From NCBI GenBank assembly GCA_025357055.1, contig JANXPZ010000125.1, positions 800 to 64,799 on the forward strand: a stretch of 64,000 nt of DNA, written 5' to 3'. The position numbers and the translations under genes were made by a program. Positions within the stretch are counted from its first letter, which is position 1; each line of letters opens with the position of its first letter. The stretch comes from Candidatus Eiseniibacteriota bacterium (GTDB taxonomy: Bacteria; Eisenbacteria; RBG-16-71-46). The notes beneath the pieces were generated by a model that was not told the DNA's origin, did not search any database, and worked only from the letters and a program-made list of their open reading frames with translations. Positions 1-64,000 of the stretch are shown piece after piece.

Positions 1-252
1 TTCGGCGGTGAGCCGGGCATCCTGATCCGCGGCCGCAACGGTGAGTACCGCGCCCTCTCCGCCGTCTGCACCCACCTGGGCTGCACCGTCCAGCTTCGCC
101 CCGACGGGCAGTCCATCTGGTGTGCGTGCCACAACGGTCTCTACGACCTCGAGGGACGCAACGTCTCGGGGCCGCCGCCACGGCCGCTCGAGTCCTACGT
201 CGTGCACGTCATCGGCGGGGACGTCGTGGTGGAGAAGGCGAAGGGCGCATGA
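1..252 (+). CDS. Rieske [2Fe-2S] subunit of a cytochrome bc/b6f-type complex (5'-truncated at window edge)
   Basis: Frame 1 from nt 1 reads ...[10 protein letters not shown]...[10 protein letters not shown]..., the two Rieske cluster-binding boxes (CxH...CxxH); the ORF is open to the window start; stop TGA at 250-252 overlaps the next ATG (ATGA). Confidence 0.8.
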
Positions 253-1322
253 ACCTGGCCGACTGGCTGCGCGAACGGCTCGGGCTCGAGGCGCTCGATC
301 ACGTGATCGAGAAGAAGCGCGTCCCGGTCCACCGCCACACGTTCTGGTACTACTGGGGCGGGATGACCCTGTTCCTCTTCGGGGTCCAGGTCGCGACCGG
401 CATCCTGCTCGTCCTCTATTACCGGCCGAGCGCCGACGAGGCCTACGAGAGCGTGCGTTTCCTGATGACGCAGGTCTCCTTCGGGTGGCTCATCCGCTCG
501 ATCCACTCCTGGTCCGCGAATCTGCTGGTGGGCGCGGCCATGATCCACATGTTCAGCGCCTTCATGCTCAAGTCGTACCGCCGGCCGCGCGAGGTGACCT
601 GGCTCACCGGCATGGGGCTCTTCGTGCTGTGCCTGGCCTTCGGCTTCAGCGGCTACCTGCTGCCGTGGAACCAGCTGGCGTTCTTCGCCACCAAGGTGGG
701 CACGGACATCATGGGCAGCGTGCCGCTGGTCGGTCCCTTCCTCGCGCGCCTGCTGCGCGGCGGCGACCAGATCACGGGCGGAACGCTCACGCGCTTCTTC
801 GGCTTCCACGTGGCGATCCTGCCGCTGTGCATGACGGCGCTGCTGGGCATCCACCTGTTCCTGGTGCAGTGGCACGGCATGAGCGTGCCGCCCGGTGCGG
901 AACAGCCCGTGGCCGCGCCGAAGCAGGAGATGAAGTTCGTCCCCGACTTCCTGCTGCGCGACCTGGTGGGCTGGCTCGCCGCGCTGGGCGCGCTCGCGCT
1001 GCTCGCCGCGCTCTTCCCCTGGGAGCTGGGGCTCAAGGCCGACCCCTACGCGTTCGCGCCCGCCGGCATCAAGCCCGAGTGGTATTTCGGATACATGTTC
1101 CAGACCCTGCGCATGATCCCTTCGCGGGTGCTCGGGATCGAGGGCGAGCTGCTGGGCATCGTGGGCTTCGGGCTGGGGGCCCTGGTTTGGGCGCTGGTCC
1201 CCTTCCTCGATGCGCCCGACGGCCGCGGCCCGCGGGCGCGCTTCTGGCGCGTGGTCGGCGTGCTGGCGATGCTCTACGTGGTCGTGTTCACCCTGCTGGT
1301 CTATCGCGGAGGACCCTCGTGA
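249..1322 (+). CDS. Cytochrome b (b6 + subunit-IV-like regions in one ~358 aa polypeptide)
   Basis: [12 protein letters not shown]...[11 protein letters not shown]...[11 protein letters not shown]...[16 protein letters not shown]... matches the cytochrome b/b6 family; length fits fused b6+SUIV; ATGA overlap with the Rieske stop. Confidence 0.85.
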
Positions 1323-2554
1323 GAGCCCTGCGGCGGTTGCTGTTCCTGGCGGGCGCGTTGCTGCTCGCGGCCGCGCCCGCGCGCGCGGTGGTGGACTCCT
1401 GCGTCGAGTGCCACCGCGGGCTCGACGACCCGCGCCTGAAGGCCCCGACCGCTGGCTTCCCGCATGACATCCACGCCGAGCGCGGCCTCACCTGCGCCGC
1501 CTGCCACGGTGGCGATCCGGCGGATCCGGATCCCTCGGCGATGGATCCGGAGAAGGGCTTCAAGGGCGCGCCCACCCGCGCGCAGATCGCTCCGCTGTGC
1601 GCCTCGTGCCACGCCGACGCGGCCTTCATGAAGCGCTACAACCCGCGGCCCTACGTGTTCTCGATGGCCGAGTGGCAGACCAGCGTGCACGCGAAGCTCG
1701 CGGCACGCGGCGACGCCAAGGTCGCCACCTGCACGAGTTGCCACGGCGTGCACGGCATCCGCCCGCCGAAGGACCCCGCCTCGCCGGTCTTCAAGACCAA
1801 CGTGCCGCGGACCTGCGCGAAGTGCCACAACGCCGGCTACATGAAGGGCCACCCGGTCCGCACCGACCAGTTCGCGCTCTATTCGAAGAGCGTGCACGGC
1901 GTGGCGCTGCTGGAGAAGGGGGACGTCTCCGCGCCGGCCTGCAACGACTGCCACGGCAACCACGGGGCCGCGCCGCCGGGCGTGAAGGACGTGACGATGG
2001 TCTGCGGCACCTGCCACGGCCGCGAGGCCGAGTTGTTCGAGGGCAGCCGGATGAAGGCGGGGCTGGACGCGATGGGCAAGCCCGGCTGCGTGACCTGCCA
2101 CGGCAACCACGGGGTGCAGCACCCGACCGACGCCATGCTCTCCGCGGCGCCGGGCGGCACCTGCGCGGGCTGCCACCGTCCCGGCTCGGTGGCCGAGCAG
2201 GGCACGAGCGCGATCGTGGCGAGCTTCCGCGGGCTGCAGGGCTCGCTCTCGACCGCGGACAGCCTGCTCCAGCTGGCCGAGGTGCGCGGCATGGAGACCG
2301 CCCCGGGCCGCGGGAACCTGAAGGAGGCGCAGGACGCCCTGGTCGGCGTGCGCGCCGGGCTGCACAGCTTCGATCCGAAGCAGATCGGCGCCGTCCTCGC
2401 CGAGGGCGCGGGGCTCTCCCGCAAGGCGACGGGCTACGGGCGCGAGGCGTTGCGCGACTGGCACAACCGCCGCTTGGGGATGGTCCTGTCGCTGGTCGTC
2501 ATCCTGATCCTGATCGGCCTCGTGGTCGCGAAGATCCGCCAGATCGAGAATTGA
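1319..2554 (+). CDS. Membrane-anchored multiheme cytochrome c (9 CXXCH), cytochrome subunit of bc complex 1
   Basis: GTG start overlapping the cyt b stop (GTGA); N-terminal signal/anchor; 9 CXXCH motifs (CVECH, CAACH, CASCH, CTSCH, CAKCH, CNDCH, CGTCH, CVTCH, CAGCH); C-terminal hydrophobic helix [19 protein letters not shown]; paralogous to 8273..9493. Confidence 0.8.
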
Positions 2555-2572
2555 TCCCCGTGCCCCGGCGGG

Positions 2573-2596
2573 GCCGCGCGGTGGGACGCGGCCCGT
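2573..2596 (+). terminator. GC-rich hairpin downstream of the bc operon (possible intrinsic terminator without a U-tract)
   Basis: gggccgcg-cggtggga-cgcggccc inverted repeat 20 nt after the cyt c stop; there is no T-run, which is common at high GC. Confidence 0.25.
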
Positions 2597-2633
2597 CGCG
2601 AACCCTCCGGGCGCTTCCCACCATGCGCGGAGG

Positions 2634-3457
2634 ATGCCCGCCATGAACACCCGCCTCGCCCTGCTCGGCGTGATGATCGCCGCGCTCCCGCTCGCGGTGG
2701 ATCTCCCGGTCTCGCGTGATTCCTCGCGCACCGGTCCGCTGCAGGTGGAGGTCGCCGGCGGTGGCGGCCAGTTCGCCATCGTGAACCGTGGCTGCGATGG
2801 GCGGGTGCTCCAGGTCACGCGCAACCAGCTGCGTTCCGGCGCGCTCGTGGTCGAGCATCGGCTCCCGGAGGGCTTCGTCGTCGTCGTGCGTGCGGGCGCG
2901 TGCAGACGACGCTGCACCCGATCACGCAGGTCTATGTCGGCGCTCCGGGCCAGCCCTACCGCGACTCGACGCGCACCATCTGGTACTCGAATCGCTACGT
3001 GAACCCGTACGTAGGCTACGAGGGACGCCGGGTGGGCGTGGGCGTCGGCGTGATGAAGGCCGATCGTCCGTTCGATGCCGACCATTCGTGGACCGGCATC
3101 GAGGACCCCCTCCAGGGGGTGCAGGCCGCGAATTCCTTCCATGAGGTGCTCCCCACCGGGCACGTGCGCCTGAGTGGCGAGCGGCACCGCCTGACGCTGC
3201 GCTGGATGGAGGACGTGCCGCTGGAGTCGGAGGGCCACTTCAGCGCGGACCTGGGGTTCCGGTCGAGCCGTCAACTCGAAACCGGCGTGTTCGTGGGTCT
3301 CGCCGGGCCCTACGATGGCGTCATGTTCGGGCTGCGCGGGCGCGTCTGGTTCACGCCGGCGGCCGCGTTGCAGATCAAGGCCTCCGTGTCGAGTGGGGAA
3401 GGCGGGGAGTACGGCGTCTACGGCAGCGTCATCGCGAGGTTGCCGGGCGTGCACTGA
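2634..3457 (+). pseudogene. Secreted hypothetical protein, probably frameshifted (two ORFs 2634..3002 and 2900..3457)
   Basis: Frame 0 gives a signal peptide (MNTRLALLGVMIAALPLAV) and protein-like sequence up to ...FVVVVRAGA, then degenerates into an R-rich tail; frame 2 becomes protein-like from about 2900 (QTTLHPITQVYVGAPGQPYRD...); this is consistent with a -1/+2 frameshift near 2895-2900. Confidence 0.4.
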
Positions 3458-3542
3458 AGCGGCGCCCGGCGGGCGCGCGGGCCCGTGCGGAGTCGGCTCC
3501 GGCCCGCGCCCGGAGGGGGTTCGCGCCTGCGGAGAGGTCGCC

Positions 3543-4751
3543 CTACGCCGGGTGGATCGGTGCTTCTTCGGCCCGCTTCGCCGGCAGCAGCCGGACGAGC
3601 ACGAAGAGGATCAGGAAGGGCGCGAGCAGCAGCCCGAGCGCGGTGACCAGACCCTCCAGCCCGGTCATCTCCATCTTGTAGGCCATCAGCCCGCGGAAAC
3701 TCTTCGAGAAGAGCTGCCCGCCGATGACCACGTTCCAGCGCGTGCTGAAGATGCCGAGCTGGATCAGGAGCGCCGCGGTGAAGTAGAGGAGCTTCCTCAG
3801 GTCCGGGTTCACGCGCCGGGTGCGCGCCGCCACCAGCACCGCCAGCGGCACGAGCATGCCGAGCAGGACCTGGAGGATGACCAGGTTCATGAAGAGCTTC
3901 ACCGAGATGAGCTGCGCCAGGATCTTCACCGACTCCTCGCTCTGGTAGAGGCGGTGGATGAAGTCGAGCGCCTCGAGCGAGAAGTCCACGACCACGGCGT
4001 AGAACAGGTACGAGGCCACCTTGTCCAGGCACTTCATGTCCAGCGGTTCGTTCCGCAGGGAGGTGATCACCATGTAGAGGAACAGCACCAGCGCGATGCC
4101 GGAGACGATGGCCGACATCAGGAACACGATGGGCATGAGCACGCTGCTCCACCAGGGATTGGCCTTGATGGAGCCGAAGATGAAGCCCACGTAGCCGTGG
4201 AGCAGGAAGGCCGACGGGATGCCCACGATGGTGATCGTCCGGACCGCCTTCCGGTCGAAGGCGACCGCCTGCTCGCTGATGTCGTTCGAGAACAGGGAGA
4301 GCGCGCGGTAGACCCAGCGGAGCGGGGGCTTGTGCTCGCGGCCCCACACCACCAGGTCGCGCCGGTACTCGAACCAGATCTCGAGCAGCAGGATGCCCAT
4401 CAGGTACCAGGCGTAGACGAACCCGAACATGGCCATCGCCGAGGAGAGGTGCGGCGCCAGGAAGATCTCGAACGAGCGCTCCATGTGCCCGAGGTGCAGG
4501 AGCAGCGGGAAGGGCGCCACGAGCAGGAAGGACAGCGCGGTCAGGAGGGCGAGCCGGTAGGTGGGCTGGACCTCCTTCACGTTGAAGACCTTGACCAGCG
4601 AGGCCAGGATGAACGCGCCGGCCACGAGCCCGGTGAGATACGGGTAGACCACGATCAGGATCGACCAGTGGATCTCGATCTCGTTCGGGTAGATGTACCC
4701 GATGACCTGCCCGAGCAGCTCCGTCAGGTTGGGCGGCACCTGGGCGATCAT
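3543..4751 (-). CDS. NrfD/PsrC-family polytopic membrane quinol-interacting subunit
   Basis: 402 aa with 8-10 predicted TM helices; NrfD/PsrC-like sequence (…HLGHMERSFEIFLAPHLSSAMAMFGFVYAWYLMG…); GGAG RBS before the ATG; ATGA overlap with the upstream FeS gene. Confidence 0.8.
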   Translation of the reverse strand: MIAQVPPNLTELLGQVIGYIYPNEIEIHWSILIVVYPYLTGLVAGAFILASLVKVFNVKEVQPTYRLALLTALSFLLVAPFPLLLHLGHMERSFEIFLAPHLSSAMAMFGFVYAWYLMGILLLEIWFEYRRDLVVWGREHKPPLRWVYRALSLFSNDISEQAVAFDRKAVRTITIVGIPSAFLLHGYVGFIFGSIKANPWWSSVLMPIVFLMSAIVSGIALVLFLYMVITSLRNEPLDMKCLDKVASYLFYAVVVDFSLEALDFIHRLYQSEESVKILAQLISVKLFMNLVILQVLLGMLVPLAVLVAARTRRVNPDLRKLLYFTAALLIQLGIFSTRWNVVIGGQLFSKSFRGLMAYKMEMTGLEGLVTALGLLLAPFLILFVLVRLLPAKRAEEAPIHPA

Positions 4752-5523
4752 CGCACCTCTCCGTCGAGCTGGGCGTAGTAGACCTTGGGCTCGGTGTTGA
4801 GCGCGGGCTTCAGCACGTTGATCTTGTTCATGCGCTGGAAGCGCACGAGGCGGCTCGCCTTGCTCCGGAGGTCACCGAAGACGCGCGCCTGGGTCGGGCA
4901 CACCTCGACGCACGCCGGCAGCAGCCCCTTGACCACGCGGTGGTAGCAGAAGGTGCACTTGTCCGCGGTGTTGGTGCGGTGATTGAAGAAGCGTGCCCCG
5001 TAGGGACAGGCCTGGATGCAGTAGCGGCAGCCGATGCAGCGCGTGCTGTCCACCAGCACCACGCCGTCCGCGGTCGTGAAGGTGGCGCCGACCGGGCAGA
5101 CCTGCACGCAGGGCGCGTGCGCGCAGTGGTTGCAGAGCTTCGGCACGAAGAAGGAGCGCAGCACCTCGCGCTCATCCTGCGCCTTCCGCTCCCCGCGCGG
5201 ATTCACGCTGATGCACTCGACCTCGGTCTCGCCGCTCTGCTTCACGGTGTAGCGCTCGACCCAGGTGCGGAAGAAGAACGGCTCGGGGGGCACGTCGTTC
5301 TCGGCCTTGCACGCCTCCGCGCAGCGGTTGCAGCCGATGCACTTCTCGACTTCGATCCCCATCCCGTACCAGTGGTCGCGGGGCTCGTAGCCGGGAGTGG
5401 GCGAACCGGTCGCCCCGGCGGCGCCCGCGACCGACGCCTCCGCCTGGCGCATCAGGGCCTGGAGCACGGCGGCGGCCGGGATGAAGGCGATGGCCCCCTT
5501 CTTGAGGAACTCGCGCTTGTTCA
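4748..5523 (-). CDS. 4Fe-4S ferredoxin-type iron-sulfur subunit (NrfC/PsrB/HybA family), Tat-like signal
   Basis: MNKREFLKKGAIAFIPAAA... followed by four Cys clusters (CIGCNRCAEAC, CNHCAHAPCVQVCP, CIGCRYCIQACP, CTFC...CVEVCP); the track ORF 4748..6079 is actually two genes; ATGA overlaps on both sides. Confidence 0.85.
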
Positions 5524-6255
5524 TGGCCGTCCTTCCGGCAGGTGGGGGTAGTGACACTGCCAGCAGAGGTAGCCGCCGCCGTGGCTGGCGAGCTCCACCT
5601 TGGGCGCGTCCGGGTTGGCCGTGCCGCCGGCGTGGCACTGCCCGCAGAACTCGCGGGTCTGGGGCTTGCTGGGAAGCGCGCTGCGGGGCGCGATCCGGTG
5701 CTCCTTGCTCGCGGTGTGGCAGGTCGCGCAGGGCAGCAGCGCGTGCGCCGAGAGCGCCACGGTGCGGGCGATCTGCGCGTGGCAGGCCGCGCACTCCTTC
5801 GGGGTCTCCGGCGGCACCGGGTCGTGCGGGTTGTGGCAGGTGATGCAGGGCTTGAGCGGATTGTGGGATTCCGTGTTGATCTGCGGGAAGCCCGTGGGCC
5901 GTGCCGCGTCGTAGGCATGGCAGACCGGGCAGAACTTGCGGTCGCGGGGGGCGAAGGGCTTGACCGACATCGGGTCCTCCGCGTGTCCGGCGGCCGGTCC
6001 GTGGCAGGTCTCGCAGGCGAGCCCCTTGTGGTAGCCCAGGGCTTTCTTTTCCCACTCCTCCGCGTGGCAATCCTGGCACGCGGACGCGCCGGCGAAGTTG
6101 ACGGGCCGGGCGACCTCGCGCCGCACGGTGGCGGACTGGTGCACCGCGGTGGAGAAGTAGGCGCGCGGGATCAGCACGAATCGCACGAGCAGAGCCAGCG
6201 TCGCGACGAGCGCGACCACCACCGCGATGCGCGTGACCTGCTCGGGGAGCTTCAA
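5521..6255 (-). CDS. Membrane-anchored octaheme cytochrome c
   Basis: TTG start 4 nt after a GGAGG RBS; N-terminal TM helix; 8 CXXCH (CQDCH, CETCH, CPVCH, CITCH, CAACH, CATCH, CGQCH, CWQCH); stop overlaps the FeS gene start. Confidence 0.8.
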   Translation of the reverse strand: MKLPEQVTRIAVVVALVATLALLVRFVLIPRAYFSTAVHQSATVRREVARPVNFAGASACQDCHAEEWEKKALGYHKGLACETCHGPAAGHAEDPMSVKPFAPRDRKFCPVCHAYDAARPTGFPQINTESHNPLKPCITCHNPHDPVPPETPKECAACHAQIARTVALSAHALLPCATCHTASKEHRIAPRSALPSKPQTREFCGQCHAGGTANPDAPKVELASHGGGYLCWQCHYPHLPEGRP

Positions 6256-6454
6256 GGATCCTCCCGGTTCTCCAACGCCGCGGCCACGGCCAGACTCAAG
6301 TGGCGCATCCTAGCAGGGAAGCGCCCTGGGCGGGGAGCGAAAACGCCCGGTCCGGGTACTACCATCGGCTACCGGGCGGGGAGGTCGGCGTCCGCGTCCG
6401 GTGCCCGATCGGCCGCGCCCCGGCTCGCCGGCGGCGCTTCATGAATCGTCCGGG

Positions 6455-8272
6455 CTAGTCCTGGTGACACTGCGCGCAGGCGGACTTCGCCGGCCGCAAC
6501 TGCCCGGCGGCGGGGTCGTGACAGGTCTGGCACTCGAGGTCCATGTCGAGGTGGGCCTGGTGCGAGAACTCGCCGCGGAAGCTCTTCACGGTGCGCGTCT
6601 TCACGTCGGCGTGGCACGGCAGGCACGAGCCCCCGGCGGCCGCGGTCTTCCGATGATGGCAGGGCACACAGCCGGCCGGCCCGAAACGCACGACCTCTCC
6701 GCCCGCGCGTTCCTCGTGCGTCCGGTGGCAGGCGTCGCACTCGAGCTTCGCCTTGAGCAGGTGCGGACCATGGTCGAAGGCCCTGCCCTGCCAGGCCCCG
6801 CGCTGCGCCTCGACGCCGGTGTGGCACAGCATGCAGCGCCCCGAACTGGCGCCCGTGCGCCGCCACGGCAGCTCGAGCGGGGCCAGCCCCTTCGCGCGGC
6901 GGGCCTGGTTCATCAGCTCGTGGGAGCGCTCGAGCAGGGCGTAGGCGTACGTCATGTTGTGCACGGCCTTGCCCTGCGAGACCAGCAGGAAGTCGTGCCG
7001 CGCGTCCTGCCACGCCTGCGACGGCTCCAGGCCCATCGCGCCTGCGGTCGCTTCGAGCTGGCGCTGCAGCGCGGCGACACGCTGCGCGGAGGCGCTCTGC
7101 CAGGACCTGAAGATCGCCTGGTACCCGGGCCCGTGGCAGGCCATGCAGGAGACGCCGTCGGCACGCTGGATGACGGGCTCGAGCGGGCCCTTCGCGGCCT
7201 GGGTCGCGACGGCCTCCCCGTTGTGACAGCCCTGGCAGGTGACGCCGACCGCGGCCATCGGTCCGGGCTGGTCGGGCACGCCGCGCCCGCCGGTGCCGGC
7301 ATAGAGGCTCTGCTGAGCGCCGTGGCCCGCGCCGTGGCAGGGCCCGCAACTGCCCGCGTCGACGGCGCCCGCGCCGTGCGCGTCGGCGCGCGCGCCCTTC
7401 GGCGGGGCGCCGTGCGCGATCACGAGGTGGCAGTTCGTGCAGTCCACCTTGCGCTTGGAGACGTGCCAGTCGTGCAGGTAGTCCGGATCGCCGTAGCGCG
7501 CGAGCCGCTCCGGCTGGTTGTGGCAGGTGAGGCAGCGGATCTGCGGCACGTCGCCGGTCCCGCGGATCACGCCCGCGTGGCAGGCGCTGCACGAAGTGCC
7601 GAGGCGCGAGACCTCGCCATGGTCGAACGACACGCCGGCGGCGGTGGTGACGCGCCCGGGGACGGCGTGGCAGAGCCGGCAGCGGGCGGTGCCCTGATCG
7701 GGCGCCTCGCCCTTGAAGTGGCACAACGCGCAGGTCGTGGGGGTCACGGCGATGTGCGAGCCGACCATGACCTGCGAGTGGCACGAGGTGCAGCGCAGCC
7801 GGAAGCCCTTGCGGCTCTCGGTGAGGTGCGGGGTGTGGTCGAAGACCACGCCCTGGAAGTCGACCTTTCCCTCCAGCAGCCGGCGCTCGTGGCAGCGCAG
7901 GCAGTTGGCGTCGTCCACTTCGGCCCAGGGCTTGGTGCCGTAGGTGGCGGTGAAGTACTTCACGACCATCGAGAGCGCCTCGTACTTCTTGCGCAGTTCG
8001 GCGCCGATCCCCGGCGAGATGTGGCACTCCACGCAGGCGATGCGGTTGTGCTTCGACGTCTTCCAGGAGGCGTAGTACGGCTTCATCAGGTGGCAGGTCC
8101 CGCAGAACTGCGGCGTCGAGGTGCCGAGCATCGCGATCAGGGTGAGCACGACGAACAGTCCCAGAGCGAGCCCGGCGGCCAGCGTGAGGCCGCGCAGGCT
8201 GCGCCATCCGCCGCGGCCGCCCGGCCAGCGGCCGCGGGGCGGGGCGGGACCCGGCCCCGGGACGCCGGACAC
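6455..8272 (-). CDS. 18-heme c-type cytochrome, NapC/NirT/NrfH-family N-terminus fused to a large multiheme extension
   Basis: GTG start abutting the stop of 8273..9493 with 0 nt spacer; TM helix then ...STPQFCGTCHLMKPYYASWKTSKHN...CVECH (NapC/NrfH signature); 18 CXXCH in total. Confidence 0.75.
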   Translation of the reverse strand: MSGVPGPGPAPPRGRWPGGRGGWRSLRGLTLAAGLALGLFVVLTLIAMLGTSTPQFCGTCHLMKPYYASWKTSKHNRIACVECHISPGIGAELRKKYEALSMVVKYFTATYGTKPWAEVDDANCLRCHERRLLEGKVDFQGVVFDHTPHLTESRKGFRLRCTSCHSQVMVGSHIAVTPTTCALCHFKGEAPDQGTARCRLCHAVPGRVTTAAGVSFDHGEVSRLGTSCSACHAGVIRGTGDVPQIRCLTCHNQPERLARYGDPDYLHDWHVSKRKVDCTNCHLVIAHGAPPKGARADAHGAGAVDAGSCGPCHGAGHGAQQSLYAGTGGRGVPDQPGPMAAVGVTCQGCHNGEAVATQAAKGPLEPVIQRADGVSCMACHGPGYQAIFRSWQSASAQRVAALQRQLEATAGAMGLEPSQAWQDARHDFLLVSQGKAVHNMTYAYALLERSHELMNQARRAKGLAPLELPWRRTGASSGRCMLCHTGVEAQRGAWQGRAFDHGPHLLKAKLECDACHRTHEERAGGEVVRFGPAGCVPCHHRKTAAAGGSCLPCHADVKTRTVKSFRGEFSHQAHLDMDLECQTCHDPAAGQLRPAKSACAQCHQD

Positions 8273-9493
8273 CTAGCGGTTCCTCGCGGCCTGGTCGCGG
8301 AAGCGCTTGAGCACGAACAGCGTCAGCAGCACGTAGAACCAGAACGCGATGAGCACGTAGCGGTGCTGGCGCAGGTTCGCGAACTTGCCCTCGAGCTCCT
8401 TCTGCACCTCCTCACCCACCGCGCGGGCGCGGGTGGTGAAGCCGGCCACGACCTCCGGTTGCACGGAGTGCGCGGCGGGCAGCGCTTCACGCAGGTAGGT
8501 GTGCGCCTCCTCGATGCGGGCGTGATAGTCCTCGGTCTGGATCGGGATGGCGTCGGCCTTCGCGACCAGGGCCGCGGCCTTGTCCACCTCGGCCGCGGCG
8601 GTGCGGTATTCGGTCCAGAGCCTGCGGCCCAGGTCGAGCCGCCGCGCGTCGCCGGCGTGGCAGACGGCGCACGACGAGGCGAGACGCTCGGGCCGGGCCG
8701 CCTGCACACCGTGGGCCTCGTGGCAGGACGCGCACTCGGGGCGCCTGCCGCCGCGTGCCACGGCGTGGCCGCCCGAGGTGTAGTAGCGCCGTTCGGCGGT
8801 GTGGCACTGGCCGCACACCTTGTCGACGTCGCCGACGTTGGGCGGATTGGCGCCGTGCACGCCGTGGCAGGACACGCAGGTTGGCGCGCGCAGGTTGCCC
8901 TGCTCGAAGAGCGCCCGCGCGTGGACGCTCGACTGGTACTTCTTCAGCACGTCCTGGTGCTCGCGCGCCCCTGGCATGGCCCGGCTGCCGTGGCAGCGCC
9001 CGCAGGTCTGCGGGATGTTGAGCTGGTTGACGCTGCTCGCCGGGTCGTGGGGCGCGAGGATCTCGTGCGCGCCGTGGCAGTCCGAGCAGACGGCGACCTG
9101 GCGGTCGCCCCGGGCGAGGCGCTGGCCGTGACCCGACGTCTGGTAGAGCGCGTACTGGTCCACGGGCAGGTTGTAGGGGCGCATGCGCCCCTCGTCGGAG
9201 TGGCAGGTGGCGCAAAGTGCCGGGATGTCCTGGCGCGCGGGACGGCCCCGGAAGCCGGCGCCGTGCGCGGCCCCCGCGTCGAGGCTGCGGTCGTTGCCGC
9301 CGTGGCACGAGACGCAACGCACGCCTTCGGGTGCGTGACGGCTCTTCTCGAACTGGACGCGCTCGGCCGGGTGGCAGACGCCGCAGCGGCCCGAGGACGC
9401 GGTGATCGCCGCCGGTCCCGCCGGCGGGACGGTCTGGGCGTGGGCGGTCAGGGTCGCGACCGCGAGGAGCAGGAACACGAGCGGGGTCTTCAT
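8273..9493 (-). CDS. Membrane-anchored multiheme cytochrome c (9 CXXCH), cytochrome subunit of bc complex 2
   Basis: GGAGG RBS 7 nt upstream of the ATG; signal peptide MKTPLVFLLLAVATLTAHA; 9 CXXCH; C-terminal TM helix; clear paralogy to 1319..2554 (e.g. CATCHSDEGRMRPYN.../[15 protein letters not shown]...). Confidence 0.85.
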   Translation of the reverse strand: MKTPLVFLLLAVATLTAHAQTVPPAGPAAITASSGRCGVCHPAERVQFEKSRHAPEGVRCVSCHGGNDRSLDAGAAHGAGFRGRPARQDIPALCATCHSDEGRMRPYNLPVDQYALYQTSGHGQRLARGDRQVAVCSDCHGAHEILAPHDPASSVNQLNIPQTCGRCHGSRAMPGAREHQDVLKKYQSSVHARALFEQGNLRAPTCVSCHGVHGANPPNVGDVDKVCGQCHTAERRYYTSGGHAVARGGRRPECASCHEAHGVQAARPERLASSCAVCHAGDARRLDLGRRLWTEYRTAAAEVDKAAALVAKADAIPIQTEDYHARIEEAHTYLREALPAAHSVQPEVVAGFTTRARAVGEEVQKELEGKFANLRQHRYVLIAFWFYVLLTLFVLKRFRDQAARNR

Positions 9494-9497
9494 CGCC

Positions 9498-10628
9498 CTA
9501 CCTCCGCTCGAGCAGCGCGCCGAGCACGCTGAGCACGAGCCACACCAGGAGCACCGCGGCGCCCGCCAGCCGGATGCGCAGCCTGCGCCCGGGGGTCTCG
9601 TCGCGGCGCAGCCACAGCGGCAGGAGCAGCACCGCGAACGCGGCGGCCAGCATCACGAACCCGCTCAGCCAGGGCAGGGGCAGGCGCTGGAGCAGGACGT
9701 AGGGCGCCAGCATGTACCACGGGGGCCGCACCCCGCCGGGGGTGACGTACGGGTCGGCCGCCCCGTGGAAGCGCAGCGGCAGCAGCGTGGCCAGCGTCAC
9801 GAGGATCGCGAACAACCCGACCGTGAGCATGGTCATCGAGTAGAGATGTTCGCGATAGCGGATGGGCCTTTCGTCGCGGGCCGGTCCGGTCTGGCTCAGG
9901 CCGACGCGGCGCAGCGTGGCGAAGGTGAGGTAGAGGAAGGCGGCGTAGAACGCCGGCAGCACCATGACGTGCAGCACGTAGAAGCGGATCAGCACGTCCG
10001 CGTTCACGGTCCGTCCGCCCAGCAGGAACGCCAGGATGGGCCCGGCGATGGGGATCGCCCACACCACCTCGAGCCCGCGCACCGTGCTCCAGTAGGTGTG
10101 GGAGTCCCAGGTGAGGAGCCGTCCGGTGAAGTCCGACTGGATGACCACCCAGGTCATGGCCACCGCGCACCACCACAGCACCTCGCGCGGCGCGCGGTAC
10201 AGGCCCTCCCAGAACAGCCGCAGCAGGCGCAGCACGATGACCGCCACCAGCAGCCACGAGCCCCAGGCGTGCACCTGGTGGATGAACCAGCCGCCCGGCA
10301 GGTCGCGCACGATGGTGCGCGTGCTCTCGAAGGCGGCCTCGGGCGTGGGCCGGTAGTAGTAGGCGAGCAGCACGCCCGTCACGATCTGCAGGCCGAACAG
10401 GATGGCCGCCAGCAGGCCCAGCACGCGGGCGCCGTGCGCGTAGCGCGGCACCGGTTCGGCGGCCACCTCGCGCAGCACCTCGCGCACCGGCTTCTGCGTG
10501 TCCACCGGCGTATAGACCAGGCCGAAGTGGGTGATGAAGGAGAAGATCTCGCTCAGGTTCACGCGCTGCTCAAGCCAGTCCACCCAGCCCCCGCGCGCGG
10601 GCGGGCCCTGCCTGCCGGGCGCGTTCAT
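9498..10628 (-). CDS. Cytochrome b (b6 + subunit-IV-like), bc complex 2
   Basis: MNAPGRQGPP... then the cytochrome b family (…LLAYYYRPTPEAAFEST…GRLLTWDSHTYWSTV…); ATGA overlap with the Rieske stop; the track ORF's N-terminal extension is rejected. Confidence 0.85.
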   Translation of the reverse strand: MNAPGRQGPPARGGWVDWLEQRVNLSEIFSFITHFGLVYTPVDTQKPVREVLREVAAEPVPRYAHGARVLGLLAAILFGLQIVTGVLLAYYYRPTPEAAFESTRTIVRDLPGGWFIHQVHAWGSWLLVAVIVLRLLRLFWEGLYRAPREVLWWCAVAMTWVVIQSDFTGRLLTWDSHTYWSTVRGLEVVWAIPIAGPILAFLLGGRTVNADVLIRFYVLHVMVLPAFYAAFLYLTFATLRRVGLSQTGPARDERPIRYREHLYSMTMLTVGLFAILVTLATLLPLRFHGAADPYVTPGGVRPPWYMLAPYVLLQRLPLPWLSGFVMLAAAFAVLLLPLWLRRDETPGRRLRIRLAGAAVLLVWLVLSVLGALLERR

Positions 10629-11089
10629 ACCTGGACGAAGATCTCGCCGGCGCGGACCGACACCGGGTAGCTGGGGAGCGGCCGGGGCGGCGGGCCGGAG
10701 AGCACGTTGCCCGAGAGGTCGAAGCGCCCGTCGTGGCAGGGGCAGACCAGCGTCCTGCGGGCCGGTTCGTAGCCCAGGATGCAGCGCACGTGCGTGCACA
10801 CCGCCGAGAGGGCCAGAACGCGCGTGGCGTCGAGCCGGACCACGTAGAAGGGCGTCACCCCGTGACGGACGAGGCGACCTTCGCCCACGCGGTAGTCGGC
10901 CAGGAGTCCGGCGCTCACGGTGCGCTCGGCCTCGCGCTTCTCGGGCGCCTTGAGATAGGCGCCCACCACGGCGGCGGCGCCGAGCCCCCAGAGCGCGAGG
11001 AAGGTCTGCGAGAGCACGGTGAGGAAACGGCGCCGGTCCGCAGGGCCGGACGCCGGCAGGTGGATCGGACGGTCTTCAGGGATCGGCAT
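10625..11089 (-). CDS. Rieske [2Fe-2S] protein with Tat signal, bc complex 2
   Basis: MPIPEDRPIHLPASGPADRRRFLTVLSQ (twin-arginine), CTHVRC...CPCHDG Rieske boxes; 154 aa. Confidence 0.85.
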   Translation of the reverse strand: MPIPEDRPIHLPASGPADRRRFLTVLSQTFLALWGLGAAAVVGAYLKAPEKREAERTVSAGLLADYRVGEGRLVRHGVTPFYVVRLDATRVLALSAVCTHVRCILGYEPARRTLVCPCHDGRFDLSGNVLSGPPPRPLPSYPVSVRAGEIFVQV

Positions 11090-11322
11090 GGGATCTCCGA
11101 CGGGGTCGGGGACGCAGGACGCGCGGGCGGGTCGCCGTGCCCACTGGCCTGCGGCCGGCCAGTGCCCCGCGCGTGGCAGTAAGTCCAAGCCGCATCATAG
11201 CCCGTGAACCGCGCCCGGCCAATGCGACTCGAGGCCCATACCCGGTCCACCCGGAGCCCCCGGTCCACCGCCCGCCGGTTTCGCTCGACCTGCCGTCGCA
11301 TTTGCGCTATGAAGTCCATCCC

Positions 11323-12648
11323 ATGATGACCCGTGCCCGGTTGGTCGCGCTGGCCGCGTTGCTCGCGGTCTTCCTGCTGCCCGGACGCGCCTTCGCCGCG
11401 AGCGGCGGCCCGGACCTGGCGCCCCTGCTGCTCGCGCTGGTGGTGGTGCTCCTCGGCGCCCGGCTGGGCAGCGCGCTGGCGGAGCGGTTCGGCCAGCCTC
11501 CCGTCCTGGGCGAGCTGCTCGCGGGGATCGTCATCGGCAACCTCGGCCTGCTCGGCTGGCACGGGCTCGCCGGGATGCGCGACCTCGCGGGGCTCGAGCT
11601 GCTGGCGCAGATCGGCGTGCTCTTCCTGCTCTTCGAAGTGGGGCTCGCCTCGGAGGTCGGGCAGATGCTCGCCGTGGGCCGCTCGGCGCTGCTGGTGGCG
11701 ACGCTGGGCGTGATCGCCCCCATCGGTCTCGGCTTCCTGGTGTCGCGCGGGTTCTTCCCCGGGCACCACCCCCTGACCCACTGGTTCGTCGGCGCCACGC
11801 TGTGCGCCACCAGCGTGGGCATCACCGCGCGGGTGCTCGCCGACCTGGGGCGCACGAAGAGCCGCGAGGGCCGCATCATCCTCGGGGCGGCGGTCATCGA
11901 CGACGTGCAGGGGCTGCTGGTGCTGGCGGTGATCAAGGGCATCATCGATTCGGTCGATCGCGGACAGGTCTTCAACGCCGGCTCGGTGCTGCTCATCGTG
12001 GCGAAGGCGGTCGCCTTCCTGGTGGTCGCGGTCGCCCTGGGGCGCTCGATCTCGAGCCGCGTCTTCCGGCTCGGCGCGCGCCTGCGCGGAGAGGGCGTGC
12101 TGCTCTCGCTGGCGCTGGCCTTCTGTTTCTCCTCCGCGTGGCTCGCGGGGCTGCTGGGCCTGGCGCCGATCGTGGGCGCCTTCGCCGCCGGGCTCGTGCT
12201 CGACGAGGTCCACTACCGCGATCTGCGGGCTCGGGACCGGGCCCAGCGCGACGTGCAGACGCTGCTCAAGCCGATCTCCACCTTCCTCGTGCCGGTCTTC
12301 TTCGTGCTCATGGGCATGCGCGTGGACCTCTCGGTGTTCGGCCAGGCCGGCATCGTGGGCTTCACCGCCGCGCTGATCGTGGTCGCGATCGTGAGCAAGC
12401 AGGCCTGCTCGCTGGGCGTGCTGGACAAGGGGACCGACCGGCTGGCGGTGGGGCTCGGCATGATCCCGCGCGGGGAGGTGGGGCTCATCTTCGCGGGCAT
12501 CGGGAGCGGACTGATGATCGGCGCCGAGCGCGTGGTGGACCCGATGATCTTCTCGGCCGTGGTCGCCATGGTCGCCGCGACCACGCTGCTCACACCCCCG
12601 TTGCTCGCCTGGCGGCTGAAACGGCTGCCCGTCCCCGCGGACGAATGA
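11323..12648 (+). CDS. Cation:proton antiporter (CPA/Na+-H+ exchanger family)
   Basis: 441 aa, 11-13 TM helices, Na_H_Exchanger-like sequence (GELLAGIVIGNLGLLGW..., ...GMIPRGEVGLIFAGIG...). Confidence 0.8.
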   Translation: MMTRARLVALAALLAVFLLPGRAFAASGGPDLAPLLLALVVVLLGARLGSALAERFGQPPVLGELLAGIVIGNLGLLGWHGLAGMRDLAGLELLAQIGVLFLLFEVGLASEVGQMLAVGRSALLVATLGVIAPIGLGFLVSRGFFPGHHPLTHWFVGATLCATSVGITARVLADLGRTKSREGRIILGAAVIDDVQGLLVLAVIKGIIDSVDRGQVFNAGSVLLIVAKAVAFLVVAVALGRSISSRVFRLGARLRGEGVLLSLALAFCFSSAWLAGLLGLAPIVGAFAAGLVLDEVHYRDLRARDRAQRDVQTLLKPISTFLVPVFFVLMGMRVDLSVFGQAGIVGFTAALIVVAIVSKQACSLGVLDKGTDRLAVGLGMIPRGEVGLIFAGIGSGLMIGAERVVDPMIFSAVVAMVAATTLLTPPLLAWRLKRLPVPADE

Positions 12649-12700
12649 CGACCGCAGGACGAGCACCGGTCGCGCCTCCGCCCGCGGGGGGACGCTCCTC

Positions 12701-14992
12701 GTGATCCGGATCGAGCTGCGCGTCCCGGAGACCTTCGAGCCCCGGGCGCGCTACGCGCTCGCCCAACTCGCGCTGGCCTGGGGCCTGCCCGCGCGCTTCG
12801 TCGCGGGCGGCGACGCCGGCGGCGCGGACCTGGTCTACGGCGAGCCGGGGCGGCGACGGCCGGGCGACGGGCTGTTCGTCCCGTTCGACGGGGCGCTCTA
12901 CGAACCCGCGACGCGCTGTGAGCTGGCGCCGCTCGAAGGCGTGACGGCGTGGGTGCGGCAGGGCGTCGCGCCGGAGGCCGTCGACCTGGTGGGCGGGGCG
13001 TACCGGCTGCTCGCGTTCCTCGACGAATCGCAGATCGACGAGACCCGGCGCGATCGCCGCGGCACCTTCTCCTGCTCCGCGCTGCCCGGGCAGCGGCAGG
13101 CGTGCACCGCGGTGCCGCTGGTCGAGCACCACGCCGCGGTCCTGCTCGGGCGCCTGTGCGCCGCGCGCCCGGCGCTGGCGGACGCGTGTGTGCCGCGCTG
13201 GCCCGACGGCAAGCGCTGGGTGGCGATCCTGACGCACGACACCGACGCGGTGCGGATCGGCGCGCCCGCCGAGATCGCGACCAACCTGGGCAAGGCGCTG
13301 CTGCGCCGCGACCCGCTCGCGATCGAGATGATCCGGCTCGGCCTGCGGCACGGACGCGCGGTGACGGGCAACCCGCTGTTCGGTTTCCCGGGATGGGGCG
13401 AATTCGAGCGCGCGCGCGGCGTGCGCAGCGCGTTCTACCTGTTCGCCGCGATGCCGGGCGGGCGGCGTGACCTCAACGACTGCAAGTCCAGCGTGCTCGA
13501 TCCCGGCACGGACTGGGATCTGCTGCGCGCCATGGCGGGCGACGGCTGGGAGTTCGGGCTGCACCCGCCCATCCACGCGAAGGACGACATCGACGTCTTC
13601 CTCTGGTGCAAGCGCACGATCGAGGAGCGGCTCGGCCGCCCGATCCAGGGGCTGCGCCACCACTACTGGGCGCTCGACTGGCGCCGGCCGCACCTGACGT
13701 ACCGCAAGCACGTCAACGCCGGCTTTCGCTACGACGCCTCGATCGCGTGGCGCGACCGCCCCGGCTTTCGGGCGGGCACGTCGCTGCCGTTCCGTCCCTT
13801 CGATCCCGGCCGCGCGCGGGCGCTCGATCTCGTGGTGCTGCCCACCAGCCTGATGGACGGGCACGTGATCGGGAACGCCGCTGTCGGTCCCACCGCACCG
13901 GCCGCGAGCGCGCTGTTCGGCGCCGCGCGCGCTGCCGGCGGCGTGGTCGTGCTGGACTGGCACACCGAGTCGTCCTGCGACAGCCTGCGCTACCCGCGCT
14001 TCCTGACCACGATGGGCGAGATCCTCGATCCCGTGCTCGCCGATCCGTCCTGCTGGCTCGCGACGCCGTGGGAGGTCGTGAGTCACTGGCATCGCCGCCG
14101 CATGGCGCTCGAGGCCGCAACGCACGAGACGATCGAGGTGTCCGCAGACGCGTCGGCGCCGGCGGTCGCTCCGCGCCCGCTCAGGGTCGGCCTGCTCGGC
14201 ATGCCCGACAACGAGGCGACGCCCGCGTTGCTGCGCGAGCTGGAGGCGAACGACGTCCGCGTCGAGACGATCGTCTACTGGCGGCCCGCCGCGCGCGACC
14301 AGTGGAAGCGCGTCATGAACAAGCTGCGTGCCGCCGGGCTGCGCGGCGTGCTGACGCGCGTGGTCCAGGCCCTGGCGCGCAGGGCCGGCCGGCCCAGGGC
14401 CGCCTCGGGGGCCGCGCTGCCCGAGCCGTTCCCGGGCGCGCGCCGCTTCGACGTGCCGCACCACAACTCCGACGAGTGCCGTGACCTGCTGAAACGCGAG
14501 GGCGTGGACGTGCTCATCGTGGCGACCGACGCGATCCTCACGCGCAAGGTCTTTCTCGCCCCGCGCGTCGCGACGCTCAACGGCCACCCAGGCTGGGTGC
14601 CGGCGTTCCGCGGCCTCGGCTCCGTCTACCACCAGATGCGGCACGGCTGGCCGCCGGCGGTGAGCGTCCACCAGGTCGACGAGGGCATCGACACGGGCCC
14701 CGCGTACGCGCGCGAGTGGCTCGACGTGCGCACCGTGGCGCCGGAGCGGATCGAGGCCGAGCTGACGCGGCTGCGCGGACGGCTGTTCGCGCGCGTGATC
14801 GACGCGCTGGCGCGCGACCAGGCCAGGCCGATCGACGTGTTCCTCGAGCCGAGCGGCATGACGCGCGGCATGCCGCTCGCCGAGCGCCGCGAGCTCGAGC
14901 GCGAGCTGCGCGCGGGTCGCGTGCTGAGCGTTCCCGGGCACCTGCGCAGCTCGTCGTCTGGCGGCGGCCCTTCCGGGGGCGCCGGCCCCTGA
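12701..14992 (+). CDS. Two-domain fusion: N-terminal ArnD-like polysaccharide deacetylase (CE4)-like domain + C-terminal formyltransferase-like domain
   Basis: N-terminus: ...WVAILTHDTDAVRIG...WEFGLHPPIHAKDD...GLRHHYWALDW... resembles the ArnD/CE4 family (from memory); C-terminus: ...VLIVATDAILTRKVF...LNGHPGWVPAFRGLGSVYH...VSVHQVDEGIDTGP... matches the formyltransferase (Fmt/ArnA-N) motifs NxHPSLLPxxRG and HxxDxGxDTGP. Confidence 0.55.
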   Translation: MIRIELRVPETFEPRARYALAQLALAWGLPARFVAGGDAGGADLVYGEPGRRRPGDGLFVPFDGALYEPATRCELAPLEGVTAWVRQGVAPEAVDLVGGAYRLLAFLDESQIDETRRDRRGTFSCSALPGQRQACTAVPLVEHHAAVLLGRLCAARPALADACVPRWPDGKRWVAILTHDTDAVRIGAPAEIATNLGKALLRRDPLAIEMIRLGLRHGRAVTGNPLFGFPGWGEFERARGVRSAFYLFAAMPGGRRDLNDCKSSVLDPGTDWDLLRAMAGDGWEFGLHPPIHAKDDIDVFLWCKRTIEERLGRPIQGLRHHYWALDWRRPHLTYRKHVNAGFRYDASIAWRDRPGFRAGTSLPFRPFDPGRARALDLVVLPTSLMDGHVIGNAAVGPTAPAASALFGAARAAGGVVVLDWHTESSCDSLRYPRFLTTMGEILDPVLADPSCWLATPWEVVSHWHRRRMALEAATHETIEVSADASAPAVAPRPLRVGLLGMPDNEATPALLRELEANDVRVETIVYWRPAARDQWKRVMNKLRAAGLRGVLTRVVQALARRAGRPRAASGAALPEPFPGARRFDVPHHNSDECRDLLKREGVDVLIVATDAILTRKVFLAPRVATLNGHPGWVPAFRGLGSVYHQMRHGWPPAVSVHQVDEGIDTGPAYAREWLDVRTVAPERIEAELTRLRGRLFARVIDALARDQARPIDVFLEPSGMTRGMPLAERRELERELRAGRVLSVPGHLRSSSSGGGPSGGAGP

Positions 14993-15170
14993 CCCACCGC
15001 CACCCCGGCGCGCCCTTGCAACCCGGGGTCAGTCGCGACACAATCGAGCGGCGTCCGGCCGCTCCCCCTGCCTCCGCTCTGGACGCAGGAAGGAAGGGGC
15101 ACGGACGAACCAGTGCAGCTCAGTCCGTCAATTCACGCTCCAGCTCCACGGAAAGTCGAGAGGAGCCTCT

Positions 15171-15220
15171 CTTCGGGCGTGGTCGCCAGGGTCGCCGCGA
15201 CCACGCTGCTCATGCCGGCA
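15171..15220 (+). repeat. ~50-bp imperfect direct repeat of the antiporter gene 3' end (12551..12600); relic gene fragment in an intergenic region
   Basis: ggtcgccagggtcgccgcgaccacgctgctcatgcc versus ggtcgccatggtcgccgcgaccacgctgctcacacc (about 36/39 identical); translation (VVARVAATTLLMPAPFALR) mirrors the antiporter C-terminus (VVAMVAATTLLTPPLLAWR). Confidence 0.6.
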
Positions 15221-15362
15221 CCATTCGCCTTGCGGTCGAGGTGGCCACTCGAAGCCGGCCCGCCGCAGCGCGGTCCTTCCAGAGGTCGAGAACACGCCGG
15301 ATCCTGCGGCTCGCGGAGGCATTCCCGCGCGAGCTCGCGCGCCGGCGAGAAAGGGTGGAGTC

Positions 15363-15986
15363 GTGGAGGTGCCGCACTACGGCAGTCGTTTCTTTCGGAG
15401 CATCGTCACGTTGCTGGAGTGGATCCTCAAGAAGGTCACGGGCCCCGACGGGTGGCGGCCGGCGGGCGCGATCCGGGAACTTCCCCCGTCCGCCCTCGTC
15501 TATGATTCGCGGGAGGAGCAGCGGGCGGACGTCGTGTTCCGGATGCTCGCGGTCCTGGGATTCACGCCCCAGAAGGTGGCCGTCACCGGTTCGGCGGACG
15601 ATCTCCCCGAAACCTGCAGGACGATCTCCCTCGGCGCGGAGGATTGCTGGGCCACGGTCGTCCTCGAGCCCATGGACGACGTCAGCGCCCGCAACCTCGG
15701 CGCAGGCTTCCGGCAATACGCCCACCTGCACCCCGACGTCGTGGCCCTCGTCGTCGGGCCGCTGCCGAGCCGCTCGGAGATCCTGGACCGCTATCGCCAC
15801 GTGGTGACGGCCGACGATGGCAGCGTCTCGTCCGCCGAACTGGCGGCGGGGCTGGCGCACGCCAGTGCGGCGCGCGTCCTCCATTGCGCGCGGCTGCTCA
15901 ACACGGCCGTGGTGTTCTTCGCGTTCGCGGCGCTGATCGTCGGCCTCGCGCTGGCCTGCGTCGGATGGCTCGTCTCAGGGCGATGA
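15363..15986 (+). CDS. Hypothetical protein with C-terminal TM helix
   Basis: ORF with strong GC3 bias; C-terminal hydrophobic segment VVFFAFAALIVGLALACVGWLV; no recognisable family. Confidence 0.4.
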   Translation: MEVPHYGSRFFRSIVTLLEWILKKVTGPDGWRPAGAIRELPPSALVYDSREEQRADVVFRMLAVLGFTPQKVAVTGSADDLPETCRTISLGAEDCWATVVLEPMDDVSARNLGAGFRQYAHLHPDVVALVVGPLPSRSEILDRYRHVVTADDGSVSSAELAAGLAHASAARVLHCARLLNTAVVFFAFAALIVGLALACVGWLVSGR

Positions 15987-16044
15987 ACCACCCCGCCCCG
16001 CCGTCGCCGCCGACCCCTGCGGGAAAGGGCGGGGGGGTGCGCGC

Positions 16045-16419
16045 ATGAGCGCGAGGGCTCTGCCGCTATCCGTCCTGAACGGCGCCCTCTATCTGGCCAC
16101 CTGCGCGCTCGCCGGAACCGGCCTGCTGCTGGAGCTCCGGATGGACGTGGAGGACGGTGCGGTCCGGCTCCTCGGCATGGGTCGGGATGACTGGGGCGAG
16201 ATCCACATCGTCCTCGCCCTCGCCTTCCTCGCCTTGACGGGGGTCCATCTCCTCTTGAACCGGGCCTGGATCAGGGTGTTCGTGACCCGGGCGGGATGGG
16301 CGATGCCCATGCTGGTCGTGGGGCTCGGGATGGTCGCGGTTCTGCTGCTCTGGCCGGCCGAACGCACGGCGGCTGGCGGCGACACGCATGCAGACCGGCG
16401 ACAGGAGGAAGTGGACTGA
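16045..16419 (+). CDS. Small 4-TM membrane protein (DUF4405-like)
   Basis: 124 aa, hydrophobic helices with conserved His (EIHIVLALAFLALTGVHLLLN); positioned upstream of a Moco-domain-like protein as in DUF4405/oxidoreductase pairs. Confidence 0.45.
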   Translation: MSARALPLSVLNGALYLATCALAGTGLLLELRMDVEDGAVRLLGMGRDDWGEIHIVLALAFLALTGVHLLLNRAWIRVFVTRAGWAMPMLVVGLGMVAVLLLWPAERTAAGGDTHADRRQEEVD

Positions 16420-16502
16420 TCCCCGGAACGACGGCCGCGGTCCGCGGGCGGATGGCGCCCGGATCTCGGCCGAATGACCCGCGAGACACAGAGGAGCGCC
16501 CG

Positions 16503-17495
16503 ATGCCCCGTCCCACGCGCCTGCCGTTCGTCCTCGCGCTGATCCTCGGCCTGTCCGTCTGCCTGCCCGCCCTGGCCGTCACCGCGCCCGCACTCGAGGT
16601 CGCCGGACCGGGCGGCCTGCGCGCCTTCTCCGTGGCGCAGCTGAGGAAGCTGCCCGTGACCGAGGGATTCGGCGGCGTGAAGAGCAGCACGGGCAAGGTC
16701 ACCCTGCCGGGGAGATGGAAGGGTGTGGCGCTGCGGGACCTGGTCGCCGCCGCCGGCGGTTGCGACGCCACGAAGAACCTCGCCGTCGTGGCGAAGGACG
16801 GCTACAGCATCACCTTCTCGCACGACCAGGTGATGAACGGCGGCTTCACCGCCTACGATCCCGGCACGGGCGACACGCTCGCGACGCACGAGCCGCTCCT
16901 TGCGCTCGTGGTCTACGAGCACGAGGGCCGGCCGCTGAACGTCACCGAGGACGGTCCGCTGCGCGTGATGGTGGTGAGCCCGACGGGCAGCCAGGTGACC
17001 GACGGGCACTGGTCCATCAAGTGGGTGACGAAGCTGACGATCCAGCCGGCGAGCGAGGCCTGGTCGCTGGCGCTCGAAGGCGCCCGGCCCGAGATCATGG
17101 ACCGCGCCACGTTCGAATCGGGGGCGTCGCCGAAGTGCCACGCGGCCACGTGGAAGGACGCGCGGGGCCGGGTGTGGACCGGCATCCCGCTCTGGCTGCT
17201 GGTCGGCCGCGTGGACGATGGTTCCAGGCACGGCGCGCGGGCGTTCAACGATTCGCTCGCCGCGGCCGGCTACACCGTGGACGTGGTCGCGGGCGACGGC
17301 GCCACGGTCTCGTTCGACAGCCGGCGGCTCGGGCGGAACGACGGGATCATCATCGCCGGCCTGCTCGACGGCGCGCCGCTGCCCGCGCAGTCGTTCCCGC
17401 TGCAGCTGGCCGGCCCGGACCTCAAGGACGGAGAGCGGCTCGGCGGGATCTCGAGGATCGTCGTCCACGCGCCCGGGGCGCCGCGGTCGCGCTGA
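16503..17495 (+). CDS. Secreted protein with two tandem molybdopterin-binding oxidoreductase-like domains (sulfite-oxidase/YedY fold family)
   Basis: Signal peptide MPRPTRLPFVLALILGLSVCLPALA; domain 1 ...GVALRDLVAAAG...EGRPLNVTEDGPLRVMVVSPTGSQVTDGHWSIKWVTKLTI; domain 2 ends ...PLQLAGPDLKDGERLGGISRIVVHA. Confidence 0.5.
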   Translation: MPRPTRLPFVLALILGLSVCLPALAVTAPALEVAGPGGLRAFSVAQLRKLPVTEGFGGVKSSTGKVTLPGRWKGVALRDLVAAAGGCDATKNLAVVAKDGYSITFSHDQVMNGGFTAYDPGTGDTLATHEPLLALVVYEHEGRPLNVTEDGPLRVMVVSPTGSQVTDGHWSIKWVTKLTIQPASEAWSLALEGARPEIMDRATFESGASPKCHAATWKDARGRVWTGIPLWLLVGRVDDGSRHGARAFNDSLAAAGYTVDVVAGDGATVSFDSRRLGRNDGIIIAGLLDGAPLPAQSFPLQLAGPDLKDGERLGGISRIVVHAPGAPRSR

Positions 17496-17598
17496 GCGCC
17501 GGGGCGGGTCGCGCCGCGGCGTCGCGACGGACGATGCGAACGTCGCCGGGTTCCACGGGGCAGCGGGGAGGCGCCTGCGTGTCGCAGCCGCGGTCGCG

Positions 17599-18999
17599 CT
17601 ACGAGGCCGGTCGCGCCGGGTCGGGCGGTGCGCCGAAACGGGCCACGACCCAGATCAGGAAGGTGTGGGCGAAGGCGAAGTAGGAGATGTCGAAGTCGTC
17701 CTGGACCAGGATGTAGGTCCAGCCCTGGAGCGCGACGGACCAGGCGAAGAGCGCGGCGATCACGCCGAACAGGACCCACACGATCCCGAGCCACGCCTGC
17801 AGGACCGAGCGCGCCAGCCACCCCCACGCGATCGCCACGGCGAACACGCCCGCCAGCAGCGGCGTCGGGATGTAGGAGAGCTGGATGGCGAACGGGCCGA
17901 ACTGCGCGAACCGGCGCGCGTCCCACAGGAGGAACGGCACCAGCGTCGCGACGAAGGTGGCCACGCACCAGGCCGCCACGACGGCCCCGGAGCGACGGTC
18001 GTTCCGGTAGCGCCACGGCAGGAAGACCGCGTACGCCAGCCCGACGATCCCGCGGGTGGAGAGCAGGAGCCCCGCAGCGATGCCCCGCCAGGGCGTGGTT
18101 CCGGGCCGCGCCCGTCCCTCGATCCCCGCGAGGAACAGCAGCACGAGCGTCATGTTGCTGAAGAGTTCGCTGCGCGTGACGACCTCGTAGAGGAAGAGCG
18201 GTGCGGCGAGCAGCAGTCCGAGCGCGAACCACGCGGTCTCCGGGTGCGCGCGCGCCGCGCGGCGGCAGGCCCAGGCGAAGGCCCCGAAGGCCGCGATCTG
18301 GAGGAGGCCGAGATCGCCGATCGCCTGGAAGGGCAGCGCGATCAGGAACAGCACGGGGAACGCGGACGGCAACACGGCCGAGGCGTACGGGAAGCGGCCG
18401 TGGAGCAGGTGGTCGAGCCACTCGCGGATCGCGGGGTAGCGCGTCACCCGCAGGGCCTCCGGGTCGAACCGCGTCATGACCAGCGCCAGGGCGATCGCGG
18501 CGGCGGCGGCGACGGCGGCGAAGCCCCAGCCGCTGCGGTCGCGGCGCGCGCACCCCCGCGCGAGACGCGGACCCACGAGCCAGAGCGCGGTCGCGAAGGC
18601 CACGTAGAGCGTGGCCGCGAGCAACCCGTGCCCCCCGGCGCGCTGGGGGTACTTGAAGGCGAACGGGAGGTTGACGCCGATGTAGAGCGCGGCGAGCGCG
18701 AACCGGGCGCCGTGGCCGAGACGTTCAGGCGTGGGGATGGTCGCGCTCCTCATCGGCCAGGGGGTCTGCAGACGGTCTCGGGTCGCTCTCCGCGGCGGCA
18801 TCGGCCTGCACGCCGACGCCGTCCGCGCAAAGCTCCGGCCGGGAGGCGGCGTCCGCACTCGCGACCCGGCCGCAGGGCAGACTACGGCCCGTCCGCGGTC
18901 GCTGTCCATGTCGCGCGCACGGGCCGCGGCCGGGAGGCGCGCGCCGCCGGGGCCCGATGAGCGGACGCCGGCGGCGGTACGCGTGGGAAGCAGGCTCAT
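17599..18999 (-). CDS. Polytopic integral membrane protein (possible glycosyltransferase-like/GtrC-like); start uncertain, possibly an internal ATG near 18750
   Basis: More than 10 hydrophobic helices from about residue 90 onward; the N-terminal 80 aa of the track ORF is R/P-rich and probably not translated. Confidence 0.45.
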   Translation of the reverse strand: MSLLPTRTAAGVRSSGPGGARLPAAARARDMDSDRGRAVVCPAAGSRVRTPPPGRSFARTASACRPMPPRRATRDRLQTPWPMRSATIPTPERLGHGARFALAALYIGVNLPFAFKYPQRAGGHGLLAATLYVAFATALWLVGPRLARGCARRDRSGWGFAAVAAAAAIALALVMTRFDPEALRVTRYPAIREWLDHLLHGRFPYASAVLPSAFPVLFLIALPFQAIGDLGLLQIAAFGAFAWACRRAARAHPETAWFALGLLLAAPLFLYEVVTRSELFSNMTLVLLFLAGIEGRARPGTTPWRGIAAGLLLSTRGIVGLAYAVFLPWRYRNDRRSGAVVAAWCVATFVATLVPFLLWDARRFAQFGPFAIQLSYIPTPLLAGVFAVAIAWGWLARSVLQAWLGIVWVLFGVIAALFAWSVALQGWTYILVQDDFDISYFAFAHTFLIWVVARFGAPPDPARPAS

Positions 19000-19081
19000 G
19001 GACGGCGGCCGGGAAGGGGGCTAGGCTCACCGGCTCCCGAAGCGGACTTCCTGTCCCTACGTCCCACCCCGAGGTAGGCCC

Positions 19082-21811
19082 GTGCCCCGACTCCGACTTT
19101 CGCCCATGCTGGTGATCCTCGCCCTGGCGGCGCTCATCTTCGCATTCCCCGCCTTCACCGCCCTGCTCACCGACTGGTGGTGGTTCCGCGAGATCGGCTA
19201 CGAGGTCGTCTTCACCCGTGAGCTCCTGACGCGGTCGCTGCTCTTCCTCATCGTGGGAGCGGTCACCTCCGTCGCGCTCTACCTGAACCTGTGGATCGCG
19301 CAGCGGGGGCGCGTGGCCAGCCCCGTCCTCATCGACGTCGGGCCGACGGTGCCGCAACTGGACCTGACGCGAACGCTTCGCCGGGTGAGTCTGCCGGCCT
19401 CGCTGGTCCTGGGCCTGCTGGCCGGACTCGGCGCCGCGCCGGCGTGGGACATCGTGCTCCAGCTGATCAACCGCACCCCGTTCGGGACCCTGGACCCGGT
19501 CTTCTCGCGCGACATCGGATTCTACGTGTTCACCCTGCCGGGGCTCTCCGCGGCGCTCGCCTTCCTCTCCAGCCTCACCATCGGCTGTCTCGTCCTGCTG
19601 GTGCCCGTCTACTTCGTGCGGGGCGACATCGCCGTGCGCCCCCCGCTGTTCCACATCGGGAGGTCGGCGGGCAGGCACCTCGCCACCGTGCTCGCGGCGC
19701 AGCTGCTCCTCACCGCCGTGCGGCTCTGGCTGGTGGACGTGCCGAACCTGCTGTACTCGTCCACGGGCCCGCTGATCGGCGCGAGCTACACCGATCTGAT
19801 GGCCCGGCTCCCGGCCCTGCGCCTCTCGGCGATCGTGGCGGTGGCGGCCGCCGCCCTGGTGCTGGTCGGCGGTCTGCGGGGACGGCTGGTGCGCTACGGA
19901 TTCGTGGCCGTCGGCGGCTACCTGGTCGTGGTCTTCCTGGGGCGGGGCGTCTTCCCGCAGGTGATGCAGAAGTTCGTGGTGGCGCCGACCGAACTGACCC
20001 GGGAGACGCCCTACCTCCGGTACCACATCGCCGCGACCCGGCTGGCGTGGGGCCTGGACAGCGTGGAGGTCCGTGAGCTGACCGTGGATTCCAGCCTGAC
20101 GCTGGCGGACATCCGCGCCAACGCCCCGACCATCGAGAACGTGCGCCTGTGGGAACGCGAACCCCTGCTGCAGACCTTCGGGCAGCTCCAGGAGATCCGC
20201 ACCTACTACGACTTCGTCTCGGTGGACGACGACCGGTACTGGATCGACGGGCGGTACCGGCAGGTGCTGCTCTCGCCGCGCGAGCTCAACCCCGCGTCGC
20301 TGCCGACGCGGACGTTCATCAACGAGCACCTGACCTTCACACACGGGATGGGACTCACCCTCAGCCCCGTCAACCAGGTGACCACCGAAGGCCTGCCGGT
20401 GCTGTTCGTCAAGGACCTCCCGCCCAGTTCGAACGTGTCGTTGAGGGTCACACGGCCGCAGATCTACTACGGCGAGCTGACCGACTCTTACGCCTTCGTG
20501 GGCACCCGGCAGCGCGAGTTCGACTATCCCTCGGGGGAGGAGAACGTCTACGCCGCCTACCGGGGAAGCGGGGGTGTGCGGGTCGGCAGCCTCTGGCGCC
20601 GCCTCCTGCTCGCCGTCCGCTTCGGCTCCTCGAACATCCTGTTCTCGCAGGACATCGTCAACGACAGCCGGGTGCTCTACAACCGCAACATCAAGGTGCG
20701 CGTGGCGAAGGCGCTGCCGTTCCTCCGGTTCGATCGTGACCCCTATATCGTGATCGCGGCCGACGGCACGCTCAAGTGGATCCTCGACGCCTATACCCGC
20801 ACGGATCGTTATCCCTACGCGAAGCGGCTGGACGATGGTACGAGCTACATGCGCAACAGCGCGAAGATCGTCGTGGATGCGTACGACGGCTCGCTGAAGG
20901 CGTACGTCAGCGTCCCGGGCGATCCACTGATCAGGACCTGGGCCCGCAGCTTCCCCGGCATCTTCATCCCGATGGACAGCATGCCGGCCGACCTGCGCGC
21001 GCACGTCCGCTATCCGGACGACATCTTCCGGATCCAGGCGGGCCTGTACACGACCTACCACATGCAGGCGCCGGAGGACTTCTACCACCGGGAGGACCAG
21101 TGGCAGATCCCCGTCGGGGATTCGGCCACCGGGGCGGTGCCGTTCATGCGCCACATCATCATGCGGCTGCCGGACGAGAAGGCTGCCGAGTTCGTCTACA
21201 TGGTGCCGTTCACGCCACGCGGCAAGGACAACCTGGCGGCCTGGCTGGTGGCGCGGAACGACGGCGCCGAGTACGGGAAGCTGCGGGTGTACCGCTTGTC
21301 CCGGCAGAGTCTCGTGTTCGGGCCGACGCAGATCAAGAACCGGATCAACCAGAACACGGACATCTCCCGCCAGGTGTCGCTGTGGGATCAGCGGGGCTCG
21401 CAGGTCATCCGGGGGGATCTGCTGGTGATCCCGATCGAGGCCTCGCTGCTGTACGTGCAGCCGCTCTACCTGCGGGCGGAGGGCGGGCGGATCCCCGAAC
21501 TCAAGCGCGTGGTGGTCGCCTATCAGAACCAGGTGGTGATGTCCGAGACCCTCGACGGCGCCCTGACGGAGCTGTTCGGCGGCTCCGCCGGTCCGCGCAG
21601 CCAGGCGGGGCCGGCCGTGGCGGCGGTGTCGGGCGGGACGCCGCTGGGCGGCGCGGAGTTCCAGGCGACGGTCGCCGAGGCGCGGCAGCGCTATCAGAGC
21701 GCGCTGCAGGCGCAGCGCGCGGGCGACTGGGCCCGCTACGGTGAGGAGATCCGGCGACTGGGCGAGCTGCTCGAGCGGGTCGGGGCGGGCGGCCCCCCGC
21801 GGCAGCGGTAG
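19082..21811 (+). CDS. UPF0182-family large membrane protein
   Basis: 909 aa; N-terminus ...LTDWWWFREIGYEVVFTRELLTRSLLF... plus multiple N-terminal TM helices, typical of UPF0182; long soluble C-terminal region. Confidence 0.7.
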   Translation: MPRLRLSPMLVILALAALIFAFPAFTALLTDWWWFREIGYEVVFTRELLTRSLLFLIVGAVTSVALYLNLWIAQRGRVASPVLIDVGPTVPQLDLTRTLRRVSLPASLVLGLLAGLGAAPAWDIVLQLINRTPFGTLDPVFSRDIGFYVFTLPGLSAALAFLSSLTIGCLVLLVPVYFVRGDIAVRPPLFHIGRSAGRHLATVLAAQLLLTAVRLWLVDVPNLLYSSTGPLIGASYTDLMARLPALRLSAIVAVAAAALVLVGGLRGRLVRYGFVAVGGYLVVVFLGRGVFPQVMQKFVVAPTELTRETPYLRYHIAATRLAWGLDSVEVRELTVDSSLTLADIRANAPTIENVRLWEREPLLQTFGQLQEIRTYYDFVSVDDDRYWIDGRYRQVLLSPRELNPASLPTRTFINEHLTFTHGMGLTLSPVNQVTTEGLPVLFVKDLPPSSNVSLRVTRPQIYYGELTDSYAFVGTRQREFDYPSGEENVYAAYRGSGGVRVGSLWRRLLLAVRFGSSNILFSQDIVNDSRVLYNRNIKVRVAKALPFLRFDRDPYIVIAADGTLKWILDAYTRTDRYPYAKRLDDGTSYMRNSAKIVVDAYDGSLKAYVSVPGDPLIRTWARSFPGIFIPMDSMPADLRAHVRYPDDIFRIQAGLYTTYHMQAPEDFYHREDQWQIPVGDSATGAVPFMRHIIMRLPDEKAAEFVYMVPFTPRGKDNLAAWLVARNDGAEYGKLRVYRLSRQSLVFGPTQIKNRINQNTDISRQVSLWDQRGSQVIRGDLLVIPIEASLLYVQPLYLRAEGGRIPELKRVVVAYQNQVVMSETLDGALTELFGGSAGPRSQAGPAVAAVSGGTPLGGAEFQATVAEARQRYQSALQAQRAGDWARYGEEIRRLGELLERVGAGGPPRQR

Positions 21812-21958
21812 CCTGTTCCGGCGGGCCGCGACGGGTGCGCGGGACGAAGCATCCGTCGCGGCTGCGCGGAGCATCGCAGCGCGGGACCGGGATCACGAAG
21901 CGTGAGACCGCGTCCTCGCGACGCGCTTCAGGACGGGCCCGGGCCGGCCCTCCGGCCG

Positions 21959-22764
21959 CTACATCGCGTCGAGGAACCGCTGGAAGCCCGGAGTGACCTG
22001 GGCGCCTGCGTGCTTCTTCCGGAGATAGGCGTGATTGGTCGTGTAGGCGCGCACCGACGAGCTCACGTCCTTGAAGCAGCGGGGATAGGTCTTCTGCCGG
22101 TGGTGGAAGACGAATGACGTGTGCGCGATCGCGTGCGTCCAGCCGAGCAGGTGTGCGCGGATGCAGTAGTCGTTGTCCTCTTCGCACCCGAGCCCGAATC
22201 GCTCGTCGAACAGCCCGACCTGGGCGAACGCCTCCGCCCGGACCAGGGTGCAGAAGAACATGAGCGGGTGATCCACGACCACGTACGGCCTGCTCTGCTG
22301 GAGCGCCGCCAGCCTCAGCTGCCTGGAGGTGGCTTCGATGTGGCTGATCGAAAGTGGCGGAGAGAAGCTCACGACCTTCTGTTCGTATTTCTCGAGGGCG
22401 CCATTGGTCACCGGCCCGACCAGGCCGATCGCCGGGTCCATCTCCAGGACCGCCAGCAGGTGCTCGAGCCATCCCGGCGTGCAGTAGGTGTCCGAGTTCA
22501 GGAAACAGACGTGCCCCGAGACGATCTGCCGCAGGGCAAGATTGTTCCCTCCCGGGAACCCGAGGTTCTTCTCCGAGCGGATGACCTGGGTGTCGGGGGC
22601 GTTCGACTGGATGTCGGCGATCAACGAGGCCGTCTCGCTGTCGGAGCCATTGTCCACCAGCCACAGCTGGTACAGGTCGCCGGGAGTGTTCCTGAACAGG
22701 CCACGGATGGTGAGCTTGAGGTCTTCGGGCTGGTTGTAGACGGGAACGACGATGTGGGTCTTCA
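21959..22764 (-). CDS. Family 2 glycosyltransferase
   Basis: ...HIVVPVYNQPEDLKLTIRGL...LWLVDNGSDSET... GT2 N-terminal signature; GTG start at 22764 (track ORF extends to 22792); visually lower GC than its neighbours. Confidence 0.7.
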
Positions 22765-23130
22765 CGAGTCCCCAGACTCCCCTGGAACGCACCCCGGACG
22801 CGGAGCGGCGGCCGTCTCAGCCGATCCCCTGGAGTGGAAGGACGGGAGCCCGGCCGCGCACGGCGGCGACCATACACGCAGCCCGGCATCGGGTCACGCG
22901 CATTCGGGCTCCAGCCCGGACGATCCGTGACCCGCCGCTGCGAGCGCGATCCGATCGCGGTCTGCGGTGCGCGGGGGCCCGGGCCCGGCCCGATCCCGAC
23001 GGTTCACCTCCCGGCGCCCCCTGTGCGAGAATGACGCCTCGTCGGGCCGCAGCACGGGAGCGCAGCCGCGCGAAGGCCCCGCAGGGCGGGGGCGCACGCT
23101 CCCGCACCCAGGTCCATCCAGGAGGCGGCC

Positions 23131-23571
23131 ATGAGCCGAGTCGCGGACGTCCTTTCGCACAAGGGCCGTGAGGTCCACACCGTCGAGCGCGAGACGACCA
23201 CCTTCGAGGCGCTGGAGAAGATGGTCCGGCACAACGTCGGCGCGCTGGTGGTCACGGCGGGTGACGCCATCGCCGGCATCTTCACCGAGCGCGACTTCCT
23301 GCGGCGCGTCGTGCTCCAGGGGCGCGACCCGAAGGTCACGCGGGTGCGCGAGGTCATGAGCGAGCGCCTGGTCTGCACCGACCCCGACCGGCCGGTGGAG
23401 GACTGCATGGCGGTGATGACCCACGAGCGCATCCGCCACCTGCCCGTGGTCGTCTCGGGAAAGCTGGCGGGGATCGTCTCCATCGGGGACGTGGTGCGGC
23501 ACCTTTCGGCGGAGCGTCACGTCGAGATCCGCTACCTCACCGACTACATCACGGGCAAGTACCCGGGCTGA
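23131..23571 (+). CDS. CBS-pair domain protein
   Basis: AGGAGG RBS 7 nt upstream of the ATG; two CBS motifs (…VGALVVTAGDAIAGIFTERDFLRRV… and …HLPVVVSGKLAGIVSIGDVVRHL…). Confidence 0.8.
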   Translation: MSRVADVLSHKGREVHTVERETTTFEALEKMVRHNVGALVVTAGDAIAGIFTERDFLRRVVLQGRDPKVTRVREVMSERLVCTDPDRPVEDCMAVMTHERIRHLPVVVSGKLAGIVSIGDVVRHLSAERHVEIRYLTDYITGKYPG

Positions 23572-23697
23572 GCCGCGGACGATGACGCACACGGGGGGCG
23601 GTGCGGGCTTCGAGGGGCGCGCCGCGGGGGGCCATCCCGGCTCCCGGTCGCTCCTGCGCACGCTCCGCGAAGCGCTCGTCGCTGCGGACGGCATGGC

Positions 23698-24765
23698 GTG
23701 ACGGGCCTGCGCAGTCCGCTCGGCAAGATCGCGCCCGGGCAGTTCGAGCGGGTCATCGCGCCGCACCTGGGCGCCGAACGCTCCGAGGTGCTGGTGGGGC
23801 CGCGCGCGGGACAGGACTCGGCCATCGTGAAGCTGGGCGGCGGGCGCGTGCTCGCCGTCACCACCGATCCGCTCTCGGTGGTGCCCGCGCTCGGCTTCGA
23901 GGCCTCGGCGCGGCTCTCCTGCCATCTGATCGCCTCCGATCTGTGGACCACGGGCATCGCGCCCGCCTGGGCCTCGATCACGTTCAACCTGCCGCCGCAG
24001 ATGGACGACGCCGACCTCGAGACCTACTGGCTGGCGATGAGCGACGAGTGGGCGCGGCTGGGGGTCTCGGTCGTGACCGGCCACACCGGACGATACGCGG
24101 GCTGCGACTACTCCATCATCGGCGCGGGCACGGTGATGGGCGTGGGTGAGGAGTCCGGCTACCTCACGCCCGCCATGGCCTCACCGGGCGATCGCGTGAT
24201 CGTGACCAAGGGTTGCGCGATCGAAGCCACGGCGATCGCGGCCTGGCTGTTCCCGAAGCGGCTGGGCGCGAAGCTCGGCCCCGAAGGCGTCGTGCGGGCC
24301 CGGGCGCTGCTCGGCCAGGTCAGCGTCGTGGCCGACTGCCGGGCCGCAGTGCGCGTGGGGGTGCGCGAGCGCGGGGTGACCGCGCTGCACGACGCCACCG
24401 AGGGCGGCGTGCTCGGCGGCCTGCTCGAACTGGCGCGCGCCTGCGGGCACGATCTGGCGGTCGAGCGCGCGCGGGTCCCGCTCACGCCCGAGGCGCGGGC
24501 GGCCTGCGAGGTGTTCGGCACCGATCCGTACTGGACGCTCTCCGAGGGGACCCTGATCGCCACGGTGCGGCCCGCGCAGGTCACGGCCGTGCTCGCAGCG
24601 CTCGCCGCCGCGGAGATCCCGGCAGCAGAAGTGGGCGAGGTCGTGCCCGGCAGCGGGGCGCTGCGGCTCGCGGAGCCCGGTGGCGGCACGAGCCGGCTGA
24701 CCGAGCCACGGCCCGACCCCTACTGGCCGGCGTATCAACGGGCGATCGACGAGAGCTGGGAATAG
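23698..24765 (+). CDS. AIR-synthase-related (PurM-like superfamily) protein
   Basis: ...DSAIVKLGGGRVLAVTTDPL... N-terminal PurM-like motif and C-terminal PurM_C-like region; exact function not assignable. Confidence 0.6.
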   Translation: MTGLRSPLGKIAPGQFERVIAPHLGAERSEVLVGPRAGQDSAIVKLGGGRVLAVTTDPLSVVPALGFEASARLSCHLIASDLWTTGIAPAWASITFNLPPQMDDADLETYWLAMSDEWARLGVSVVTGHTGRYAGCDYSIIGAGTVMGVGEESGYLTPAMASPGDRVIVTKGCAIEATAIAAWLFPKRLGAKLGPEGVVRARALLGQVSVVADCRAAVRVGVRERGVTALHDATEGGVLGGLLELARACGHDLAVERARVPLTPEARAACEVFGTDPYWTLSEGTLIATVRPAQVTAVLAALAAAEIPAAEVGEVVPGSGALRLAEPGGGTSRLTEPRPDPYWPAYQRAIDESWE

Positions 24766-24826
24766 CGGGGCCCGTCGCGCGCACATCGTGGGCCGCGGCT
24801 CGCCCCGGTCGCTGCCGCCGTGCGCG

Positions 24827-26689
24827 CTACTTCGCCAGGACGTCCTCCGGCGGCGCGTGCAGGGCCCGGGCGACCGGGATGAGGTTCTGCTCGGGGTCGG
24901 CCCAGGGTGAGCGGCGGTAGAAGAACTCCAGGCGCTCGTGCGGGTTCTTCGCGAAGGCCGGGTCCGAGGCGACCCGCGCGCGGAACTCCCCGGCCAGCGC
25001 GGGATCCTCCTGCATCATCTTCCGCGCCAGCGGCTCGACCACGTAGGCCTCGCCGTACTCCTTCTTCTCGAGCACGGTGTCGAAGAAGTTCCAGCGCGCG
25101 AGCGCGTCGGGCGCCTGCGCCTCGAACAGCTGCACGGCCACCAGGGCCGAGCGCTGGTCGAGCGGCACCCAGACATCCCCGGGCCGGTACGTCCGAAGGC
25201 GCCGCACCGGCTCGATCCTGCCGATCTGGAGCGGGAAGTGGCCCTCGCTGGGCTCGCTCGCGGCCTTCCATTCCGCGATGCGCGCCTGCTCGACGGTGTC
25301 GCTCCAGGCCCGCGCGAAGCGGCGGTAGCGCACGCCGTGGACGTCGAGCCGCTCGATGACCGACTGCCATTCCTGCGGCACCAGGTAGCCGACCGGCTGG
25401 GTCACGGTGAGCGCGGGCGCGAGCGCGAAGAAGCGTGGGACCAGCGTGTCGAACGGCGCGGTGCCGTAGCGGATCACCGGCGCGCCCGCGATCTCGCTCC
25501 ACTCCCAGACGGGGCGCACGCCCTTGAGCACGAACATCACGCTGTCGCCGGTGAGTCGCGAGGAAAGCGCGATCCCGCGCTTCGCCGGGTCGGGCTCGCG
25601 CCCGCGCGCGATGACCTGCGCCTCGGCGTCGGCCACCGCCTGCAGGAGGTCCTGCGGGCGCGCGTTGACCTCGGCGAGCGTGGCGGAGACCACGTCGTAG
25701 GTGGCCCGCACGCGCGTCTCGTAGGGCTTGAGCATGTGGGTCTCGAGCAGGATCGCGGGCCGGCACTGGAACGTCGGGTAGCCGGTCGAGAAGCGCGGCG
25801 GGGTGTCTCCCGAGCTGAAACCACGGAAGGGATTGGACCAGTCCCGCAGGTAGAGGTAGGGCCCGACGACGTGCCCCAGCACCTCGACCGCGGGGAGTGC
25901 GCGGCCCTCGAAGGCCGTCTCGATCCAGCGCGTCACGCTGGCCGGCCCCTGGGGACCGTGGTTGTAGCCCCAGGTGACGTCGTAGCGGCAGTCGAGGCCG
26001 TCGGTGGTGTGCGTGTCCACCAGCAGGTCCGGCCACCAGCGCGTGAAGACGTGCGACAGGAACGCGCGCATCTCCGGGGACTCGGCCTTCATGTAGTCGC
26101 GGTTCAGGTTCAGCCCGATGGGCGTGGTCCGCCAGCCCGCCTCCTCGGGGCCGTTCTGGTTGATGCGGCTGGTGCGGCTGCTGCGCTCGTGCGCGTCCGG
26201 CGAGAACATGGGCACGACCAGCAGGATGCAGTGGTCGAGCAGGTCCTGCTGGCGGCCGGTGATGGCGATGTCGCGCAGCAGGGCGAGCATGGCGTCCTTG
26301 CCCTCGATCTCGCCGGAGTGCACGCCGCACTGGACCAGCACCACGGGCTTGCCGCTGGCGCGCGCGGCCTCGGGCGTGAACGCGCGGTCCTTCGCGGCGA
26401 CGACCAGCAGGAGCTCCCGGCCCTGCCCGCTCGTGCCGAAGGACTGCACGCGGATCAAGGACGATCCCGATTCGAGCCGGCGCAGGTACTCGACCGTCTC
26501 GTCGTAGGTCGCGGTCAGGCGGTAGCCCGTGCGCTCGGCGCGGGTGGCCCAGAACGTGGACAGCCCGAGCACCGGCGCCATGGGGCGCGGTGCGAGGGTG
26601 AGCGAATCGGCGCGGGTCTGCGCCGACCCGGAGCCCGGGGCCAGCAGGATGGCGAGGACCACCACGAAGGCGGCGACACGGCGGATCAT
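24827..26689 (-). CDS. Secreted M14-family zinc carboxypeptidase-like protein
   Basis: Signal peptide MIRRVAAFVVVLAILLAPGSGSA; ...VQCGVHSGEIEGKDAMLALL... (HxxE zinc site); the track ORF extends to 27469 but overlaps the response-regulator gene in another frame and is rejected. Confidence 0.65.
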   Translation of the reverse strand: MIRRVAAFVVVLAILLAPGSGSAQTRADSLTLAPRPMAPVLGLSTFWATRAERTGYRLTATYDETVEYLRRLESGSSLIRVQSFGTSGQGRELLLVVAAKDRAFTPEAARASGKPVVLVQCGVHSGEIEGKDAMLALLRDIAITGRQQDLLDHCILLVVPMFSPDAHERSSRTSRINQNGPEEAGWRTTPIGLNLNRDYMKAESPEMRAFLSHVFTRWWPDLLVDTHTTDGLDCRYDVTWGYNHGPQGPASVTRWIETAFEGRALPAVEVLGHVVGPYLYLRDWSNPFRGFSSGDTPPRFSTGYPTFQCRPAILLETHMLKPYETRVRATYDVVSATLAEVNARPQDLLQAVADAEAQVIARGREPDPAKRGIALSSRLTGDSVMFVLKGVRPVWEWSEIAGAPVIRYGTAPFDTLVPRFFALAPALTVTQPVGYLVPQEWQSVIERLDVHGVRYRRFARAWSDTVEQARIAEWKAASEPSEGHFPLQIGRIEPVRRLRTYRPGDVWVPLDQRSALVAVQLFEAQAPDALARWNFFDTVLEKKEYGEAYVVEPLARKMMQEDPALAGEFRARVASDPAFAKNPHERLEFFYRRSPWADPEQNLIPVARALHAPPEDVLAK

Positions 26690-26820
26690 GGGCGCAGGAT
26701 AGCACACGGGCACGCCGGCTCCGTGCGCGCGGTCGTTGCGCGCGGGGGCGCCGCCGGCGTCCGGTCGCCGCGGATCGTGGTCCGGTCGCGTCGTCGTCGG
26801 CGGCCCACGAGGGGGCCGGG

Positions 26821-27582
26821 CTAGAGCAGCTCCTTCAGCCGCGCGTGACCCGAGCGGCTCACGGGGATCTGCTTGCCATCCTGGAGCACGGCCACGTAAC
26901 TGTCCTTCGCATACAACTCGAGGCGCGCGAGCCGCTCGATGTTGAGCACGCAGGAGCGGTGGATCCGCACGAAGCGCGCGGGGTCGAGCCCGGCCGCGAC
27001 CTCGGCCAGGGGTTGCGGCTTGAGGTGGGTCCTGCCTCCGGCGCGGATGCCGACGTAGTCGTCCTGGGCCTCGATCCAGTCCACCTGGCCCACCGGGATG
27101 ACGTGCACGTTCGGACCGTCCTTGACGAGCAGGCGCTCGACGTACCGCCCGGGCGGGCGCGCCGCCGCGGCGAGCGTGGCGGGCGAAGGCGCGGGGGCGG
27201 CGACCGCGGCGCCGAGCCGCGCGCGGGCCTGCGCGAGCGCCTCGCCCAGCCGCTCGCGGGTGACGGGCTTCAGCACGTAGTCCACCGCGTGCACCTCGAA
27301 GGCCTTGAGCGCGTACTCGTCGTACGCGGTCACGAACACGACGGCGGGCGGCCGCTCGAGCAGGTCCAGCACCTCGAAGCCGTCGAGCTTGGGCATCTGG
27401 ATGTCCAGGAAGACGACGTCGGGGGCCCGCTCGCCGATGACCTTCACCGCGTCGAACCCGTTCGCGCATTCGCCCACGATCTCGATGCCGGAGTGCGCGG
27501 CGAGGTATTCGCGCAGCAAGCCGCGCGCGGGGGCCTCGTCGTCCACGATCACGACCCGCAGGGCGCCCGGATCAGGCGGCAT
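26821..27582 (-). CDS. LytTR-family response regulator (receiver + LytTR DNA-binding domain)
   Basis: ...VVIVDDE...DVVFLDIQMPKLDGFEV... receiver domain; C-terminal ...FVRIHRSCVLNIERL... LytTR motif. Confidence 0.85.
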   Translation of the reverse strand: MPPDPGALRVVIVDDEAPARGLLREYLAAHSGIEIVGECANGFDAVKVIGERAPDVVFLDIQMPKLDGFEVLDLLERPPAVVFVTAYDEYALKAFEVHAVDYVLKPVTRERLGEALAQARARLGAAVAAPAPSPATLAAAARPPGRYVERLLVKDGPNVHVIPVGQVDWIEAQDDYVGIRAGGRTHLKPQPLAEVAAGLDPARFVRIHRSCVLNIERLARLELYAKDSYVAVLQDGKQIPVSRSGHARLKELL

Positions 27583-28690
27583 GGTCTCCTCCCGTGCTGA
27601 CCGCCGGGGTCACGGATGGCCCCGGTCTCGTCCCTTCCACCGCGGGCAGGCTCAGCACCGCGCGGAAGCGCTCCGGCTCCTCGAAGACGTCGAGATGCGC
27701 CCGCCGCGGATCGAGCGCCGCGAGCCGCTGACGCACGTTCTCGAGCCCCAGGCCCACCCCGCGGCGGGGCGGGGCCGCGGAGTCCCGGGGATTCTCGACG
27801 CCGACCTCGAGCGTGTCACCCCTGCGGCGGGCCTCGATGAGCAGGGTGCCGCCTTCCACGCGGTCCGCCACGCCGTGCTTCACGGCGTTCTCGATGAGCG
27901 GCTGGATGAGCAGCGGGGGCACGAGACAGCCCAGCGTCCCGGGCTCGATCCTCCGTTCCACCAGGAGACGCGGCCCGAAACGCACCTGCTCGACCGCAAG
28001 GTAGCGTCCGGCCAGTGCCAGCTCCTCCTCGAGCGAGACGCGCTCGCGCCCGCCCAGGGAGAGGCTCGTGCGGAGGAAGTCGCCGAGCAATCCGCACATG
28101 TCGCGGGCGCCCTCGGGATCGGACCCGGCCAGGGCGCTGATCGAGTTGAGGCTGTTGAAGAGGAAGTGCGGGTTCAGCTGCGCCCGCAGGGCCCGCAACT
28201 CCGCCTCGCGCGCCGCGACCTGCGTCTGGAGCAGGCGGCGTTCGGCCTCGCGCGCGTTCTCGAAGGCGAGCACGAAGTAGTGCCCGACCAGCGACTGCCC
28301 GTAGAGCACGAGGCCCGCGACCCAGAGCAGCGTGAGGTCGCCCGCGAGGCCGTCGGGCCCCGGGCCGAGGTGGAAGCGCTTCGTGAGGAAGACATCCCAC
28401 ACGGCGCCGATCATGACCCAGGCGAGGCTCGCCTGGACCGCGGCGCCGGCCAGTCCCATGAACAGGCGCAGCGGGGGCGTGCGCTCGAGCGGGTGCGCGC
28501 GGCACACCCACCAGGCCGACAGGCACACGAACGCGTAGACCAGCGTGAGCGGCGCGGTGAACGCCAGCGCGGCCCCCGCGCTCGTCCGGGCGCCCAGCCC
28601 GCCGAGCACCGCGGTGAGCAGCGCGCAGATGCCCGCCCATCCGAGCAGGTAGAGGAGGATGCGCAGCCGGCCGCGGAGCAGGGGGTGCAT
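27572..28690 (-). CDS. LytS-type sensor histidine kinase (His_kinase 5TM-type)
   Basis: N-terminal TM helices; ...LRAQLNPHFLFNSLNSISAL... (PF06580 signature); HATPase_c region. Confidence 0.8.
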   Translation of the reverse strand: MHPLLRGRLRILLYLLGWAGICALLTAVLGGLGARTSAGAALAFTAPLTLVYAFVCLSAWWVCRAHPLERTPPLRLFMGLAGAAVQASLAWVMIGAVWDVFLTKRFHLGPGPDGLAGDLTLLWVAGLVLYGQSLVGHYFVLAFENAREAERRLLQTQVAAREAELRALRAQLNPHFLFNSLNSISALAGSDPEGARDMCGLLGDFLRTSLSLGGRERVSLEEELALAGRYLAVEQVRFGPRLLVERRIEPGTLGCLVPPLLIQPLIENAVKHGVADRVEGGTLLIEARRRGDTLEVGVENPRDSAAPPRRGVGLGLENVRQRLAALDPRRAHLDVFEEPERFRAVLSLPAVEGTRPGPSVTPAVSTGGDHAA

Positions 28691-28693
28691 GGG

Positions 28694-29407
28694 TCAGTTC
28701 TTGATCTCGACGCCGCCCATCAGGACGACGCCCTTCACGACGAGGTGGCCGCGGGTCTCGCCGGCGGGCGCGCGGGTGGCGTCCTCGATCCCGGCCATGA
28801 GCGGCAGCGCCTCGACGGTCACCTGCCAGTCCGCGGGCACGAACAGTTCCACGCCGCCCCACACCACCGTCACGTCGACGACCGCGCGGCCGCCGGGCAT
28901 CTTCGCCTGGCGCAGGTCGATCTCGGCGCCACCCATGATGGCGGTGGCGTCGCCGCCGCGGAAATCGAGGGACCCGACCTTGCGCTCGATGCCGGACCAC
29001 ATCACGAAAGTGCTGAACGTGGAATCGGTCTCCGCACCGGGCACGCCGGGTGCGACGGGTGCGTCGGCGCCGCGCGCGCGGCGCATCGCGCCGGCCACCA
29101 TCGAGCCGCCGACCACGACCAGCAGCACCGGCCAGAAGTCCCAGGGGTCGACCTGGATGAGATCGAACTCGTGCAGGAGCAGCAGGGCGCCCGCGAGGGT
29201 GAAGATGATGCCGGGCATCGTGCTCTGGCGGCAGTTGAGCCCGGTGAGCCGGCTCAGGCCGTACACCAGGAGCATGGCGGGCCACCAGCGCAGGATCTCA
29301 TCCGCCTGGAGCAGGCCCAGGTTGTCGAGCGTGAAGAGCACGCCGAGCGCGATGACGACGAACCCGAAGATGAGCCGCCCCGTGAGCGGGTAGCGGTGCT
29401 CAGGCAT
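28694..29407 (-). CDS. LiaF-like membrane protein (N-terminal TM segment + C-terminal DUF2154-like beta domain)
   Basis: TM N-terminus, then repetitive ...GGVEL.. beta-rich C-terminus (VVDVTVVWGGVELFVP..., VVKGVVLMGGVEIKN), resembling LiaF/YvqF cell-envelope stress modules. Confidence 0.5.
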   Translation of the reverse strand: MPEHRYPLTGRLIFGFVVIALGVLFTLDNLGLLQADEILRWWPAMLLVYGLSRLTGLNCRQSTMPGIIFTLAGALLLLHEFDLIQVDPWDFWPVLLVVVGGSMVAGAMRRARGADAPVAPGVPGAETDSTFSTFVMWSGIERKVGSLDFRGGDATAIMGGAEIDLRQAKMPGGRAVVDVTVVWGGVELFVPADWQVTVEALPLMAGIEDATRAPAGETRGHLVVKGVVLMGGVEIKN

Positions 29408-29690
29408 GACGCGCCCTCCTTTCCAGCCGTGCCCCGGATCGCAGCGCCAGCGCGACCAGGAGCAGCGCGGTCGCCGACGCGGCCAGCAGCGCGGGCCCGC
29501 CGGCGCGGCCCAGCAGCAGGGCGGCGCGCGCCAGAGCCCGCAGCACGACGAAGGTCTCCGGGAAACGGCCGATGAATCCGTTCACGAGCAGCACGAGGTT
29601 GACGGTCGCGAGCCACGCCAGCGCGGTGGCGAGCACGGCCGTCACCGCGATCCACAGTTGACGCTCGCGCAACCTGCCACGGTCAGTCAA
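29400..29690 (-). CDS. Small hydrophobic membrane protein
   Basis: 96 aa, three hydrophobic helices, overlaps its neighbours by a few nt (operon). Confidence 0.4.
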   Translation of the reverse strand: MTDRGRLRERQLWIAVTAVLATALAWLATVNLVLLVNGFIGRFPETFVVLRALARAALLLGRAGGPALLAASATALLLVALALRSGARLERRARHA

Positions 29691-30045
29691 GGCGCACCTC
29701 CGGGGTGCGGCGGCGGCGCTCCTCGCCCGTCAACGCCTTGACCACGATGCCCGCTCCCACCGCCACCAGCACGAGCGACCAGGAGTTGCCGTAGGTGAGG
29801 CCCCTCCAGCCGGACGTGACCGCGAGGAACCACGCGCCCAGCAGGATCATGGTCAGGGCCGAGCCCACGCGGCGCTCGATCAGGTGGGTGATGCCGATCA
29901 CGATCAGGATGAGGGGCCACCAATCCCCCATGCCGGCGATGCCCCAGATCCCGGAGCGCTCGACCAGGAACAGGATGCCGAGCGCGATGAGGAAGATGCC
30001 CCAGACCACCGTCTTCATGTTGCGGATGCCTTCGTCCTGCGTCAT
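29683..30045 (-). CDS. Small 4-TM membrane protein (LiaI/LiaF-TM-like)
   Basis: 120 aa; hydrophobic helices; first gene of the minus-strand operon ending with the LytS/LytTR pair. Confidence 0.5.
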   Translation of the reverse strand: MTQDEGIRNMKTVVWGIFLIALGILFLVERSGIWGIAGMGDWWPLILIVIGITHLIERRVGSALTMILLGAWFLAVTSGWRGLTYGNSWSLVLVAVGAGIVVKALTGEERRRRTPEVRLD

Positions 30046-30124
30046 CTCGGACCTCCTTCCGCCCGCCTTCGGGCTTCACCGGTAATCTACGGAAGAGACC
30101 CGGCCCGGGCATGGACTTTTCGGC

Positions 30125-30198
30125 GAGTGGCGGTCTGGCGACGGTGAGTGGCGGTGGGGCGACAACGAGTGCCGTGCGCGGGCGACCGTGAGTGGCGC
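30125..30198 (-). promoter_or_regulatory. Array of four imperfect direct repeats (GAGTGGCGG-like 9-mers) at 21-23 bp spacing upstream of the LytTR operon; candidate LytTR-regulator binding sites/promoter
   Basis: gagtggcgg (30125), gagtggcgg (30146), gagtgccgt (30167), gagtggcgc (30190); located 80-150 nt upstream of the 30045 start; LytTR regulators classically bind 9-bp direct repeats with about 21 bp periodicity. Confidence 0.35.
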
Positions 30199-30546
30199 AC
30201 GCGGGCGGTCCTTGCCTCCGCGTTGAAGAGCCCGCTTTGTGCCCACCTTGCGGGCGCTGACCTTCCCATGCCCACGCCCGGGCTGCTACCAGCGGATAAG
30301 CGCCGTTCGGTGGCATCATCCATCGAATGGAGTGAACTCACAGCACGGTCGCGGGTAGTAGACATCGGGTGGCAGGGTTTCGTGGCACCGCTCTTGCGGT
30401 CACGGAGCGATCCTCACGAAACGGCGATAACGCGCAGTCCCGGATCCACGACCCCCCGCATTTCGGCCGCGAGGAGTCGCAATTTGCAACCTGCAGACCC
30501 GGCCCACACCCCGAAGGATGGCAGGACCGTCGCGGTCGTCGCCGAT

Positions 30547-31401
30547 CGCGTGGTTCTGGCGTGCCTGCTGGCGCTCCCCCTCGCGATCACCCTGCGCTAC
30601 CTGCCCTACTACGCGCTGGGGGTCTCCGGCCGGGCGCGTCACACGCTGCACTCCCTGCTGGGCCCCTCCGGGCCGATCGGGATCTCCTTCGGGATCGCGG
30701 GCGCCGCGCTCTTCCTCTTCATGTGGTTCTACCCGCTGCGCAAGCGGTGGACCGCGCTCCGCCGGCTGGGGAATCCGGGCATCTGGCTCCAGGTGCACAT
30801 CCTCGCGGGCCTCGCGCTGCCGCTCGCCGTGGCCGTGCACTCGGGCTGGCGCTTCGCCGGGATCATCGGGCTCGGCTACGTCGCGATGACGCTCGTCGTC
30901 CTGAGCGGCGTCGTGGGACGCTACCTCTACAGTCACATCCCCCGCCGGCAGGACGGCGTCGAGCTTTCGCGCGAGGCGGTGGCGAACGAGCGGCGCGCCC
31001 TGCTCACGCGCATCGCCGCCGCCACGGGGCTCGATCCGACCGAGGTGGGGCGCACGCTCCACCCGGGGCCCGAGCGGGGCGCCAGCCGGGGCATCGCGGG
31101 CACCCTCGCCCGCCTGGTCATCGGCGACCTGGCCCGGCGCCGGGCGATCCGCGACCTCACCCGCCTCTGGTCGCGGCCGCGACCGGGGCACCCCGCACCC
31201 GACCCGCGCGCGCTGGCCGAGGCGGTGAGGCTCGCGCGCCGGGAGGTGGCCCTGGGGCAGCAGGTGCGGATGCTGGAGGCCACGCACCGCGTCTTCGCCT
31301 GGTGGCACGTGGCGCACCTGCCGGTGGCGATCACCGCCTTCCTGGCCATCCTCGTCCACGTCGGCGTCGCCGTGCTGGTCGGCGGCGTGATGCCGCGCTG
31401 A
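30547..31401 (+). CDS. His-rich polytopic membrane protein, candidate b-type cytochrome/ferric-reductase-like transmembrane component; start uncertain
   Basis: 5-6 TM helices with conserved His (HTLHSLLG, QVHILAGLALPLAVAVHSGW, WWHVAHLPVAITAFLAILVHVG); upstream part of the track ORF (30148-30540) looks non-coding, and GTG 30547 is one possible start. Confidence 0.45.
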   Translation, partial: RVVLACLLALPLAITLRYLPYYALGVSGRARHTLHSLLGPSGPIGISFGIAGAALFLFMWFYPLRKRWTALRRLGNPGIWLQVHILAGLALPLAVAVHSGWRFAGIIGLGYVAMTLVVLSGVVGRYLYSHIPRRQDGVELSREAVANERRALLTRIAAATGLDPTEVGRTLHPGPERGASRGIAGTLARLVIGDLARRRAIRDLTRLWSRPRPGHPAPDPRALAEAVRLARREVALGQQVRMLEATHRVFAWWHVAHLPVAITAFLAILVHVGVAVLVGGVMPR

Positions 31402-31405
31402 CGCC

Positions 31406-32893
31406 ATGAGCATGCTCCTCACCACGCTCGCCTTCGTCGCGCTGACGGCGCTCATCGCCTGGTGGCACGTGCGCGGCTCGGGCACCGTCGCGTCGGCTCG
31501 CGACCTGAGGCCGTGTCCGCGCTGCCGCACCCGCTTCGAAGCCGGCGCCTCGTTGTGTCCGGGCTGTGGCGTGCCGCGGCAGGCGTACGAGCTGGTGAGT
31601 GCCCCCGTCGTGGGGGCCGCGGCGCCGCTCGAGGCGGGCGTGAAGCCGCACCCCATCGTCCGCACCAACCTGTGCGTGGGCTGCGGCACCTGCGTGGCGG
31701 CCTGCCCCGAGCCCGGGGCGATCCGGCTGCAGGACCACCGCGCGTTCGTGGACCTCGACGTCTGTGTGCGGCACGGGACCTGCGCGGTGGCCTGCCCGAT
31801 GAACGCCATCGTGATGGCGGCGGGCGCGGCGGTGCAGCGCATCGAGGTGCCGGAGCTGGACGCGAACTTCCAGAGCAACGTGCCCGGGCTCTATGTGGTG
31901 GGCGAGTTGGGCGGGCGCGGGCTCATCAAGAACGCGATCAACGAGGGCCGCATCGCCATCGAGCACGTCGCCCGCGTGCTGGCGGCGGGCCGCCCGCTGC
32001 GGATGGGAGACGCCGGACCCGGGGGCGGTGAGCCGGACTCCCCCGGGCCCTACGACGTGCTCGTGGTGGGCTCGGGCCCCGCGGGGATCTCGGCCGCGCT
32101 CGAGGCGAAGCGCCTGGGGCTGCGCTGTGTCGTGATCGAGCAGGGCACGATCTCGGACACGATCCGCAAGTACCCGCGCCGCAAGCTCCTGCTCGCCGAG
32201 CCCTCGCGCGTCCAGCTCTACGGTGGATTGTGGGTGGCCGATGCCTCGAAGGAGGAGCTGCTGTCGGTGTGGGAGACGATCATCGCGCGCGCCGGCCTGC
32301 GCGTGCGGACCGGCGAGCGGGTCGAGTCGCTGGAGAGCGACGGTGTGCTGTTCCGCGTGCGCACCCCGGGGACCGAGTACCAGGCCCGCAAGGTGCTGCT
32401 GGCGATGGGCCGGCGCGGCACTCCGCGGCGGCTGGGCGTGCCGGGCGAGGAGCTGGAGAAGGCCCTCTATGACATCGTCGAGATGGAGGCGTTCGCGGGT
32501 TGCCGCATGCTGGTGGTGGGCGGCGGCGACAGCGCGATCGAATCGGCGCTCGGGCTCGCCAACCAGCCGGACACCTCGGTCACGCTCTCCTACCGCGGCC
32601 AGGAGTTCCCGCGGCTGAAGGAGCGCAACCGCGAGAAGCTCGAGGCCGCGCTCCAGGCCTCCGGCGAAGGCGGCGCGGGCCGCGTGGAACTGCTGCTCGG
32701 CAGCCGCGTGATCGAGATCCGCCCCGGCGTGGTGGCGCTCGACTGCGCGGGCATGCCCCGCCTGCTCCCCAACGACTACGTGGTCGTCCGCATCGGTGGC
32801 GAGCCGCCGTACCCGTTCATCGAGCGTTGCGGCGTGCGGATCGTGACCAAGGAGATCGCGATCGACACCGGTGCGGAAAGGCGGGCCGGGTGA
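31406..32893 (+). CDS. Membrane-anchored 2x[4Fe-4S] ferredoxin-domain + FAD/NAD(P)-binding (thioredoxin-reductase-like) oxidoreductase
   Basis: N-terminal TM helix; Zn-ribbon-like CPRC...CPGC; CVGCGTCVAACP and CVRHGTCAVACP ferredoxin motifs; DVLVVGSGPAGISAALEA (FAD GxGxxG) and MLVVGGGDSAIESALGLA (NAD(P)). Confidence 0.7.
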   Translation: MSMLLTTLAFVALTALIAWWHVRGSGTVASARDLRPCPRCRTRFEAGASLCPGCGVPRQAYELVSAPVVGAAAPLEAGVKPHPIVRTNLCVGCGTCVAACPEPGAIRLQDHRAFVDLDVCVRHGTCAVACPMNAIVMAAGAAVQRIEVPELDANFQSNVPGLYVVGELGGRGLIKNAINEGRIAIEHVARVLAAGRPLRMGDAGPGGGEPDSPGPYDVLVVGSGPAGISAALEAKRLGLRCVVIEQGTISDTIRKYPRRKLLLAEPSRVQLYGGLWVADASKEELLSVWETIIARAGLRVRTGERVESLESDGVLFRVRTPGTEYQARKVLLAMGRRGTPRRLGVPGEELEKALYDIVEMEAFAGCRMLVVGGGDSAIESALGLANQPDTSVTLSYRGQEFPRLKERNREKLEAALQASGEGGAGRVELLLGSRVIEIRPGVVALDCAGMPRLLPNDYVVVRIGGEPPYPFIERCGVRIVTKEIAIDTGAERRAG

Positions 32894-34683
32894 GGGCGGC
32901 GCTCCCCCCCATTCTGATCATGCTCTCGCTCTCCGTCGCCCTTCCCGCCCGCGCGCAACTGTCACCGGGGCCGCTCAGCGAGGCGCACCGCTCGCTCGAG
33001 GGCGTGACCCAGTGCTTCCAGTGCCACGAGAGCGGCGCGGGGGCCGCGGACGCCAAGTGTCTCGCCTGCCACACCGAGATCGGCTGGCTGCGCGCCCGGA
33101 GCCGCGGGCTCCACGGCCCCGGGCAGTCCACGCCCTGCGTGAAGTGCCATCCCGAGCACGCGGGAGTCGCCTTCCAGCTGGTGCGCTGGGACGAGGGGGC
33201 CGCCGAGCGGTTCGACCACCGGCGCGCGGGGTTCGTACTCGAGGGCCGGCACGGGAAGCTCAAGTGCGCCGAGTGCCATCAGCCGCGCTTCCAGAAGTCG
33301 GGCGCCGCCGCGCTCATCCGCAAGCGTGACCGCGCCGCGAGCTGGCTCGGGCTCGAGCGCTCGTGCACCTCGTGCCACGCGGACCCCCACCAGGGCCAGC
33401 TCGGCGCCACCTGCACGGATTGCCACGGGCCACAGGCGTGGAAGCCCGCGACCGGCTTCGACCACGCGAAGACCGCCTACCCGCTCACCGGTCTGCACGC
33501 GAAGCTCGAGTGCGCGAAGTGCCACCTGTCCCCGCGGCTCGAGCCCGTGACCGACGCACAGGGGAAGCTCGTGCCACGCTGGAAGCCGCTCCCCCACGCC
33601 GACTGCGCCTCCTGCCACAAGGACCCGCATGCCGGGCGCTTCCCGGGCGCCTGCGCGAAGTGCCACACGACGGAGGGCTTCCGGGTGCTCGACGCGAAGA
33701 ACTTCGACCACGAGCGCACGCGCTACCCGCTGCGCGGCCGCCACGCCACGGTCGCCTGTGCGAAGTGCCACGATCCGAAACTGGCCCGGGGGCTCAAGCC
33801 CGCCTTCGACCGCTGCGACCGCTGCCATCGCGACGCCCACGCCGGGCTCGCCACGCTGGCCGGCCGGCCCGCCGACTGCGCCGCCTGCCACGCGGTGCAG
33901 GGCTGGAGGCCTTCGACCTACAGCGTGAGCGCGCACCAGTCCGCGGCCTATCCGCTCGAGGGGCGCCACGCCCTGGTGCCCTGCGCGAAGTGTCATCCGC
34001 AGGGGGCGGACTCGCTCGCCGCCAGGCTGGGCAGCGCCCGCGTGCAGCTGCGGCCCGCCCGTGCGCGCTGCCTCGACTGCCACACCGACCCGCACCGCGG
34101 CCGCTTCGAGGCGGGCGGCGCCCGGGCCAAGGCCACGAGCTGCAGGACCTGTCACACGCTGGACGGCTTCCGGCCCACCCTGGTGGACGCCGCCGCGCAC
34201 GCGCGACTGGGCTACCCGCTGAAGGGCGCGCACCGGGCCGTGCCCTGCCAGGGTTGCCACGCCGAATTGAAGGTCGCACCGCCCGCGGCCGGCGCAACGG
34301 TCCCGGCCGGCGCCAGCGGCGGGGGCCCCGCCGCGAGCAGCCCGGGGCGCACGCTCCTCTTCGCCGATGCGGGCTCCGCCTGTGACGGTTGTCACACGTC
34401 TCCGCACGGCGACCAGTTCAAGGGCCGCCGCGCCCGGGTGAAGGGTGGCCCGGCGGGCGATGCCTGTGACGCCTGCCACGGGATCGAGAGCTTCACGCCC
34501 GCGAATCGTTTCGATCACGAGAAGGACTCGGCGTTCCGGCTCTCCGGAGCGCACGCGAAAGTCAGGTGCGAGGGCTGTCACAAGTCCTCGCGGGATGCGC
34601 AGGGCCGGTCGTTCGTGGTCTACAAGCCCACGCCCGCCCGGTGCGAGGACTGCCATGTCCACCGGCCGCAGGGGGCGTCATGA
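32890..34683 (+). CDS. 20-heme c-type cytochrome (repeated CXXCH...H modules)
   Basis: GTG start overlapping the upstream stop (GTGA) gives a signal peptide VRAALPPILIMLSLSVALPARA; 20 CXXCH with recurring F(D)H...YPL.G.H spacing motifs. Confidence 0.75.
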   Translation: MRAALPPILIMLSLSVALPARAQLSPGPLSEAHRSLEGVTQCFQCHESGAGAADAKCLACHTEIGWLRARSRGLHGPGQSTPCVKCHPEHAGVAFQLVRWDEGAAERFDHRRAGFVLEGRHGKLKCAECHQPRFQKSGAAALIRKRDRAASWLGLERSCTSCHADPHQGQLGATCTDCHGPQAWKPATGFDHAKTAYPLTGLHAKLECAKCHLSPRLEPVTDAQGKLVPRWKPLPHADCASCHKDPHAGRFPGACAKCHTTEGFRVLDAKNFDHERTRYPLRGRHATVACAKCHDPKLARGLKPAFDRCDRCHRDAHAGLATLAGRPADCAACHAVQGWRPSTYSVSAHQSAAYPLEGRHALVPCAKCHPQGADSLAARLGSARVQLRPARARCLDCHTDPHRGRFEAGGARAKATSCRTCHTLDGFRPTLVDAAAHARLGYPLKGAHRAVPCQGCHAELKVAPPAAGATVPAGASGGGPAASSPGRTLLFADAGSACDGCHTSPHGDQFKGRRARVKGGPAGDACDACHGIESFTPANRFDHEKDSAFRLSGAHAKVRCEGCHKSSRDAQGRSFVVYKPTPARCEDCHVHRPQGAS

Positions 34684-34723
34684 GGAAGGAACGCACGAGA
34701 TCCATCCAGTCGGAAGGCTGGTC

Positions 34724-36166
34724 ATGAAGCGCCCCGGCCTGCCGCTGCGGATCGGGGGCATGCGCCTTGCGGCGACGCTGCTGACGGTGCTTCCACTCGC
34801 CGCGCTCGGACTGGTCGCCTTCGCGGCCGAGAAGCCCGCCGCGGTGGAGCCCGAGTACCCGCACGGGAACTTCCAGGGCGACTGCTCGGAGTGCCACGGC
34901 GACGAGGGGTGGAAGCCGGCGCGCATCAGCCGGAAGTTCGACCACGCGAAGCGCTCGGGATTCGCCCTGAACGGGGCGCACGCCTCGCTCCAGTGCGCGG
35001 GCTGTCACGGCACGCTCGACTTCAGCCAGCAGCGCAAGGTCTGCGCCTCGTGCCACCAGGACCCGCACCTCGGCGAGTTCGGGCCCGACTGCGCCCGTTG
35101 CCACACCCCGCGCAGCTTCCTCGACCGCGCGGGCATGGTGCGCATGCACCAGTTGACGCGTTTTCCGCTGGCGGGCGCGCACGCGGGGCTGGATTGCGAG
35201 GGCTGCCACCGCCTGACGTCCCAGGGGCAGCTGCGCTTCAGCTCGACCGGGACGGAGTGCTACTCGTGTCACCGGGAGGACTTCGTGGGCACGACGAGCC
35301 CCGCGCACGTCGCCGGCGGCTTTCCGACCGATTGCATGAACTGCCACACGCCGCTGGCCTGGCGGCCCACGCGCTTCGTCCACACGGGCGCCACGGAATG
35401 CTACTCGTGCCACCGGTCCAACTACGAGCGCACGACGGCCCCGGCCCACGTCGCGGCGGGCTTCCCGACCGCCTGCGCGACCTGCCACACGACCCGGAGC
35501 TGGCTGCCCTCGACGTTCGACCACGCCGCCACGCCGTTCGCGCTGACCGGGGCGCACGTCCAGACGCCGTGCGTGAGCTGCCACGGGAGTCCCTGGCAGA
35601 ACACGCTGGCCACCGACTGCTACTCGTGCCACCGGCCGGCCTACGACGCGACGGCCGCCCCGGCGCACGTCACGGGCGGGATCCCGACCACCTGCACGAG
35701 CTGCCATACCACCGTGGCCTGGCAGCCCGCGACCTTCGCCCACAACGCCACGGCGTTCCCGCTGACCGGGGCGCACGTCCAGACGCCGTGCGTGAGCTGC
35801 CACGGGAGTCCCTGGCAGAACACGCTGGCCACCGACTGCTATTCGTGCCACCGCCCGGCCTACGACGCGACCACGGACCCCGCCCATGCCGCCGCGGGAT
35901 TCCCGACCACCTGCGCCACCTGTCACAGCACGAGCGCGTGGACCGGGGCGACGTTCGACCACACCTGGTTCCCGATCACCTCCGGCCGACATTCGGGGCT
36001 CACATGCTCGACCTGCCACGTCGTCCCCACGAGCTATGCCTCGTTCAGCTGCCTGAGCGGCTGTCATTCGCAGGGCGACACGGATGGCCGCCATTCCAAC
36101 GTCTCCGGCTACCGGTACGACAGCGCCTCCTGCTATTCGTGCCACCCACGCGGGTCGGCCGGTTGA
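34724..36166 (+). CDS. 17-heme c-type cytochrome with an internally repeated 73-aa module
   Basis: GGAAGG RBS 9 nt upstream of the ATG; signal/anchor MKRPGLPLRIGGMRLAATLLTVLPLAALGLVAFA; about 17 CXXCH; repeated unit PAHV.GG.PT.C..CHTT..W.P.TF.H.AT.F.LTGAHVQTPCVSCHGSPWQNTLATDCYSCHRPAYDAT. Confidence 0.8.
   Translation: MKRPGLPLRIGGMRLAATLLTVLPLAALGLVAFAAEKPAAVEPEYPHGNFQGDCSECHGDEGWKPARISRKFDHAKRSGFALNGAHASLQCAGCHGTLDFSQQRKVCASCHQDPHLGEFGPDCARCHTPRSFLDRAGMVRMHQLTRFPLAGAHAGLDCEGCHRLTSQGQLRFSSTGTECYSCHREDFVGTTSPAHVAGGFPTDCMNCHTPLAWRPTRFVHTGATECYSCHRSNYERTTAPAHVAAGFPTACATCHTTRSWLPSTFDHAATPFALTGAHVQTPCVSCHGSPWQNTLATDCYSCHRPAYDATAAPAHVTGGIPTTCTSCHTTVAWQPATFAHNATAFPLTGAHVQTPCVSCHGSPWQNTLATDCYSCHRPAYDATTDPAHAAAGFPTTCATCHSTSAWTGATFDHTWFPITSGRHSGLTCSTCHVVPTSYASFSCLSGCHSQGDTDGRHSNVSGYRYDSASCYSCHPRGSAG
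35531..35872 (+). repeat. Tandem 219-bp-period duplication inside the 17-heme cytochrome gene with a homogenised core of about 111 bp (2 mismatches)
   Basis: 35552-35652 and 35761-35871 are near-identical (81 bp identical, then 2 mismatches in 30); the flanking parts of each repeat unit are diverged. Confidence 0.85.
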
Positions 36167-37875
36167 GCGCGCGCCGCAGGCGGAGTCCGTCACGGCCGCT
36201 CCATCCCGCGGGGGCCGGCCCCGCGCTGACGCTGGCCGCTGCGCTCGTCGTGCTGCTGGTGGCCTGCGGCTCCGCGGCGCAGGCCGCGCAGGTGGAAGCC
36301 CACGTCACCTACCTCGCCGGCGGATCGGTCTACGTGGACGCCGGGCGTCTGGAGGGTCTGCGCGAGGGCGACTCGCTGGTCGTGGTGCGAGGTGGAAAGA
36401 CCATCGCCTGGCTGCGGGCCTCGTTCCTCTCCTCTCACCGGACCTCGTGCGACACCCTGGGCACGCTCGCGCCCATCCGGGTGGGCGACCTGGCGGGCTT
36501 CGTCACGAATGTCCCCGGGCCCTCCGCTGCGGGAGGTGACACCACCGCCGCGGTGACCGGCGCCCCGCCGGCGACTGCGTCTCCCGCTCCCGGCGCGCCC
36601 GCGCCCCACCCGGTTCCGGGTGTGCCCTTGAGTGGCGCCACGCCTGCGGCCCCACCGCCACGTGCCGCGCGGCGCGGCGGGGCGTTGCGCGGACGCATCG
36701 GGGCGCGCTTCCTCACCGTACAGACCGACCACGGTGGCCGCCTCACGCAGCCGGCGCTCGACCTGCGGCTCGACGGCGTGAGCCTGGCGGGGACGCCGCT
36801 CGACCTGGCCGTGGACTTCCGGGGGCGCCGCGTCACCCAGAGCATTCCCGGGCGGGTCACGCTGAACACCGATCGCGGCCTGTTCTACCGTTTCGCGCTC
36901 GCCACTCACGACCTGGCCGGGCACTACCGGTTCACGGTCGGGCGGCAGCTCTCGCCCTCGCTCGCGCCCGTGAACCTGTTCGACGGCGCGCTGGTCGAGC
37001 GCCGCGGCACGCGCTGGAACGCCGGTCTCTTCAGCGGCGCGCAGCCCGAGCCCATGCGGCTCGGCATGTCGGGTGCGATCGTGCAGGGCGGCGGGTACCT
37101 CGAGTGGCACCAGTCGGCGGGCGCGGCGCGGCGCTGGACCGTCAGCGGCGGCGCCATCAGTTCGTACGACCACGGCAACACCAACCGCGATTTCGGCTTC
37201 CTGCAGGGCTTCTACCTGGACCGCACGCTGAGCGCGACGCTCTCGCAGGAGGTGGACCTGAACCGGGGCTGGAAGCGCGATCTGGGTCAGCCTGCGTTCC
37301 AGGCGACCGGCACGTTCCTCACCACGAACGTGCGGGTCGGCTCCGCGCTCTCCCTGCGTGGCGGCTACGACAACCGGCGCAACGTCTGGCTCTATCGCGA
37401 CCGCATCACGCCCGAGAACCTGTTCGACGACCGTTACCGGCAGGGAGGCTGGGGCGGCGCGTTGCTCGATCTGGCACACCACGTCCGGCTCACGGGGGAC
37501 GCGCGCACCAGCTCGATCGCCGGGGCGCGGCGCCAGAACGGCTGGACCGGCGGCCTCGAGGGCTATCGCTTCACCCCGCTCAACCTCGCGTTGCGCGCGC
37601 GCTACAGCCGGCTCACGGGCAGTGGCCTGGAGAACTCACTGGTCTCGTACGGGGCCGGCCTCGATCCGCTGGGTTGGGCGCACGTCGAAGTGACCGGGGG
37701 GCAGCGCACCACCCGGGAGGCGCTGGCCGGGGTCCAGGAACGCTCGCAGTGGCTCGGCGCCGACCTCGACCTGACGCTGCCGGGCCGCGCCTACCTGAAC
37801 GTCTCGTACGAGGGGGATTCCGGTGGCATCAGCCCGATGCGACAGGCCTACTTCGGACTGAGCTGGAGGTTCTGA
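36163..37875 (+). CDS. Outer-membrane beta-barrel protein (porin-like), possibly a lipoprotein; start tentative
   Basis: TTG start overlapping the cytochrome stop (TTGA) gives RRRR + hydrophobic + LVAC (lipobox-like) / AQA signal; Pro/Ala-rich linker; long alternating amphipathic region ending ...AYFGLSWRF (terminal aromatic typical of OM barrels). Confidence 0.55.
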   Translation: MSARRRRSPSRPLHPAGAGPALTLAAALVVLLVACGSAAQAAQVEAHVTYLAGGSVYVDAGRLEGLREGDSLVVVRGGKTIAWLRASFLSSHRTSCDTLGTLAPIRVGDLAGFVTNVPGPSAAGGDTTAAVTGAPPATASPAPGAPAPHPVPGVPLSGATPAAPPPRAARRGGALRGRIGARFLTVQTDHGGRLTQPALDLRLDGVSLAGTPLDLAVDFRGRRVTQSIPGRVTLNTDRGLFYRFALATHDLAGHYRFTVGRQLSPSLAPVNLFDGALVERRGTRWNAGLFSGAQPEPMRLGMSGAIVQGGGYLEWHQSAGAARRWTVSGGAISSYDHGNTNRDFGFLQGFYLDRTLSATLSQEVDLNRGWKRDLGQPAFQATGTFLTTNVRVGSALSLRGGYDNRRNVWLYRDRITPENLFDDRYRQGGWGGALLDLAHHVRLTGDARTSSIAGARRQNGWTGGLEGYRFTPLNLALRARYSRLTGSGLENSLVSYGAGLDPLGWAHVEVTGGQRTTREALAGVQERSQWLGADLDLTLPGRAYLNVSYEGDSGGISPMRQAYFGLSWRF

Positions 37876-37897
37876 GCCGCGCGGCGGCGGGAGGAAC

Positions 37898-39124
37898 CTA
37901 GCGCGCCCGCATCCAGCGGAGGATCTCGGGGAGCGTCGGGTCCTTGCCGTACATCAGCATCCCGACCCTGAAGATCCGCCCGGCGACACCGCGCATCCAC
38001 CAGCCGCCGAGCGCGAGGAGCGCGAGCCCGAGCGCGATCTCCCACGACTGGGCCGCGCCGAGCGCGATGCGCACCGGCAGGAGCATGGGCGAGAACGGCG
38101 GCAGCTGCGACACGGCGACCAGCCAGCCGACCTCGGGATCGCGCAGCATCGGGACCAGGAAGAGGATGGGCATCATCGGGAGCATGAAGAAGTACCCCTG
38201 GAACTTCGCGCTCGACTCGATGCCCTGCATGGTCGCGAGCACGGCGGCGAACATGGCGTTGTAGAAGTAGAGGCCGAGCACCGCGAAGGCGACATCCACC
38301 AGCAGGTTGCCGGCGCTCACCGACAGCGGCAGGCTGAACGCGAACGCCCCGCCCAGGATGAACAGCGATCCGGCCCAGACCAGCGCCATCAGCAGGCCGA
38401 TCAGCGTGAACGCCAGGATCTTCCCGTCCATCCAGGACTCGGCGCGGATGGCGGAGACCACCACCTCGGTGACCCGGGCCTGCTTCTCGCCGCTGATGCC
38501 GATCATGAGATACGAGATGGTCGAGAACAGCACGGCCATCATCAGGACGACCAGGGCGATGCCGACCATGCGTTCGGCGCGCGCGGTCCCCGGGTCACGG
38601 CTCCCGCCGTTCGCCGCGGCGACGCGTTCCCGGAGGCGCAGCGGAGCGTCGAGCCGGGCGAGCGCGGTCGAATCGAGCCCGAGGCCCGCGGCGCGTTGCC
38701 GCCGCGCGGCCGCGCGCAGGGCCGTGCGGGCGTCCTCCAGCCATCCCGGGCGGGAGGAGCGCATCAGCACCGTGGCCCGGCCCGAGTCGGCGAAGTCCGC
38801 GGCGAGCGCCACGGCCCCGGCCACGCGCTTCTCGCGCACCATGCGCTCGAGCCCCTCCAGGTCGCGCACGTCGCCGGGCGGGTCCGTCCAGCGCAGGACC
38901 TTGGTGTCGGGGAGCCGCTCCGGACTCAGTGCTCCGGAGGCCTCCACGCGGACCACCGCGAGCGTGACGGGCTTCCCGGCGCCGAGGAGCAGGGACGGGA
39001 GCCCGCCGAACCCGATCGCGAGCAGGGGTGTGAGCAGGACCGAGGCGATGAAGTCACCGCGGCGCAACACGCGCGCCAGCTCCCAGCGGACCACCGGCAG
39101 CCACTGCAGACGACGCTCAGCCAT
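37898..39124 (-). CDS. ABC-2-type transporter permease
   Basis: 408 aa, one N-terminal TM helix + large loop + 5 C-terminal TM helices, NatB/ABC-2 architecture; overlaps the ATPase gene by 8 nt. Confidence 0.7.
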   Translation of the reverse strand: MAERRLQWLPVVRWELARVLRRGDFIASVLLTPLLAIGFGGLPSLLLGAGKPVTLAVVRVEASGALSPERLPDTKVLRWTDPPGDVRDLEGLERMVREKRVAGAVALAADFADSGRATVLMRSSRPGWLEDARTALRAAARRQRAAGLGLDSTALARLDAPLRLRERVAAANGGSRDPGTARAERMVGIALVVLMMAVLFSTISYLMIGISGEKQARVTEVVVSAIRAESWMDGKILAFTLIGLLMALVWAGSLFILGGAFAFSLPLSVSAGNLLVDVAFAVLGLYFYNAMFAAVLATMQGIESSAKFQGYFFMLPMMPILFLVPMLRDPEVGWLVAVSQLPPFSPMLLPVRIALGAAQSWEIALGLALLALGGWWMRGVAGRIFRVGMLMYGKDPTLPEILRWMRAR

Positions 39125-40100
39125 CGGCCACCTCGCTCGCCAGGGTCCTGCGCGCCTCGCGATCGCTCTCGACCGCCCGCACGTAGAGCTCGTGGAGCGG
39201 TAGACGCTGCGTATCCACGCCGTGGACGACGGCGTGGGCGGCGATCGCGGCCAGCAGCGGGGCGAGATCCCGCCCGGGAGGCACGGCGATCTCCAGTGCC
39301 TGGCGTCCGTCCCCGAGCGCCTCCCGCTCGAACCGGGCCTCCGGGATCACGGTCGCGACGGCCCGCTCGACCGGGTCGAGACCCGCGAGCGCGGTCAACT
39401 CGACGCGGACCACCAGGTCGGCCCCGCCGGTCGCGGCCCGCCGCACCTCATCGAGCGTGCCGCCGAACAACGTGCGCCCGCGCGAGAGCAGCAGGAAGCG
39501 GTCGGCGAGGCGTTCGACGAGGTCGAGCTGGTGGGCGGAGAGCAGCACCGCGGTGCCCTGCCTGCACAGCTCGCGCATGATGTGCATGGCGAGCTCCTGA
39601 TTGAGTGGATCGAGCCCCGAGAAGGGCTCGTCGAGGACCGCGAGCGCGGGCCGGTGGAGCACCGCCCCCGCGAGCTGCAGCTTCTGCTGATTGCCCTTGG
39701 AAAGCGTGTTGACCTTGTGGCCCGCCCGGTCGGTGAGCTCGAACCGCTCCAGCCACTCACGCGCAGCCTTCCGGGCGGCGCCGGCCCGCATCCCCCGCAG
39801 CTCGCCGAAGTAGATGAGCGTGTCGAGCACGGGTGCATCCGGATACAGCCCGCGCTCCTCGGGCAGGTACCCCACGCGGCCGCGGTCGAGGTCGGCTGAC
39901 CCGTCGAAGAGGATCCGCCCTTCGTCCGGCCGGGTGATGCCCATCACCATCCGCAGTGTCGTGGTCTTTCCGGCTCCGTTGGGTCCGAGGAAACCGAACA
40001 CCTCGCCCGCGCGGACCCCGAACGACAGGGCATCCACGGCCTGGAGGTCGCCGAATCGCTTGGAGACGCTCTCGAGCTCGAGCAGGGGGCGAGGGGGCAT
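39117..40100 (-). CDS. ABC transporter ATP-binding protein
   Basis: Walker A GPNGAGKTT, signature LSKGNQQKL, Walker B LAVLDEP, H-loop; start MPPRPLLELESV at 40100. Confidence 0.85.
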   Translation of the reverse strand: MPPRPLLELESVSKRFGDLQAVDALSFGVRAGEVFGFLGPNGAGKTTTLRMVMGITRPDEGRILFDGSADLDRGRVGYLPEERGLYPDAPVLDTLIYFGELRGMRAGAARKAAREWLERFELTDRAGHKVNTLSKGNQQKLQLAGAVLHRPALAVLDEPFSGLDPLNQELAMHIMRELCRQGTAVLLSAHQLDLVERLADRFLLLSRGRTLFGGTLDEVRRAATGGADLVVRVELTALAGLDPVERAVATVIPEARFEREALGDGRQALEIAVPPGRDLAPLLAAIAAHAVVHGVDTQRLPLHELYVRAVESDREARRTLASEVADG

Positions 40101-40183
40101 GGGTCCGCTCCGGTGAGCTGATGCTGGTACTGGTGCGTGGCGCATCGCCTCAAGGGTTCCGTTGGCCCTGGGGGACGTCCGGG

Positions 40184-42816
40184 CTAGGGGACGACGGTCA
40201 CGCGGCGGGTGAGGCTCCTGCCTCCATGGGTCAGACGGACGAGATAGATGCCGGGCTCGAGGGCCAGGCCCTCGGAGACGTTCACCAGGTGGGGGCCGAC
40301 GCCTTCCACCTGCCGCCTGGCCGACTGGCGGCCCGCCACGTCGAGCAACTCGAGCGTGGCGGGAGTGGCGTCGGGCAGCGCCAGGGAGATGAACACGCCC
40401 TCCCTGCGCGAAGCGGGGTTGGGCCGGGCGCCGTGGAGAGCGAAGACCGTCGTCGGCACGTCCAGCGGCACGCCCACCCAGACCGCGCTGGTCGTCCGCG
40501 GCGTCTCACCGTCGAGCCACGCCAGCCGGTAGGCGTAATGGGCGCCGGGCGAGACCGTGGCGTCCACGAAGGTCAGTCTCCCGGCGCCGGCACTCGTGGG
40601 CTCGCCGATCGCGACGAAGTCCGTCAGGCTGTCCCGGCGCTCGACCGTGATGACGGGCTGGGGGCTCCCGCTGGTGGTCCAGAACAGGGTCACGCGCCCG
40701 GACGTGGACACGACCCTCGAGAACAGGGCCTCGAACGACGTGGCCAGCAATGGCACGGTGGCGGCGTAGACGTCGGGGTCGGCGTTGCGGCCATCGGCCC
40801 AGGCCGCGTACAGGTCGGCGTGGTTCGCGAACAGCGACAGGTAGTCGCCCTGGTTCGGCATGATGTTGCTGGCGACGTTGGTCCAATCCGTCTGCGTCGC
40901 GTTCAGGGCGCCGACCGGGGTCCAGGTCGTGCCGTTGTCGTCCGAGCGCGACAGGTGGACGTTCGAGCCGCCGCCGCAGATCGAGGCCGAGTCGCGCCAG
41001 TCGTACCAGAGGCAGTAGGGCTTGCTGTCGCCGCCGCTCCCGCCCACCGCCACCTCGGGGAGCCAGTCGTCGTAGCCGGCCGGGCTGTCGCTCGACCGGA
41101 CGGGAGCGGACCAGGTCGCGCCGTCGTCCGACCAGGTCACGAACACGTCGCGGTGGTCGCGCGCTCGCTCGCCTGCGGTGGGCGTGTCCAGGCCCGTGAC
41201 GATCCGGTAGGCGCCGACGCTGCCGTCCCACGAGGCGCAGCGCGCGTAGTAGGTGCCGCTCACGGGCAAGGTGAAGCAGATGAAGTTGGTCAGCCCCGTG
41301 CCGGGCGCGGAGAGAGCGAGGCGGGTCGCGCCATCGCTGCAGAAGAGCCGCAGCGACATGTTGAACGTGGAACTGATGGAATCGGCGTAGAAGATCACGG
41401 TCTGGCCCGCCGTGCCGTTGAAGCTGAAGAAATCGAAGTCCGAGGGTGCCGAGAGGGAGCCCCTCAGGGTCTTGCCGGGGGTGAAAGCATCCGCCGTGGC
41501 CAGCGAGTCGTTGACCTCCGTCTCGGAGACGGAGCCGGTCGTGCCCAGGGCGGCGTCGTAGAAATCGACGGATTCGTTCCAGGCCATGTAGATGCGGCCG
41601 CGATACGGCCCGCTCGAACGGTCCACCGCGATCGAGGGGTAGGTGATGCCGGTGCCCCGGTTGAACCCCGGCGCGCCGCTGCCGAAATTCGAGTAGATCG
41701 AGGCCGCGTTGACGGCCGCGTCGAAGGTCGCACCCTGGTCCGTGGACTTGCGGAGCTTCATGAGGTCCACGTCCACCAGGCCGATGGAGTACCAGGTGAC
41801 GTAGACCTCGCCGTTCGGGCCCACCACGGGGCGGGAACCCTGCACGTATCCGGCTTCGGCGCTGGCGGAGAGGCGCTGGGGGCTGTCCCAGGTCGTGCCG
41901 CCGACCGAGGAGCGCTGGAAGACGATCGTGTCCGCGGCGACGCTGAAGACGGTGTAGGAGAGGTAGAGCCGGCCGCTGAGCGAGTCCGCTGCGAGCCAGG
42001 GCTTGTCGAACAGGACCGAGGCGTTGTTGCCAAGACGCACCAGCGCGGGCGTGCTCCACTGCACCGTGTCGGCGTTGAAGCGCGCCTTCACCAGCGCGAT
42101 GCCGTTCCTCGTGGAGTTGTCATCCACCATCGCGCAGAACCAGAAGTCCCCCGTCTTCTCGTTGACCGTGACCAGCGGATCGCTGGCCCAGCGCCAGCCC
42201 GCCGGCACGGGTGGAGAGCCGCCGTCGGTGTAGGTGACCCCTCCGTCCACCGAGTAGCCGTAGCCCTGCGTGCTGGTCGTGGTAGCGGTCGCGAATCCCA
42301 GACCGTCGTTCCAGGCGACCAGTATGTTCGAGCCCTGCGCGGCGATCATCTGCTCGGCCTGCCCGATGGAGGAGTAGGCGGCGTCCTGCGCGCGGTCGTT
42401 GACGAGCACGTCGGGGCCCAGGGCCGCCGTGGCTCGCGCGGGCGAAGCCGTCCGTGTGCCCGGCGCGCCCGTGCCCGGACCCTGGGGGCCGCCGGCCTCG
42501 TACCAGTCGCCCCGCCGCCGGACTCCGGCGCCGGGCCGCACCTGCCCGGGGTGTCTGCGGATCAGCCGGGTGAGCTCCTTCGCCCGCGCCATCCGTGCGC
42601 GCGCGCCCTGGAGGATGAGTCGCTGCTGCAGACGCTTGAGCGCGGGGGCATACGAGGAGACCTTAGCCCCGGCCGACGGCCCGGAGTACTGGCCGGGCTC
42701 CTCGGCGCGGGCCGCGGACGGTCCGGCGTTCGCGAAGGAGAGCAGGGAGGCCACCAGCGCCAGTGCGAGCACGAACGCTGCGCGGAGCGTGGCGGAGTGG
42801 TGAAGACGCAGGGGCA
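40184..42816 (-). CDS. Secreted BNR/sialidase-superfamily repeat protein with T9SS-type (Por/FlgD-Ig-like) C-terminal domain
   Basis: Signal peptide; Asp-box-like motifs (STDQGATF, SDDGATWS, SDDNGTTWT); C-terminal ~80 aa ...PNPASRREGVFISLALPDATPATLELLDVAGRQ...GIYLVRLTHGGRSLTRRVTVVP. Confidence 0.6.
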
Positions 42817-43084
42817 TGGCGGACGTCCTTCTCGGGGTGTTGGGTTCGGATCCCGCACAAGTCCCGGCCGTGGGGCGAACTGGCCCGGGATTCCTGGCGC
42901 CCCACCCCGGGGCACCAGAGCGCGTGTATTGCTCACGCAGGGCAATCTTCGCACCGCCCCGCGCGCGAGTCCACCCGGCCACCGGGTCCGGCGCGGAGGG
43001 CCCGGCGCGCCGGCCTTCACCCGCCCGCGACGACGACGGGGGCGGGTGAAGGCCGCCCCCGTCGCCGACTACGGTCCGGGACGA

Positions 43085-46000
43085 TCAACGCATGCGCGCG
43101 ATCTTGCGGCTCATGGTCCGGCCCTCGGCGTCGAGGCGCAGGAAGTAGATCCCGGCGCTCGACGGCCGGCCGTCCTGGTCAAGGCCGTCCCACGAGACGC
43201 GGTGCTCGCCCGCGGCCTGCGCGCCGTGCACCAGCAGGCGCACCCGGCGGCCCTGCACGTCGAGCACGTCGAGCGAGGCGTCGCCCGGGCGCGTGAGCGT
43301 GAACGCGATCGAAGTCGAGTGGAGCATCGGGTTGGGGTGCGCATCGGCGAGCATGAGCGTGGCGGGCTGCACGCGGGAGGCCACGTCCACCCACGCGCCC
43401 GGCACGCGGAAGTCGGTCTCGAGGCGGCCGCTGCGCGTCGGCGAGCGCCACGGACCGTTCGGGAAATACACCGACCGGGCGAGGGTGCGCATCTGCCACG
43501 CGTACGGCACACCGCTGGTCAGGCCGGTCGCGCCCGCGAGGAGGCTCGCCATGCTGCCGTAGGCGCCCGGTGCCCCGGTCGCGACCCACCCGGTGATGCC
43601 GCTTGCGCCCGGAGCCGGCAGGCCGACCACCGGCGTGACGCGGTACTGCAGGCGCACCCTGGTGCGGCCCGCGGCCGAGCGGCCGTGCGAGAGGAGGAAG
43701 AGGCCGCCCGGATCGCTCTGGCAACCCGGCTGGATCAGGTGCGCGGGCGCGGTGCTGCGATAGCCGACGCCGAGCTGGAGCGAGCCCGAGCCCTGCGCGC
43801 CATAGCGCACCTGGCAGAGGCCCTGGCGGCCGAGCACATTGCTGTAGCCCGGCTCGCCGAAGATCAGATCGCTCCAGCCGTCGCTGTTCACATCGCCCGC
43901 GTTGGCGAGCGAGTGCCCCATGTTCGCGAACGCCGAGCCGCCGGTCGCGCTCCAGAACGCCGGTGCGCCGGCCGGCAGCGGGCCGCGGAAGACGTGGGCG
44001 GCGCCCTGGTCCTGCGGGCCGCCCTGGTCCTGGAAGACGGCGCCGACGAGCACGTCGCTGAGGCCGTCGCCGTCGACGTCGCCCGCCGAGGACACGGCCG
44101 AGCCGAAGCCGCCGTACGCCTCGCCGCCGTACTGGGTCCACAGCAGGCCCAGCGAACCGTCCGCGATCCCGATGAAGACGCGCGCCGCGCCCTCGCCGCT
44201 GAGGGTGTTGGTGGCCGAGGGAGCGCCCACGATGATGTCGCTGAGCCCGTCGCCGTTCACGTCGCCCGCGCCGGCGACCGAAGCGCCGAAGCGCCAGGAC
44301 GACGCCCTCGCGGAGATCGTGAACGTCGTCGAGGGGCCCGCGGTTGAGCCGTAAGCCACCACCACGTGGCCGGCATCGGGGAAGATCGCCCCCGCCTTGC
44401 CGGGCGTATCGAAGTCGGGCGCGCCGATGACGACGTCGGAGAAGCCGTCGCCGTTGACGTCGCCCGCGCCGGCCACCGAGCTGCCCAGGTGCGCGTCGGC
44501 CTGGCCGCCGCTGGCCGACCACATCGGCGTGGTGCTGAGCCCGCCCGGGCCGCCGCGGTAGACGTAGACACGGCCCTCGCCCGGGAGCGGCGAGGTGGGA
44601 TCGACGCCCATGGGCGCGCCCACGATCACGTCCGCATAGCCGTCGCCGTCCACGTCGCCGGCCGGGGCGACCGAGCCGCCGAACTGGCTGCCGGCGCTGA
44701 AGCCGGTGAGGGTGACGTTCGGGGCGGAGGGCAGCCCGCCCGGGCCTCCGTACCAGATGCGAGCCTGTCCCACGCCGCCCGCGGCGGTGTGGGCGCCGAT
44801 GATGAGGTCGGCGTAGCCATCGCCGTTGATGTCACCGGCCGAGGCGACCGAGACGCCGAGTTGATCGCCCGAGGCCCCAAAGGTGTACCAGGTCGCGGTC
44901 GGCACCAGCCCGGTCGCGCTCCCACGGAACAACTGGATGAGCCCGTTGTTTGACTCACCCGGTGAGATGTAGTTGTACCAGGTGGGCTCGCCCACCAGCA
45001 CGTCGTCGTAGCCGTCGCCGTTGACGTCGCCGGCCGAGGCCACCGACCAGCCCAGGTTCGGGTTCTCGATCGCGGTCTGGGTGATGCTCCAGTTCGAGTA
45101 CGACGAAGGCGGCGAGCCGACCCCGTAGTGCACCAGCACGCGCCCCTCGGAGGACTCGCCATTGGTGAAGTACGGGTCGCCCACGAGCAGGTCGCTGAGG
45201 CCGTCGCCGTTCACGTCACCGGCGGTCATCACGTGGGTCGAGCCGGCCGGGTATCCAAGCAGTTGCTGGATGATGAGCGTGGTGCCCACGCTCTGGGCCA
45301 GGTCCACGCGCGAGCTCTCGCCGATCAGCAGGTCGGGCCGGCCGTCGCCGTTCACGTCGCCGGCGGGTGTCAGCGTGATGCCGAACTGCGCGTTCGCGAC
45401 TCCCGAGGACTCCCACCAGAGCAGGTTCGCGGTCGCGGTGTCCACGCCCGCGGCGGAGCCCCGAAAGACGAACGCCATGCCGGATGCGGTCCCGTAGGTG
45501 TTGTCGGCCGGAGCGCCGACCGCGACGTCGGCGTAGCCGTCGCCATTGAGGTCGCCCGCCGGCGCGACGGTGGCGCCGAACTCCCCGTACTGGTGGTGAC
45601 CGAGGAGCGTGGTGCTGCCGACGAGGGTGCCGAGGTTCGAGAAGCCGGGAGTCAGTGGCAGCCCGGCGGCGGAGCCGTAGATCACGTAGGCCTTGCCCAC
45701 CGGGTCGAAGCTGAACGTCGCTTCGGCCAGTGGGGCACCCACGATGATGTCGTCGAAGCCGTCGGCGTTGACGTCCCCCGCGCCTGCGACCGACGAGCCG
45801 AGGTGGGCGTTGAGGCCGGTGGCCGTGCAGCCGGTCAAAAACCAGTTGTTCGTCATGCTCACGCCCGTGGCCGAGCCATAGAGCACCTCGGCCACGCCAC
45901 TGCCGGGCGATGGCGTGCAGGGCCAGAACCCGGCCGCGCTCGGCATCCCGAAGATGAGGTCGCCGAAGCCGTCACCGTTCACGTCCCCGGCCGGCGCGAC

Positions 46001-46633
46001 GTTGAAACCGTAGAGATTGCTGCCGAAGGACGAGAGCGAGTTGAAGTTCACCAGGTCGAGGCCGCCCGCGGCGCCGAAGTACACGCGCGCCGATCCGTTG
46101 AGATACCAGAACAACACGATGTCGCCCAGGTTGTCGCCGTTCACGTCCCCCGCAGGGGCGACCTGGGCGCCCGGCGGCAGGTCGACGACCGGGTAGCCGG
46201 ACGCCAGCACCGGGCCGCTCGCGCTGCCGAGGTAGAGGTAGAGCGCGCTGTGGTAGGAGTTCACGTCCCCGATCGCGACGAAGTCGCTGATGCCGTCGCC
46301 GTCCACGTCACCGGCCGGGGTCAGGCTCATGCCGAGCATGCGGTTGGCGACATTGGACTCGGACGACCAACCCACGGTCGCCGTCAGCAACGCCGGCTGC
46401 GCCACGCGGTCGGGGACGGCGATCCCCCGCGGCGCGGCGGGCGGGGCGCCTGCACGCGTGATGATGCCGAGGTCGGGCAGGAACGACTGCAGCGCGGCGG
46501 GCGGCGGCGCGGGGACCGGGGTCATGAACGAGTCGAGGTCCGGCAGGCCGGCTGCGGCGGCGCTCGCCAGGGTGAGCGCCAGGGCGACGAGGGCCCCGCC
46601 GAGGAGGCGGGATGGACGGGTGGCGTGGCGCAT
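43085..46633 (-). CDS. Giant secreted FG-GAP/VCBS-repeat protein (about 1180 aa) with T9SS-type C-terminal domain
   Basis: More than 15 repeats of ..AGDVNGDG(Y/F)(A/S)D(V/L)..; C-terminus ...PNPMLHSTSIAFTLTRPGDASLDVLDVQGRRVRLL...GIYFLRLDAEGRTMSRKIARMR, homologous to the C-terminus of 40184..42816. Confidence 0.7.
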   Translation of the reverse strand: MRHATRPSRLLGGALVALALTLASAAAAGLPDLDSFMTPVPAPPPAALQSFLPDLGIITRAGAPPAAPRGIAVPDRVAQPALLTATVGWSSESNVANRMLGMSLTPAGDVDGDGISDFVAIGDVNSYHSALYLYLGSASGPVLASGYPVVDLPPGAQVAPAGDVNGDNLGDIVLFWYLNGSARVYFGAAGGLDLVNFNSLSSFGSNLYGFNVAPAGDVNGDGFGDLIFGMPSAAGFWPCTPSPGSGVAEVLYGSATGVSMTNNWFLTGCTATGLNAHLGSSVAGAGDVNADGFDDIIVGAPLAEATFSFDPVGKAYVIYGSAAGLPLTPGFSNLGTLVGSTTLLGHHQYGEFGATVAPAGDLNGDGYADVAVGAPADNTYGTASGMAFVFRGSAAGVDTATANLLWWESSGVANAQFGITLTPAGDVNGDGRPDLLIGESSRVDLAQSVGTTLIIQQLLGYPAGSTHVMTAGDVNGDGLSDLLVGDPYFTNGESSEGRVLVHYGVGSPPSSYSNWSITQTAIENPNLGWSVASAGDVNGDGYDDVLVGEPTWYNYISPGESNNGLIQLFRGSATGLVPTATWYTFGASGDQLGVSVASAGDINGDGYADLIIGAHTAAGGVGQARIWYGGPGGLPSAPNVTLTGFSAGSQFGGSVAPAGDVDGDGYADVIVGAPMGVDPTSPLPGEGRVYVYRGGPGGLSTTPMWSASGGQADAHLGSSVAGAGDVNGDGFSDVVIGAPDFDTPGKAGAIFPDAGHVVVAYGSTAGPSTTFTISARASSWRFGASVAGAGDVNGDGLSDIIVGAPSATNTLSGEGAARVFIGIADGSLGLLWTQYGGEAYGGFGSAVSSAGDVDGDGLSDVLVGAVFQDQGGPQDQGAAHVFRGPLPAGAPAFWSATGGSAFANMGHSLANAGDVNSDGWSDLIFGEPGYSNVLGRQGLCQVRYGAQGSGSLQLGVGYRSTAPAHLIQPGCQSDPGGLFLLSHGRSAAGRTRVRLQYRVTPVVGLPAPGASGITGWVATGAPGAYGSMASLLAGATGLTSGVPYAWQMRTLARSVYFPNGPWRSPTRSGRLETDFRVPGAWVDVASRVQPATLMLADAHPNPMLHSTSIAFTLTRPGDASLDVLDVQGRRVRLLVHGAQAAGEHRVSWDGLDQDGRPSSAGIYFLRLDAEGRTMSRKIARMR

Positions 46634-46853
46634 GTGGGGCCTCCGAGTCGTGGGGGGACGACGCGGCCGCACGTCCATTCAACCAGTCCCTGCGGATAGG
46701 AATCGCCTATCCAGGCGCGGACCCTAGCACGGTGAAGTCGGGCCGGACAATGAATATTTGACCGGTCCTGTGCTCAAACGTGACGAGTGGATCGCTGGCC
46801 CATCGCCACCCCCCGGGGCGGGAGTCTCCCCGGCCGATTTCAGCCGTCCGGTC

Positions 46854-48602
46854 TCAGGGACGCCGCGGCGCGATGCCGAGTTCCTGCGCCAGTCGCAGGC
46901 CGTCCGGGTCGAGCGGATCGAGCGCGAGGCATTCGCGGACGGCGTCCGCGGCGGTGGAGCGGTCGCCGCGTCGCTGCGCGAGGAGCGCAGTCAGCAGCCA
47001 GTAATTGTTGTTCGGTCCGAAGAGGCGGATGCTGGCCTGGCGCAGTGAGTCGGCCCGCGCGTAGTTCTCCAGGCGCAAGGCAACCTGGGCCCGTGTCAGA
47101 TCGATCATGCCGAAGAAGGTGAGGTCCTCCCCCGGTTGGGTCCGCCGCGCCACGATGAGGAGAGAGTCCGCCTCCCGCCAGGAGCCCGTGAGGGTGCGTT
47201 CGTAAGCCGCGAAGTAGAGCGCCGCCGCCCGTGGTTCAATGACCGTGGCAGGCCAGGGCCGGTCGACGTCGTACTCGACCAGTGCGTCCCTGGGCGCGGT
47301 CATGCCGCCCTCACCGCCGAATCGCGCCCAGACCAGGCTGCTGTCGCCGTACCACAGTCGCAGCGCGCGCGGTCCGGCGAAGCCTACTTCGGTGAGCAAC
47401 GGAATATTCCAGAAACGCACGATGGCACGGTGCTTCAAGCGGGGCGCGTGCCCGAGCATCGCGCCCCGCGTGGACTCGACCACGCGTTGCAGGCGCGTGA
47501 TCCGTGCGAGTGAGAAACTGGACGCTGCCGGGGGCGGCTCGCTCGTGACGGTGGCGGGCGCCGGAGGCGCGAGCAGCAGCGCCGCCAGCCGCAGTGCCAC
47601 CAGCGCGCCCGCCAGCGCCGGGGAGGCGAGCGCGAGCCAGCCGGTCAGCGCGAAGCCGAGGCCGAGCGAGGCGACCGTGGTGCGCCACGCGTTCCAGTCC
47701 GGCAGCACGAAGACGAGCGGAACGACGCCGATGGCGAACCAAGCGAGACCGCCGAGCAGGGCGGGCGCCTCGCGCACGATCCGCCTGCGCGCCGCGCCTC
47801 GCAGCGAGAACACGAGGGCCGCCGCCGCGAGCAGGCCGCAGAGCGCGAGGAGCGGGCCGCGCAGCGCCGGGGCGAGGCCCTCGTAGCCCAACTGCGAGAC
47901 AAACGCCTGCACGAGCACCGCCCAGAGCGACATCGCCTGCAGGTCGGCTCCGACTCCCGGTGGCAGGCCCGCGCCGTGCGTGCGCGCGACGGCGTAGCCC
48001 GCTCCCCACAGCGCCGCGACGGCCAGCGTCACCGCGCTCCAGCGTGCGAGTTCGCTTCTCGATCGCGTGCGAAGCCACGTCAGGAGCGGGAGTGCGGGCA
48101 ACACGACGAAGGCCGCCTCGTTGCTGAGCAGCGCCAGCAGCGCCGCCGCGCCGGAGGTGAACAGGCTGCCCGCGGCCGCGCGCTCGATGGCGAGCGCAGC
48201 GAAGAGCGCGCCGAGCAGGTGCTGGGCGGCGCTCGGCCAGGCCAGGAAGATACGTGCCGGCTCGGCGAGGAGCGGGAAGCAGGCGAGGGCGGCCGCGACC
48301 GGCGCATCGAAGCGGCGGCGCGCGAGCCGGTAGAGCAAGGCGTAGAGGGCCAGCAGCAGGAGCGCGGCCAGCAGCGGTGCGAGCCAGGGGGCGCTCGGCA
48401 ACCACGGGCCCACCAGCAGGAAGTAGAGCTGGCGACTCACCGGGCGCCAGTAACAGGCCGCGCCCATCGGACCGAAGAAATCGAGCGACGGCGCGAAGGC
48501 GAGGTGCGAGAGGAAGATGTAGTCGTCGGCCACGGGCACGCCCAGCGTCGGCCCGCGGCTGGCCCAGAACAGCGGCAGGATGGCCAGCGCGCCCCCGAGC
48601 AC
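46854..48602 (-). CDS. Polytopic membrane protein with C-terminal TPR-like region (ArnT/PMT-like glycosyltransferase-like topology?); 5' end unresolved
   Basis: About 10 TM helices followed by a soluble region with TPR-like repeats ending at 46854; no clean start codon between 48602 and the upstream gene stop (48725); possible frameshift with the ATG at 48735. Confidence 0.4.
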   Translation of the reverse strand: MLGGALAILPLFWASRGPTLGVPVADDYIFLSHLAFAPSLDFFGPMGAACYWRPVSRQLYFLLVGPWLPSAPWLAPLLAALLLLALYALLYRLARRRFDAPVAAALACFPLLAEPARIFLAWPSAAQHLLGALFAALAIERAAAGSLFTSGAAALLALLSNEAAFVVLPALPLLTWLRTRSRSELARWSAVTLAVAALWGAGYAVARTHGAGLPPGVGADLQAMSLWAVLVQAFVSQLGYEGLAPALRGPLLALCGLLAAAALVFSLRGAARRRIVREAPALLGGLAWFAIGVVPLVFVLPDWNAWRTTVASLGLGFALTGWLALASPALAGALVALRLAALLLAPPAPATVTSEPPPAASSFSLARITRLQRVVESTRGAMLGHAPRLKHRAIVRFWNIPLLTEVGFAGPRALRLWYGDSSLVWARFGGEGGMTAPRDALVEYDVDRPWPATVIEPRAAALYFAAYERTLTGSWREADSLLIVARRTQPGEDLTFFGMIDLTRAQVALRLENYARADSLRQASIRLFGPNNNYWLLTALLAQRRGDRSTAADAVRECLALDPLDPDGLRLAQELGIAPRRP

Positions 48603-48724
48603 CCAGGGCAGGGTGGCGCGTGGGCGGCCTGCCGATGGCCGATCTCCGCCGCGCGGTGCGGCGGTGGCATGCGCGGCCCTCGTGCGGCCGCGCGGCTCGC
48701 GACGGCGCGCGCTGCGCCCCGGCG

Positions 48725-50569
48725 TCAGGGTCCATCTCCCGCGCGCGGGACGCGGACGCCCGCCCCGCTGCCGTCGGCGCTCGTGCTGTCCACGGGGAAC
48801 AGCACTTCGCGCGCGCGGCCGCGCAGCGTGACGTCCAGCGAGTCGGCCGGCGGCAGCAGCGCGGGGTCGAGCCAGCCCCTGGCGATCATGGCGCGGCCGA
48901 TGAAGTGCATCTGCGCGCGCTCGAAGGGGCGCAGCGATCCGTCGGGGGCGAAGCGGTAACGCCACTTCGTCGGCGCCGGCACCACCGTGGCGAGGAAGAG
49001 CGCCTCGTCCACCGTGACCCGCGCCGGGTCCTTGTCGAAGTAGTAGCGCGTGGCCTCGGCTGCGCCGTGGACGTCGGGGCCCCACTCGATGATGTTCAGG
49101 TAGAGCTCGAGCAGGCGATGCTTCGAGACGTCCGTGAGGTGCTCCAGCACCCAGGCCAGCACCACTTCCTGCCCCTTGCGTGAGAGCGTGCGCGCGTGGC
49201 CGAGCCACAGGTTGCGCACCAGCTGCATGGTGACCGTGCCTGCGCCCCGGCGCCAGGCGCCCGCCTTCACGTTGAAGGCGATGGCGAGCTGGATGGCGCC
49301 GGGGTTGAAGCCGCGGTGGCGGAAGAAGCCGCCGTCCTCGTTCGTGAGCACGGCATGGACCAGGGTCGAGTCGATGTCCTCGAGCGGGCGGAAGAAGGGA
49401 TTCAGCGACGACAGCTCCCGGGTGACCAGGCGTCCGTGCGGCAGGTGGATGGTGGCCAGGAAAGGCTGCTCGAGGCGGAACAGGTCGAGCGTGGTGCGCG
49501 CGGAGTCGAGGCGGAGCCCGTGCGGGATGACATCGGCCGCGAAGCGGACGCTGTCGGGTCGCGCGAGGTCGAGGTCGAGCGTGAGCCGGTAGTCGAAGGA
49601 GCCGCGCACGGTGAGCCCGGTGAGGGGGCCGAGCACCTCGCGTGGCACGCTGGCCAGGACCCGCGCCTCGGTGATGTCGTCGGCGGCGAGGCGGAAGACG
49701 AGCCGGGGGCCGTTTCGATCGATCGAGCCGCCGAGCGTGACCGGGAGTCTGCCGAAGGAGATCCGCGTCGAGTCCGCGAGCCGGAGCACGCCCGCGCGGC
49801 GGTCCTGCCTGAGTGCCCCGTCCACGATGACGCGCAGGCGCCCCGCGGGTCCGTCCGCGGGGTCGCCGAGGCCCAGCAGGGCGGCGCCCGTGAGCCGGTC
49901 GTCGTGTCCGTAGGAGAGTTCCACGTCGAAGGGGACCTCGTGTTCGAGGGCGAGCGCCCCGGTCGCGCGCAGGCGCATGCCGCCGGGGGCGTGGTCGAGC
50001 GCGAGCCAGGCGAGCCGCCCGCCACGCAGCGGAGCGTCCCCGGCCGCGGGCTCCGCGATCACGAGGTCGCGCACCTCGAGGCGCGGCAGCCGCCGCGCAG
50101 GCGCGAGCAGCAGGCCCGCCAGCGACTCGGCCGCGTGGCGCAACTTCGCGGCGCGCGGGCTGACCGCGGCGGCGGGCTCCTCTTCGGGGCCGAGGGTGTC
50201 GGGCAGGCTGGCGTGCCGCGCGACCAGCCGCAGGCGCGCGTGGGCGACCGCGACGTCGCTGGCGCGCGGGCGGAGGACGAGGAGCGACCAGGGATCCACC
50301 GCGACCCCGAGCGAGTCGGCGGTGACGAGCGTGTCGCCCAGGGCACGTTCGCAGACCACGATCCCGCGCAACTCGGCGCGCAGCGGGAAGCGCACGCGCA
50401 GACGCTCCCAGCGGACGGTGAGCCCGCGCTGGCCGGCGGCGTGCCGCAGTCCCCAGGAGATCGCGGCCGGCGTCAGCAGGCGCGCTGCGAGCAGTGCGGC
50501 GAGCAGGACGGCGGCGGCGATCCAGATCCGTCGCGTGCGCATGGCGCCGGGGACTCTACCTGCCCGCAA
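48725..50569 (-). CDS. Large protein with N-terminal signal-anchor/AsmA-like region and C-terminal peptidoglycan glycosyltransferase (GT51) domain
   Basis: C-terminal ...VLTNEDGGFFRHRGFNPGAI...GAGTVTMQLVRNLWLG...RKGQEVVLAWVLEHLTDVSKHRLLELYLNIIEWGP... = GT51 motifs (EDxxFxxHxG, GxSTxTQQ, RKxxE, YLN). Confidence 0.6.
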   Translation of the reverse strand: MRAGRVPGAMRTRRIWIAAAVLLAALLAARLLTPAAISWGLRHAAGQRGLTVRWERLRVRFPLRAELRGIVVCERALGDTLVTADSLGVAVDPWSLLVLRPRASDVAVAHARLRLVARHASLPDTLGPEEEPAAAVSPRAAKLRHAAESLAGLLLAPARRLPRLEVRDLVIAEPAAGDAPLRGGRLAWLALDHAPGGMRLRATGALALEHEVPFDVELSYGHDDRLTGAALLGLGDPADGPAGRLRVIVDGALRQDRRAGVLRLADSTRISFGRLPVTLGGSIDRNGPRLVFRLAADDITEARVLASVPREVLGPLTGLTVRGSFDYRLTLDLDLARPDSVRFAADVIPHGLRLDSARTTLDLFRLEQPFLATIHLPHGRLVTRELSSLNPFFRPLEDIDSTLVHAVLTNEDGGFFRHRGFNPGAIQLAIAFNVKAGAWRRGAGTVTMQLVRNLWLGHARTLSRKGQEVVLAWVLEHLTDVSKHRLLELYLNIIEWGPDVHGAAEATRYYFDKDPARVTVDEALFLATVVPAPTKWRYRFAPDGSLRPFERAQMHFIGRAMIARGWLDPALLPPADSLDVTLRGRAREVLFPVDSTSADGSGAGVRVPRAGDGP

Positions 50570-50614
50570 GAGGCCCGGCCAACGGGGCCGCGGCGGTACG
50601 CGCCCGGGCTCCGT

Positions 50615-50980
50615 TCACTCTCCCCGGTAGGTGCAGCGCGCCGTGCAGGTCTCGTGCACGGTGATGGCCGCGAGCCCGGAAAGCCCGGGCGCGAGCCGCC
50701 GCCACAGCCAGCCGCAGAGCACCTCGGAGGTGGCGTTCTCGAGACCGGGCACGTCGTTCAGCGTGCGGTGGTCCAGTTCGCCCTGAAGCACGGGCTCGAC
50801 CACGGCCGTGATGCCGGCGTAGTCCACCAGCCAGCCGGTCTTGGTGTCCACCTCGCCCGCCACCGTGATCTCGATGCGGAACGAGTGGCCGTGCAGGCGG
50901 TGGCACTTGTGCTCGGGCGGCACCATCGGCAGGCGATGCGCCGCTTCGAAGCGGAACTCCTTGGTCAGCTCGACACGCAT
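50615..50980 (-). CDS. queD: 6-carboxy-5,6,7,8-tetrahydropterin synthase
   Basis: MRVELTKEFRFEAAHRLP...HKCHRLHGHSF... matches the QueD/PTPS family with Cys-His-His zinc motif; 121 aa. Confidence 0.8.
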   Translation of the reverse strand: MRVELTKEFRFEAAHRLPMVPPEHKCHRLHGHSFRIEITVAGEVDTKTGWLVDYAGITAVVEPVLQGELDHRTLNDVPGLENATSEVLCGWLWRRLAPGLSGLAAITVHETCTARCTYRGE

Positions 50981-50982
50981 GG

Positions 50983-51719
50983 TCAGGTCCGGGAAGTGGG
51001 CTCGAGGCCCGGAAGGTCCGTCACGTAGCGCACGGGGTCGGGCAGGCCGGCCTCGCGGAAGCCCTTCAGGCGCAGCAGGCAGGCGTCGCAACGTCCGCAG
51101 GCCGCGCAGGCGCCCGGCGAAGCCGGGTCCGGGGCGGGATCGTAGCAGGTGTGGGTGAGCGAGTAGTCGAGCCCGAGCGAGCGCCCGAGCCGGATCACGC
51201 CGGCCTTGTCGAGGCTCATGAGCGGGGTGTGCACGGTGAAGACCGCGCCCCCCGCGCCGGCGCGGGTGGCCAGGTTCGCGAGGGCCTCGAAGGCGCGCAC
51301 GAACTCGGGGCGGCAGTCCGGGTAGCCCGAGTAATCGAGCGCGTTCATGCCGGCCACCAGGTCGTGCGCGTCGAGTGTCTCCGCCAGGGCAAGGGCGAGG
51401 CCCAGCAGCACGGTGTTGCGCGCGGGCACGTAGGTGACGGGGATGTCCGCTCCCATCGCGCGCTCGTCGCGGTCGCGCGGGACCTCGAGGTCGGCGGTCA
51501 GGGCGGAGCCACCGATGGCGCGCAGGTCCAGCTTGAGCTCGCGGTGCCCGGCCGATCCGAGGGCCTGCGCCACGCGCCGCGCGGCCTCCAGTTCCACGCG
51601 GTGGCGCTGGCCGTAGTCCACGGCGAGCGTCCAGCACTCGAAGCCCCGCTCGCGTGCCCAGGCGAGGCAGGTGGAGGAGTCGAGTCCGCCCGAGAGCAGC
51701 ACGACCGCGCGTGCGCTCA
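50983..51719 (-). CDS. queC: 7-cyano-7-deazaguanine synthase
   Basis: GTG start; ...[18 protein letters not shown]... PP-loop; C-terminal CxxCxxC...C zinc motif ([10 protein letters not shown]). Confidence 0.8.
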
Positions 51720-51730
51720 CGCCGGGGCCC

Positions 51731-52401
51731 TCACACGCCCCGCCTCGCGCCCCACAGCCAGACGTGGAGACGCGGCGAGAGCCGGAAGCCGTGGCGTTTG
51801 CAGACCTCGGAGAGCGCCACCGCCCGTTCGCGCAACCCGTCGTCGGTGTAGCCCTCGGGCATGAGCATGACGCGCCCGGGCGGGATGGCGTGCTCCTTGA
51901 GCAGGCGCAGCGCGTCGGTCTCGTCGGGCGCATCGCCCACGACGATCTTGAACGTGGCGTTGGGCTCGGCGAGCCAGGCGGCGGTGTGCCGCCAGGTCTG
52001 CTCCCAGCGCGGCGTGGCCCGGGGCAGCTTGGGCGAGACGTTCCACAGCAGCTGTTCGTGCGAGTGCGGTGGCGGCAGCACGCCGGCGGTCTCGACCTCC
52101 ACGCGCTCCCAGCGGTCGAGCGCCTGCTCGAGGAGCGGGACCAGGGCCGGCGTCTCGAGCGGCTCGCCGCCAGTCACGACCAGCAACGGTGCGGAGCCGA
52201 GGGCGCGAAGTTCATCGAGCAACAGGCCGGGCTCGCAGTCACGCCCGCCGGCGGTGTCCCAGGAGTACTTCGTGTCGCACCAGCTGCAGCCGACAGAGCA
52301 GCCCTGCAGGCGCAGGAAGTGCGCCGGCACGCCGGCCGATGGCCCCTCGCCCTGGAGCGAGAGGAAGATCTCGCCCACACGCACGGTGGTGATGGTGGAC
52401 A
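51731..52401 (-). CDS. queE: 7-carboxy-7-deazaguanine synthase (radical SAM)
   Basis: [24 protein letters not shown]...[18 protein letters not shown] (Cx14CxxC-type QueE motif); 223 aa. Confidence 0.75.
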
Positions 52402-52404
52402 TGC

Positions 52405-52587
52405 TCAGTGTCCGGCCCCGCGGTGGAGATCGAACTCCTTGCGACAGTTGAAGCACTTCCAGTGGTAGGCCGGCTGGGCGGCGGGCCAGGCGACGTAGTC
52501 GTTGCGGCCGCAGCCGGGGCACGAGATGCGCGTGCGCCCGGTCCTGCCTTCGGCGGCGAGCGAGTCCTGCGAGATCTCCTGCATCAT
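52405..52587 (-). CDS. Small zinc-ribbon protein (60 aa), hypothetical
   Basis: CPGCGRND...CFNCRKEF double CxxC; stop 3 nt upstream of the queE start. Confidence 0.35.
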   Translation of the reverse strand: MMQEISQDSLAAEGRTGRTRISCPGCGRNDYVAWPAAQPAYHWKCFNCRKEFDLHRGAGH

Positions 52588-52684
52588 GGATCGTCCGGGA
52601 TCGAGGTGGGACTGCGCGGTGGGAGCGAACGCGGGAGTATAGGCGCCCGGCGCAGGGCTGGGAAAGGGGTGCTGGTGCAGGCGC

Positions 52685-53782
52685 CTACCGGAACAGCGCG
52701 GCCTCCGCGCTCAGGCCGGGGCCGAAGCCGATCGCCAGGCACGGTCGCTTCGCGTCGCGGCGGCGCAGGCGCTCGAGGATGAACAGGATGGTCGGCGACG
52801 ACATGTTGCCGAACTCGGCCAGCACGTCGTGGGACACGGCGAAGTCCGCGCGGGTGCGCCCCGTCACCTGGGCGCAGGCCTCGAGGATGCGTGGCCCCCC
52901 GGGATGCACGGCCCAGCTCGCCACGTCCTCGACGCTCAGCGCCTGGCTGGCGAGCCACGGGTCCAGCCAGGGCCTCAGCGATGCCTGGATCAGGCCGGGC
53001 ACGCGCGGCGACAGCGTCATCTGGAAACCGTGGTCGCCGATCCGCCAGGTCATCTCCTCCGCCGAGTCGTCGAGCAGCGCAGAGGCGCTGGCGACCAGCT
53101 CCCAGTCCTCGTGTCCCGTCCTCGCGGTGCCGCCGGCCACCACGGCGCCCGCCCCGTCGCCGAACAGCGCGTTGGCGACCACCAGGTCGGGCGACCAGCC
53201 GTACTGGAAGTGCAGCGAGCACAATTCCACCGCGCAGATCAGCACGCAGGCCTGCGGGGACGAATCCGTGAACGCCTTCGCCACGCGCAGCGCGTGGAAG
53301 GCGCCGTGGCAGCCCATGAACCCGAGGTGCGTGCGCGCGGTCGTCGCGGGCAGGCCCAGCTGGCGCATCAGCCGCACGTCGAAGCCGGGGGCGACGAACC
53401 CGGTACAGGAGACGGTGACGAGGTGCGTGATCTCGCCGGGTGAGCGCCCCGCGTCCGCCAGCGCGGCCGCCGCGGCCGTGACGGCCAGCCGGGGCGCCTC
53501 GGTCTCGTACCGTTGCATGCGCACCGACGTGGACGGACCCTGGTCCTCCGTGTCGCGCCGTGGGGGATAGAAGGTCTGGCCGGCCACTCCAGCGGCGCCG
53601 GGCGACTCCTGCAGCACGCTGCGCCGGGTCCGGATGCGCGAGAGCCGGTAGATCGCGCGCATCTGGCGGCGCTGCTCGTCGTCCTCCGGTCCGAGCGCTT
53701 CTGCGAAGGCCGCGGCCTGTTCCTGCGTGGCCTCGTGAAGCGGCGTGCCCGTCCCCAGGCCCTCGATCCACAGACTCATCAT
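52685..53782 (-). CDS. Type III polyketide synthase (chalcone/stilbene-synthase family; SrsA/ArsB-like)
   Basis: ...VSCTGFVAPG... (active-site Cys region), ...GFMGCHGAFHAL..., C-terminal ...GFGPGL...; start MMSLWIEG at 53782. Confidence 0.75.
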   Translation of the reverse strand: MMSLWIEGLGTGTPLHEATQEQAAAFAEALGPEDDEQRRQMRAIYRLSRIRTRRSVLQESPGAAGVAGQTFYPPRRDTEDQGPSTSVRMQRYETEAPRLAVTAAAAALADAGRSPGEITHLVTVSCTGFVAPGFDVRLMRQLGLPATTARTHLGFMGCHGAFHALRVAKAFTDSSPQACVLICAVELCSLHFQYGWSPDLVVANALFGDGAGAVVAGGTARTGHEDWELVASASALLDDSAEEMTWRIGDHGFQMTLSPRVPGLIQASLRPWLDPWLASQALSVEDVASWAVHPGGPRILEACAQVTGRTRADFAVSHDVLAEFGNMSSPTILFILERLRRRDAKRPCLAIGFGPGLSAEAALFR

Positions 53783-54996
53783 GTCCCTCCCGTCTTCGTG
53801 TGCGGGCCGGCGCCGAGCCTGGTGACGACCGGGTGCGCCAGCGACGGCCAATGTGCGAGCGACCCGATGGCCAGCCGAACGGCCCACGGCGCCCGCAGCG
53901 TGCGGGCGATCATCCTGCACGCGCGTTGCTGGCGGCCGATCAACGAGGCGCGCGTCGCGATCCACTCGCGTTCCAGGAGTCCGTCCCACGCGCCCAGGCC
54001 CCGCTGGATGAACGGCAGGGCTGCGCCGGCTGTCGCCAGCGCCCACGCCATTCCCTCACCGGTGAACGGCTCGACGTAGCCGGCGGTGTCTCCCACGAGC
54101 AGCACGCGACGGCCGACCGGGCGGAGCGTGCGCCGCGTCAGGGGGAGCGTGCCCAGCCAGTCGAGCGAGTCGAAGGCGCCGCTCACCGGGACGCCTGCAT
54201 CCTCGAGCACGCGCACGACGCTGCGGCCGGGGGAGCCGCACTGCCGGATGAAGCGCGGATCCAGCGCGGCGCCCACGTGGACCTGGCCCTCCTCGACCCT
54301 CACCACGCCGACGTAGCCCGACCGGCCGATGGCCATCGTGATCGTTCCGGGTGGAAGGGCCAGGGCGCCAGCCGGGGCCATGCTGCCCATCCCGATGCGG
54401 GAGTTCGCGGTCACCACGCTCTCGAACTCACCGCACGCCCGCAGGCTCGTCTGTGCCAGACCATCGGCGGCGATGACGATGCGGGCTTCGACCGGGACCG
54501 CGGGTTGGCCGCGGACGCTGAGTTCCACGAGGCGCTGGCCGGCAGACGCGGCCTGCGCCGGCTCGCGGGCGATGATCGCGGTGGTCTCGGGCAGGAACCG
54601 CGCCCCCGCCTCGATGGCCGCCGCGGCCAGCATCGCGTCCAGCGTGCGACGCGACACCGCCACGCCCGGGGGCATGGGGATCGACGAGTGCCGCCCATCC
54701 TGCAGGAGGCGCACCGTGGTGATCGCGGGCCCGCCGAGGCGGGCGAGACCATCGCCCAGGCCGGCGCGCTGCAGCGCCTCGACCGCGGTGTGGTTCAGGC
54801 ATCCGCCGCAGGCCTTGGCGCGGGGAAAGGGCGATCGTTCGACCAGCAGCGTGGCCAGGCCCGCGCGCGCGGCCTCCCGCGCGGCGAACGCCCCGCCGGG
54901 CCCCGCCCCGATGACCAGCACGTCCCAGGTCCTCGCCGTCGCACCCGGGACGTCGATCGTGGCGCTCATGCGCGCGGTCGCGTCAGCGTTCGCCAT
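53779..54996 (-). CDS. FAD-dependent oxidoreductase/monooxygenase (geranylgeranyl-reductase-like; SrsC-like)
   Basis: ...WDVLVIGAGPGGAFAAREAARAG... Rossmann FAD motif; ...LVGDTAGYVEPFTGEGM... GD motif. Confidence 0.7.
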   Translation of the reverse strand: MANADATARMSATIDVPGATARTWDVLVIGAGPGGAFAAREAARAGLATLLVERSPFPRAKACGGCLNHTAVEALQRAGLGDGLARLGGPAITTVRLLQDGRHSSIPMPPGVAVSRRTLDAMLAAAAIEAGARFLPETTAIIAREPAQAASAGQRLVELSVRGQPAVPVEARIVIAADGLAQTSLRACGEFESVVTANSRIGMGSMAPAGALALPPGTITMAIGRSGYVGVVRVEEGQVHVGAALDPRFIRQCGSPGRSVVRVLEDAGVPVSGAFDSLDWLGTLPLTRRTLRPVGRRVLLVGDTAGYVEPFTGEGMAWALATAGAALPFIQRGLGAWDGLLEREWIATRASLIGRQQRACRMIARTLRAPWAVRLAIGSLAHWPSLAHPVVTRLGAGPHTKTGGT

Positions 54997-55660
54997 CGCA
55001 CCTCCAGGTCAGCAGGAAGCGCTGGGGCCAGCGCGCGACGATCTGCGCGCCGGTGAGGCCGGCGCGCTCGGCGAGGCGCCGGGTTTCGTGCATGGTGAAC
55101 GCCGCCTCGACCGAGCGCGGGCCATCGACGTGGAACACGCGCGAACGCGAGAGCAGCCGGCATCCCGCCCAGGCGAACAGGTACCCGAGGCGGGTCCTTC
55201 GCAGGTCGGAGACCAGGACCAGGTGACGCGCCGCGGCCCGCATGCGGCGCAGGAGCGTCTCCGCCTCCTCGTCACCGAGATGGTGCAGGAACAGCGAGCA
55301 GAGCACGACGTCGAAGCCGTCCGGCAGCGGTTGGCGCGCGACGTCGAGGGTGGCGAAGGTCACGTGTCGCAGCCCCGCGCGGGTCGCCCGGGCGCGGGCG
55401 TGGTCGATCGCCACGGGGTTGAGATCGACTCCGCAGGCCTCGAGCGCAACGCTTTCGCGGGCGCAACGACGGGCCAGGTCGATGATGACGTGACCGCCGC
55501 CGCAGGCGAGATCGAGGATCCGCAGGGGGCGCCCGGCGCGCGGCACGACCTCACGGATCGCGGGCCAGATCGACGCGGCGCTGCGGCTGACCCGGTGGGC
55601 GCGGCCGAGACCGTCGAGCGCCTCCCGGTGCGCGCGAGGGTCGAGGCCGGGCTGATCCAT
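54983..55660 (-). CDS. Class I SAM-dependent methyltransferase (SrsB-like)
   Basis: ...RILDLACGGGHVIIDLA... motif I; ...FDVVLCSLFLHHL...; start MDQPGLDPRA at 55660. Confidence 0.7.
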   Translation of the reverse strand: MDQPGLDPRAHREALDGLGRAHRVSRSAASIWPAIREVVPRAGRPLRILDLACGGGHVIIDLARRCARESVALEACGVDLNPVAIDHARARATRAGLRHVTFATLDVARQPLPDGFDVVLCSLFLHHLGDEEAETLLRRMRAAARHLVLVSDLRRTRLGYLFAWAGCRLLSRSRVFHVDGPRSVEAAFTMHETRRLAERAGLTGAQIVARWPQRFLLTWRCDGER

Positions 55661-55695
55661 CCACTCGGGCTGGCGGTGACGCCGGGCGGAGACCA

Positions 55696-57081
55696 CTACC
55701 CGGCACCGCCGGGGCGGTCCACGTCGGTCCATCCGGCATCCGCCGGCGTCGGGGCGGTGCCGGGATCGCGGGCCTCGGCCGGGACCCCGCGCGAGTCGCG
55801 CACCTTCCAGGCTGCACGCACGCCCACGAGGCCGGCGACCGCGCACAGCGCGAACAGCACCGGGGCGTTGAGCCAGTCCACCAGCGCCCCGCCCAGCATG
55901 GGCAGCAGCATGGTGGGGCCGAGGAACGTGTTGATCAGCCCGACGAAGGCCTGGCGGCGGCCGGGTGGGGCGAGCAGCAGCATGAGACTCGAGTAGCCGA
56001 CGCCGATCGCGCTCTGCGCCGCACCGCCCAGTCCGATCACGGCCTCGAGGGCGAGCACGGCGGCGCCGGCCGGGAGCCAGCCCAGACCCCAGGGCGAGGC
56101 GACGGCGATCGCCGCCGCCGCCAGCGGCAGGGCGCTGCAGGCCGCCGCGCCGATGCGCAACAGCACGCGGTCGCCGTGGCGGACCGAGAGGCGGTGCCAG
56201 AGCAGGTTGGAGAGCACGAATCCGGCCATGCGCACGATCAGGAACGTGCCCGCGGTGCGTGCGCTGCCGCCCAGCTGGTGCACGGCGAACAGCACGATGA
56301 AGGGCGCCGACGCGAACCACACCGAGAGCGTGGCGCGCGCGATCAGCAGGCGGCGGAAGTGCGCGTCGTGCGCGAGCATGGAGAGGCCCTCGCGCAGCAT
56401 CCCGAGCGGGCTGGCGGTCTCGGGGGATGGCGCGGCGGCGGGCTCGCGGATGGCCGAGAAGCATCCGTAGCCGAGCGAGACGAGCACGGCGGCGATGGCG
56501 AAGAGCAGGGCGAAGCGCGGCGCATCCGTCCCGCCCTGGAACAGCTGGCGCACGAACAGGCCGGCGGCCCCCGCGAACAGGCCGCCCCAGAACAGCCGCA
56601 GCGCCCAGTAGGCCCCGAGCCGCGAGCGCGGCACGGTCTTGCCGACCACCTCCATGAACGGGACCGCGGCCAGCCCCGAGCCGAACGCGTAGGCGCCGTA
56701 GCAGAGCAGGAAGGTGGCGAGCATCGCCTGCGGGTGGGTAGCGAGCGGCACGATGAGCAGGGCGAGCAGGGTGAAGGCGAGGCCGCGGATGACCGCGGCG
56801 AAGCGGTAGAGCCCGAGCGAACGGGGCCGGCGCGAGAGGTACGGCACCGTGGCGAACTGCGGCAGGAACCAGCCGAGGTCCGGCAGCGCGGCACTGAAGC
56901 CGATGAGCGCGTTCGAGGTCGTGAGCTTCGAGAGGAAGACCGGGATGACGGTGTTCGCGTCGACGAAGCCCTCGCCGCCCTGGTAGAGCGCGCCGTTCCA
57001 GACCCCGAGGCGGAAGGAGCGGCGCGGCCCGGAGTCGGAGGTGCTGGCGACGGGGTCGGGCCTGGCGGTGGTCGGGTCCAT
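55696..57081 (-). CDS. MFS-family transporter
   Basis: 12 predicted TM helices; typical MFS loop between TM6 and TM7; start could alternatively be 57120. Confidence 0.65.
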   Translation of the reverse strand: MDPTTARPDPVASTSDSGPRRSFRLGVWNGALYQGGEGFVDANTVIPVFLSKLTTSNALIGFSAALPDLGWFLPQFATVPYLSRRPRSLGLYRFAAVIRGLAFTLLALLIVPLATHPQAMLATFLLCYGAYAFGSGLAAVPFMEVVGKTVPRSRLGAYWALRLFWGGLFAGAAGLFVRQLFQGGTDAPRFALLFAIAAVLVSLGYGCFSAIREPAAAPSPETASPLGMLREGLSMLAHDAHFRRLLIARATLSVWFASAPFIVLFAVHQLGGSARTAGTFLIVRMAGFVLSNLLWHRLSVRHGDRVLLRIGAAACSALPLAAAAIAVASPWGLGWLPAGAAVLALEAVIGLGGAAQSAIGVGYSSLMLLLAPPGRRQAFVGLINTFLGPTMLLPMLGGALVDWLNAPVLFALCAVAGLVGVRAAWKVRDSRGVPAEARDPGTAPTPADAGWTDVDRPGGAG

Positions 57082-57174
57082 GGAGCCGGGAGGATGGCTC
57101 CGCGGGCGGGTGCCGCGCAAACGAAACCCGGCGTCCGGGATGGACCGGAGCGCCGGGTCTCGTTCAGGTGTGGA

Positions 57175-57939
57175 CTATCGGTACAGGGTCTTGATCTTTC
57201 CCCAGGTCGAACGCTGCGCCGGAACGGTGAGCGGCGTGTCCCACTTGCCATTCGGGTGAGCGGTCCAGCCGACCGGAAGAGAACACGTGCCGGTCGCGGC
57301 CGGAACGCTCGGCGGAGCGGGGCACCAGAGGCCCGACAGCAGGTTGATGGCGTTCTCGACCTGGCCGTAACGCGTGCCACCCGTGCACCAGTAGTTCGTC
57401 CGGAACGAACCGCTGTAGATCCCGCTGATCCGGCTGACGAGCACGTTCAGCGTGTCCATCTGGCCGCTCAGCAGCAGGGTGCCGTCCACGAACGCGTCGG
57501 GGACGACTCCGCCGGCGGGAAGAGCCGGAAGCACGGCGGCCACCGGCGCGTTGCGCGGAGAACCTGCGTAGATGCGGAAGTTCCCGCCCACGTACTTGGT
57601 GTTGTACCGCCTCGTCGAGTCGAGGATCGTCGTGACGGTCCCCTGTGAGACCAGGCCATCCCAGATGAACGTGTACTCGGTGCCGGGGTCGAGCGGGTCG
57701 AGGTCCGCGAACGGGTAGCAGAACTTCGACACGAGGCCGACCACGGTGAGCTGGCTCCCGAACGCGGAGCTGAGGTTGGCGACGTCGTAGGCCGTCTCAT
57801 AGGCCCAGGCGTCACCGTCGAACTTGATCATCACGCCGGTTTCGGCCGGCACCGGGGTGCACTGGGCGGTGGCCACGGTCGCGGACAGCGACAGAGCCAG
57901 CAGCCCCATGACCGCCGCTGCCCAAATCTTGTTCTTCAT
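57175..57939 (-). CDS. Secreted hypothetical protein, paralog A, C-terminus ...TWGKIKTLYR
   Basis: Signal peptide MKNKIWAAAVMGLLALSLSATVATA; no known domain; C-terminal decapeptide shared with 57994..58689. Confidence 0.6.
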   Translation of the reverse strand: MKNKIWAAAVMGLLALSLSATVATAQCTPVPAETGVMIKFDGDAWAYETAYDVANLSSAFGSQLTVVGLVSKFCYPFADLDPLDPGTEYTFIWDGLVSQGTVTTILDSTRRYNTKYVGGNFRIYAGSPRNAPVAAVLPALPAGGVVPDAFVDGTLLLSGQMDTLNVLVSRISGIYSGSFRTNYWCTGGTRYGQVENAINLLSGLWCPAPPSVPAATGTCSLPVGWTAHPNGKWDTPLTVPAQRSTWGKIKTLYR

Positions 57940-57993
57940 AGCGATACCTCCATCATGAAGTCGCTCCGGCGAGGCCGAGAGCGAAATCCTGGG

Positions 57994-58689
57994 CTAGCGG
58001 TAGAGCGCCTTGAGGGCGCCCCAGGTCCGATGAGTTGCCGGCACGGGACCCGGGATGCGGCATTCGCCGGAGATCTGGTGATCGTACCCGTCCGGGATCG
58101 CCGGGTTCGGACGGCCCGCGAGGCCGGAGAGCGTCCAACCATCGCGCTGCGCCTCGGGAATCTGGGCCAGCAACGAACCCTCGTCGAAATGGATGTTCCC
58201 GGTGAAGCCACCCTGGTTGGCTGCGAAGTCGTAGTTCAGCACGAGGAACTCGATGTGTCCGCCGAGGATCACCGTGCCATCGATGAACGTCGATGGCGCG
58301 GTGGCGTTCGGCGGGTTGGCGCTGTACAGCGCCTGGGTGCTGTTGTCCTCGTAGAATCGCCCGCGCCCCGGATTGGCGAACCCGACCTCGAGATAACGGT
58401 ATTCTGGATAGTAGGTGTAGTTCTGCACCGTGAGGTCGTAGTAGTGGTACGTGTACTCGTTCGCGACGATGTCCACGTACGGAGTCAGATAGGCGTCGAA
58501 CGAGGTCACGAACCCGAGTGCCTTGTAGCCTTCCCCGATCGTCAGGTAATTGCCGTCGGGCCCGGGGTTGGGGTTCGGGGATTCGTAGTCGTAGCCGGCG
58601 AATCCCAGCAGGAAGACGTCAGTCTGTGCGAAAGCAGGTGCGGCGATCGTGCTGAGGGCAAGGAGGAGCAGCAACACTGCACGCTTCAT
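57994..58689 (-). CDS. Secreted hypothetical protein, paralog B, C-terminus ...TWGALKALYR
   Basis: Signal peptide MKRAVLLLLLALSTIAAPAFA; Tyr/Asn-rich; visually lower GC than the surroundings. Confidence 0.6.
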   Translation of the reverse strand: MKRAVLLLLLALSTIAAPAFAQTDVFLLGFAGYDYESPNPNPGPDGNYLTIGEGYKALGFVTSFDAYLTPYVDIVANEYTYHYYDLTVQNYTYYPEYRYLEVGFANPGRGRFYEDNSTQALYSANPPNATAPSTFIDGTVILGGHIEFLVLNYDFAANQGGFTGNIHFDEGSLLAQIPEAQRDGWTLSGLAGRPNPAIPDGYDHQISGECRIPGPVPATHRTWGALKALYR

Positions 58690-59180
58690 CAGCCACCTCC
58701 GCGAGGGGTCAAAGTCAGGAGCCTTGATCGGAAGAGAAGATCCGGATGATGCGACTTGGAGTAGCTGTGGAAAGAAGCGCTCCTGCCCGCCTTTCTGGGT
58801 CCATACCGCCGAGGCCAGCAGACCCACTGTAGGCACACGACGCCCCTCGCGCCGCGAGGAGCGTGTCGGGGGATGACGATGAACCGTCGCACGGCGGCGA
58901 AGTTGCGCCCACGCGCAACGGTTCAACGACAATCAAGCGAGTATACGAGCGTGTAACGGAGATGCAAGGTCAGAAAGGGCCCGGAGTGAAAGGGAGACCT
59001 GCGCAGGGGGCGCGCCGCGGTGAATCATCTCTTTCGGGAGACAGGGGCGGCTGCGAGGGTCTCCGGAAAGCCCGCCTCCCGTCGTGAAGGCGCTCAACCC
59101 ACTGGCCCGGAGCGGCTTGCCTTCCGCCCCTCTCCCGCGGGGGCCGGAAACGTCTACGGGCCCGTTCCTCCGGACCCGGG

Positions 59181-60186
59181 CTAGGACCGGGCGCCCAGGG
59201 CCCGCGCCAGTCGGGGCAGGCTCTGATCGTACCGGTACGAGGTGTTCATGTGGCCGTCGTCGAACTCCTCGTACTCGTGTGCGATGCCCAGCTCCCGCAG
59301 CCTCCGGCTGAAGAGCCGGGCGCCGTGCAGCAGGTTGAACTCGTCCTTCGTACCGCAGTCGACGTGGAGGAGGCGGAGCGAACGCAGCGCCTCTGCGTGG
59401 GATTCGAGCATGCGGAGCGGGTCGTGCTCGAGCCAGCGCTTCCAGACGTCCTCGCGGAACGCGCCGGTCTCGAGGTCGCAGGGCAGGTCGATGCCGAAGG
59501 TGGCCGAGTCCGGGTTCGGCGAGTAGGCCGCGGCCATGCCGAGGATGTTGAGCGCGAGCATGTCGTCGTGGCCCTTCTGGCGGCGGGTCTCGAAGCGCTC
59601 GAGCCAGGCCGCGGGTCCGCCGGCCTGCTGCACCTGGGTGCAGAACTTCGGGACGTCGCCCCGGTAGCAGTAGTCGAAGTACAGGTCGCCGCTGTGGCAG
59701 GCCACCGCTCCGAAGACGTCCGGGTGTCTCATGCCCAGGGTGAGCGCTCCGTAGCCACCCGAGGACTTGCCCGCCACTCCGCGGTGGTCGCGCGCTGCGA
59801 GCGTGCGGAAGCGCGCATCCACCCAGGCGACCAGCTCCACGGCCACGTGCGTCTCGTAGCGACCCGTGGCGCTCGAATCCACGTACTGCGAGCCGCCGAA
59901 GCGCGTGAAGCAGTCCGGCAGGACGAGGATCACCTCGCCGCAGCCAGCGGCGATGAGCGCGTCCAGGCGGTCGTCGAGCGCCGGCGACCAGGGGTTGTCG
60001 TTGAGCAACATGCGTCCGCGCCCGGTGAAGCCGGCGAGCACGAAGATCACGGGAAAGCGACGCGCGGGGTCCGTCGCGTAGGACGGCGGCAGGTAGACGG
60101 GCACCGTGCGCGTGTGCGGGTCTCCCGCGGGGTTGCCCGCGAGGACGGCGCTCTCGAAGCGTTCCATCAGGACGTTGCCGCGCTTC
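59181..60186 (-). CDS. Esterase (alpha/beta-hydrolase, putative esterase/esterase-D-like family)
   Basis: ...VPVYLPPSY...FPVIFVLAGFTG...GKSSGGYGALTLGMRHP... (GxSxG nucleophile elbow). Confidence 0.7.
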
Positions 60187-60350
60187 ATCGGGTCTCCTTC
60201 GGCAGGTGGCCCCGGACCGGGCAGGTCACGGAAGATAGCCGCAGGGGGCCCGAATCCCAACCGGACCGGGGCGTTTCACGCGTCGTCCGGGCTAATCCCC
60301 GCAGCGGACTTGCCGATAACTTCCGCAGGCCCGCCACCGGGCTCGTCCTC

Positions 60351-61955
60351 ATGATTCCCGGCATGGAGTACCGCCCGATGAAGTCGGAGATCCGCTTCAC
60401 GAGGGACAAGCTCGACCGCCGCGCCTGGTCACTGCTGGGGCTGACCTTCATCGTGGTCATCGCCCTCGCCGCGGCGGTGCCGCTGCTCTACCTGCCCCAG
60501 GCCAGCCTGCTGCGCGAAGGTCCGGGCGGTGAGCCCGCGCAGGGGCAGTACCTGCCGGTCCTGGGGCTGCTGGGCATGGTGGTCATCTTCTGCCTCTACA
60601 CCGCGCTCAAGCAGCGTGAGTTGGACGCGATGCGGCTCCGGCTCGAGCAGGAGGAACGCGAGAAGGCGAACGTGGGCACGCGCCTCTCGGAGTTGTCGGC
60701 CCTCTTCCAGCTTTCGACGACCCTGAACCTGCAGCTGCAACTCGACGACCTCCTCGAGATCGTCGTGCGCCGCGTGGTCTCCACACTGCAGGCCCAGCAG
60801 GCGTCGATCATGATCCTCGATCCCGGGACCAGCGTGCTCGAGACCCGCGCCTCCTACGGCCTCGAGTCCGAGTTCGCGCGCAACGCCCGCAGGAAGCTGG
60901 GCGAGGGCGTCGCCGGCTGGGTGGCCGAGCGTCGCGAGGCGGTCCAGCTGGACGCGGGCGCGAGCATGGGCGCCTTCCGGAGCCAGCACAAGGCCAACCG
61001 GAACATCACCTCGGCGCTCTCGCTCCCGCTCCTGGTCGGCGAGCGCTGCGTGGGCGTGCTCAACGTCAACCGGATCAACCACCCCGAGACTTTCCAGGAC
61101 CACCACCGCGAGGTGCTCGGTCTCTTCGCCGAACACGTCGGCTCGGTCATCGAACGCGCCGGAGTCATGGATCGTCTCGGGCGCCGGGCGAACAGGCTGG
61201 AGGCCGCGAACCTGGAGCTCAACGAGGTGAACCGCCTGAAGGACATGTTCCTCTCGACCGCCAGTCATGAGCTCAAGACCCCGCTCACGTCGGTCATCGG
61301 CTACGCCGAACTGCTCGACGACAACGACGAACGCATGACCCGCGAACAGCGCGGAGAGTTCCTGCGGCGCCTGCGCGCCGAGGCGGGCCGCCTGCTGGGC
61401 CTGATCGAGGACATCCTCGACCTGGCCCGGATCGAGAGCGGCAAGCTCGCGCTGCACTGCGTTTCGATGTCGGTGAACGAGGTGGTGCATGCGGCCGTGG
61501 AGACCACGCGCCTGCTGGCCCGCAAGCACGGCGTCGAACTGGTCGAGCGGTTCGATCCCCTCCTGCCGCGCGTGGCGCTGGACGAGGTCAAGCTGCGTCA
61601 GGCGGTGGTGAATCTGCTGGTGAACGCCGTGAAGTTCAGCCCCGAGCGGGGGAAGGTCGTGATCGAGACCCTGCGCGACGGTGACTTCCTGCGGGTCCAG
61701 GTGACCGACCAGGGCTCGGGTGTCGCGCCCGATGACGCGGCGCACATCTTCGAGCTGTTCGGCCAGGGTGAGCATGGCGCCCGGGCGGGCGGACTCGGCA
61801 TCGGGCTCCACCTCGTCAAGCGCCTCACCGAGCTGCACGGCGGCCACGTGGGGGTGAACAGCCGCGTCGGCGAAGGCAGCAGCTTCTGGCTGCGGCTGCC
61901 GCTGAACGTCGCGGAGCCCGCGGAAGCGATGGAGGCCGATCGAGTGGCAGCCTGA
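60351..61955 (+). CDS. Membrane GAF-domain sensor histidine kinase
   Basis: Two TM helices, coiled coil, GAF-like region, H-box ...FLSTASHELKTPLTSVIGYAELL..., HATPase (…GGLGIGLHLVKRLTELHGG…). Confidence 0.8.
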   Translation: MIPGMEYRPMKSEIRFTRDKLDRRAWSLLGLTFIVVIALAAAVPLLYLPQASLLREGPGGEPAQGQYLPVLGLLGMVVIFCLYTALKQRELDAMRLRLEQEEREKANVGTRLSELSALFQLSTTLNLQLQLDDLLEIVVRRVVSTLQAQQASIMILDPGTSVLETRASYGLESEFARNARRKLGEGVAGWVAERREAVQLDAGASMGAFRSQHKANRNITSALSLPLLVGERCVGVLNVNRINHPETFQDHHREVLGLFAEHVGSVIERAGVMDRLGRRANRLEAANLELNEVNRLKDMFLSTASHELKTPLTSVIGYAELLDDNDERMTREQRGEFLRRLRAEAGRLLGLIEDILDLARIESGKLALHCVSMSVNEVVHAAVETTRLLARKHGVELVERFDPLLPRVALDEVKLRQAVVNLLVNAVKFSPERGKVVIETLRDGDFLRVQVTDQGSGVAPDDAAHIFELFGQGEHGARAGGLGIGLHLVKRLTELHGGHVGVNSRVGEGSSFWLRLPLNVAEPAEAMEADRVAA

Positions 61956-62036
61956 GCGCAGACGTCCGCCCGACGGTCGCACAGCGGCCCGGACTCTTCG
62001 AGAGCCCGGGCCGCATTCATCCCCGGCGGAAGGCGC

Positions 62037-63581
62037 CTACGCCGCCTTCAGCACCTCGGGATACTCGTGCGCCTCGAGCGCGCGGGCCACGCTCAGCGTC
62101 GCCGGCAGCGGCCGCAACTCCTTCGCCTCGGCCGGCGCTGACGGTACTCCGCCCTCGTCCATGACCACGCGCACGTGGGGCCGCGCCAGGTCCTGCTGGT
62201 TGGGGGCGAGCACCACGGCGGTCCGGCCGTCGCTGAGCTCCACCAGCTGACCCGGGGGGTAGAAGCCCACAGAGCACACCAGCGCCCACAGCATGACCGG
62301 GTCGAAGCGACCGGCGAGCGGCCCGAGCATCATGCCCAGCGTCTGGTACGGGGTGACGCTCCTGCCCCGCTCGCCGCGGTGCGCCTGCAGGCTCACGAAG
62401 CAGTCGGCGAGCGAAACGAACTCGGAGAGCCGGCTGGCGCACCAACCGGCAGGCAGTGCCGGATAGTTGTCGGACCCGGCCGGGGTGCGCGATGACCCGC
62501 GGTCCTGCGGAGTTCCGGCGGCGTGGTGCTCGAGCGCCACGCGCATGCAGCGCAGGGTGGAGGCGTTGAACGCGGTCGAGCGCGCGATGAGCTTCGTGCC
62601 CTCCAGCGCGTGACTCTCGGCCAGCCGTCGCTCCTCCTCGTCCATCTCCTCCCACGGGTGGCGGATCCGGTCGTAGACCACGGCCTTGCCCACGTCGTGG
62701 AGCAGGGCGGCGACGCCGAGGTCGGCGAGCGCCCTGCGATCGAGCCCGAGGAGGTGCCCCAGGGCCACGGCGACGATGCAGACGTTGACCGCGTGCGCAT
62801 ACGTGTCTTCGTCGTGGTGGCCCAGACTCGAGAGCCCGACCACGACGGACTCGCCTGCGAACGCCCCGTCGATGAGCGGCTGCACCACGCGCTTGGCGTG
62901 TCGCAGCTCCATGCCCTCCTGCAGTGCGGTCGTGGTGAGCAGGGAGCGCGCGCCGAGGATGGCCAGCGAGCGGCTCTTGTGCGTGATGAACCGCGCGCCG
63001 ACCGCGCAGGCACCCGGCGGTTCCGGGTCGGCTGCGCCGGTGACCGCGGTCGGAGCCTCCTCCGACCCCATCACGAAGTCGTCCGGATCGAACGGGTCGG
63101 CTGCGCCGCCGGATTCGGTCGAAGCATGCACGGCCGGCAGGATGTGGCCCGTCGACTCGGCCACGCAGGCCTCGAGCAGCTTCCTGCCCTGGTGCTCGCC
63201 GGGGCGCAGGAAGAGCCGGAAGAATCGCCCGAGCTCACCCGACGTGACGCCGTCCTGAACGCGTATGCCGGCGATGCCCCGTCGCGCAAACTCCTCCATG
63301 AGCGCCTGGTGGGACCTCAGGTCCCCCGCCTTGACCGGGAGCCGCACGCCGTTCAGATAGAGGTCGCTGTCGAGCGAGATGAGCACCGCCTCGGGCGCCT
63401 CGGCGAAGACCGGGCCGAGCGAGCCGAGGAAGCCGAGGAGTTGCTGGACGAAGACCTGGTTCTCGACCTCGTAGGTACGGCCGATGCGCACCAGCGCGAG
63501 GAACCGCATGATGATCGCGATGCCGTACTCGCGCAGGCGCTCGTCGCCGGGACGGATCGCCGGGATCGGGGTCTCGGTCAC
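62037..63581 (-). CDS. HD-GYP/HD-domain signalling protein
   Basis: ...HAVNVCIVAVALGHLLGL...LLHDVGK... HD motif; long N-terminal regulatory region. Confidence 0.65.
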   Translation of the reverse strand: MTETPIPAIRPGDERLREYGIAIIMRFLALVRIGRTYEVENQVFVQQLLGFLGSLGPVFAEAPEAVLISLDSDLYLNGVRLPVKAGDLRSHQALMEEFARRGIAGIRVQDGVTSGELGRFFRLFLRPGEHQGRKLLEACVAESTGHILPAVHASTESGGAADPFDPDDFVMGSEEAPTAVTGAADPEPPGACAVGARFITHKSRSLAILGARSLLTTTALQEGMELRHAKRVVQPLIDGAFAGESVVVGLSSLGHHDEDTYAHAVNVCIVAVALGHLLGLDRRALADLGVAALLHDVGKAVVYDRIRHPWEEMDEEERRLAESHALEGTKLIARSTAFNASTLRCMRVALEHHAAGTPQDRGSSRTPAGSDNYPALPAGWCASRLSEFVSLADCFVSLQAHRGERGRSVTPYQTLGMMLGPLAGRFDPVMLWALVCSVGFYPPGQLVELSDGRTAVVLAPNQQDLARPHVRVVMDEGGVPSAPAEAKELRPLPATLSVARALEAHEYPEVLKAA

Positions 63582-64000
63582 GGGCGGCTCCGGGTGCTGA
63601 GGGCTTCGAGGCAGGCCGTGCGCACCGCTTCGTTGCGGGCGCGCGCACCCGCTTCGAGCGCCGCCATCGCTTCCGGCGTGCCGATGCGGCGCAGGGTGCG
63701 GGCGGTTGCCACGCGCTGGAGGGTGCGGCGTGCGAACCAGCCGCCCTTGTGCAGCAGCGCCTCGAGTGCCGGCACCGCGGGGGTGTCGGCGATGTCGCCC
63801 AGCGCGCCGAACAGGGCGCGCTGGTTGTTCTCGTCGCGTGATTCGAAGCTGGGCGATTCGATGAGGGCCAGGATGGCGAGCGCTACGCGCGGGTCCTTCT
63901 CCCGAGTCAGCATGTTGAGCGCGGTCGCCAGCAGCTGCGCGTCGCGCACGTCGAGCTGTTCGATGAGCAGCGGGTTGCGCTCCTCGGGCGGGACCGAGCC
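63578..64000 (-). CDS. HEAT/PBS-lyase-repeat protein (3' part; gene continues beyond the window end)
   Basis: Repetitive ...ALGDIADTPAVPALEALL.../...RRIGTPEAMAALEAG... HEAT-like repeats; the reading frame stays open to nt 64000. Confidence 0.5.
   Translation of the reverse strand, partial: GSVPPEERNPLLIEQLDVRDAQLLATALNMLTREKDPRVALAILALIESPSFESRDENNQRALFGALGDIADTPAVPALEALLHKGGWFARRTLQRVATARTLRRIGTPEAMAALEAGARARNEAVRTACLEALSTRSRP

What the first reader, a model, noticed from the sequence alone, without database searches (positions are those of the whole stretch)
12551..15220. The fusion gene sits in a 2.6-kb segment bracketed by imperfect direct repeats derived from the antiporter 3' end (insertion scar or cassette)
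A roughly 50-bp sequence from the end of the antiporter gene (12551-12600) recurs at 15171-15220 in the otherwise non-coding 370-bp gap after the fusion gene. Even its translation mimics the antiporter C-terminus. The only gene between the repeats is the ArnD/formyltransferase fusion. This pattern suggests insertion of the gene into the antiporter's downstream region with duplication of flanking sequence, or deletion of a paralogous antiporter that left a 3' stub. No integrase, IS element or tRNA is nearby, so the mechanism is unclear.
Basis: seen in the sequence. Interest (0 to 1): 0.5.

Follow-up and report, generated by a model that had tools for sequence, protein, structure and literature searches.

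The report
Rearrangement scar beside a relocated gene
The repeat is real: it is the scar left when a 2.5-kb piece carrying one enzyme gene was recombined into the tail end of a transporter gene in this uncultured soil/sediment bacterium, an ordinary strain-level genome rearrangement with no mobile-element machinery.

Summary
The two copies match 38/40 at 12553-12592 and 15173-15212, and no shuffle reproduces this. Comparison with relatives shows the duplicated tract is really 12548-12629 and 15168-15246 (82 and 79 nt).

At least ten related Candidatus Eisenbacteria loci carry the empty site: the antiporter is followed directly by the 205-aa gene, with one copy of the repeat and no fusion gene. 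The closest of these, L089, is collinear with the window apart from this extra 2,620 bp.

- **Left copy:** it is still the working 3' end of the antiporter. The gene's last 12 ancestral codons are replaced by 5 new codons and a stop.
- **Right copy:** it is the displaced original 3' end, now a non-coding stub continuous with the ancestral spacer.
- **Insert:** it is not foreign. Its GC3 is typical of the window. Its first 42 nt derive from the DUF4405-molybdopterin-gene spacer. In a sister strain the fusion gene sits about 3.5 kb downstream in the same locus.
- **Mobile machinery:** I found no transposase, integrase, terminal inverted repeats, attC-like structure or tRNA.

The most likely mechanism is recombinational import of a rearranged allele, anchored in antiporter 3' homology. 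Tandem duplication followed by deletions is the main rival. Interest is low to moderate.

The parts
11320..12648 (+). CPA2-type cation/proton antiporter gene. The start is uncertain: the ORF opens at 11137 and the first Met codons are near 11320.
   Evidence: Pfam Na_H_Exchanger E=1.5e-55. NCBIfam CPA2 subfamily E=8e-47, below its cutoff. Orthologues at 89-95% aa identity occur in Eisenbacteria MAGs and metagenomes.
12548..12629 (+). Left repeat copy (r): still the coding 3' end of the antiporter, encoding the last transmembrane helix (IFSAVVAMVAATTLLTPPLLAWRLKRLP).
   Evidence: 76/82 identical to the single copy in L089. Collinearity with L089, L006, L007 and L129 ends at 12626-12629.
12630..12671 (+). 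Remnant of the DUF4405-molybdopterin-gene intergenic spacer, here called a'. It supplies the antiporter's five new codons (VPADE) and its stop codon (12646-12648).
   Evidence: 22/24 identical to the DUF4405-molyb spacer of L131. Smith-Waterman score 38 against a shuffle maximum of 26, with 0 of 1000 shuffles reaching it. The same junction and tail (APADE*) occur in L086.
12672..12700 (+). Leader of the fusion gene, shared with the sister strain in which the gene follows the molybdopterin gene.
   Evidence: BLASTN homology with L001-L003 begins at 12672.
12701..14992 (+). Fusion gene (763 aa). The N-terminal ~480 aa form a sugar-deacetylase-like domain with no Pfam hit. The C-terminal part is a formyltransferase domain.
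   Evidence: Pfam Formyl_trans_N E=1.2e-10. Weak NCBIfam VimE deacetylase match, E=8e-12, far below its cutoff. Full-length homologues reach 62-88% aa identity, and many stand-alone proteins match the N-terminal domain. GC3 is 0.946. Conservation with homologues ends near ..VPGHL, so the last ~14 codons are context-specific.
14971..15167 (.). Orphan DNA of unknown origin between the conserved end of the fusion gene and the stub, here called T. It overlaps the last codons of the fusion ORF.
   Evidence: It matches only L005, the same strain. It has no significant similarity to any other fetched locus, to the rest of the window, to plasmids or to phages. It has no significant secondary structure (z=-0.9).
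15168..15246 (+). Right repeat copy (r'): the displaced original 3' end of the antiporter, now a non-coding stub.
   Evidence: It is collinear with the single copy in L089, L006 and L129 and continues into their downstream sequence. It is 64/82 identical to L089, with the differences unevenly spread: 3 in the first 45 nt and 15 in the next 37 columns, p=3e-4.
15247..15368 (+). The ancestral last 12 antiporter codons, whose stop codon is now lost, plus the ancestral spacer upstream of the 205-aa gene.
   Evidence: 106/124 identical to L089 8123-8243; alignment A5.
15369..15986 (+). Conserved 205-aa hypothetical gene (p205). It is the antiporter's immediate downstream neighbour in all relatives that lack the insertion.
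   Evidence: Gene call in L005. 57 homologues and no Pfam or NCBIfam match. Adjacency to the antiporter in L006-L008, L089-L093, L129 and L131.
16045..17495 (+). DUF4405 gene (16045-16419), spacer (16420-16502) and molybdopterin-binding oxidoreductase-like gene (16503-17495). In a sister strain the fusion gene sits directly after this pair.
   Evidence: Pfam DUF4405 and Oxidored_molyb. Contigs L129, L002, L001 and L003 tile at 100% identity and give the order antiporter-p205-DUF4405-molyb-fusion-X.

Best explanation
The two repeat copies are the scar of one strain-level rearrangement in a Candidatus Eisenbacteria genome.

**Ancestral order (shown).** The order was antiporter, then the 205-aa gene, then DUF4405, then the molybdopterin gene.

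**What is in the window (shown).** A 2,538-bp segment (12630-15167) now sits 13 codons before the ancestral antiporter stop. It is flanked by an ~80-nt direct duplication of the antiporter 3' end. The left copy stayed in the working gene, which now ends in five new codons and a stop read from the inserted DNA. The right copy is the displaced original end and no longer codes.

**Origin of the segment (shown).** It is a shortened version of the same locus as found in sister strains. It consists of 42 nt of the DUF4405-molyb spacer, the fusion gene with its leader, and 197 nt of unknown origin.

**Mechanism (inferred).** A related strain had already lost the 205-aa, DUF4405 and molybdopterin genes by deletion, which left the order antiporter-spacer remnant-fusion gene. 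DNA carrying that allele recombined into a genome that lacked the fusion gene. This happened in one of two ways:
- A single crossover within the ~80-nt antiporter homology of a looped-out circular piece.
- A homologous anchor in the antiporter plus an illegitimate join at 15167|15168.

Either route duplicates exactly the homologous tract and needs no recombinase of its own.

**Likely consequences (inferred).** The fusion gene now lies 52 nt after the antiporter stop and is probably co-transcribed with it. The 205-aa gene keeps its native upstream sequence.
For: **Repeat real.**

**Empty site in relatives.** At least ten relatives have a single copy of the repeat and no fusion gene. L089 (92.4% nt identity over 8 kb) is collinear with window 4481-12626, 15168-17504 and 17626-21812. 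The two alignments overlap by 79 nt in L089.

**Tails.** The ancestral tail ..RLPLETGPPRGGPSGG* is replaced by ..RLPVPADE*.

**Origin of the left edge.** a' matches the DUF4405-molyb spacer at 22/24, with 0 of 1000 shuffles reaching the score.

**Sister-strain order.** A sister strain has antiporter-p205-DUF4405-molyb-fusion-X, shown by contigs that tile at 100% identity.

**Evidence that the junction moved between lineages.**
- L086 shares the same antiporter|spacer junction and the PADE* tail.
- L086 nevertheless belongs to a different clade. Its fusion gene is 95.0% identical to L002's but 89.4% to the window's. Its antiporter end is 94-95% identical to L129, L131 and L092 but 92.7% to the window's.
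- The left copy has the Lys codon of that clade, and the right copy has the Arg codon of the window's own clade (L089, L006, L007).
- L089, L006 and L007 lack the fusion gene at this locus.

**No mobile-element features.** No tRNA, no integrase or transposase nearby, no terminal inverted repeats, no structure, no plasmid or phage match.

**Composition.** Native GC3.

**Precedent.** Single-crossover integration that leaves 109-950-bp duplications has been seen experimentally in E. coli (PMC3240628). One-ended homologous plus illegitimate integration has been proposed for displaced gene 3' ends in Vibrio and Rhs loci (PMC5361080).
Against: - No donor genome with exactly antiporter-a'-fusion-T has been sampled.
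- The window's fusion gene is about 10% diverged from every sampled copy, so the donor lineage is unknown.
- The 197-nt segment T has no identifiable source, so I cannot show that the right junction is a donor/recipient join.
- Microhomology at 15167|15168 is weak and its position is uncertain by a few bases.
- Identity matrices show no clear switch of affinity across the antiporter gene.
- The Lys/Arg argument rests on a single codon.
- The stub's uneven divergence is not explained by this model or by any other.
- L086 is a single 2.9-kb metagenome contig with a mosaic structure.
Confidence: 0.5

Rival explanations
1. Tandem segmental duplication followed by loss of redundant copies. An ancestor had the order antiporter-p205-DUF4405-molyb-fusion-T. 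It duplicated the block running from antiporter position 12548 to the end of T, which created the junction T|r'. Deletions then removed p205-DUF4405 and molyb from the first copy, giving junctions 12629|12630 and ~12671|12672. A further deletion removed the fusion gene from the second copy.
For: The order antiporter-p205-DUF4405-molyb-fusion exists in a sister strain. The left edge of the insert is a deletion junction that retains 42 nt of the DUF4405-molyb spacer. L086 looks like an alternative decay product, with a partial molyb gene on both sides of the fusion gene. The ~120 nt after the window's molyb gene (17505-17625) do not align with L089, and there is a weak 22/25 repeat of the molyb 3' end.
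Against: It needs at least four events. It also requires that the fusion gene once stood after molyb in the window's clade, yet L089, L006 and L007 all lack it there. No remnant of a second fusion copy or of T is detectable after molyb. The distribution of the shared junction conflicts with the gene trees unless recombination is invoked anyway.
Confidence: 0.28
2. Replication-based template switching (fork stalling or microhomology-mediated break-induced replication). In a single complex event, synthesis copied the antiporter to 12629, jumped to the DUF4405-molyb spacer, jumped to the fusion gene, and jumped back to antiporter position 12548. This would leave short templated patches at the junctions.
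For: The junctions carry short patches from nearby sequence: the 42-nt spacer piece in the window and an 83-nt antiporter-internal fragment (window 11732-11814, 79.5% identity) after the fusion gene in L086. All identifiable pieces come from one ~6-kb region. The stub contains a localised cluster of changes.
Against: The original fusion copy would still have to be lost afterwards. The 42-nt patch is part of a junction shared with L086, where it continues into the full spacer and the molyb start. That pattern is what a plain deletion gives. T has no template in the region. The mechanism cannot be tested directly with sequence alone.
Confidence: 0.14
3. A mobile genetic element or gene cassette (transposon, integron cassette or genomic islet) inserted with a target-site duplication.
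For: A single gene is flanked by direct repeats. The same gene occupies at least two other positions in related strains. One is at the molyb stop codon, flanked by a 10-nt direct repeat, CGCGCTGAGG.
Against: There is no transposase or integrase in the segment or within about 12 kb, no terminal inverted repeats, no attC-like structure and no tRNA. An ~80-nt duplication is far longer than transposase target duplications. The insert's left edge is a remnant of the host spacer. There is no match to plasmids or phages.
Confidence: 0.04
4. Chance similarity, a conserved functional motif present at both sites, or an assembly artefact.
For: The core contains a palindrome, GTGGTCGC-N10-GCGACCAC, and the genome is 72% G+C.
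Against: No shuffle gave any match. Synonymous sites of the core are no more conserved than the rest of the gene across 79 homologues, 0.61 versus 0.62. The right copy is collinear with the ancestral sequence well beyond the core. An independent contig seen in 5 samples shows the same structure.
Confidence: 0.02

Closest known systems
Single-crossover (Campbell-type) integration of a circular DNA carrying a short homologous segment, as seen in E. coli conjugation experiments (PMC3240628)
   Same: The inserted DNA ends up flanked by a direct duplication of exactly the homologous tract. In those experiments 109-950 bp of lacZ was duplicated. No dedicated recombinase is needed.
   Different: Here the homology is only about 80 nt. 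The event is natural and old enough for the stub to have diverged. The circular intermediate is inferred, not observed.
Homology-facilitated illegitimate recombination (de Vries & Wackernagel 2002; Prudhomme et al. 2002; Meier & Wackernagel 2003, as cited in PMC5361080). It has been proposed to explain displaced 3' gene ends and orphan genes in Vibrio cholerae T6SS arrays and Rhs loci.
   Same: A conserved upstream gene acts as the homologous anchor. The incoming DNA displaces the resident downstream sequence, which survives as an orphan 3' remnant.
   Different: The cargo is a metabolic enzyme gene, not a toxin/immunity module. Only one displacement is seen, not an array. The illegitimate junction cannot be verified because the 197-nt flank has no known source.
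Tandem duplication followed by differential gene loss, the duplication/random-loss model of gene-order change
   Same: It produces a changed gene order plus a novel junction that joins downstream sequence to an upstream gene fragment. Deletion junctions are present here (12629|12630).
   Different: No second copy of any duplicated gene survives, and the nearest relatives lack the required ancestral order.
Transposon target-site duplication and integron cassette insertion
   Same: Direct repeats bracket a single gene.
   Different: The repeat is about 80 nt rather than 2-14 nt. There is no transposase, integrase, inverted repeat or attC.

Membership tests
Recombinational insertion scar (single crossover or one-ended homologous plus illegitimate join) | Relatives show an empty site with a single copy of the duplicated tract | tested here: met
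   L006, L007, L008, L089-L093, L129 and L131 all have antiporter directly followed by p205. The two window alignments overlap by 77-82 nt in each relative.
Recombinational insertion scar (single crossover or one-ended homologous plus illegitimate join) | The duplicated tract equals resident sequence, and each copy continues into a different flank (insert on one side, ancestral DNA on the other) | tested here: met
   The left copy runs into the spacer remnant and the fusion gene. The right copy runs into the ancestral antiporter tail and the p205 spacer, 106/124 identical to L089.
Recombinational insertion scar (single crossover or one-ended homologous plus illegitimate join) | A donor-type allele exists in related genomes | tested here: inconclusive
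   L086 carries the same antiporter|spacer junction and PADE* tail, followed by the fusion gene, and it belongs to another clade. However, it keeps a molyb fragment, and its fusion gene is only 89% identical to the window's. No exact donor was found.
Recombinational insertion scar (single crossover or one-ended homologous plus illegitimate join) | Microhomology at the illegitimate junction | tested here: inconclusive
   Homology with the ancestor starts at about 15168 (TCTCTTCGG versus TCTTTTCGG). The junction cannot be fixed to the base, and the donor sequence beyond T is unknown.
Tandem segmental duplication | A second copy, or recognisable remnants, of the duplicated genes | tested here: not met
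   The window holds only one fusion gene, one p205, one DUF4405 and one molyb gene. There is no fusion or T remnant after molyb.
Tandem segmental duplication | The novel junction joins the end of the unit to its start | tested here: inconclusive
   The right side of the junction at 15167|15168 is antiporter position 12548. The left side (T) has no known origin.
IS element or transposon | Transposase gene | tested here: not met
   The only ORF in the segment is the fusion gene. The neighbours are cytochromes, UPF0182 and glycosyltransferases.
IS element or transposon | Terminal inverted repeats and a short (2-14 bp) target duplication | tested here: not met
   No inverted repeat pairs the two ends of the segment. 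The duplication is 79-82 nt.
Integron gene cassette | A structured attC site at the 3' end and an integron integrase or attI nearby | tested here: not met
   The 14985-15375 fold has z=-0.9. Rfam gives no relevant hit. There is no integrase.
tRNA-linked genomic island | Insertion at a tRNA/tmRNA gene with integrase and a duplicated tRNA 3' end | tested here: not met
   No tRNA or tmRNA gene lies in the 64-kb window. The repeat derives from a protein-coding gene.
   The N-terminal 480 aa have no Pfam hit even at E<=1. There is only a weak NCBIfam VimE deacetylase match, 44.5 bits against a cutoff of 440. JGI labels some homologues as PgdA/CDA1-family deacetylases. The resemblance is plausible, but membership is not shown.

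The most novel reading that the evidence does not exclude
The fusion gene may be a 'nomadic' gene that relocates within one ~6-kb locus without any recombinase. It would move by replication template switching that repeatedly lands at the extreme 3' ends of resident genes.

- In the window it sits at antiporter codon -13.
- In the L129/L002 strain it sits at the molyb stop codon, with a 10-nt repeat.
- In L086 it sits between the two parts of a split molyb gene.

Each time it exchanges stop codons and C-terminal tails with its host gene and leaves short templated patches. If this is right, the locus would be a natural record of complex template-switch rearrangements in an uncultured phylum.
Probability: 0.12. 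Interest if true: 0.5.

Novelty: new member of a known kind. Interest (0 to 1): 0.27.

Why it matters
This is a clean, well-documented natural example of how a single metabolic gene changes position and operon context between closely related strains without any mobile-element machinery. Both the filled and the empty sites are available, and one junction can be traced to a specific spacer.

It has three practical uses:
- It shows that direct repeats around a gene should not be read as evidence of a transposon or cassette.
- It explains why the antiporter here has a different C-terminal tail from its orthologues.
- It flags this Eisenbacteria locus as a recombination hotspot. The DUF4405 gene, the molybdopterin gene, the fusion gene and a large secreted protein gene are each present or absent in different strains.

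It does not reveal a new kind of system.

Tried and rejected
1. **Remnant of gene X.** I tested whether 14993-15172 is a decayed 5' end of the secreted-protein gene X that follows the fusion gene in L001-L003. The local alignment scored 22 against a shuffle mean of 21.3. Rejected.
2. **Source of the 197-nt segment T.** I compared T on both strands with the regions after molyb in L089, L006, L093 and L131. I also compared it with the flanks of the fusion gene in L002, L086, L004 and L088, with all of L129, and with window 9000-12700 and 15168-19000. Nothing was significant.
3. **A conserved nucleic-acid element in the 40-nt core.** The core contains the palindrome GTGGTCGC-N10-GCGACCAC, so I asked whether it is a conserved operator or RNA hairpin. 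Synonymous-site conservation across 79 antiporter homologues is 0.61 in the core and 0.62 elsewhere. Rfam finds nothing there. Rejected.
4. **The stub's diverged patch as another allele.** I tested whether 15213-15246 came from another antiporter allele or paralogue. The best match is 23-25 of 34. Rejected.
5. **Foreign composition of the fusion gene.** GC3 is 0.946, within the window's range of 0.83-0.96, and GC is 0.72-0.78. No signal.
6. **Promoters and terminators.** The consensus scan of 12400-15500 found no promoter-like site and only one terminator-like match, inside the p205 start. Uninformative.
7. **More fusion-gene contexts.** The metagenome scan with the fusion protein returned only the contigs already held, L086 and L004, as close relatives. 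The contigs for P0007 and P0140 had no DNA available.
8. **Window 12655-12700 versus the molyb 3' end plus leader of L002.** Not significant as a whole, with 104 of 1000 shuffles reaching the score. The exact right end of the second deletion is therefore not fixed.
9. **A switch of affinity along the antiporter gene.** I looked for one as a marker of a homologous crossover. None was found.

Full report
**1. The observation**

The sequence at 12553-12592 recurs at 15173-15212 with 38 of 40 bases identical. Within it, 12558-12592 and 15178-15212 match at 34/35. A search allowing three mismatches finds only these two sites in the 64-kb window, and none of 100 dinucleotide-preserving shuffles gave any match. 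The local alignment scores 70, against a shuffle mean of 29.6 and a maximum of 47.

A self-comparison of the window finds no other dispersed repeat of this quality. The only other repeats lie inside two repeat-protein genes near 35 kb and 44 kb. The right copy translates in frame to SGVVARVAATTLL, and the antiporter reads SAVVAMVAATTLL.

- A Na+/H+-exchanger-family antiporter ending at 12648.
- A 763-aa fusion gene at 12701-14992, whose C-terminal part is a formyltransferase domain.
- A 376-nt gap.
- A 205-aa hypothetical gene (p205) at 15369-15986.
- A DUF4405 gene at 16045-16419.
- A molybdopterin-binding oxidoreductase-like gene ('molyb') at 16503-17495.
- A minus-strand gene at 17599-18753.

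An independent Logan contig (L005, 8.3 kb, seen in five samples) is 100% identical in every stretch compared, including the left and right junctions and both repeat copies. The copies share no exact run longer than 23 nt, so a repeat-induced assembly chimera is unlikely.

**2. Relatives have the empty site**

The organism is a Candidatus Eisenbacteria bacterium. I retrieved related loci through the antiporter, through the fusion protein and through p205.

In L006, L007, L008, L089-L093, L129 and L131 the antiporter is followed directly by p205. These loci have 73-95% antiporter amino-acid identity. Two of them are megabase-scale long assemblies.

L089 is the most useful. It is 92.4% identical over 8 kb and aligns with window 4481-12626. 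It then aligns with 15168-17504, and then with 17626-21812. The first two alignments overlap by 79 nt in L089. The window therefore carries 2,620 extra bases. Of these, 2,538 are novel (12630-15167) and about 80 are duplicated (12548-12629 and 15168-15246). The right copy has a 3-nt in-frame deletion.

**3. Anatomy of the junctions**

*Left junction, 12629|12630.* It lies inside the antiporter reading frame, 13 codons before the ancestral stop. Relatives end ..AWRL(R/K)RLPLE(T/A)GPP(R/Q/K)GG(P/T)(S/P)G(G/V)*. The window ends ..AWRLKRLP|VPADE*.

The 42 nt after the junction (12630-12671) match the DUF4405-molyb spacer of L131 at 22/24. The alignment scores 38 against a shuffle maximum of 26, and 0 of 1000 shuffles reach it. 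So the antiporter's new stop codon is borrowed from that spacer. The left junction is a deletion-type join between the antiporter 3' end and a point about 24 nt past the DUF4405 stop.

*Start of the fusion-gene unit.* From 12672 the sequence is homologous (about 89.6% identity) to the fusion gene and its leader in L001-L003.

*End of the fusion-gene unit.* Conservation among fusion proteins ends near ..VPGHL, and the last ~14 codons differ in every context.

*Segment T.* The next ~197 nt (14971-15167) match nothing I could fetch. They have no significant structure.

*Right junction.* At 15168 homology with the ancestral antiporter 3' end resumes. It runs uninterrupted through the ancestral tail, whose stop codon is now mutated, and through the spacer into p205. 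This stretch is 106/124 identical to L089.

**4. Where the fusion gene sits in other strains**

Contigs L129, L002, L001 and L003 overlap at 100% identity (751, 4,608 and 4,098 nt). Together they give the order antiporter-p205-DUF4405-molyb-fusion-X, where X is a secreted protein of at least 710 aa that is absent from the window.

L131, L092 and L093 have molyb followed directly by X. Relative to these, the fusion gene in L002 is itself an insertion at the molyb stop codon. It is flanked by a 10-nt direct repeat, CGCGCTGAGG, and its stop codon is the duplicated molyb stop.

L086 is a 2.9-kb JGI contig and a mosaic. In order, it holds:
- The antiporter end, with the same junction and an APADE* tail.
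- The DUF4405-molyb spacer.
- The first ~41 molyb codons.
- The fusion gene.
- An 83-nt fragment of the antiporter interior (window 11732-11814, 79.5% identity).
- The molyb gene from window position 17261 onward.

More distant fusion homologues (62-75% aa identity) lie in unrelated neighbourhoods. L006 lacks DUF4405, and L007 lacks both DUF4405 and molyb. The locus is thus a hotspot of gene-content change.

**5. What it is not**

- There is no tRNA in the window.
- There is no relevant Rfam hit.
- No integrase or transposase lies in the segment or among the ten neighbouring genes I scanned. These are respiratory cytochromes, NrfD, UPF0182, a glycosyltransferase, an AIR-synthase-like protein and a response regulator.
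- No inverted repeat pairs the segment's two ends.
- There is no match to plasmids or phages.
- The fusion gene's GC3 (0.946) lies within the window's range of 0.83-0.96.
- The 40-nt core is not a conserved embedded element. Synonymous conservation across 79 homologues is 0.61 in the core and 0.62 outside it.

**6. Mechanism**

Three routes give exactly this structure.

*(a) Recombinational import.* A pre-rearranged allele, antiporter-spacer remnant-fusion gene-T, recombines into a genome that lacks the fusion gene. This could be a single crossover of a looped-out circle within the ~80-nt antiporter homology. It could also be a homologous anchor plus an illegitimate join. Both are documented processes. 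Single-crossover events that leave 109-950-bp duplications dominated in an E. coli assay (PMC3240628). One-ended homologous integration has been invoked for displaced 3' gene ends in Vibrio and Rhs loci (PMC5361080).

*(b) Tandem duplication* of the block from antiporter position 12548 to the end of T, followed by at least three deletions.

*(c) A single complex replication template-switch event.*

I favour (a), at about 0.5, for four reasons:
- The window's nearest relatives (L089, L006, L007) lack the fusion gene at this locus.
- No second copy or remnant exists after molyb.
- The junction shared with L086 cuts across the gene trees. L086's fusion gene is 95.0% identical to L002's but 89.4% to the window's, and its antiporter end groups with L129, L131 and L092.
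- The left copy carries the Lys codon of that other clade, and the right copy carries the Arg codon of the window's own clade.

These arguments are suggestive rather than decisive. No exact donor is sampled, and T has no known source.

*What is shown:* the empty site, the duplication, the new tail, the spacer origin of the left edge, and the alternative location of the gene in a sister strain.

*What is inferred:* the direction and order of events, the donor, co-transcription of the fusion gene with the antiporter (52-nt spacing), and retention of p205's native upstream region.

**7. Unexplained**

The stub is unevenly diverged from the ancestral sequence. There are 3 differences in its first 45 nt and 15 in the next 37 columns, which is 12 substitutions plus the 3-nt deletion (Fisher p=3e-4). 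The following 124 columns have 18 differences (p=0.002 against the 37). No sampled allele matches the diverged patch. Possible causes are gene conversion of the core by the left copy, a local mutational event at the time of the rearrangement, or selection on the new upstream region of p205. None of these could be tested.

**8. Comparison with the known, and verdict**

The feature behaves like a recombinational insertion or duplication scar. It is not a member of any transposon, integron or island family, because the defining features of those families were tested and not met. That half has no Pfam hit and only a weak VimE-deacetylase match. A sugar-deacetylase-like function remains plausible.

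It is a new example of a known kind of event. Interest is low to moderate, at about 0.27.

Noticed in passing
L002:1192-1204 and L002:3486-3498 (compare L131:2559-2571 and L093 around 2700): In the sister strain the fusion gene is itself an insertion at the molybdopterin gene's stop codon. It is flanked by a 10-nt direct repeat, CGCGCTGAGG, and the fusion ORF ends on the duplicated stop codon. L131, L092 and L093 show the empty molyb-X site.
   Followed up: yes
L086 (JGI Ga0315276_10100381): 1-348, 349-411, 412-537, 551-2842, 2798-2880, 2882-2941: The contig is a mosaic. In order it holds the antiporter end with the same new tail, the DUF4405-molyb spacer, the first ~41 molyb codons, the fusion gene, an 83-nt fragment of the antiporter interior (window 11732-11814, 79.5% identity), and the molyb gene from window 17261. 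This suggests repeated local rearrangement, or template switching, in that strain.
   Followed up: partly
window 17480-17502 and 17587-17610; window 17505-17625: The molybdopterin gene's 3' end recurs about 105 nt downstream (22/25, E about 0.07). The ~120 nt after the gene, including the end of the minus-strand gene, do not align with L089. This may be a second small scar, but it is not established.
   Followed up: partly
L006:12050-12111, L007:12041-12182 versus window 16007-17630: Gene content varies among close relatives. L006 lacks the DUF4405 gene. L007 lacks both DUF4405 and the molybdopterin gene. L092, L093, L131 and L001-3 carry a secreted protein gene X (at least 710 aa) after molyb, which the window, L089 and L006 lack.
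   Followed up: partly
window 15369-15986: The 205-aa gene that always follows the antiporter has no Pfam or NCBIfam match. It returned 57 homologues in the large protein database; the few with an organism label are MAGs from Eisenbacteria or other uncultured lineages. It is a conserved partner of the antiporter with unknown function.
   Followed up: partly
window 12701-14140: The N-terminal ~480 aa of the fusion protein match no Pfam model even at E<=1. Yet they are common as a stand-alone protein of 470-500 aa (>100 hits at 40-57% identity, some labelled PF23019 or PgdA/CDA1-family deacetylase). More distant full-length fusions with a formyltransferase domain also exist (L105, L114, L117, L121, L123).
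   Followed up: partly
window 35252-35965 and 43876-46351: Two genes contain internal tandem or dispersed repeats. One has ~220-nt units at 83% identity near 35.4-35.9 kb. The other has many ~65-80-nt units at 78-88% identity at 43.9-46.4 kb, inside a 1,198-aa minus-strand ORF. These are probably repeat-domain surface proteins.
   Followed up: no
window 15113-15505: A 130-codon ORF starts at a GTG in the orphan segment, runs in frame through the stub and past the mutated ancestral stop, and overlaps the p205 start. Its Arg/Gly/Ser-rich composition looks like out-of-frame GC-rich sequence, so it is probably not a gene.
   Followed up: partly
L032 (JBGAOA010000014.1, 65,577 bp): This Eisenbacteria MAG contig has almost the same length as the longest contig recorded for the window's own proteins (65,576 bp). 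However, its antiporter match is only 65% identical. This is either a coincidence or a paralogue on a related contig. I did not resolve it.
   Followed up: no

What the first reader, a model, noticed from the sequence alone, without database searches (positions are those of the whole stretch)
30125..30198. Four 9-bp direct repeats at about 21-bp spacing upstream of the LytTR two-component operon
GAGTGGCGG-like elements recur at 30125, 30146, 30167 and 30190, spaced 21, 21 and 23 bp apart, 80-150 bp upstream of the first gene (30045, minus strand). That gene heads an operon that ends with a LytS-type kinase and LytTR regulator. LytTR regulators (AgrA/AlgR/ComE-type) are known to bind 9-bp direct repeats separated by 12-13 bp, so this looks like an autoregulatory operator. 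It would be a directly testable cis-element for an uncharacterised envelope-stress circuit.
Basis: partly seen in the sequence, partly recalled or inferred. Interest (0 to 1): 0.5.

Follow-up and report, generated by a model that had tools for sequence, protein, structure and literature searches.

The report
Conserved LytTR operator upstream of own operon
The repeats are real, and the two nearest the promoter form a strictly conserved binding-site pair, almost certainly for the LytTR response regulator encoded in the same operon; this is an ordinary kind of self-activating switch, but one that belongs to an uncharacterised LiaF-linked sensor system shared by three bacterial phyla.

Summary
As a tandem repeat they are only weakly above chance, and the 9-mer alone is not enriched in the window. 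Comparison with other genomes settles the question. In every orthologous promoter with enough upstream sequence, the two promoter-proximal units are conserved. They form a pair of 13-nt half-sites, CCGCCRYTCRCCG on the operon strand, exactly 21 bp apart. The proximal half-site always ends 31 nt before a TAnnnT -10 box, and no -35 box is recognisable. The same pair with the same geometry precedes homologous LiaF-TM / LiaF-like / LytS-type kinase / REC-LytTR operons in Acidobacteriota and in cultured Oxalobacteraceae (Janthinobacterium, Duganella, Massilia). The half-site core and its period match the repeats upstream of E. coli btsT, and BtsR is the closest curated relative of this regulator. 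The two distal units (30163-30175 and 30186-30198) are specific to this lineage and degenerate; they are probably remnants of a tandem duplication. Verdict: a LytTR-type operator that activates its own operon, a new member of a known kind. Binding and activation are inferred, not shown. Interest is moderate.

The parts
30121..30133 (-). Promoter-proximal half-site, CCGCCACTCGCCG. Predicted position about -56 to -44.
   Evidence: Weight-matrix score 18.4 of a maximum 20.9, second best of 128,000 positions in the window. It sits in the same alignment columns in all 24 unique orthologous promoters.
30142..30154 (-). Second conserved half-site, CCGCCACTCACCG. Predicted position about -77 to -65.
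   Evidence: Weight-matrix score 18.9, best in the window. The 21-bp spacing is conserved in the orthologues and in Acidobacteriota and Oxalobacteraceae loci.
30163..30175 (-). Third unit, ACGGCACTCGTTG.
   Evidence: Weight-matrix score -9.2. It is absent from most orthologues; L089 has a degenerate third copy.
30186..30198 (-). Fourth unit, GCGCCACTCACGG. A moderate match, 44 bp from the second half-site and so 2 bp out of phase. Lineage-specific.
   Evidence: Weight-matrix score 7.8, within the top 0.018% of window positions. Not conserved in orthologues.
30116..30120 (-). A-rich tract (AAAAG) directly downstream of the proximal half-site.
   Evidence: Conserved as AA(A/T)AG in the Eisenbacteria-type orthologues and as AAxAG-like sequence in Oxalobacteraceae.
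30107..30112 (-). Position where a -35 hexamer would lie (ATGCCC), 17 bp from the -10 box. It shows no -35 consensus.
   Evidence: Read directly from the sequence. This position does not resemble TTGACA in any clade. The sigma-70 scan found no complete promoter.
30084..30089 (-). Predicted -10 box, TAGATT. The transcription start is inferred at about 30077.
   Evidence: The CCGTAGATT block is nearly invariant in the orthologues, and a TAnnnT hexamer occupies the same position in all clades. It always lies 31 nt after the proximal 13-mer.
30046..30076 (-). 5' untranslated region, with a short GC hairpin (GCCCGAAGGCGGGC, 30061-30074) and a Shine-Dalgarno sequence (GGAGG, 30053-30057).
   Evidence: Read from the sequence. 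A hairpin can be drawn in most orthologues, but RNAalifold gave no consensus structure.
29683..30045 (-). First gene: small LiaI/LiaF-TM membrane protein, 120 aa.
   Evidence: Pfam PF22570 and PF18917.
29400..29690 (-). Second gene: 96-aa hydrophobic protein with no family match.
   Evidence: No Pfam or NCBIfam hit. A gene of 90-96 aa is called at the same place in L085, L087 and L088.
28694..29407 (-). LiaF-like protein: LiaF-TM region plus LiaF-like C-terminal (Toastrack/DUF2154) domain, 237 aa.
   Evidence: Pfam PF18917, PF22570 and PF09922.
27572..28690 (-). LytS-family histidine kinase (PF06580), 372 aa, lacking the 5TM-LytS and GAF sensor region of BtsS.
   Evidence: Pfam. Only the catalytic core aligns with E. 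coli BtsS, at 35% identity over 189 aa.
26821..27582 (-). Response regulator with REC and LytTR domains, 253 aa. The predicted phospho-acceptor is Asp60.
   Evidence: Pfam PF00072 and PF04397. The best NCBIfam match is BtsR at 166.6 bits, below the cutoff of 246. It is 33% identical to E. coli BtsR, E = 3e-41.

Best explanation
The element is the operator of a LytTR-type, activator-dependent promoter that drives the five-gene operon from 30045 down to 26821 on the minus strand. The functional core is two direct 13-nt half-sites, CCGCCACTC(A/G)CCG, at 30154-30142 and 30133-30121. Their starts are 21 bp apart, which is two helical turns. The proximal site ends 31 nt upstream of a TAGATT -10 box, which puts it about 8 bp upstream of where a -35 box would be, and none is recognisable there. 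The inferred mechanism is as follows. The LytS-family kinase, probably gated by the co-encoded LiaF-like membrane proteins, phosphorylates the REC-LytTR regulator at Asp60. A regulator dimer then occupies the two half-sites in tandem and recruits RNA polymerase to the -35-less promoter. This gives positive autoregulation and raises the level of the small LiaI-like membrane protein encoded first. The two distal units (30163-30175 and 30186-30198) arose by tandem duplication of the whole 21-bp unit in this lineage. At most they are weak auxiliary sites. Shown here: the repeats, the domain content of the operon, and the conservation of sequence, spacing and position. Inferred: which protein binds, the direction of regulation, and the input signal.
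For: 1. All orthologous operons with enough upstream sequence carry the same pair at 21 bp. These are 23 non-window unique promoters whose first-gene product is 27-90% identical to the window's. An ungapped alignment anchored on the -10 box puts both half-sites in identical columns. Across 44 half-sites, positions 1-5, 8, 9 and 11-13 are 86-100% invariant, while the 8-nt spacer is variable.
2. The upstream neighbour differs between loci. It is a divergent membrane-protein and oxidoreductase cluster in the window and L085, and a co-directional argJ in L087 and L088. The element nevertheless keeps its distance to the operon's -10 box.
3. The test set L007-L084 (872 kb, both strands) was not used to build the matrix. 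It gives 15 pairs at exactly 21 bp, all on the kinase strand and upstream of the LiaF-type genes, one pair each at 19, 30, 40, 41 and 51 bp, and none on the other strand. These include Janthinobacterium lividum, J. kumbetense, Duganella, Massilia, Pseudoduganella and Bryobacterales. The 31-nt distance to a TAnnnT box is also found in J. lividum L024, the one locus of this set where I counted it.
4. J. lividum has the same LiaF-TM / LiaF-like / His_kinase / REC-LytTR module. All 35 loci L005-L039 have a LiaF-like gene directly before the kinase.
5. The regulator is the only DNA-binding protein in the operon.
6. The geometry matches the published LytTR rule: 8-13 bp direct repeats about 12 bp apart (PMC4064291, PMC4847170), lying 4-11 bp upstream of the -35 box in self-activating LytTR operons, with EMSA and reporter proof for HdrR (PMC6193735).
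7. The closest curated family is BtsR. The E. coli btsT upstream region reads ACCGCTTA-N13-ACCACTCA, the same 21-bp period and a nearly identical core to GCCACTCA here.
8. The pair is unique in the 64-kb window: score 37.3 against a shuffle maximum of 17.8.
Against: No binding, footprint, transcription start or expression data exist for any member of this group, so the binding protein and the direction of regulation are inferred. The -10 box assignment is by consensus and conservation only, and the sigma-70 scan reported no complete promoter. Within the window alone the repeat array is only marginally beyond chance. More distant LiaF-LytS-LytTR loci (L040-L042, kinase 32-33% identical) lack this motif. 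No second target site was found in the window or in about 1 Mb of flanking DNA from related loci, so the regulon is unknown. The assignment of the E. coli btsT repeats to BtsR rests on my recollection of Kraxenberger et al. 2012, a paper I could not open.
Confidence: 0.8

Rival explanations
1. The same regulator binds the same sites but represses the operon (negative autoregulation), or acts as both repressor and activator, instead of simply activating.
For: No expression data exist. NCBI names E. coli BtsR a 'dual regulator'. The extra distal units could support looping or roadblock arrangements.
Against: The sites lie wholly upstream of the -35 position and do not overlap the -10 box or the predicted start. 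The promoter lacks a -35 consensus in all clades, which is typical of activator dependence. Self-regulating LytTR operons with this geometry are positive-feedback systems (PMC6193735).
Confidence: 0.08
2. The conserved pair is bound by a different transcription factor encoded elsewhere, not by the LytTR regulator of the operon.
For: No direct binding evidence exists, and GC-rich direct repeats are used by other regulator families.
Against: The element is inherited together with this operon across three phyla, whatever the neighbouring genes. The 21-bp phasing of 8-13 nt direct repeats is the LytTR signature (PMC4064291, PMC4847170). The half-site core resembles that upstream of btsT, the target gene of the closest characterised homologue.
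Confidence: 0.07
3. The whole array is a non-functional GC-rich tandem duplication (a slippage product) lying in a long intergenic region.
For: TRF scores of this size occur in 3 of 40 shuffled windows, and four such rows occur in the real window, mostly in coding DNA. The 9-mer is at chance frequency. The spacers of the window's units are also similar to each other (GTCGCC), which shows recent duplication.
Against: The proximal pair is conserved in sequence, phase and position relative to the -10 box in all orthologues and across phyla, while the spacers and flanks are not. This reading remains plausible only for the two distal units.
Confidence: 0.03
4. The repeats control the divergently transcribed gene cluster (a 305-aa membrane protein from about 30484, then a Fer4/Pyr_redox protein and cytochromes), not the LiaF-LytTR operon.
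For: The repeats lie in a shared 438-bp divergent intergenic region.
Against: In L087 and L088, and in the Oxalobacteraceae and Acidobacteriota loci, that cluster is absent from the upstream side; in L087 and L088 the neighbour is a co-directional argJ. The pair still keeps its 31-nt distance to the -10 box of the LiaF-TM operon.
Confidence: 0.02

Closest known systems
BtsR (YehT) operator in the E. coli btsT (yjiY) promoter
   Same: The regulator is the closest curated relative: NCBIfam BtsR at 166.6 bits, and 33% identity with E = 3e-41. The btsT upstream region reads ACCGCTTA-N13-ACCACTCA, with a further GCCGCTCA 20 bp upstream. That is the same 21-bp period, the same orientation toward the gene, and a core nearly identical to GCCACTCA / GCCGTTCG here.
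   Different: The NCBIfam score is below the BtsR cutoff of 246. The kinase lacks the 5TM-LytS and GAF sensor of BtsS. The target here is the regulator's own operon, encoding LiaF-type membrane proteins, not a CstA-family pyruvate transporter. The half-site is longer and GC-rich, with an invariant CCG tail. That the btsT repeats are BtsR sites is recalled from Kraxenberger et al. 2012, which I did not read here.
Self-activating direct repeats of LytTR Regulatory Systems (HdrRM, BrsRM; PMC6193735)
   Same: Two 9-bp direct repeats separated by 12 bp lie 4-11 bp upstream of the operon's -35 box and give positive feedback. The partner membrane proteins can carry DUF2154, which to my knowledge is the LiaF-like C-terminal domain.
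   Different: Regulators of those systems have no receiver domain, and the systems have no kinase. Here a REC-LytTR regulator is paired with a PF06580 kinase and two or three LiaF-type membrane proteins.
AgrA, ComE, PlnC and VirR type LytTR promoters
   Same: Imperfect direct repeats of 8-13 bp about 12 bp apart, with critical spacing, placed just upstream of a weak or absent -35 box (PMC4064291, PMC4847170).
   Different: Those are AT-rich sites in Firmicutes quorum-sensing and bacteriocin circuits with peptide-sensing kinases. The sequence motifs are unrelated.
AlgR binding site (CCGTTCGTC; PMC4787818)
   Same: Many orthologous half-sites (CCGCCGTTCGCCG) contain CCGTTCGCC, which matches the AlgR 9-mer at 8 of 9 positions. 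JGI annotates the kinase homologues as 'AlgZ'.
   Different: AlgR sites are often single or irregularly spaced, not 12-bp-spaced direct repeats (PMC4064291). No AlgR model appears among the 25 best of the 79 NCBIfam matches that one search lists, so AlgR ranks below BtsR and LytR. The window's own half-sites match the AlgR 9-mer at only 6 of 9 positions.
LiaFSR and the liaI promoter of Bacillus subtilis
   Same: The logic is the same: a LiaF-type membrane protein is encoded with a two-component system, and the self-regulated operon starts with a small LiaI-like membrane protein (LiaF as an inhibitor of LiaRS, PMC7191749).
   Different: LiaS and LiaR are HisKA_3 and NarL/LuxR-type proteins that bind an inverted repeat. 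Here the kinase is PF06580 and the regulator is LytTR with direct repeats. There is no PspA/LiaH gene.

Membership tests
LytTR-type operator (direct-repeat binding site of a LytTR regulator) | Two or more imperfect direct repeats of 8-13 bp | tested here: met
   Two 13-nt half-sites score 18.4 and 18.9 of a maximum 20.9, plus two weaker units.
LytTR-type operator (direct-repeat binding site of a LytTR regulator) | Spacer of 11-13 bp between 9-bp repeats (about 21 bp start to start), with strict spacing | tested here: met
In independent loci 15 pairs fall at exactly 21 bp, against single pairs at five other spacings.
LytTR-type operator (direct-repeat binding site of a LytTR regulator) | Location immediately upstream of the -35 position of the regulated promoter | tested here: met
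   The proximal 13-mer ends 31 nt before the conserved TAnnnT box, about 8 bp upstream of the -35 position. The promoter itself is predicted, not mapped.
LytTR-type operator (direct-repeat binding site of a LytTR regulator) | A LytTR-domain regulator available to bind it | tested here: met
   A REC+LytTR protein is encoded at 26821-27582 in the same operon (PF04397, E = 1.9e-18).
LytTR-type operator (direct-repeat binding site of a LytTR regulator) | Conservation in orthologous promoters | tested here: met
   Met for the proximal pair in all orthologues and across three phyla. Not met for the two distal units.
LytTR-type operator (direct-repeat binding site of a LytTR regulator) | Sequence-specific binding by the regulator, and repeat-dependent transcription | not testable with these tools
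   Requires EMSA or footprinting and reporter assays.
BtsS/BtsR (YehU/YehT) pyruvate-sensing system | Regulator reaches the NCBIfam BtsR equivalog cutoff | tested here: not met
   166.6 bits against a cutoff of 246.
BtsS/BtsR (YehU/YehT) pyruvate-sensing system | Kinase with the LytS 5TM and GAF sensor architecture (about 560 aa) | tested here: not met
   The kinase is 372 aa and only PF06580 is detected. BLASTP aligns only residues 162-349 with the BtsS catalytic core.
BtsS/BtsR (YehU/YehT) pyruvate-sensing system | Target is a CstA-family transporter gene (btsT) | tested here: not met
   The only site found precedes the LiaF-TM operon itself, and no other pair occurs in the window.
LiaFSR three-component system | LiaF-type protein (LiaF-TM plus LiaF-like C-terminal domain) encoded with the two-component system | tested here: met
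   PF18917, PF22570 and PF09922 in the 237-aa protein.
LiaFSR three-component system | LiaS-type (HisKA_3) kinase and NarL/LuxR-type LiaR regulator | tested here: not met
   The kinase is PF06580 and the regulator is LytTR.
LytTR Regulatory System (LRS, HdrRM type) | Stand-alone LytTR regulator without a receiver domain, paired only with a membrane inhibitor and no kinase | tested here: not met
   The regulator has a REC domain (PF00072), and a histidine kinase is encoded next to it.

The most novel reading that the evidence does not exclude
The operator marks a signalling module that, as far as I could find, has not been described. One or two LiaF-type (Toastrack) membrane proteins gate a sensor-less LytS-family kinase and a BtsR-like LytTR regulator. 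The only conserved target is the module's own promoter, and the promoter geometry (13-mer, 8 nt, 13-mer, 31 nt, -10 box) has stayed fixed across Eisenbacteria, Acidobacteriota and Oxalobacteraceae. In effect it is a LiaFSR-like envelope sensor rebuilt on a LytS/LytTR chassis. In the window's lineage the operator has also grown by tandem duplication to three or four phased units, which could change the cooperativity of the switch.
Probability: 0.45. Interest if true: 0.55.

Novelty: new member of a known kind. Interest (0 to 1): 0.4.

Why it matters
It gives a precise, testable cis-element for an uncharacterised two-component system that is widespread in soil and sediment bacteria: two 13-mers, a fixed spacing and a fixed distance to the -10 box. 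The same operator and operon occur in cultured Janthinobacterium, Duganella and Massilia, and in weaker form in Geothrix. The circuit found in an uncultured Eisenbacteria-type genome can therefore be studied in tractable organisms. The motif also supplies a weight matrix for finding the regulon in complete genomes. It is a clean example of a LytTR half-site that stays conserved alongside a BtsR-like DNA-binding domain over very long evolutionary distances. It does not reveal a new regulatory principle.

Tried and rejected
- The four Logan contigs that encode the identical first-gene protein (L001-L004) are 100% identical across the intergenic region, so they say nothing about conservation.
- The genome-contig scan with the kinase alignment returned only distant relatives (52% identity or less). 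These were poor for close footprinting but proved valuable as an independent cross-phylum test.
- The sigma-70 and terminator consensus scan found nothing in 29900-30700. This is consistent with a promoter lacking a -35 box, but it means the promoter is assigned by conservation only.
- An Rfam search of 29600-30900 gave only a sub-threshold microRNA hit, so no RNA element is indicated.
- RNAalifold on the 5' untranslated regions gave no consensus structure, so I make no claim for the hairpin.
- The PDB sequence search with the regulator listed only receiver-domain matches among the 60 best of its 224 hits, and no LytTR-DNA complex close enough to transfer contacts.
- The lone high-scoring half-site at 38604-38616 lies inside an ORF and has no partner. 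About 0.2 such sites are expected by chance, so I rejected it as a target.
- Kraxenberger et al. 2012 (PMC3416263) could not be opened, and two other BtsR papers do not print the motif. I therefore read the repeats directly from the E. coli K-12 btsT upstream sequence.
- Literature searches for a LiaF-LytS-LytTR module in Gram-negative bacteria found only comparative-genomic remarks about Firmicutes.

Full report
**1. The observation**

The sequence shows GAGTGGCGG at 30125 and 30146, GAGTGCCGT at 30167 and GAGTGGCGC at 30190 on the + strand. Start-to-start distances are 21, 21 and 23 bp. Tandem Repeats Finder calls 30121-30197 as a 21-bp period with 3.6 copies and score 73.

A second block, GGCGAC, recurs at 30138, 30159 and 30182. 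The whole 21-bp unit is therefore repeated, spacer included, which points to tandem duplication.

The array lies 80-153 bp upstream of the ATG at 30045 on the minus strand.
- 29683-30045: LiaF-TM protein, 120 aa
- 29400-29690: 96 aa, no family
- 28694-29407: LiaF-like protein, 237 aa (LiaF-TM plus LiaF-like C-terminal domain)
- 27572-28690: PF06580 histidine kinase, 372 aa
- 26821-27582: REC + LytTR regulator, 253 aa

**2. Is it more than chance?**

Within the window alone, only marginally. The 9-mer with up to one mismatch occurs 47 times, against 52.6 expected. The genome is 72% G+C and rich in imperfect tandem repeats: there are 10 TRF rows with score 50 or more. Markov-shuffled windows reach a score of 70 or more 0.175 times per 64 kb, and 3 of 40 reach 73 or more. 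The array alone would therefore not be convincing.

**3. Orthologous promoters**

Homologues of the kinase (60-91% identical) are abundant in metagenomes, and some are labelled Candidatus Eisenbacteria. The window is therefore probably from that candidate phylum.

I retrieved the operon from L085, L087 and L088 through the kinase. I retrieved 25 further loci (L089-L113) through an alignment of the first gene's product. The gene order of the operon is conserved.

The upstream neighbour is not conserved. It is a divergent membrane-protein, Fer4-oxidoreductase and cytochrome cluster in the window and L085, and a co-directional argJ in L087 and L088.

Read in the direction of the operon, every promoter with enough upstream sequence shows the same layout:

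CCGCCAYTC-RCCG - N8 - CCGCCAYTC-GCCG - AA(A/T)AG - N26 - TAGATT (or another TAnnnT)

An ungapped alignment anchored on the -10 box puts both half-sites in identical columns in all 24 unique sequences. This includes two distant Eisenbacteria genomes, L005 and L006.

Across 44 half-sites from the 23 non-window promoters:
- positions 1-5, 8, 9 and 11-13 of CCGCCRYTCRCCG are 86-100% invariant;
- positions 6, 7 and 10 are R, Y and R;
- the 8-nt spacer carries little information.

**4. Scoring the window with an independent matrix**

A weight matrix built without the window ranks 30142-30154 (score 18.9) and 30121-30133 (score 18.4) first and second among 128,000 positions in the window. The phased pair scores 37.3, against a maximum of 17.8 in 100 shuffles, and it is the only such pair in the 64 kb.

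The third unit (30163-30175) scores -9.2. Neither is conserved, although L089 and L005 show that a weak third copy arises sporadically.

So two of the four repeats form the conserved operator. The other two are lineage-specific duplicates in decay.

**5. Conservation across phyla**

The genome-collection loci fetched with the kinase alignment (L005-L084, 52% identity or less), apart from L005 and L006, were not used to build the matrix. All 35 loci with a full-length kinase match have a LiaF-like gene directly upstream of the kinase.

Scanning L007-L084 (872 kb, both strands) gives 15 half-site pairs at exactly 21 bp. All are on the kinase strand, just upstream of the first LiaF-type gene. There is one pair each at 19, 30, 40, 41 and 51 bp, and none on the opposite strand.

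Carriers include:
- Janthinobacterium lividum, J. kumbetense and Janthinobacterium sp.
- Duganella, Massilia and Pseudoduganella
- Bryobacterales and other Acidobacteriota

In J. lividum the proximal 13-mer is again followed by 31 nt and then a TAnnnT box (TATCTT). Pfam confirms its LiaF-TM / LiaF-like / His_kinase / REC-LytTR operon.

More remote modules (L040-L042, kinase 32-33% identical) do not have this motif.

**6. Promoter anatomy and mechanism**

On the minus strand the order is as follows:

| Element | Coordinates |
|---|---|
| Half-site | 30154-30142 |
| 8-nt spacer | 30141-30134 |
| Half-site | 30133-30121 |
| AAAAG | 30120-30116 |
| -35 position (ATGCCC, no consensus in any clade) | 30112-30107 |
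| 17-nt spacer | 30106-30090 |
| TAGATT | 30089-30084 |
| Predicted transcription start | about 30077 |
| GGAGG (Shine-Dalgarno) | 30057-30053 |
| ATG | 30045 |

The half-sites are thus centred near -50 and -71 and lie on the same face of the helix. This is the layout described for LytTR regulators:
- two repeats of 9-11 nt separated by 11-13 nt (PMC4847170);
- sites 8-13 bp long and about 12 bp apart, with critical spacing (PMC4064291);
- in self-regulating LytTR operons, 9-bp repeats with a 12-bp spacer lying 4-11 bp upstream of the -35 box and giving positive feedback, proven by EMSA and reporters for HdrR (PMC6193735).

The regulator is the only DNA-binding protein in the operon. I therefore infer that the phosphorylated regulator (Asp60, aligned with the conserved FLDIQMP aspartate of BtsR) binds as a tandem dimer and activates a promoter that lacks a -35 box.

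The role of the LiaF-like proteins as gatekeepers of the kinase is an analogy with LiaF and LiaRS (PMC7191749). The identity of the stimulus is not supported by any data here.

**7. Comparison with known systems**

The closest curated family of the regulator is BtsR (166.6 bits, below the cutoff of 246). It is 33% identical to E. coli BtsR (E = 3e-41).

Reading the E. coli K-12 btsT upstream region directly gives GCCGCTCA-N12-ACCGCTTA-N13-ACCACTCA on the coding strand. This is the same 21-bp period and orientation, and almost the same core as GCCACTCA / GCCGTTCG here. That these repeats are the BtsR sites is my recollection of Kraxenberger et al. 2012, which I could not open. PMC5552118 states only that BtsR motifs are highly conserved.

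Many orthologous half-sites also contain CCGTTCGCC, which matches the AlgR site CCGTTCGTC (PMC4787818) at 8 of 9 positions.

The system is nevertheless not BtsS/BtsR. The kinase lacks the LytS 5TM and GAF sensor, and only its catalytic core aligns with BtsS. The target is not a CstA-type transporter.

It is not LiaFSR, because the kinase and regulator belong to the wrong families. It is not an LRS, because it has a receiver domain and a kinase.

Comparative-genomic work has noted LytTR genes next to Toastrack/LiaI-LiaF-TM genes in Firmicutes (PMC11237479). My searches found no description of this module in Gram-negative or candidate phyla.

**8. Rival explanations**

- A purely accidental tandem repeat is excluded for the proximal pair by conservation. 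It remains the best reading of the distal pair.
- Control of the divergent gene cluster is contradicted by the loci in which that cluster is replaced by argJ or by other genes.
- Binding by an unrelated factor, or repression instead of activation, cannot be excluded without experiments. Both fit the geometry and the co-inheritance less well.

**9. Verdict**

The element is a new member of a well-known kind of operator. What adds interest is that both the operator and its LiaF-coupled LytS/LytTR operon are conserved across three phyla and occur in cultured bacteria. The circuit is therefore directly testable.

Noticed in passing
window 35390-35931 (within ORF 34445-36166, + strand): A 219-bp tandem repeat (2.5 copies, TRF score 761) lies inside a 573-aa protein with many CXXCH haem-binding motifs. 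This is a multihaem cytochrome c whose 73-aa haem-binding modules have recently duplicated.
   Followed up: partly
window 30061-30074 (minus strand), and the same position in L085-L113: A short GC hairpin (GCCCG-AAGG-CGGGC) lies between the predicted transcription start and the Shine-Dalgarno sequence. Orthologues show different but still self-complementary sequences, such as GGCCGC-AACC-GCGGCC in L087.
   Followed up: partly
window 29451-29525: A 27-bp-period tandem repeat (score 85) lies inside the 96-aa second gene of the operon. It encodes an Ala/Leu/Arg-rich stretch. The gene has no family match but is present, at 90-96 aa, in the Eisenbacteria-type orthologues.
   Followed up: no
window 38604-38616 (+ strand): A lone, near-perfect half-site (CCGCCGTTCGCCG, score 18.2) lies inside the ORF 37898-39124 (minus strand) with no phased partner. 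About 0.2 such sites are expected by chance in 128 kb of this base composition.
   Followed up: yes
L093 about 737-773 and L101 about 679-715: These two metagenome orthologues carry a 30-bp duplication of the Shine-Dalgarno and start-codon region (GGCGGAAGGAGGTCGGTGATGACGCAGGAC occurs twice). This gives two in-frame candidate start codons.
   Followed up: no
window 30484-32893 and L085 1-3260: The divergent neighbour is a cluster conserved between the window and L085: a 305-aa membrane protein with no family match, a 4Fe-4S ferredoxin fused to a pyridine-nucleotide-disulfide oxidoreductase, and then a cytochrome c. About 280 bp of the intergenic region beyond the repeats (30200-30483) is also conserved between the window and L085.
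   Followed up: no
L119 5417-5464 (E. coli K-12 btsT upstream, minus strand): The btsT promoter region has three BtsR-like 8-mers, not two. GCCGCTCA starts 20 bp upstream of ACCGCTTA, which starts 21 bp upstream of ACCACTCA. This parallels the extra upstream units seen in the window.
   Followed up: no
L114-L117, about 3365-3400: Loci whose LiaF-TM protein is only 28% identical to the window's also carry a weaker 21-bp phased pair (TCGCGATTCACCG / CCGCCGTCCACCG) about 135 bp upstream of that gene. The operator type may therefore extend to more distant families.
   Followed up: no

What the first reader, a model, noticed from the sequence alone, without database searches (positions are those of the whole stretch)
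30547..37875. Candidate trans-envelope multiheme electron conduit: His-rich membrane protein + FeS-flavoprotein + 20-heme + 17-heme cytochromes + outer-membrane beta-barrel
Five co-directional genes are linked by overlapping stop/start codons (GTGA at 32890, TTGA at 36163) or short RBS-containing gaps. They form a redox path in a plausible topological order from the cytoplasm/inner membrane to the outer membrane. (1) A membrane protein with conserved intramembrane His pairs could ligate b-hemes. (2) A membrane-anchored protein combines two [4Fe-4S] ferredoxin domains with FAD and NAD(P) Rossmann motifs, so it could accept electrons from a pyridine nucleotide or carry electrons between Fe-S and flavin. 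(3,4) Two exported cytochromes carry 37 heme-binding sites in total. (5) A roughly 570-aa protein has a signal/lipobox-like N-terminus and ends in an aromatic residue, as OM barrels do. This composition differs from the known Mtr (MtrCAB) and Geobacter Pcc porin-cytochrome systems. Those lack a dedicated flavo-FeS entry module and use 10-12-heme cytochromes. I did not recognise this arrangement as a described system.
Basis: partly seen in the sequence, partly recalled or inferred. Interest (0 to 1): 0.85.

Follow-up and report, generated by a model that had tools for sequence, protein, structure and literature searches.

The report
Multiheme electron conduit with flavoprotein entry
Five co-transcribed genes encode what looks like a wire of about 37 hemes running from an inner-membrane cytochrome-b-like protein, paired with a cytoplasmic NAD(P)H/FAD/iron-sulfur protein, out to an outer-membrane barrel; this is a variant of the predicted but untested "PCC3" porin-cytochrome systems, and no paper found describes the flavoprotein partner.

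Summary
Five + strand genes (30484-37875) encode:
- g1, a 5-TM membrane protein;
- g2, a membrane-anchored 2x[4Fe-4S]/FAD/NAD(P) protein;
- g3 and g4, exported cytochromes with 20 and 17 CXXCH sites;
- g5, a 570-aa protein modelled as a 22-strand beta-barrel.

The gene set is strongly syntenic. I found it in about 30 genome loci (Eisenbacteria, Acidobacteriota), in dozens of metagenome loci, and on a plasmid of the cultured Bacteroidota Emticicia oligotrophica.

It is not an undescribed kind. He et al. 2017 predicted "PCC3": a porin, a periplasmic ~21-heme cytochrome, an extracellular cytochrome with a variable heme count, and a ~300-aa inner-membrane protein with SGXXG and two WX3HX13H motifs. 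g1 carries exactly those motifs. The remaining genes match in composition, but homology to PCC3 proteins was not tested.

The new part is g2, a ferredoxin fused to a thioredoxin-reductase-like flavoprotein. It stays linked to the cluster even where gene order is shuffled. An Alteromonas plasmid pairs the same membrane-protein family with a non-homologous FNR-type NAD/FAD/2Fe-2S protein. That supports a split, NOX-like logic: NAD(P)H - FAD - FeS - two b hemes - c hemes.

Direction (outward favoured) and function are untested. Verdict: a new variant of a known, unverified kind; moderately high interest.

The parts
30046..30483 (.). Intergenic region between the divergent LiaF-like gene (29683-30045, - strand) and g1. 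Presumed promoter/leader, with the Shine-Dalgarno GAGGAG at 30471-30476.
   Evidence: No sigma-70 consensus was found, so the promoter is not located.
30484..31401 (+). g1: 305-aa inner-membrane protein of the PCC3/PCC4 'IMP' type, with 5 TM helices. Motifs: W101-x3-H105-x13-H119 (TM3), S141-G-x-x-G145 (TM4), W274-x3-H278-x13-H292 (TM5). A ~120-aa helical domain, inferred cytoplasmic, lies between TM4 and TM5. Candidate di-heme b transmembrane electron carrier.
   Evidence: Start and length. TM segments. Invariant His, Gly and Trp in 30 close and 85 distant homologs. AF2 pLDDT 84. No solved-structure match. Recurrent sub-threshold Pfam hits to DUF4405, Ferric_reduct and Ni_hydr_CYTB. Motif definition: PMC5566968.
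31406..32893 (+). g2: 495-aa membrane-anchored cytoplasmic redox protein. In order along the chain:
- N-terminal TM helix (1-22);
- CPRC...CPGCG motif (37-54);
- 2x[4Fe-4S] ferredoxin domain (C90/93/96/100; C120, H123, C126, C130);
- a FAD motif of the C-terminal type (GELGGRG, ~167-173) placed ahead of the Rossmann GxGxxG (222-227);
- NAD(P) site GGGDSA (372-377).
The flavoprotein domain is of the thioredoxin-reductase / YpdA / TrxR-like-FNR type.
   Evidence: Pfam Pyr_redox_3 (8e-38) and Fer4_10. NCBIfam YpdA 148.8 bits, below the 339.9 cutoff. PDB 7a76/7a7b (YpdA/Bdr) and TrxR-like FNRs; residues 138-189 align to the late FAD motif of P64K. Motif conservation in 32 homologs. Emticicia homolog alignment.
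32890..34683 (+). g3: 597-aa exported cytochrome c with 20 CXXCH sites (30 aa per heme). It is built of c7-type triheme repeats of about 82 aa and has a Sec signal peptide (…ALPARA|QL). Candidate periplasm-spanning heme wire. The heme number is nearly constant in relatives (20 or 23).
   Evidence: motif positions. (Cytochrome_C7 84.5 bits, 5 stretches). (heme counts in relatives).
34724..36166 (+). g4: 480-aa exported cytochrome c with 17 CXXCH sites plus one CX3CH. It has a Sec signal peptide and no lipobox. This is the variable member of the cluster: 12 to 68 hemes in relatives, or absent. Candidate distal or extracellular heme wire.
   Evidence: Variability. Copies with only g4+g5.
35390..35931 (+). 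219-bp (73-aa, three-heme) tandem repeat inside g4, 2.5 copies, 84% matches. Tandem duplication of this module is a likely way the heme number changes.
36163..37875 (+). g5: 570-aa outer-membrane protein. It has a signal peptide, a small conserved beta domain (43-114), a disordered Pro/Ala-rich linker (117-171), a 22-strand beta-barrel (176-569) and a C-terminal Phe. Candidate sheath for a cytochrome across the outer membrane.

Best explanation
The five genes encode one trans-envelope electron conduit of the PCC3 type, with an added cytoplasmic entry module.

Proposed parts and positions:
- g2 sits on the cytoplasmic face, held by one TM helix. It exchanges electrons with NAD(P)(H) at a thioredoxin-reductase-like FAD site and passes them through two [4Fe-4S] clusters, one of them His-ligated.
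- g1 is a 5-TM protein that binds two b hemes. One lies near each membrane face: H105+H278 on the inner side and H119+H292 on the outer side. It carries electrons across the inner membrane, as the membrane domain of NADPH oxidases and ferric reductases does.
- g3, with 20 c hemes in triheme c7-type repeats, bridges the periplasm.
- g4, with 17 hemes here and 12-68 in relatives, extends the wire through or beyond the g5 barrel to the cell surface.

Most likely direction: outward. NAD(P)H would be oxidised without passing through the quinone pool, and the electrons would be dumped on extracellular Fe(III)/Mn(IV) minerals, humics or partner cells. Membrane potential would assist this flow rather than be built by it.

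What is shown: gene structure, cofactor motifs, barrel prediction, conserved linkage.
What is inferred: heme b binding, subunit contacts, localisation of g4, the nucleotide used, direction, and the physiological acceptor.

My confidence that this is an envelope-spanning electron conduit using g1+g2 at the inner membrane is about 0.7. My confidence that it runs outward from NAD(P)H is about 0.45.
For: 1. Operon structure with overlapping or near-abutting genes.
2. Cofactor sites. g3 has 20 and g4 has 17 CXXCH with c7-type domains. g2 has a Fer4 dicluster, FAD GxGxxG and GGGDSA motifs, all conserved in 32 homologs. Its closest solved relatives are the NADPH-dependent YpdA/Bdr and TrxR-like ferredoxin-NADP reductases.
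3. g1 has two H-x13-H pairs on TM3 and TM5 at matching membrane depths. They are invariant in 30 close and 85 distant homologs, as is SGxxG. Recurrent weak hits go to three di-heme-b/FRD families: DUF4405 46/85, Ferric_reduct 25/85, Ni_hydr_CYTB 19/85.
4. Topology fits. g2 has no Tat motif and has positive residues after its TM helix. g1's KR-rich loops and its 120-aa domain fall on the same (cytoplasmic) side (inference).
5. g5 is modelled as a 22-strand barrel. The Leptothrix cholodnii PCC3 porin has the same predicted strand number.
6. Linkage.
   - About 30 genome loci carry g1-g2-g3-(g4)-g5.
   - In metagenome loci, g2 directly follows g1 in 45 of 60.
   - In 10 more, g2 is still in the cluster but relocated, after g5 or divergent upstream.
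   - A multiheme cytochrome gene is present in 36/36 loci with room for it, and g5 in 14/14.
   - The full set is on Emticicia oligotrophica plasmid pEMTOL02, next to ccsA.
7. Independent analogue. Alteromonas macleodii pAM1A3 has a g1-family protein (100.8 bits against the family HMM). It is flanked by a membrane-anchored FAD_binding_6 + NAD_binding_1 + Fer2 protein and a 7-heme cytochrome. This is a non-homologous NAD(P)H-FAD-FeS module in the same position.
8. Thermodynamics (established knowledge). NAD(P)H at -320 mV to hemes and Fe(III)/humics is downhill. Outward electron movement is aided by an inside-negative potential.
9. He et al. 2017 independently proposed that the PCC3/PCC4 membrane protein binds two b hemes and relays electrons.
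Against: - There are no experimental data for this cluster or for PCC3, which its authors call functionally unverified.
- g1 has no significant match to any Pfam family or solved structure. Heme b binding therefore rests on motifs and sub-threshold hits.
- PCC3 was proposed for Fe(II) oxidation, with electrons entering the quinone pool. That is the opposite direction and a different partner.
- About 5 of 60 related loci show no g2 in the available DNA, and proteobacterial PCC3 has none, so g2 is not obligatory for the conduit.
- g4 has no lipobox, and its surface exposure is unproven.
- Loci with g3+g5 only and loci with g4+g5 only both exist. Which cytochrome enters the barrel is therefore unresolved.
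- The Alteromonas analogue sits beside [NiFe]-hydrogenase genes, which would fit inward flow.
- The same window carries a separate set of cytochromes with likely quinone links. It includes an 18-heme cytochrome with a NapC/NirT-type N-terminus, an NrfD-like protein and two cytochrome b genes. These could be the usual inner-membrane entry point.
Confidence: 0.6

Rival explanations
1. Electron uptake, as proposed for PCC3. The conduit oxidises extracellular Fe(II), Mn(II), reduced humics or a partner cell. Electrons run inward through g4/g3 to g1, which reduces quinone. g2 is an accessory branch, for example delivering some electrons to a cytoplasmic acceptor or poising the b hemes.
For: - g1 matches the motif definition of the PCC3/PCC4 membrane protein.
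- The cluster composition matches PCC3, which is found in Fe(II) oxidisers and was modelled as donor -> quinone.
- The PCC3 inner-membrane gene was upregulated in iron-oxidising Sideroxydans CL21 cells.
- Emticicia is, as far as I recall, an aerobe, so it could use such electrons for respiration.
- The Alteromonas analogue lies next to hydrogenase genes.
- Inward electron flow would build membrane potential.
Against: - A conserved NAD(P)-binding flavoprotein wired by FeS clusters to the membrane protein has no obvious role if electrons stop at quinone.
- Reducing NAD(P)+ (-320 mV) from Fe(II) or humics, against the membrane potential, is strongly uphill (established thermodynamics).
- No quinone-site motif was identified in g1.
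- None of the Eisenbacteria or Acidobacteriota records that carry the cluster was identified here as a known Fe(II) oxidiser.
Confidence: 0.2
2. A surface or periplasmic reductase, or an electron buffer, rather than a respiratory conduit. Possible roles: reductive iron acquisition (like eukaryotic FRE), detoxification of metals, metalloids or oxidants, or a heme 'capacitor' that stores electrons during acceptor shortage.
For: - The logic is NOX/FRE-like.
- The cluster occurs in Emticicia, which as far as I recall is an aerobic oligotroph, on a plasmid next to an ECF sigma factor and cytochrome c biogenesis genes.
- g3 gives weak NCBIfam hits to selenite/tellurite-operon proteins ExtN and ExtO, far below cutoff.
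- Large heme numbers have been suggested to act as capacitors.
Against: - Building 37-90 hemes is a costly way to acquire iron.
- The ExtN/ExtO scores are about 19 bits against a cutoff of 200.
- No catalytic (non-CXXCH) active-site motif was seen in g3 or g4.
- The constant ~20-heme protein plus a barrel points to distance-spanning transfer.
Confidence: 0.12
3. The adjacency is coincidental, or g1/g2 belong to a different process than the g3-g5 porin-cytochrome genes.
For: - Copies with only g4+g5 exist without g1-g3 (L006, L007, L040, L051).
- Proteobacterial PCC3 lacks g2.
- The flavoprotein domain of g2 occurs in unrelated contexts, for example a Pseudoalteromonas glycosyltransferase cluster.
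Against: - g1, g2 and a ~20-heme cytochrome co-occur in every sufficiently long locus of the close family.
- They also co-occur in loci only ~30-37% identical to the window (L066, Emticicia).
- g2 stays in the cluster even when gene order changes.
- The genes overlap by 4 nt or abut.
Confidence: 0.03

Closest known systems
PCC3 porin-cytochrome c gene cluster (He et al. 2017, Front Microbiol 8:1584, PMC5566968; Sideroxydans, Leptothrix and other Proteobacteria). Bioinformatic prediction, function unverified.
   Same: - An outer-membrane barrel. The L. cholodnii porin is predicted with 22 strands, as g5 is modelled.
- A periplasmic cytochrome with about 21-27 hemes, built of ~66-aa repeats giving three hemes each (24 hemes/8 repeats, 21/7) and a low aa:heme ratio. 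g3 has 20 hemes (23 in relatives), 30 aa per heme.
- A second cytochrome whose heme number varies widely: 10-85 in PCC3, 12-68 here.
- A ~300-aa 5-TM inner-membrane protein with SGXXG on TM4 and WX3HX13H on TM3 and TM5. g1 has all three motifs.
   Different: - PCC3 is a four-gene set without any FeS-flavoprotein. Here g2 is linked to the cluster in at least 55 of 60 related loci.
- The transcription order given for Sideroxydans CL21 differs (extracellular cytochrome, porin, periplasmic cytochrome, membrane protein).
- The hosts are Eisenbacteria, Acidobacteriota and Bacteroidota, not Proteobacteria.
- PCC3 was modelled as Fe(II) oxidation feeding the quinone pool.
- Direct sequence homology to PCC3 proteins could not be tested, because no reference sequences were available.
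MtrCAB / MtoAB / PioAB porin-cytochrome complexes (Shewanella, Sideroxydans, Rhodopseudomonas; structure 6R2Q)
   Different: - No sequence relation of g5 to MtrB: no hit in Pfam or NCBIfam, nor with the family profile against PDB sequences.
- 22 strands against 26.
- 20- and 17-heme c7-type repeat proteins instead of decahemes. g4 scores 33.9 bits against a cutoff of 192.2 for the DmsE/MtrA family.
- Mtr receives electrons from quinol via CymA. This cluster has its own b-type membrane protein and flavoprotein.
NADPH oxidase / ferric reductase (NOX, FRE; FRD membrane domain PF01794 + FAD + NADPH domains)
   Same: The proposed electron path has the same logic: cytoplasmic NAD(P)H -> FAD -> two b hemes held by H-x13-H pairs on TM3 and TM5 -> acceptor on the other side of the membrane. 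Members of the g1 family give recurrent weak Ferric_reduct hits.
   Different: - The parts are split over two polypeptides.
- g1 has 5 TM helices, not 6.
- The flavoprotein is TrxR/YpdA-type, not FNR-type, and two [4Fe-4S] clusters are interposed.
- All Ferric_reduct hits are below Pfam's threshold.
- The Alteromonas analogue does use FNR-type FAD_binding_6/NAD_binding_1 domains.
Hmc / Tmc transmembrane redox complexes of sulfate reducers (periplasmic multiheme cytochrome + membrane cytochrome b + cytoplasmic FeS protein)
   Same: Three-compartment layout: a multiheme c cytochrome outside, a b-type membrane subunit, and an FeS protein inside. Quinone is not necessarily involved.
   Different: - Not homologous at family level: g4 scores 39 bits against a cutoff of 400 for HmcA.
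- The Hmc/Tmc cytoplasmic subunits are HdrD-like, without FAD/NAD(P).
- They have no outer-membrane barrel.
- Their electron flow is inward, to sulfate reduction.
c7-type polymer 'nanowire' cytochromes of Geobacter (e.g. dodecaheme GSU1996)
   Same: g3 and g4 are chains of triheme c7-type modules (Pfam Cytochrome_C7 84.5 and 63.3 bits).
   Different: The chains here are longer (20 and 17 hemes). They are encoded together with a barrel and an inner-membrane module. No close sequence relative has a solved structure.
YpdA/Bdr bacillithiol-disulfide reductase and TrxR-like ferredoxin-NADP+ reductases (PDB 7A76, 7A7B, 2ZBW, 3AB1)
   Same: The flavoprotein domain of g2 (218-484) aligns to them at E 1e-26 to 1e-29 for YpdA/Bdr and 1e-12 to 1e-16 for 2ZBW and 3AB1. 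Like them, it has no conserved redox-active CxxC in the flavoprotein domain.
   Different: - g2 is membrane-anchored and fused to a ferredoxin domain.
- The late FAD-binding motif appears to have moved to the N-terminal side of the Rossmann motif.
- The NCBIfam score is 148.8 against a cutoff of 339.9, so g2 is not an equivalog.

Membership tests
PCC3 (He et al. 2017) | Inner-membrane protein of about 300 aa with five TM helices, SGXXG on TM4 and WX3HX13H on both TM3 and TM5 | tested here: met
   g1 is 305 aa with 5 hydrophobic segments. Motifs: W101x3H105x13H119, S141GVVG145, W274x3H278x13H292. The His, and S141/G142/G145 of SGxxG, are invariant among 30 close homologs. The four ligand His, W274 and the two SGxxG glycines are invariant among 85 distant ones; W101 and S141 are nearly so. 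Definition.
PCC3 (He et al. 2017) | Outer-membrane beta-barrel (porin) gene in the cluster | tested here: met
PCC3 (He et al. 2017) | Periplasmic multiheme cytochrome with about 21 (21-27) hemes, internal repeats, low aa:heme ratio | tested here: met
   g3 has 20 CXXCH, 30 aa per heme, triheme repeats and a Sec signal. Relatives have 20 or 23. The periplasmic location itself is inferred.
PCC3 (He et al. 2017) | Second, extracellular multiheme cytochrome with a highly variable heme number | tested here: inconclusive
   The variability is met: 12-68 hemes or absent, and there is a tandem three-heme repeat. Extracellular location cannot be shown from sequence, and g4 has no lipobox.
PCC3 (He et al. 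2017) | Sequence homology to the reference PCC3 proteins of Sideroxydans/Leptothrix | not tested
   No reference sequences were obtainable.
PCC3 (He et al. 2017) | Four-gene composition with no further redox protein | tested here: not met
   g2 (FeS-flavoprotein) lies between g1 and g3. It is linked in at least 55 of 60 related loci. I therefore file the cluster as a variant, not as plain PCC3.
MtrCAB / MtoAB / PioAB | MtrB/PioB-family 26-strand porin and MtrA/DmsE-family decaheme cytochrome | tested here: not met
   g5 gives no Pfam or NCBIfam hit, and its family profile does not hit MtrB among PDB sequences. TIGR03508 (DmsE family) scores 33.9 bits on g4 against a cutoff of 192.2. The model has 22 strands.
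Geobacter Pcc (OmaB/OmbB/OmcB, Ext clusters) | Homology to the OmbB-type porin, the 8-heme periplasmic cytochrome and the 12-heme lipoprotein cytochrome | not tested
   No reference sequences were available. The heme numbers (20 and 17) and the absence of a lipobox on g4 do not fit. ExtN/ExtO NCBIfam models score about 19 bits against a cutoff of 200.
Ferric reductase / NOX transmembrane domain (Pfam PF01794) | Match to the FRD profile above the gathering score; six TM helices with bis-His pairs on TM3 and TM5 | tested here: inconclusive
   No hit for g1 itself. Sub-threshold hits occur in 12/30 close and 25/85 distant homologs, best E 1.5e-4. The His spacing and helix positions match, but g1 has 5 TM helices and fold searches found nothing.
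YpdA family bacillithiol-disulfide reductase (TIGR04018) | Score above the equivalog cutoff | tested here: not met
   148.8 bits against a cutoff of 339.9. The fold-level relation is supported by PDB hits 7a76 and 7a7b.
2x[4Fe-4S] bacterial ferredoxin domain | Two CxxCxxCxxxCP motifs | tested here: met
   Fer4_10, Fer4_7 and Fer4 score above their cutoffs. The first motif is canonical. The second is CxxHxxCxxxCP, with the His conserved as far as Emticicia.
Cytochrome c7-type multiheme domain (PF14522) | Pfam match above the gathering score | tested here: met
   g3 84.5 bits and g4 63.3 bits, against a cutoff of 24.8.
Hmc complex (HmcA, NF045713) | Score above the equivalog cutoff | tested here: not met
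   g4 scores 39.2 bits against a cutoff of 400.

The most novel reading that the evidence does not exclude
The g1+g2 pair is a bacterial 'split NADPH-oxidase'. It would be a quinone-independent inner-membrane module that feeds electrons from cytoplasmic NAD(P)H, via FAD, two FeS clusters and two b hemes, straight into a two-membrane-spanning multiheme wire. This would be the first pyridine-nucleotide-coupled extracellular electron transfer conduit in diderm bacteria. It would be widespread in the little-studied phyla Eisenbacteria and Acidobacteriota and in some Bacteroidota. It would also be evolutionarily modular, because Alteromonas plugs an unrelated FNR-type NAD(P)H-FAD-2Fe2S protein into the same membrane protein.
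Probability: 0.35. Interest if true: 0.8.

Novelty: new variant of a known kind. Interest (0 to 1): 0.62.

Why it matters
All characterised extracellular electron transfer routes of Gram-negative bacteria take electrons from the quinone pool (CymA; ImcH/CbcL). A conduit wired directly to NAD(P)H would be a different solution. It would regenerate NAD(P)+ without respiratory complexes, which would help fermenters and oligotrophs dispose of reducing power on minerals or humic matter.

The cluster is common in Eisenbacteria and Acidobacteriota from soils, sediments and wastewater, so it bears on carbon and iron cycling by uncultured majority phyla.

[quoted passage not shown] That protein was predicted in 2017 and, in the literature searched here, has not been characterised since.

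Finally, the full cluster sits on a plasmid of a cultured bacterium, Emticicia oligotrophica DSM 17448. Genetics and biochemistry are therefore feasible now.

Tried and rejected
1. Exact look-up of g2 in public assemblies found nothing. g1 was found only on short Logan contigs.
3. Apparent natural g1-g2 fusion proteins (P0263, P0251) looked like Rosetta-stone evidence. They contain long Arg/Pro/Gly-rich stretches typical of out-of-frame translation of high-GC DNA, so I judged them frameshift artefacts and discarded them.
4. The peat 'EET1-4' clusters of Acidobacteriota and Verrucomicrobiota (bioRxiv 10.64898/2026.05.27.727921) turned out to be different systems, with 8-13-heme Mtr/Omc-like proteins.
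5. Papers mentioning Eisenbacteria together with multiheme cytochromes say nothing about this cluster. Searches on Emticicia, HX13H, PCC4 and flavoprotein terms found no follow-up work.
6. A Pseudoalteromonas plasmid hit to g2 lies in a glycosyltransferase cluster and is unrelated.
7. I considered the CPxC...CPxCG motif of g2 as an extra redox centre next to the membrane. It is absent from the Emticicia homolog, so it is not essential to the path.
9. Cluster-member look-up of distant g1 relatives gave no organism names.

Full report
**What is in the sequence**

The window is about 72% G+C. Between 30484 and 37875 five + strand genes are packed head to tail.

- g1 (30484-31401) most likely starts at TTG 30484, 7 nt after GAGGAG. 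This matches the 305-aa product found identically in public assemblies.
- g2 (31406-32893) starts 4 nt after the g1 stop.
- g3 (32890-34683) starts with a GTG that overlaps the g2 stop (GTGA).
- g4 starts at ATG 34724 after GGAAGG and ends at 36166.
- g5 (36163-37875) starts with a TTG that overlaps the g4 stop (TTGA).

The neighbours lie on the opposite strand. Upstream are LiaF-like membrane proteins and a LytTR two-component pair. Downstream is an ABC-2 transporter. These neighbours are not conserved in relatives, so the unit is bounded by g1 and g5. No sigma-70-like promoter or terminator was detected.

**The proteins**

g3 has 20 CXXCH motifs in 597 aa. g4 has 17, plus one CX3CH, in 480 aa. 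Both have Sec signal peptides and consist of c7-type triheme modules (Pfam Cytochrome_C7 84.5 and 63.3 bits). Neither has a close relative with a solved structure. g4 contains a 219-bp tandem repeat, which is one three-heme module, in 2.5 copies.

g2 has the following parts, in order:
- an N-terminal TM helix followed by basic residues;
- a CPRC...CPGCG motif;
- one 2x[4Fe-4S] ferredoxin domain whose second motif is CxxHxxCxxxCP;
- a thioredoxin-reductase-type flavoprotein domain with GxGxxG and GGGDSA motifs.

Its closest solved relatives are the NADPH-dependent YpdA/Bdr enzymes and TrxR-like ferredoxin-NADP+ reductases. It scores well below the YpdA equivalog cutoff. The flavoprotein domain has no conserved redox-active cysteine pair. 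A conserved GELGGRGLIKNA segment lies ahead of the Rossmann motif and aligns to the late FAD motif of a dihydrolipoamide-dehydrogenase-like protein. This suggests a permuted fold.

g5 has no Pfam, NCBIfam or PDB sequence match. With 30 homologs as its alignment, AlphaFold2 models it as follows:
- a small beta domain (43-114);
- a disordered Pro/Ala linker;
- a 22-strand barrel (176-569), mostly at pLDDT 84-92.

g1 has five hydrophobic helices and a ~120-aa helical insert between TM4 and TM5. Five histidines are invariant among 30 homologs: H105 and H119 on TM3, and H275, H278 and H292 on TM5. S141, G142 and G145 are invariant too.

**Is the cluster conserved?**

Yes, strongly.

- Homologs of g5 number more than 230 and are all annotated 'hypothetical'.
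- A scan of one genome per species found 58 loci. They are mostly Candidatus Eisenbacteria, with some Acidobacteriota and one Gemmatimonadales. The best match (77% over g5) is an Eisenbacteria chromosome, so the window is probably from that phylum.
- Wherever enough upstream DNA exists, the order g1-g2-g3-(g4)-g5 recurs, in about 30 loci.
- The g3-type protein nearly always has 20 or 23 hemes. The g4-type has 12 to 68, or is absent.
- Some genomes carry a second copy with only g4+g5.
- A scan of metagenomes with the g1 profile gave 80 more loci:
  - g2 directly follows g1 in 45 of 60 loci with room.
  - In 10 more it is still in the cluster but has moved: after g5 in 4, divergent upstream in 6.
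  - In 5 it was not seen.
  - A multiheme cytochrome is present in 36 of 36 loci with room, and g5 in 14 of 14.
  - Linkage that survives rearrangement argues for a shared function.
- The g1 family is large: 3310 clusters at 50% identity with E <= 1e-3.
- A member only 36% identical to g1 (over the aligned segment) sits in the same kind of cluster (L066).

The full five-gene set also lies on plasmid pEMTOL02 of the cultured Bacteroidota Emticicia oligotrophica DSM 17448, next to ccsA:

| Emticicia product | Relation to the window |
|---|---|
| 281-aa membrane protein | all g1 motifs present |
| 440-aa NAD(P)-binding protein | 37% identical to g2 |
| 23-heme cytochrome | g3-like |
| 40-heme cytochrome | g4-like |
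| 538-aa hypothetical protein | related to g5 (E 8e-11), sharing its N-terminal domain and the DNRRNV motif |

**What is known**

He et al. 2017 (PMC5566968) predicted 'PCC3' in Sideroxydans, Leptothrix and other Proteobacteria. Its parts are:
- a porin (22 predicted strands in L. cholodnii);
- a periplasmic cytochrome with a median of 21 hemes, built of ~66-aa repeats (8 repeats for 24 hemes, 7 for 21, so three hemes each);
- an extracellular cytochrome with 10-85 hemes;
- a ~300-aa inner-membrane protein with five TM helices, SGXXG on TM4 and WX3HX13H on TM3 and TM5.

They proposed that this protein binds two b hemes, like ferric reductase domains. g1 has exactly these motifs: W101x3H105x13H119, S141GVVG145 and W274x3H278x13H292. 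In 85 distant family members the four ligand histidines, the TM5 tryptophan and the two glycines of SGxxG are still invariant; the TM3 tryptophan and the serine are nearly so.

PCC3 is still described as functionally unverified. As described, it has four genes and no FeS-flavoprotein. The same paper lists porin-less clusters of a cytochrome, such a membrane protein and an unnamed 'other redox protein'. I found no paper that describes the g2 partner or this cluster in Eisenbacteria, Acidobacteriota or Bacteroidota.

**Evidence on mechanism**

g1 matches no Pfam family above threshold and no solved fold. Its relatives do give recurrent weak hits to three families of di-heme membrane cytochromes:

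| Pfam family | Hits among 85 distant relatives | Hits among 30 close relatives |
|---|---|---|
| DUF4405 | 46 | 11 |
| Ferric_reduct | 25 | 12 |
| Ni_hydr_CYTB | 19 | 6 |

As I recall, these three families belong to one Pfam clan.

By the positive-inside rule, TM3 and TM5 both run from inside to outside. That places H105 and H278 at one depth and H119 and H292 at the other, which is the geometry needed for two stacked b hemes (inference).

g2 has no Tat motif, and its cofactor domains should be cytoplasmic.

Independent support comes from Alteromonas macleodii plasmid pAM1A3. There, a g1-family protein (100.8 bits against the family HMM, both Hx13H pairs, SGFVG) is flanked by two genes. One encodes a membrane-anchored protein with FAD_binding_6, NAD_binding_1 and 2Fe-2S domains. 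The other encodes a 7-heme cytochrome. A non-homologous NAD(P)H-FAD-FeS module thus occupies the same place. This fits a split NOX-like chain: NAD(P)H - FAD - FeS - heme b - heme b - c hemes.

**Direction**

Outward flow from NAD(P)H (-320 mV) to hemes and Fe(III)/Mn(IV)/humics is downhill and is helped by the membrane potential. Inward flow from Fe(II) or humics to NAD(P)+ would be uphill and would run against the potential.

I therefore favour outward, quinone-independent disposal of reducing power. Three observations keep uptake open:
- the original PCC3 hypothesis of Fe(II) oxidation;
- the hydrogenase genes next to the Alteromonas analogue;
- the aerobic lifestyle of Emticicia (as far as I recall).

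It is also unresolved which cytochrome enters the barrel. Loci with g3+g5 only and loci with g4+g5 only both exist.

**Verdict**

Its claim of an undescribed system is only partly right. This is a variant of the predicted PCC3 class in new phyla, distinguished by a conserved FeS-flavoprotein that suggests direct coupling to pyridine nucleotides. Nothing is experimentally shown. A cultured host makes it testable.

Noticed in passing
window 45-11075: A second, separate cytochrome cluster. It holds two full-length cytochrome b genes (45-1322 +, 9498-11075 -), an NrfD-like membrane protein (3543-4871 -), an 8-heme cytochrome (5521-6309 -), an 18-heme cytochrome with a NapC/NirT-type N-terminus (6455-8272 -) and a 9-heme cytochrome (8273-9652 -). 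The NapC/NirT, NrfD and cytochrome b families usually act on quinones, so this may be a quinone-linked electron module that feeds the same periplasmic heme network.
   Followed up: partly
window 35390-35931: A 219-bp tandem repeat (2.5 copies, 84% matches) inside g4, equal to one three-heme module. It is a likely source of the 12-68 range in heme number among relatives.
   Followed up: partly
L070 (Emticicia oligotrophica plasmid pEMTOL02, NC_018749.1 78197-89995): The whole five-gene cluster lies on a 100-kb plasmid of a cultured Bacteroidota, directly after ccsA. Nearby are an ECF-type sigma factor, a Rieske protein, YceI, a DUF5777 barrel and a c-type cytochrome. Plasmid carriage hints at horizontal spread.
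   Followed up: partly
L152 (Alteromonas macleodii plasmid pAM1A3, NZ_CP012203.1 ~63150-67869): A g1-family membrane protein sits between a membrane-anchored FNR-type FAD/NAD/2Fe-2S protein and a 7-heme cytochrome, followed by a 407-aa hypothetical protein that looks polytopic. The group lies next to [NiFe]-hydrogenase structural and maturation genes. Its relation to hydrogen metabolism is unexplained.
   Followed up: partly
L006, L007, L040, L051 (Eisenbacteria/Acidobacteriota MAGs): Extra copies with only a 12-13-heme g4-like cytochrome plus a g5-like barrel, without g1-g3. They resemble a minimal MtoAB/PioAB-style pair. Two genomes carry both a full and a minimal copy.
   Followed up: partly
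L099, L103, L128, L131; L116, L126, L134, L140, L144, L147: Rearranged versions of the cluster. g2 sits after g5 in the first four loci, and divergently upstream of g1 in the other six. L087 appears to lack g2 within 8 kb on either side of g1.
   Followed up: no
public proteins P0263, P0251: Database 'fusion' proteins joining g1 and g2 contain long Arg/Pro/Gly-rich stretches and look like frameshift or gene-calling artefacts of high-GC assemblies.
   Followed up: yes
window 26821-30045 (- strand): A LytTR response regulator, a His_kinase-family sensor and three LiaF/LiaI-like membrane proteins lie immediately upstream of the cluster and divergent from it. They are not conserved next to the cluster in the closest relative, so a regulatory link is doubtful.
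   Followed up: no
window 40184-42982 (- strand): A 932-aa secreted protein with a PPC domain. A PPC-domain protein of similar size (882 aa) sits downstream of the cluster in the closest Eisenbacteria genome. Next to it is a 1197-aa FG-GAP/FlgD-Ig repeat protein (43085-46678 -).
   Followed up: no
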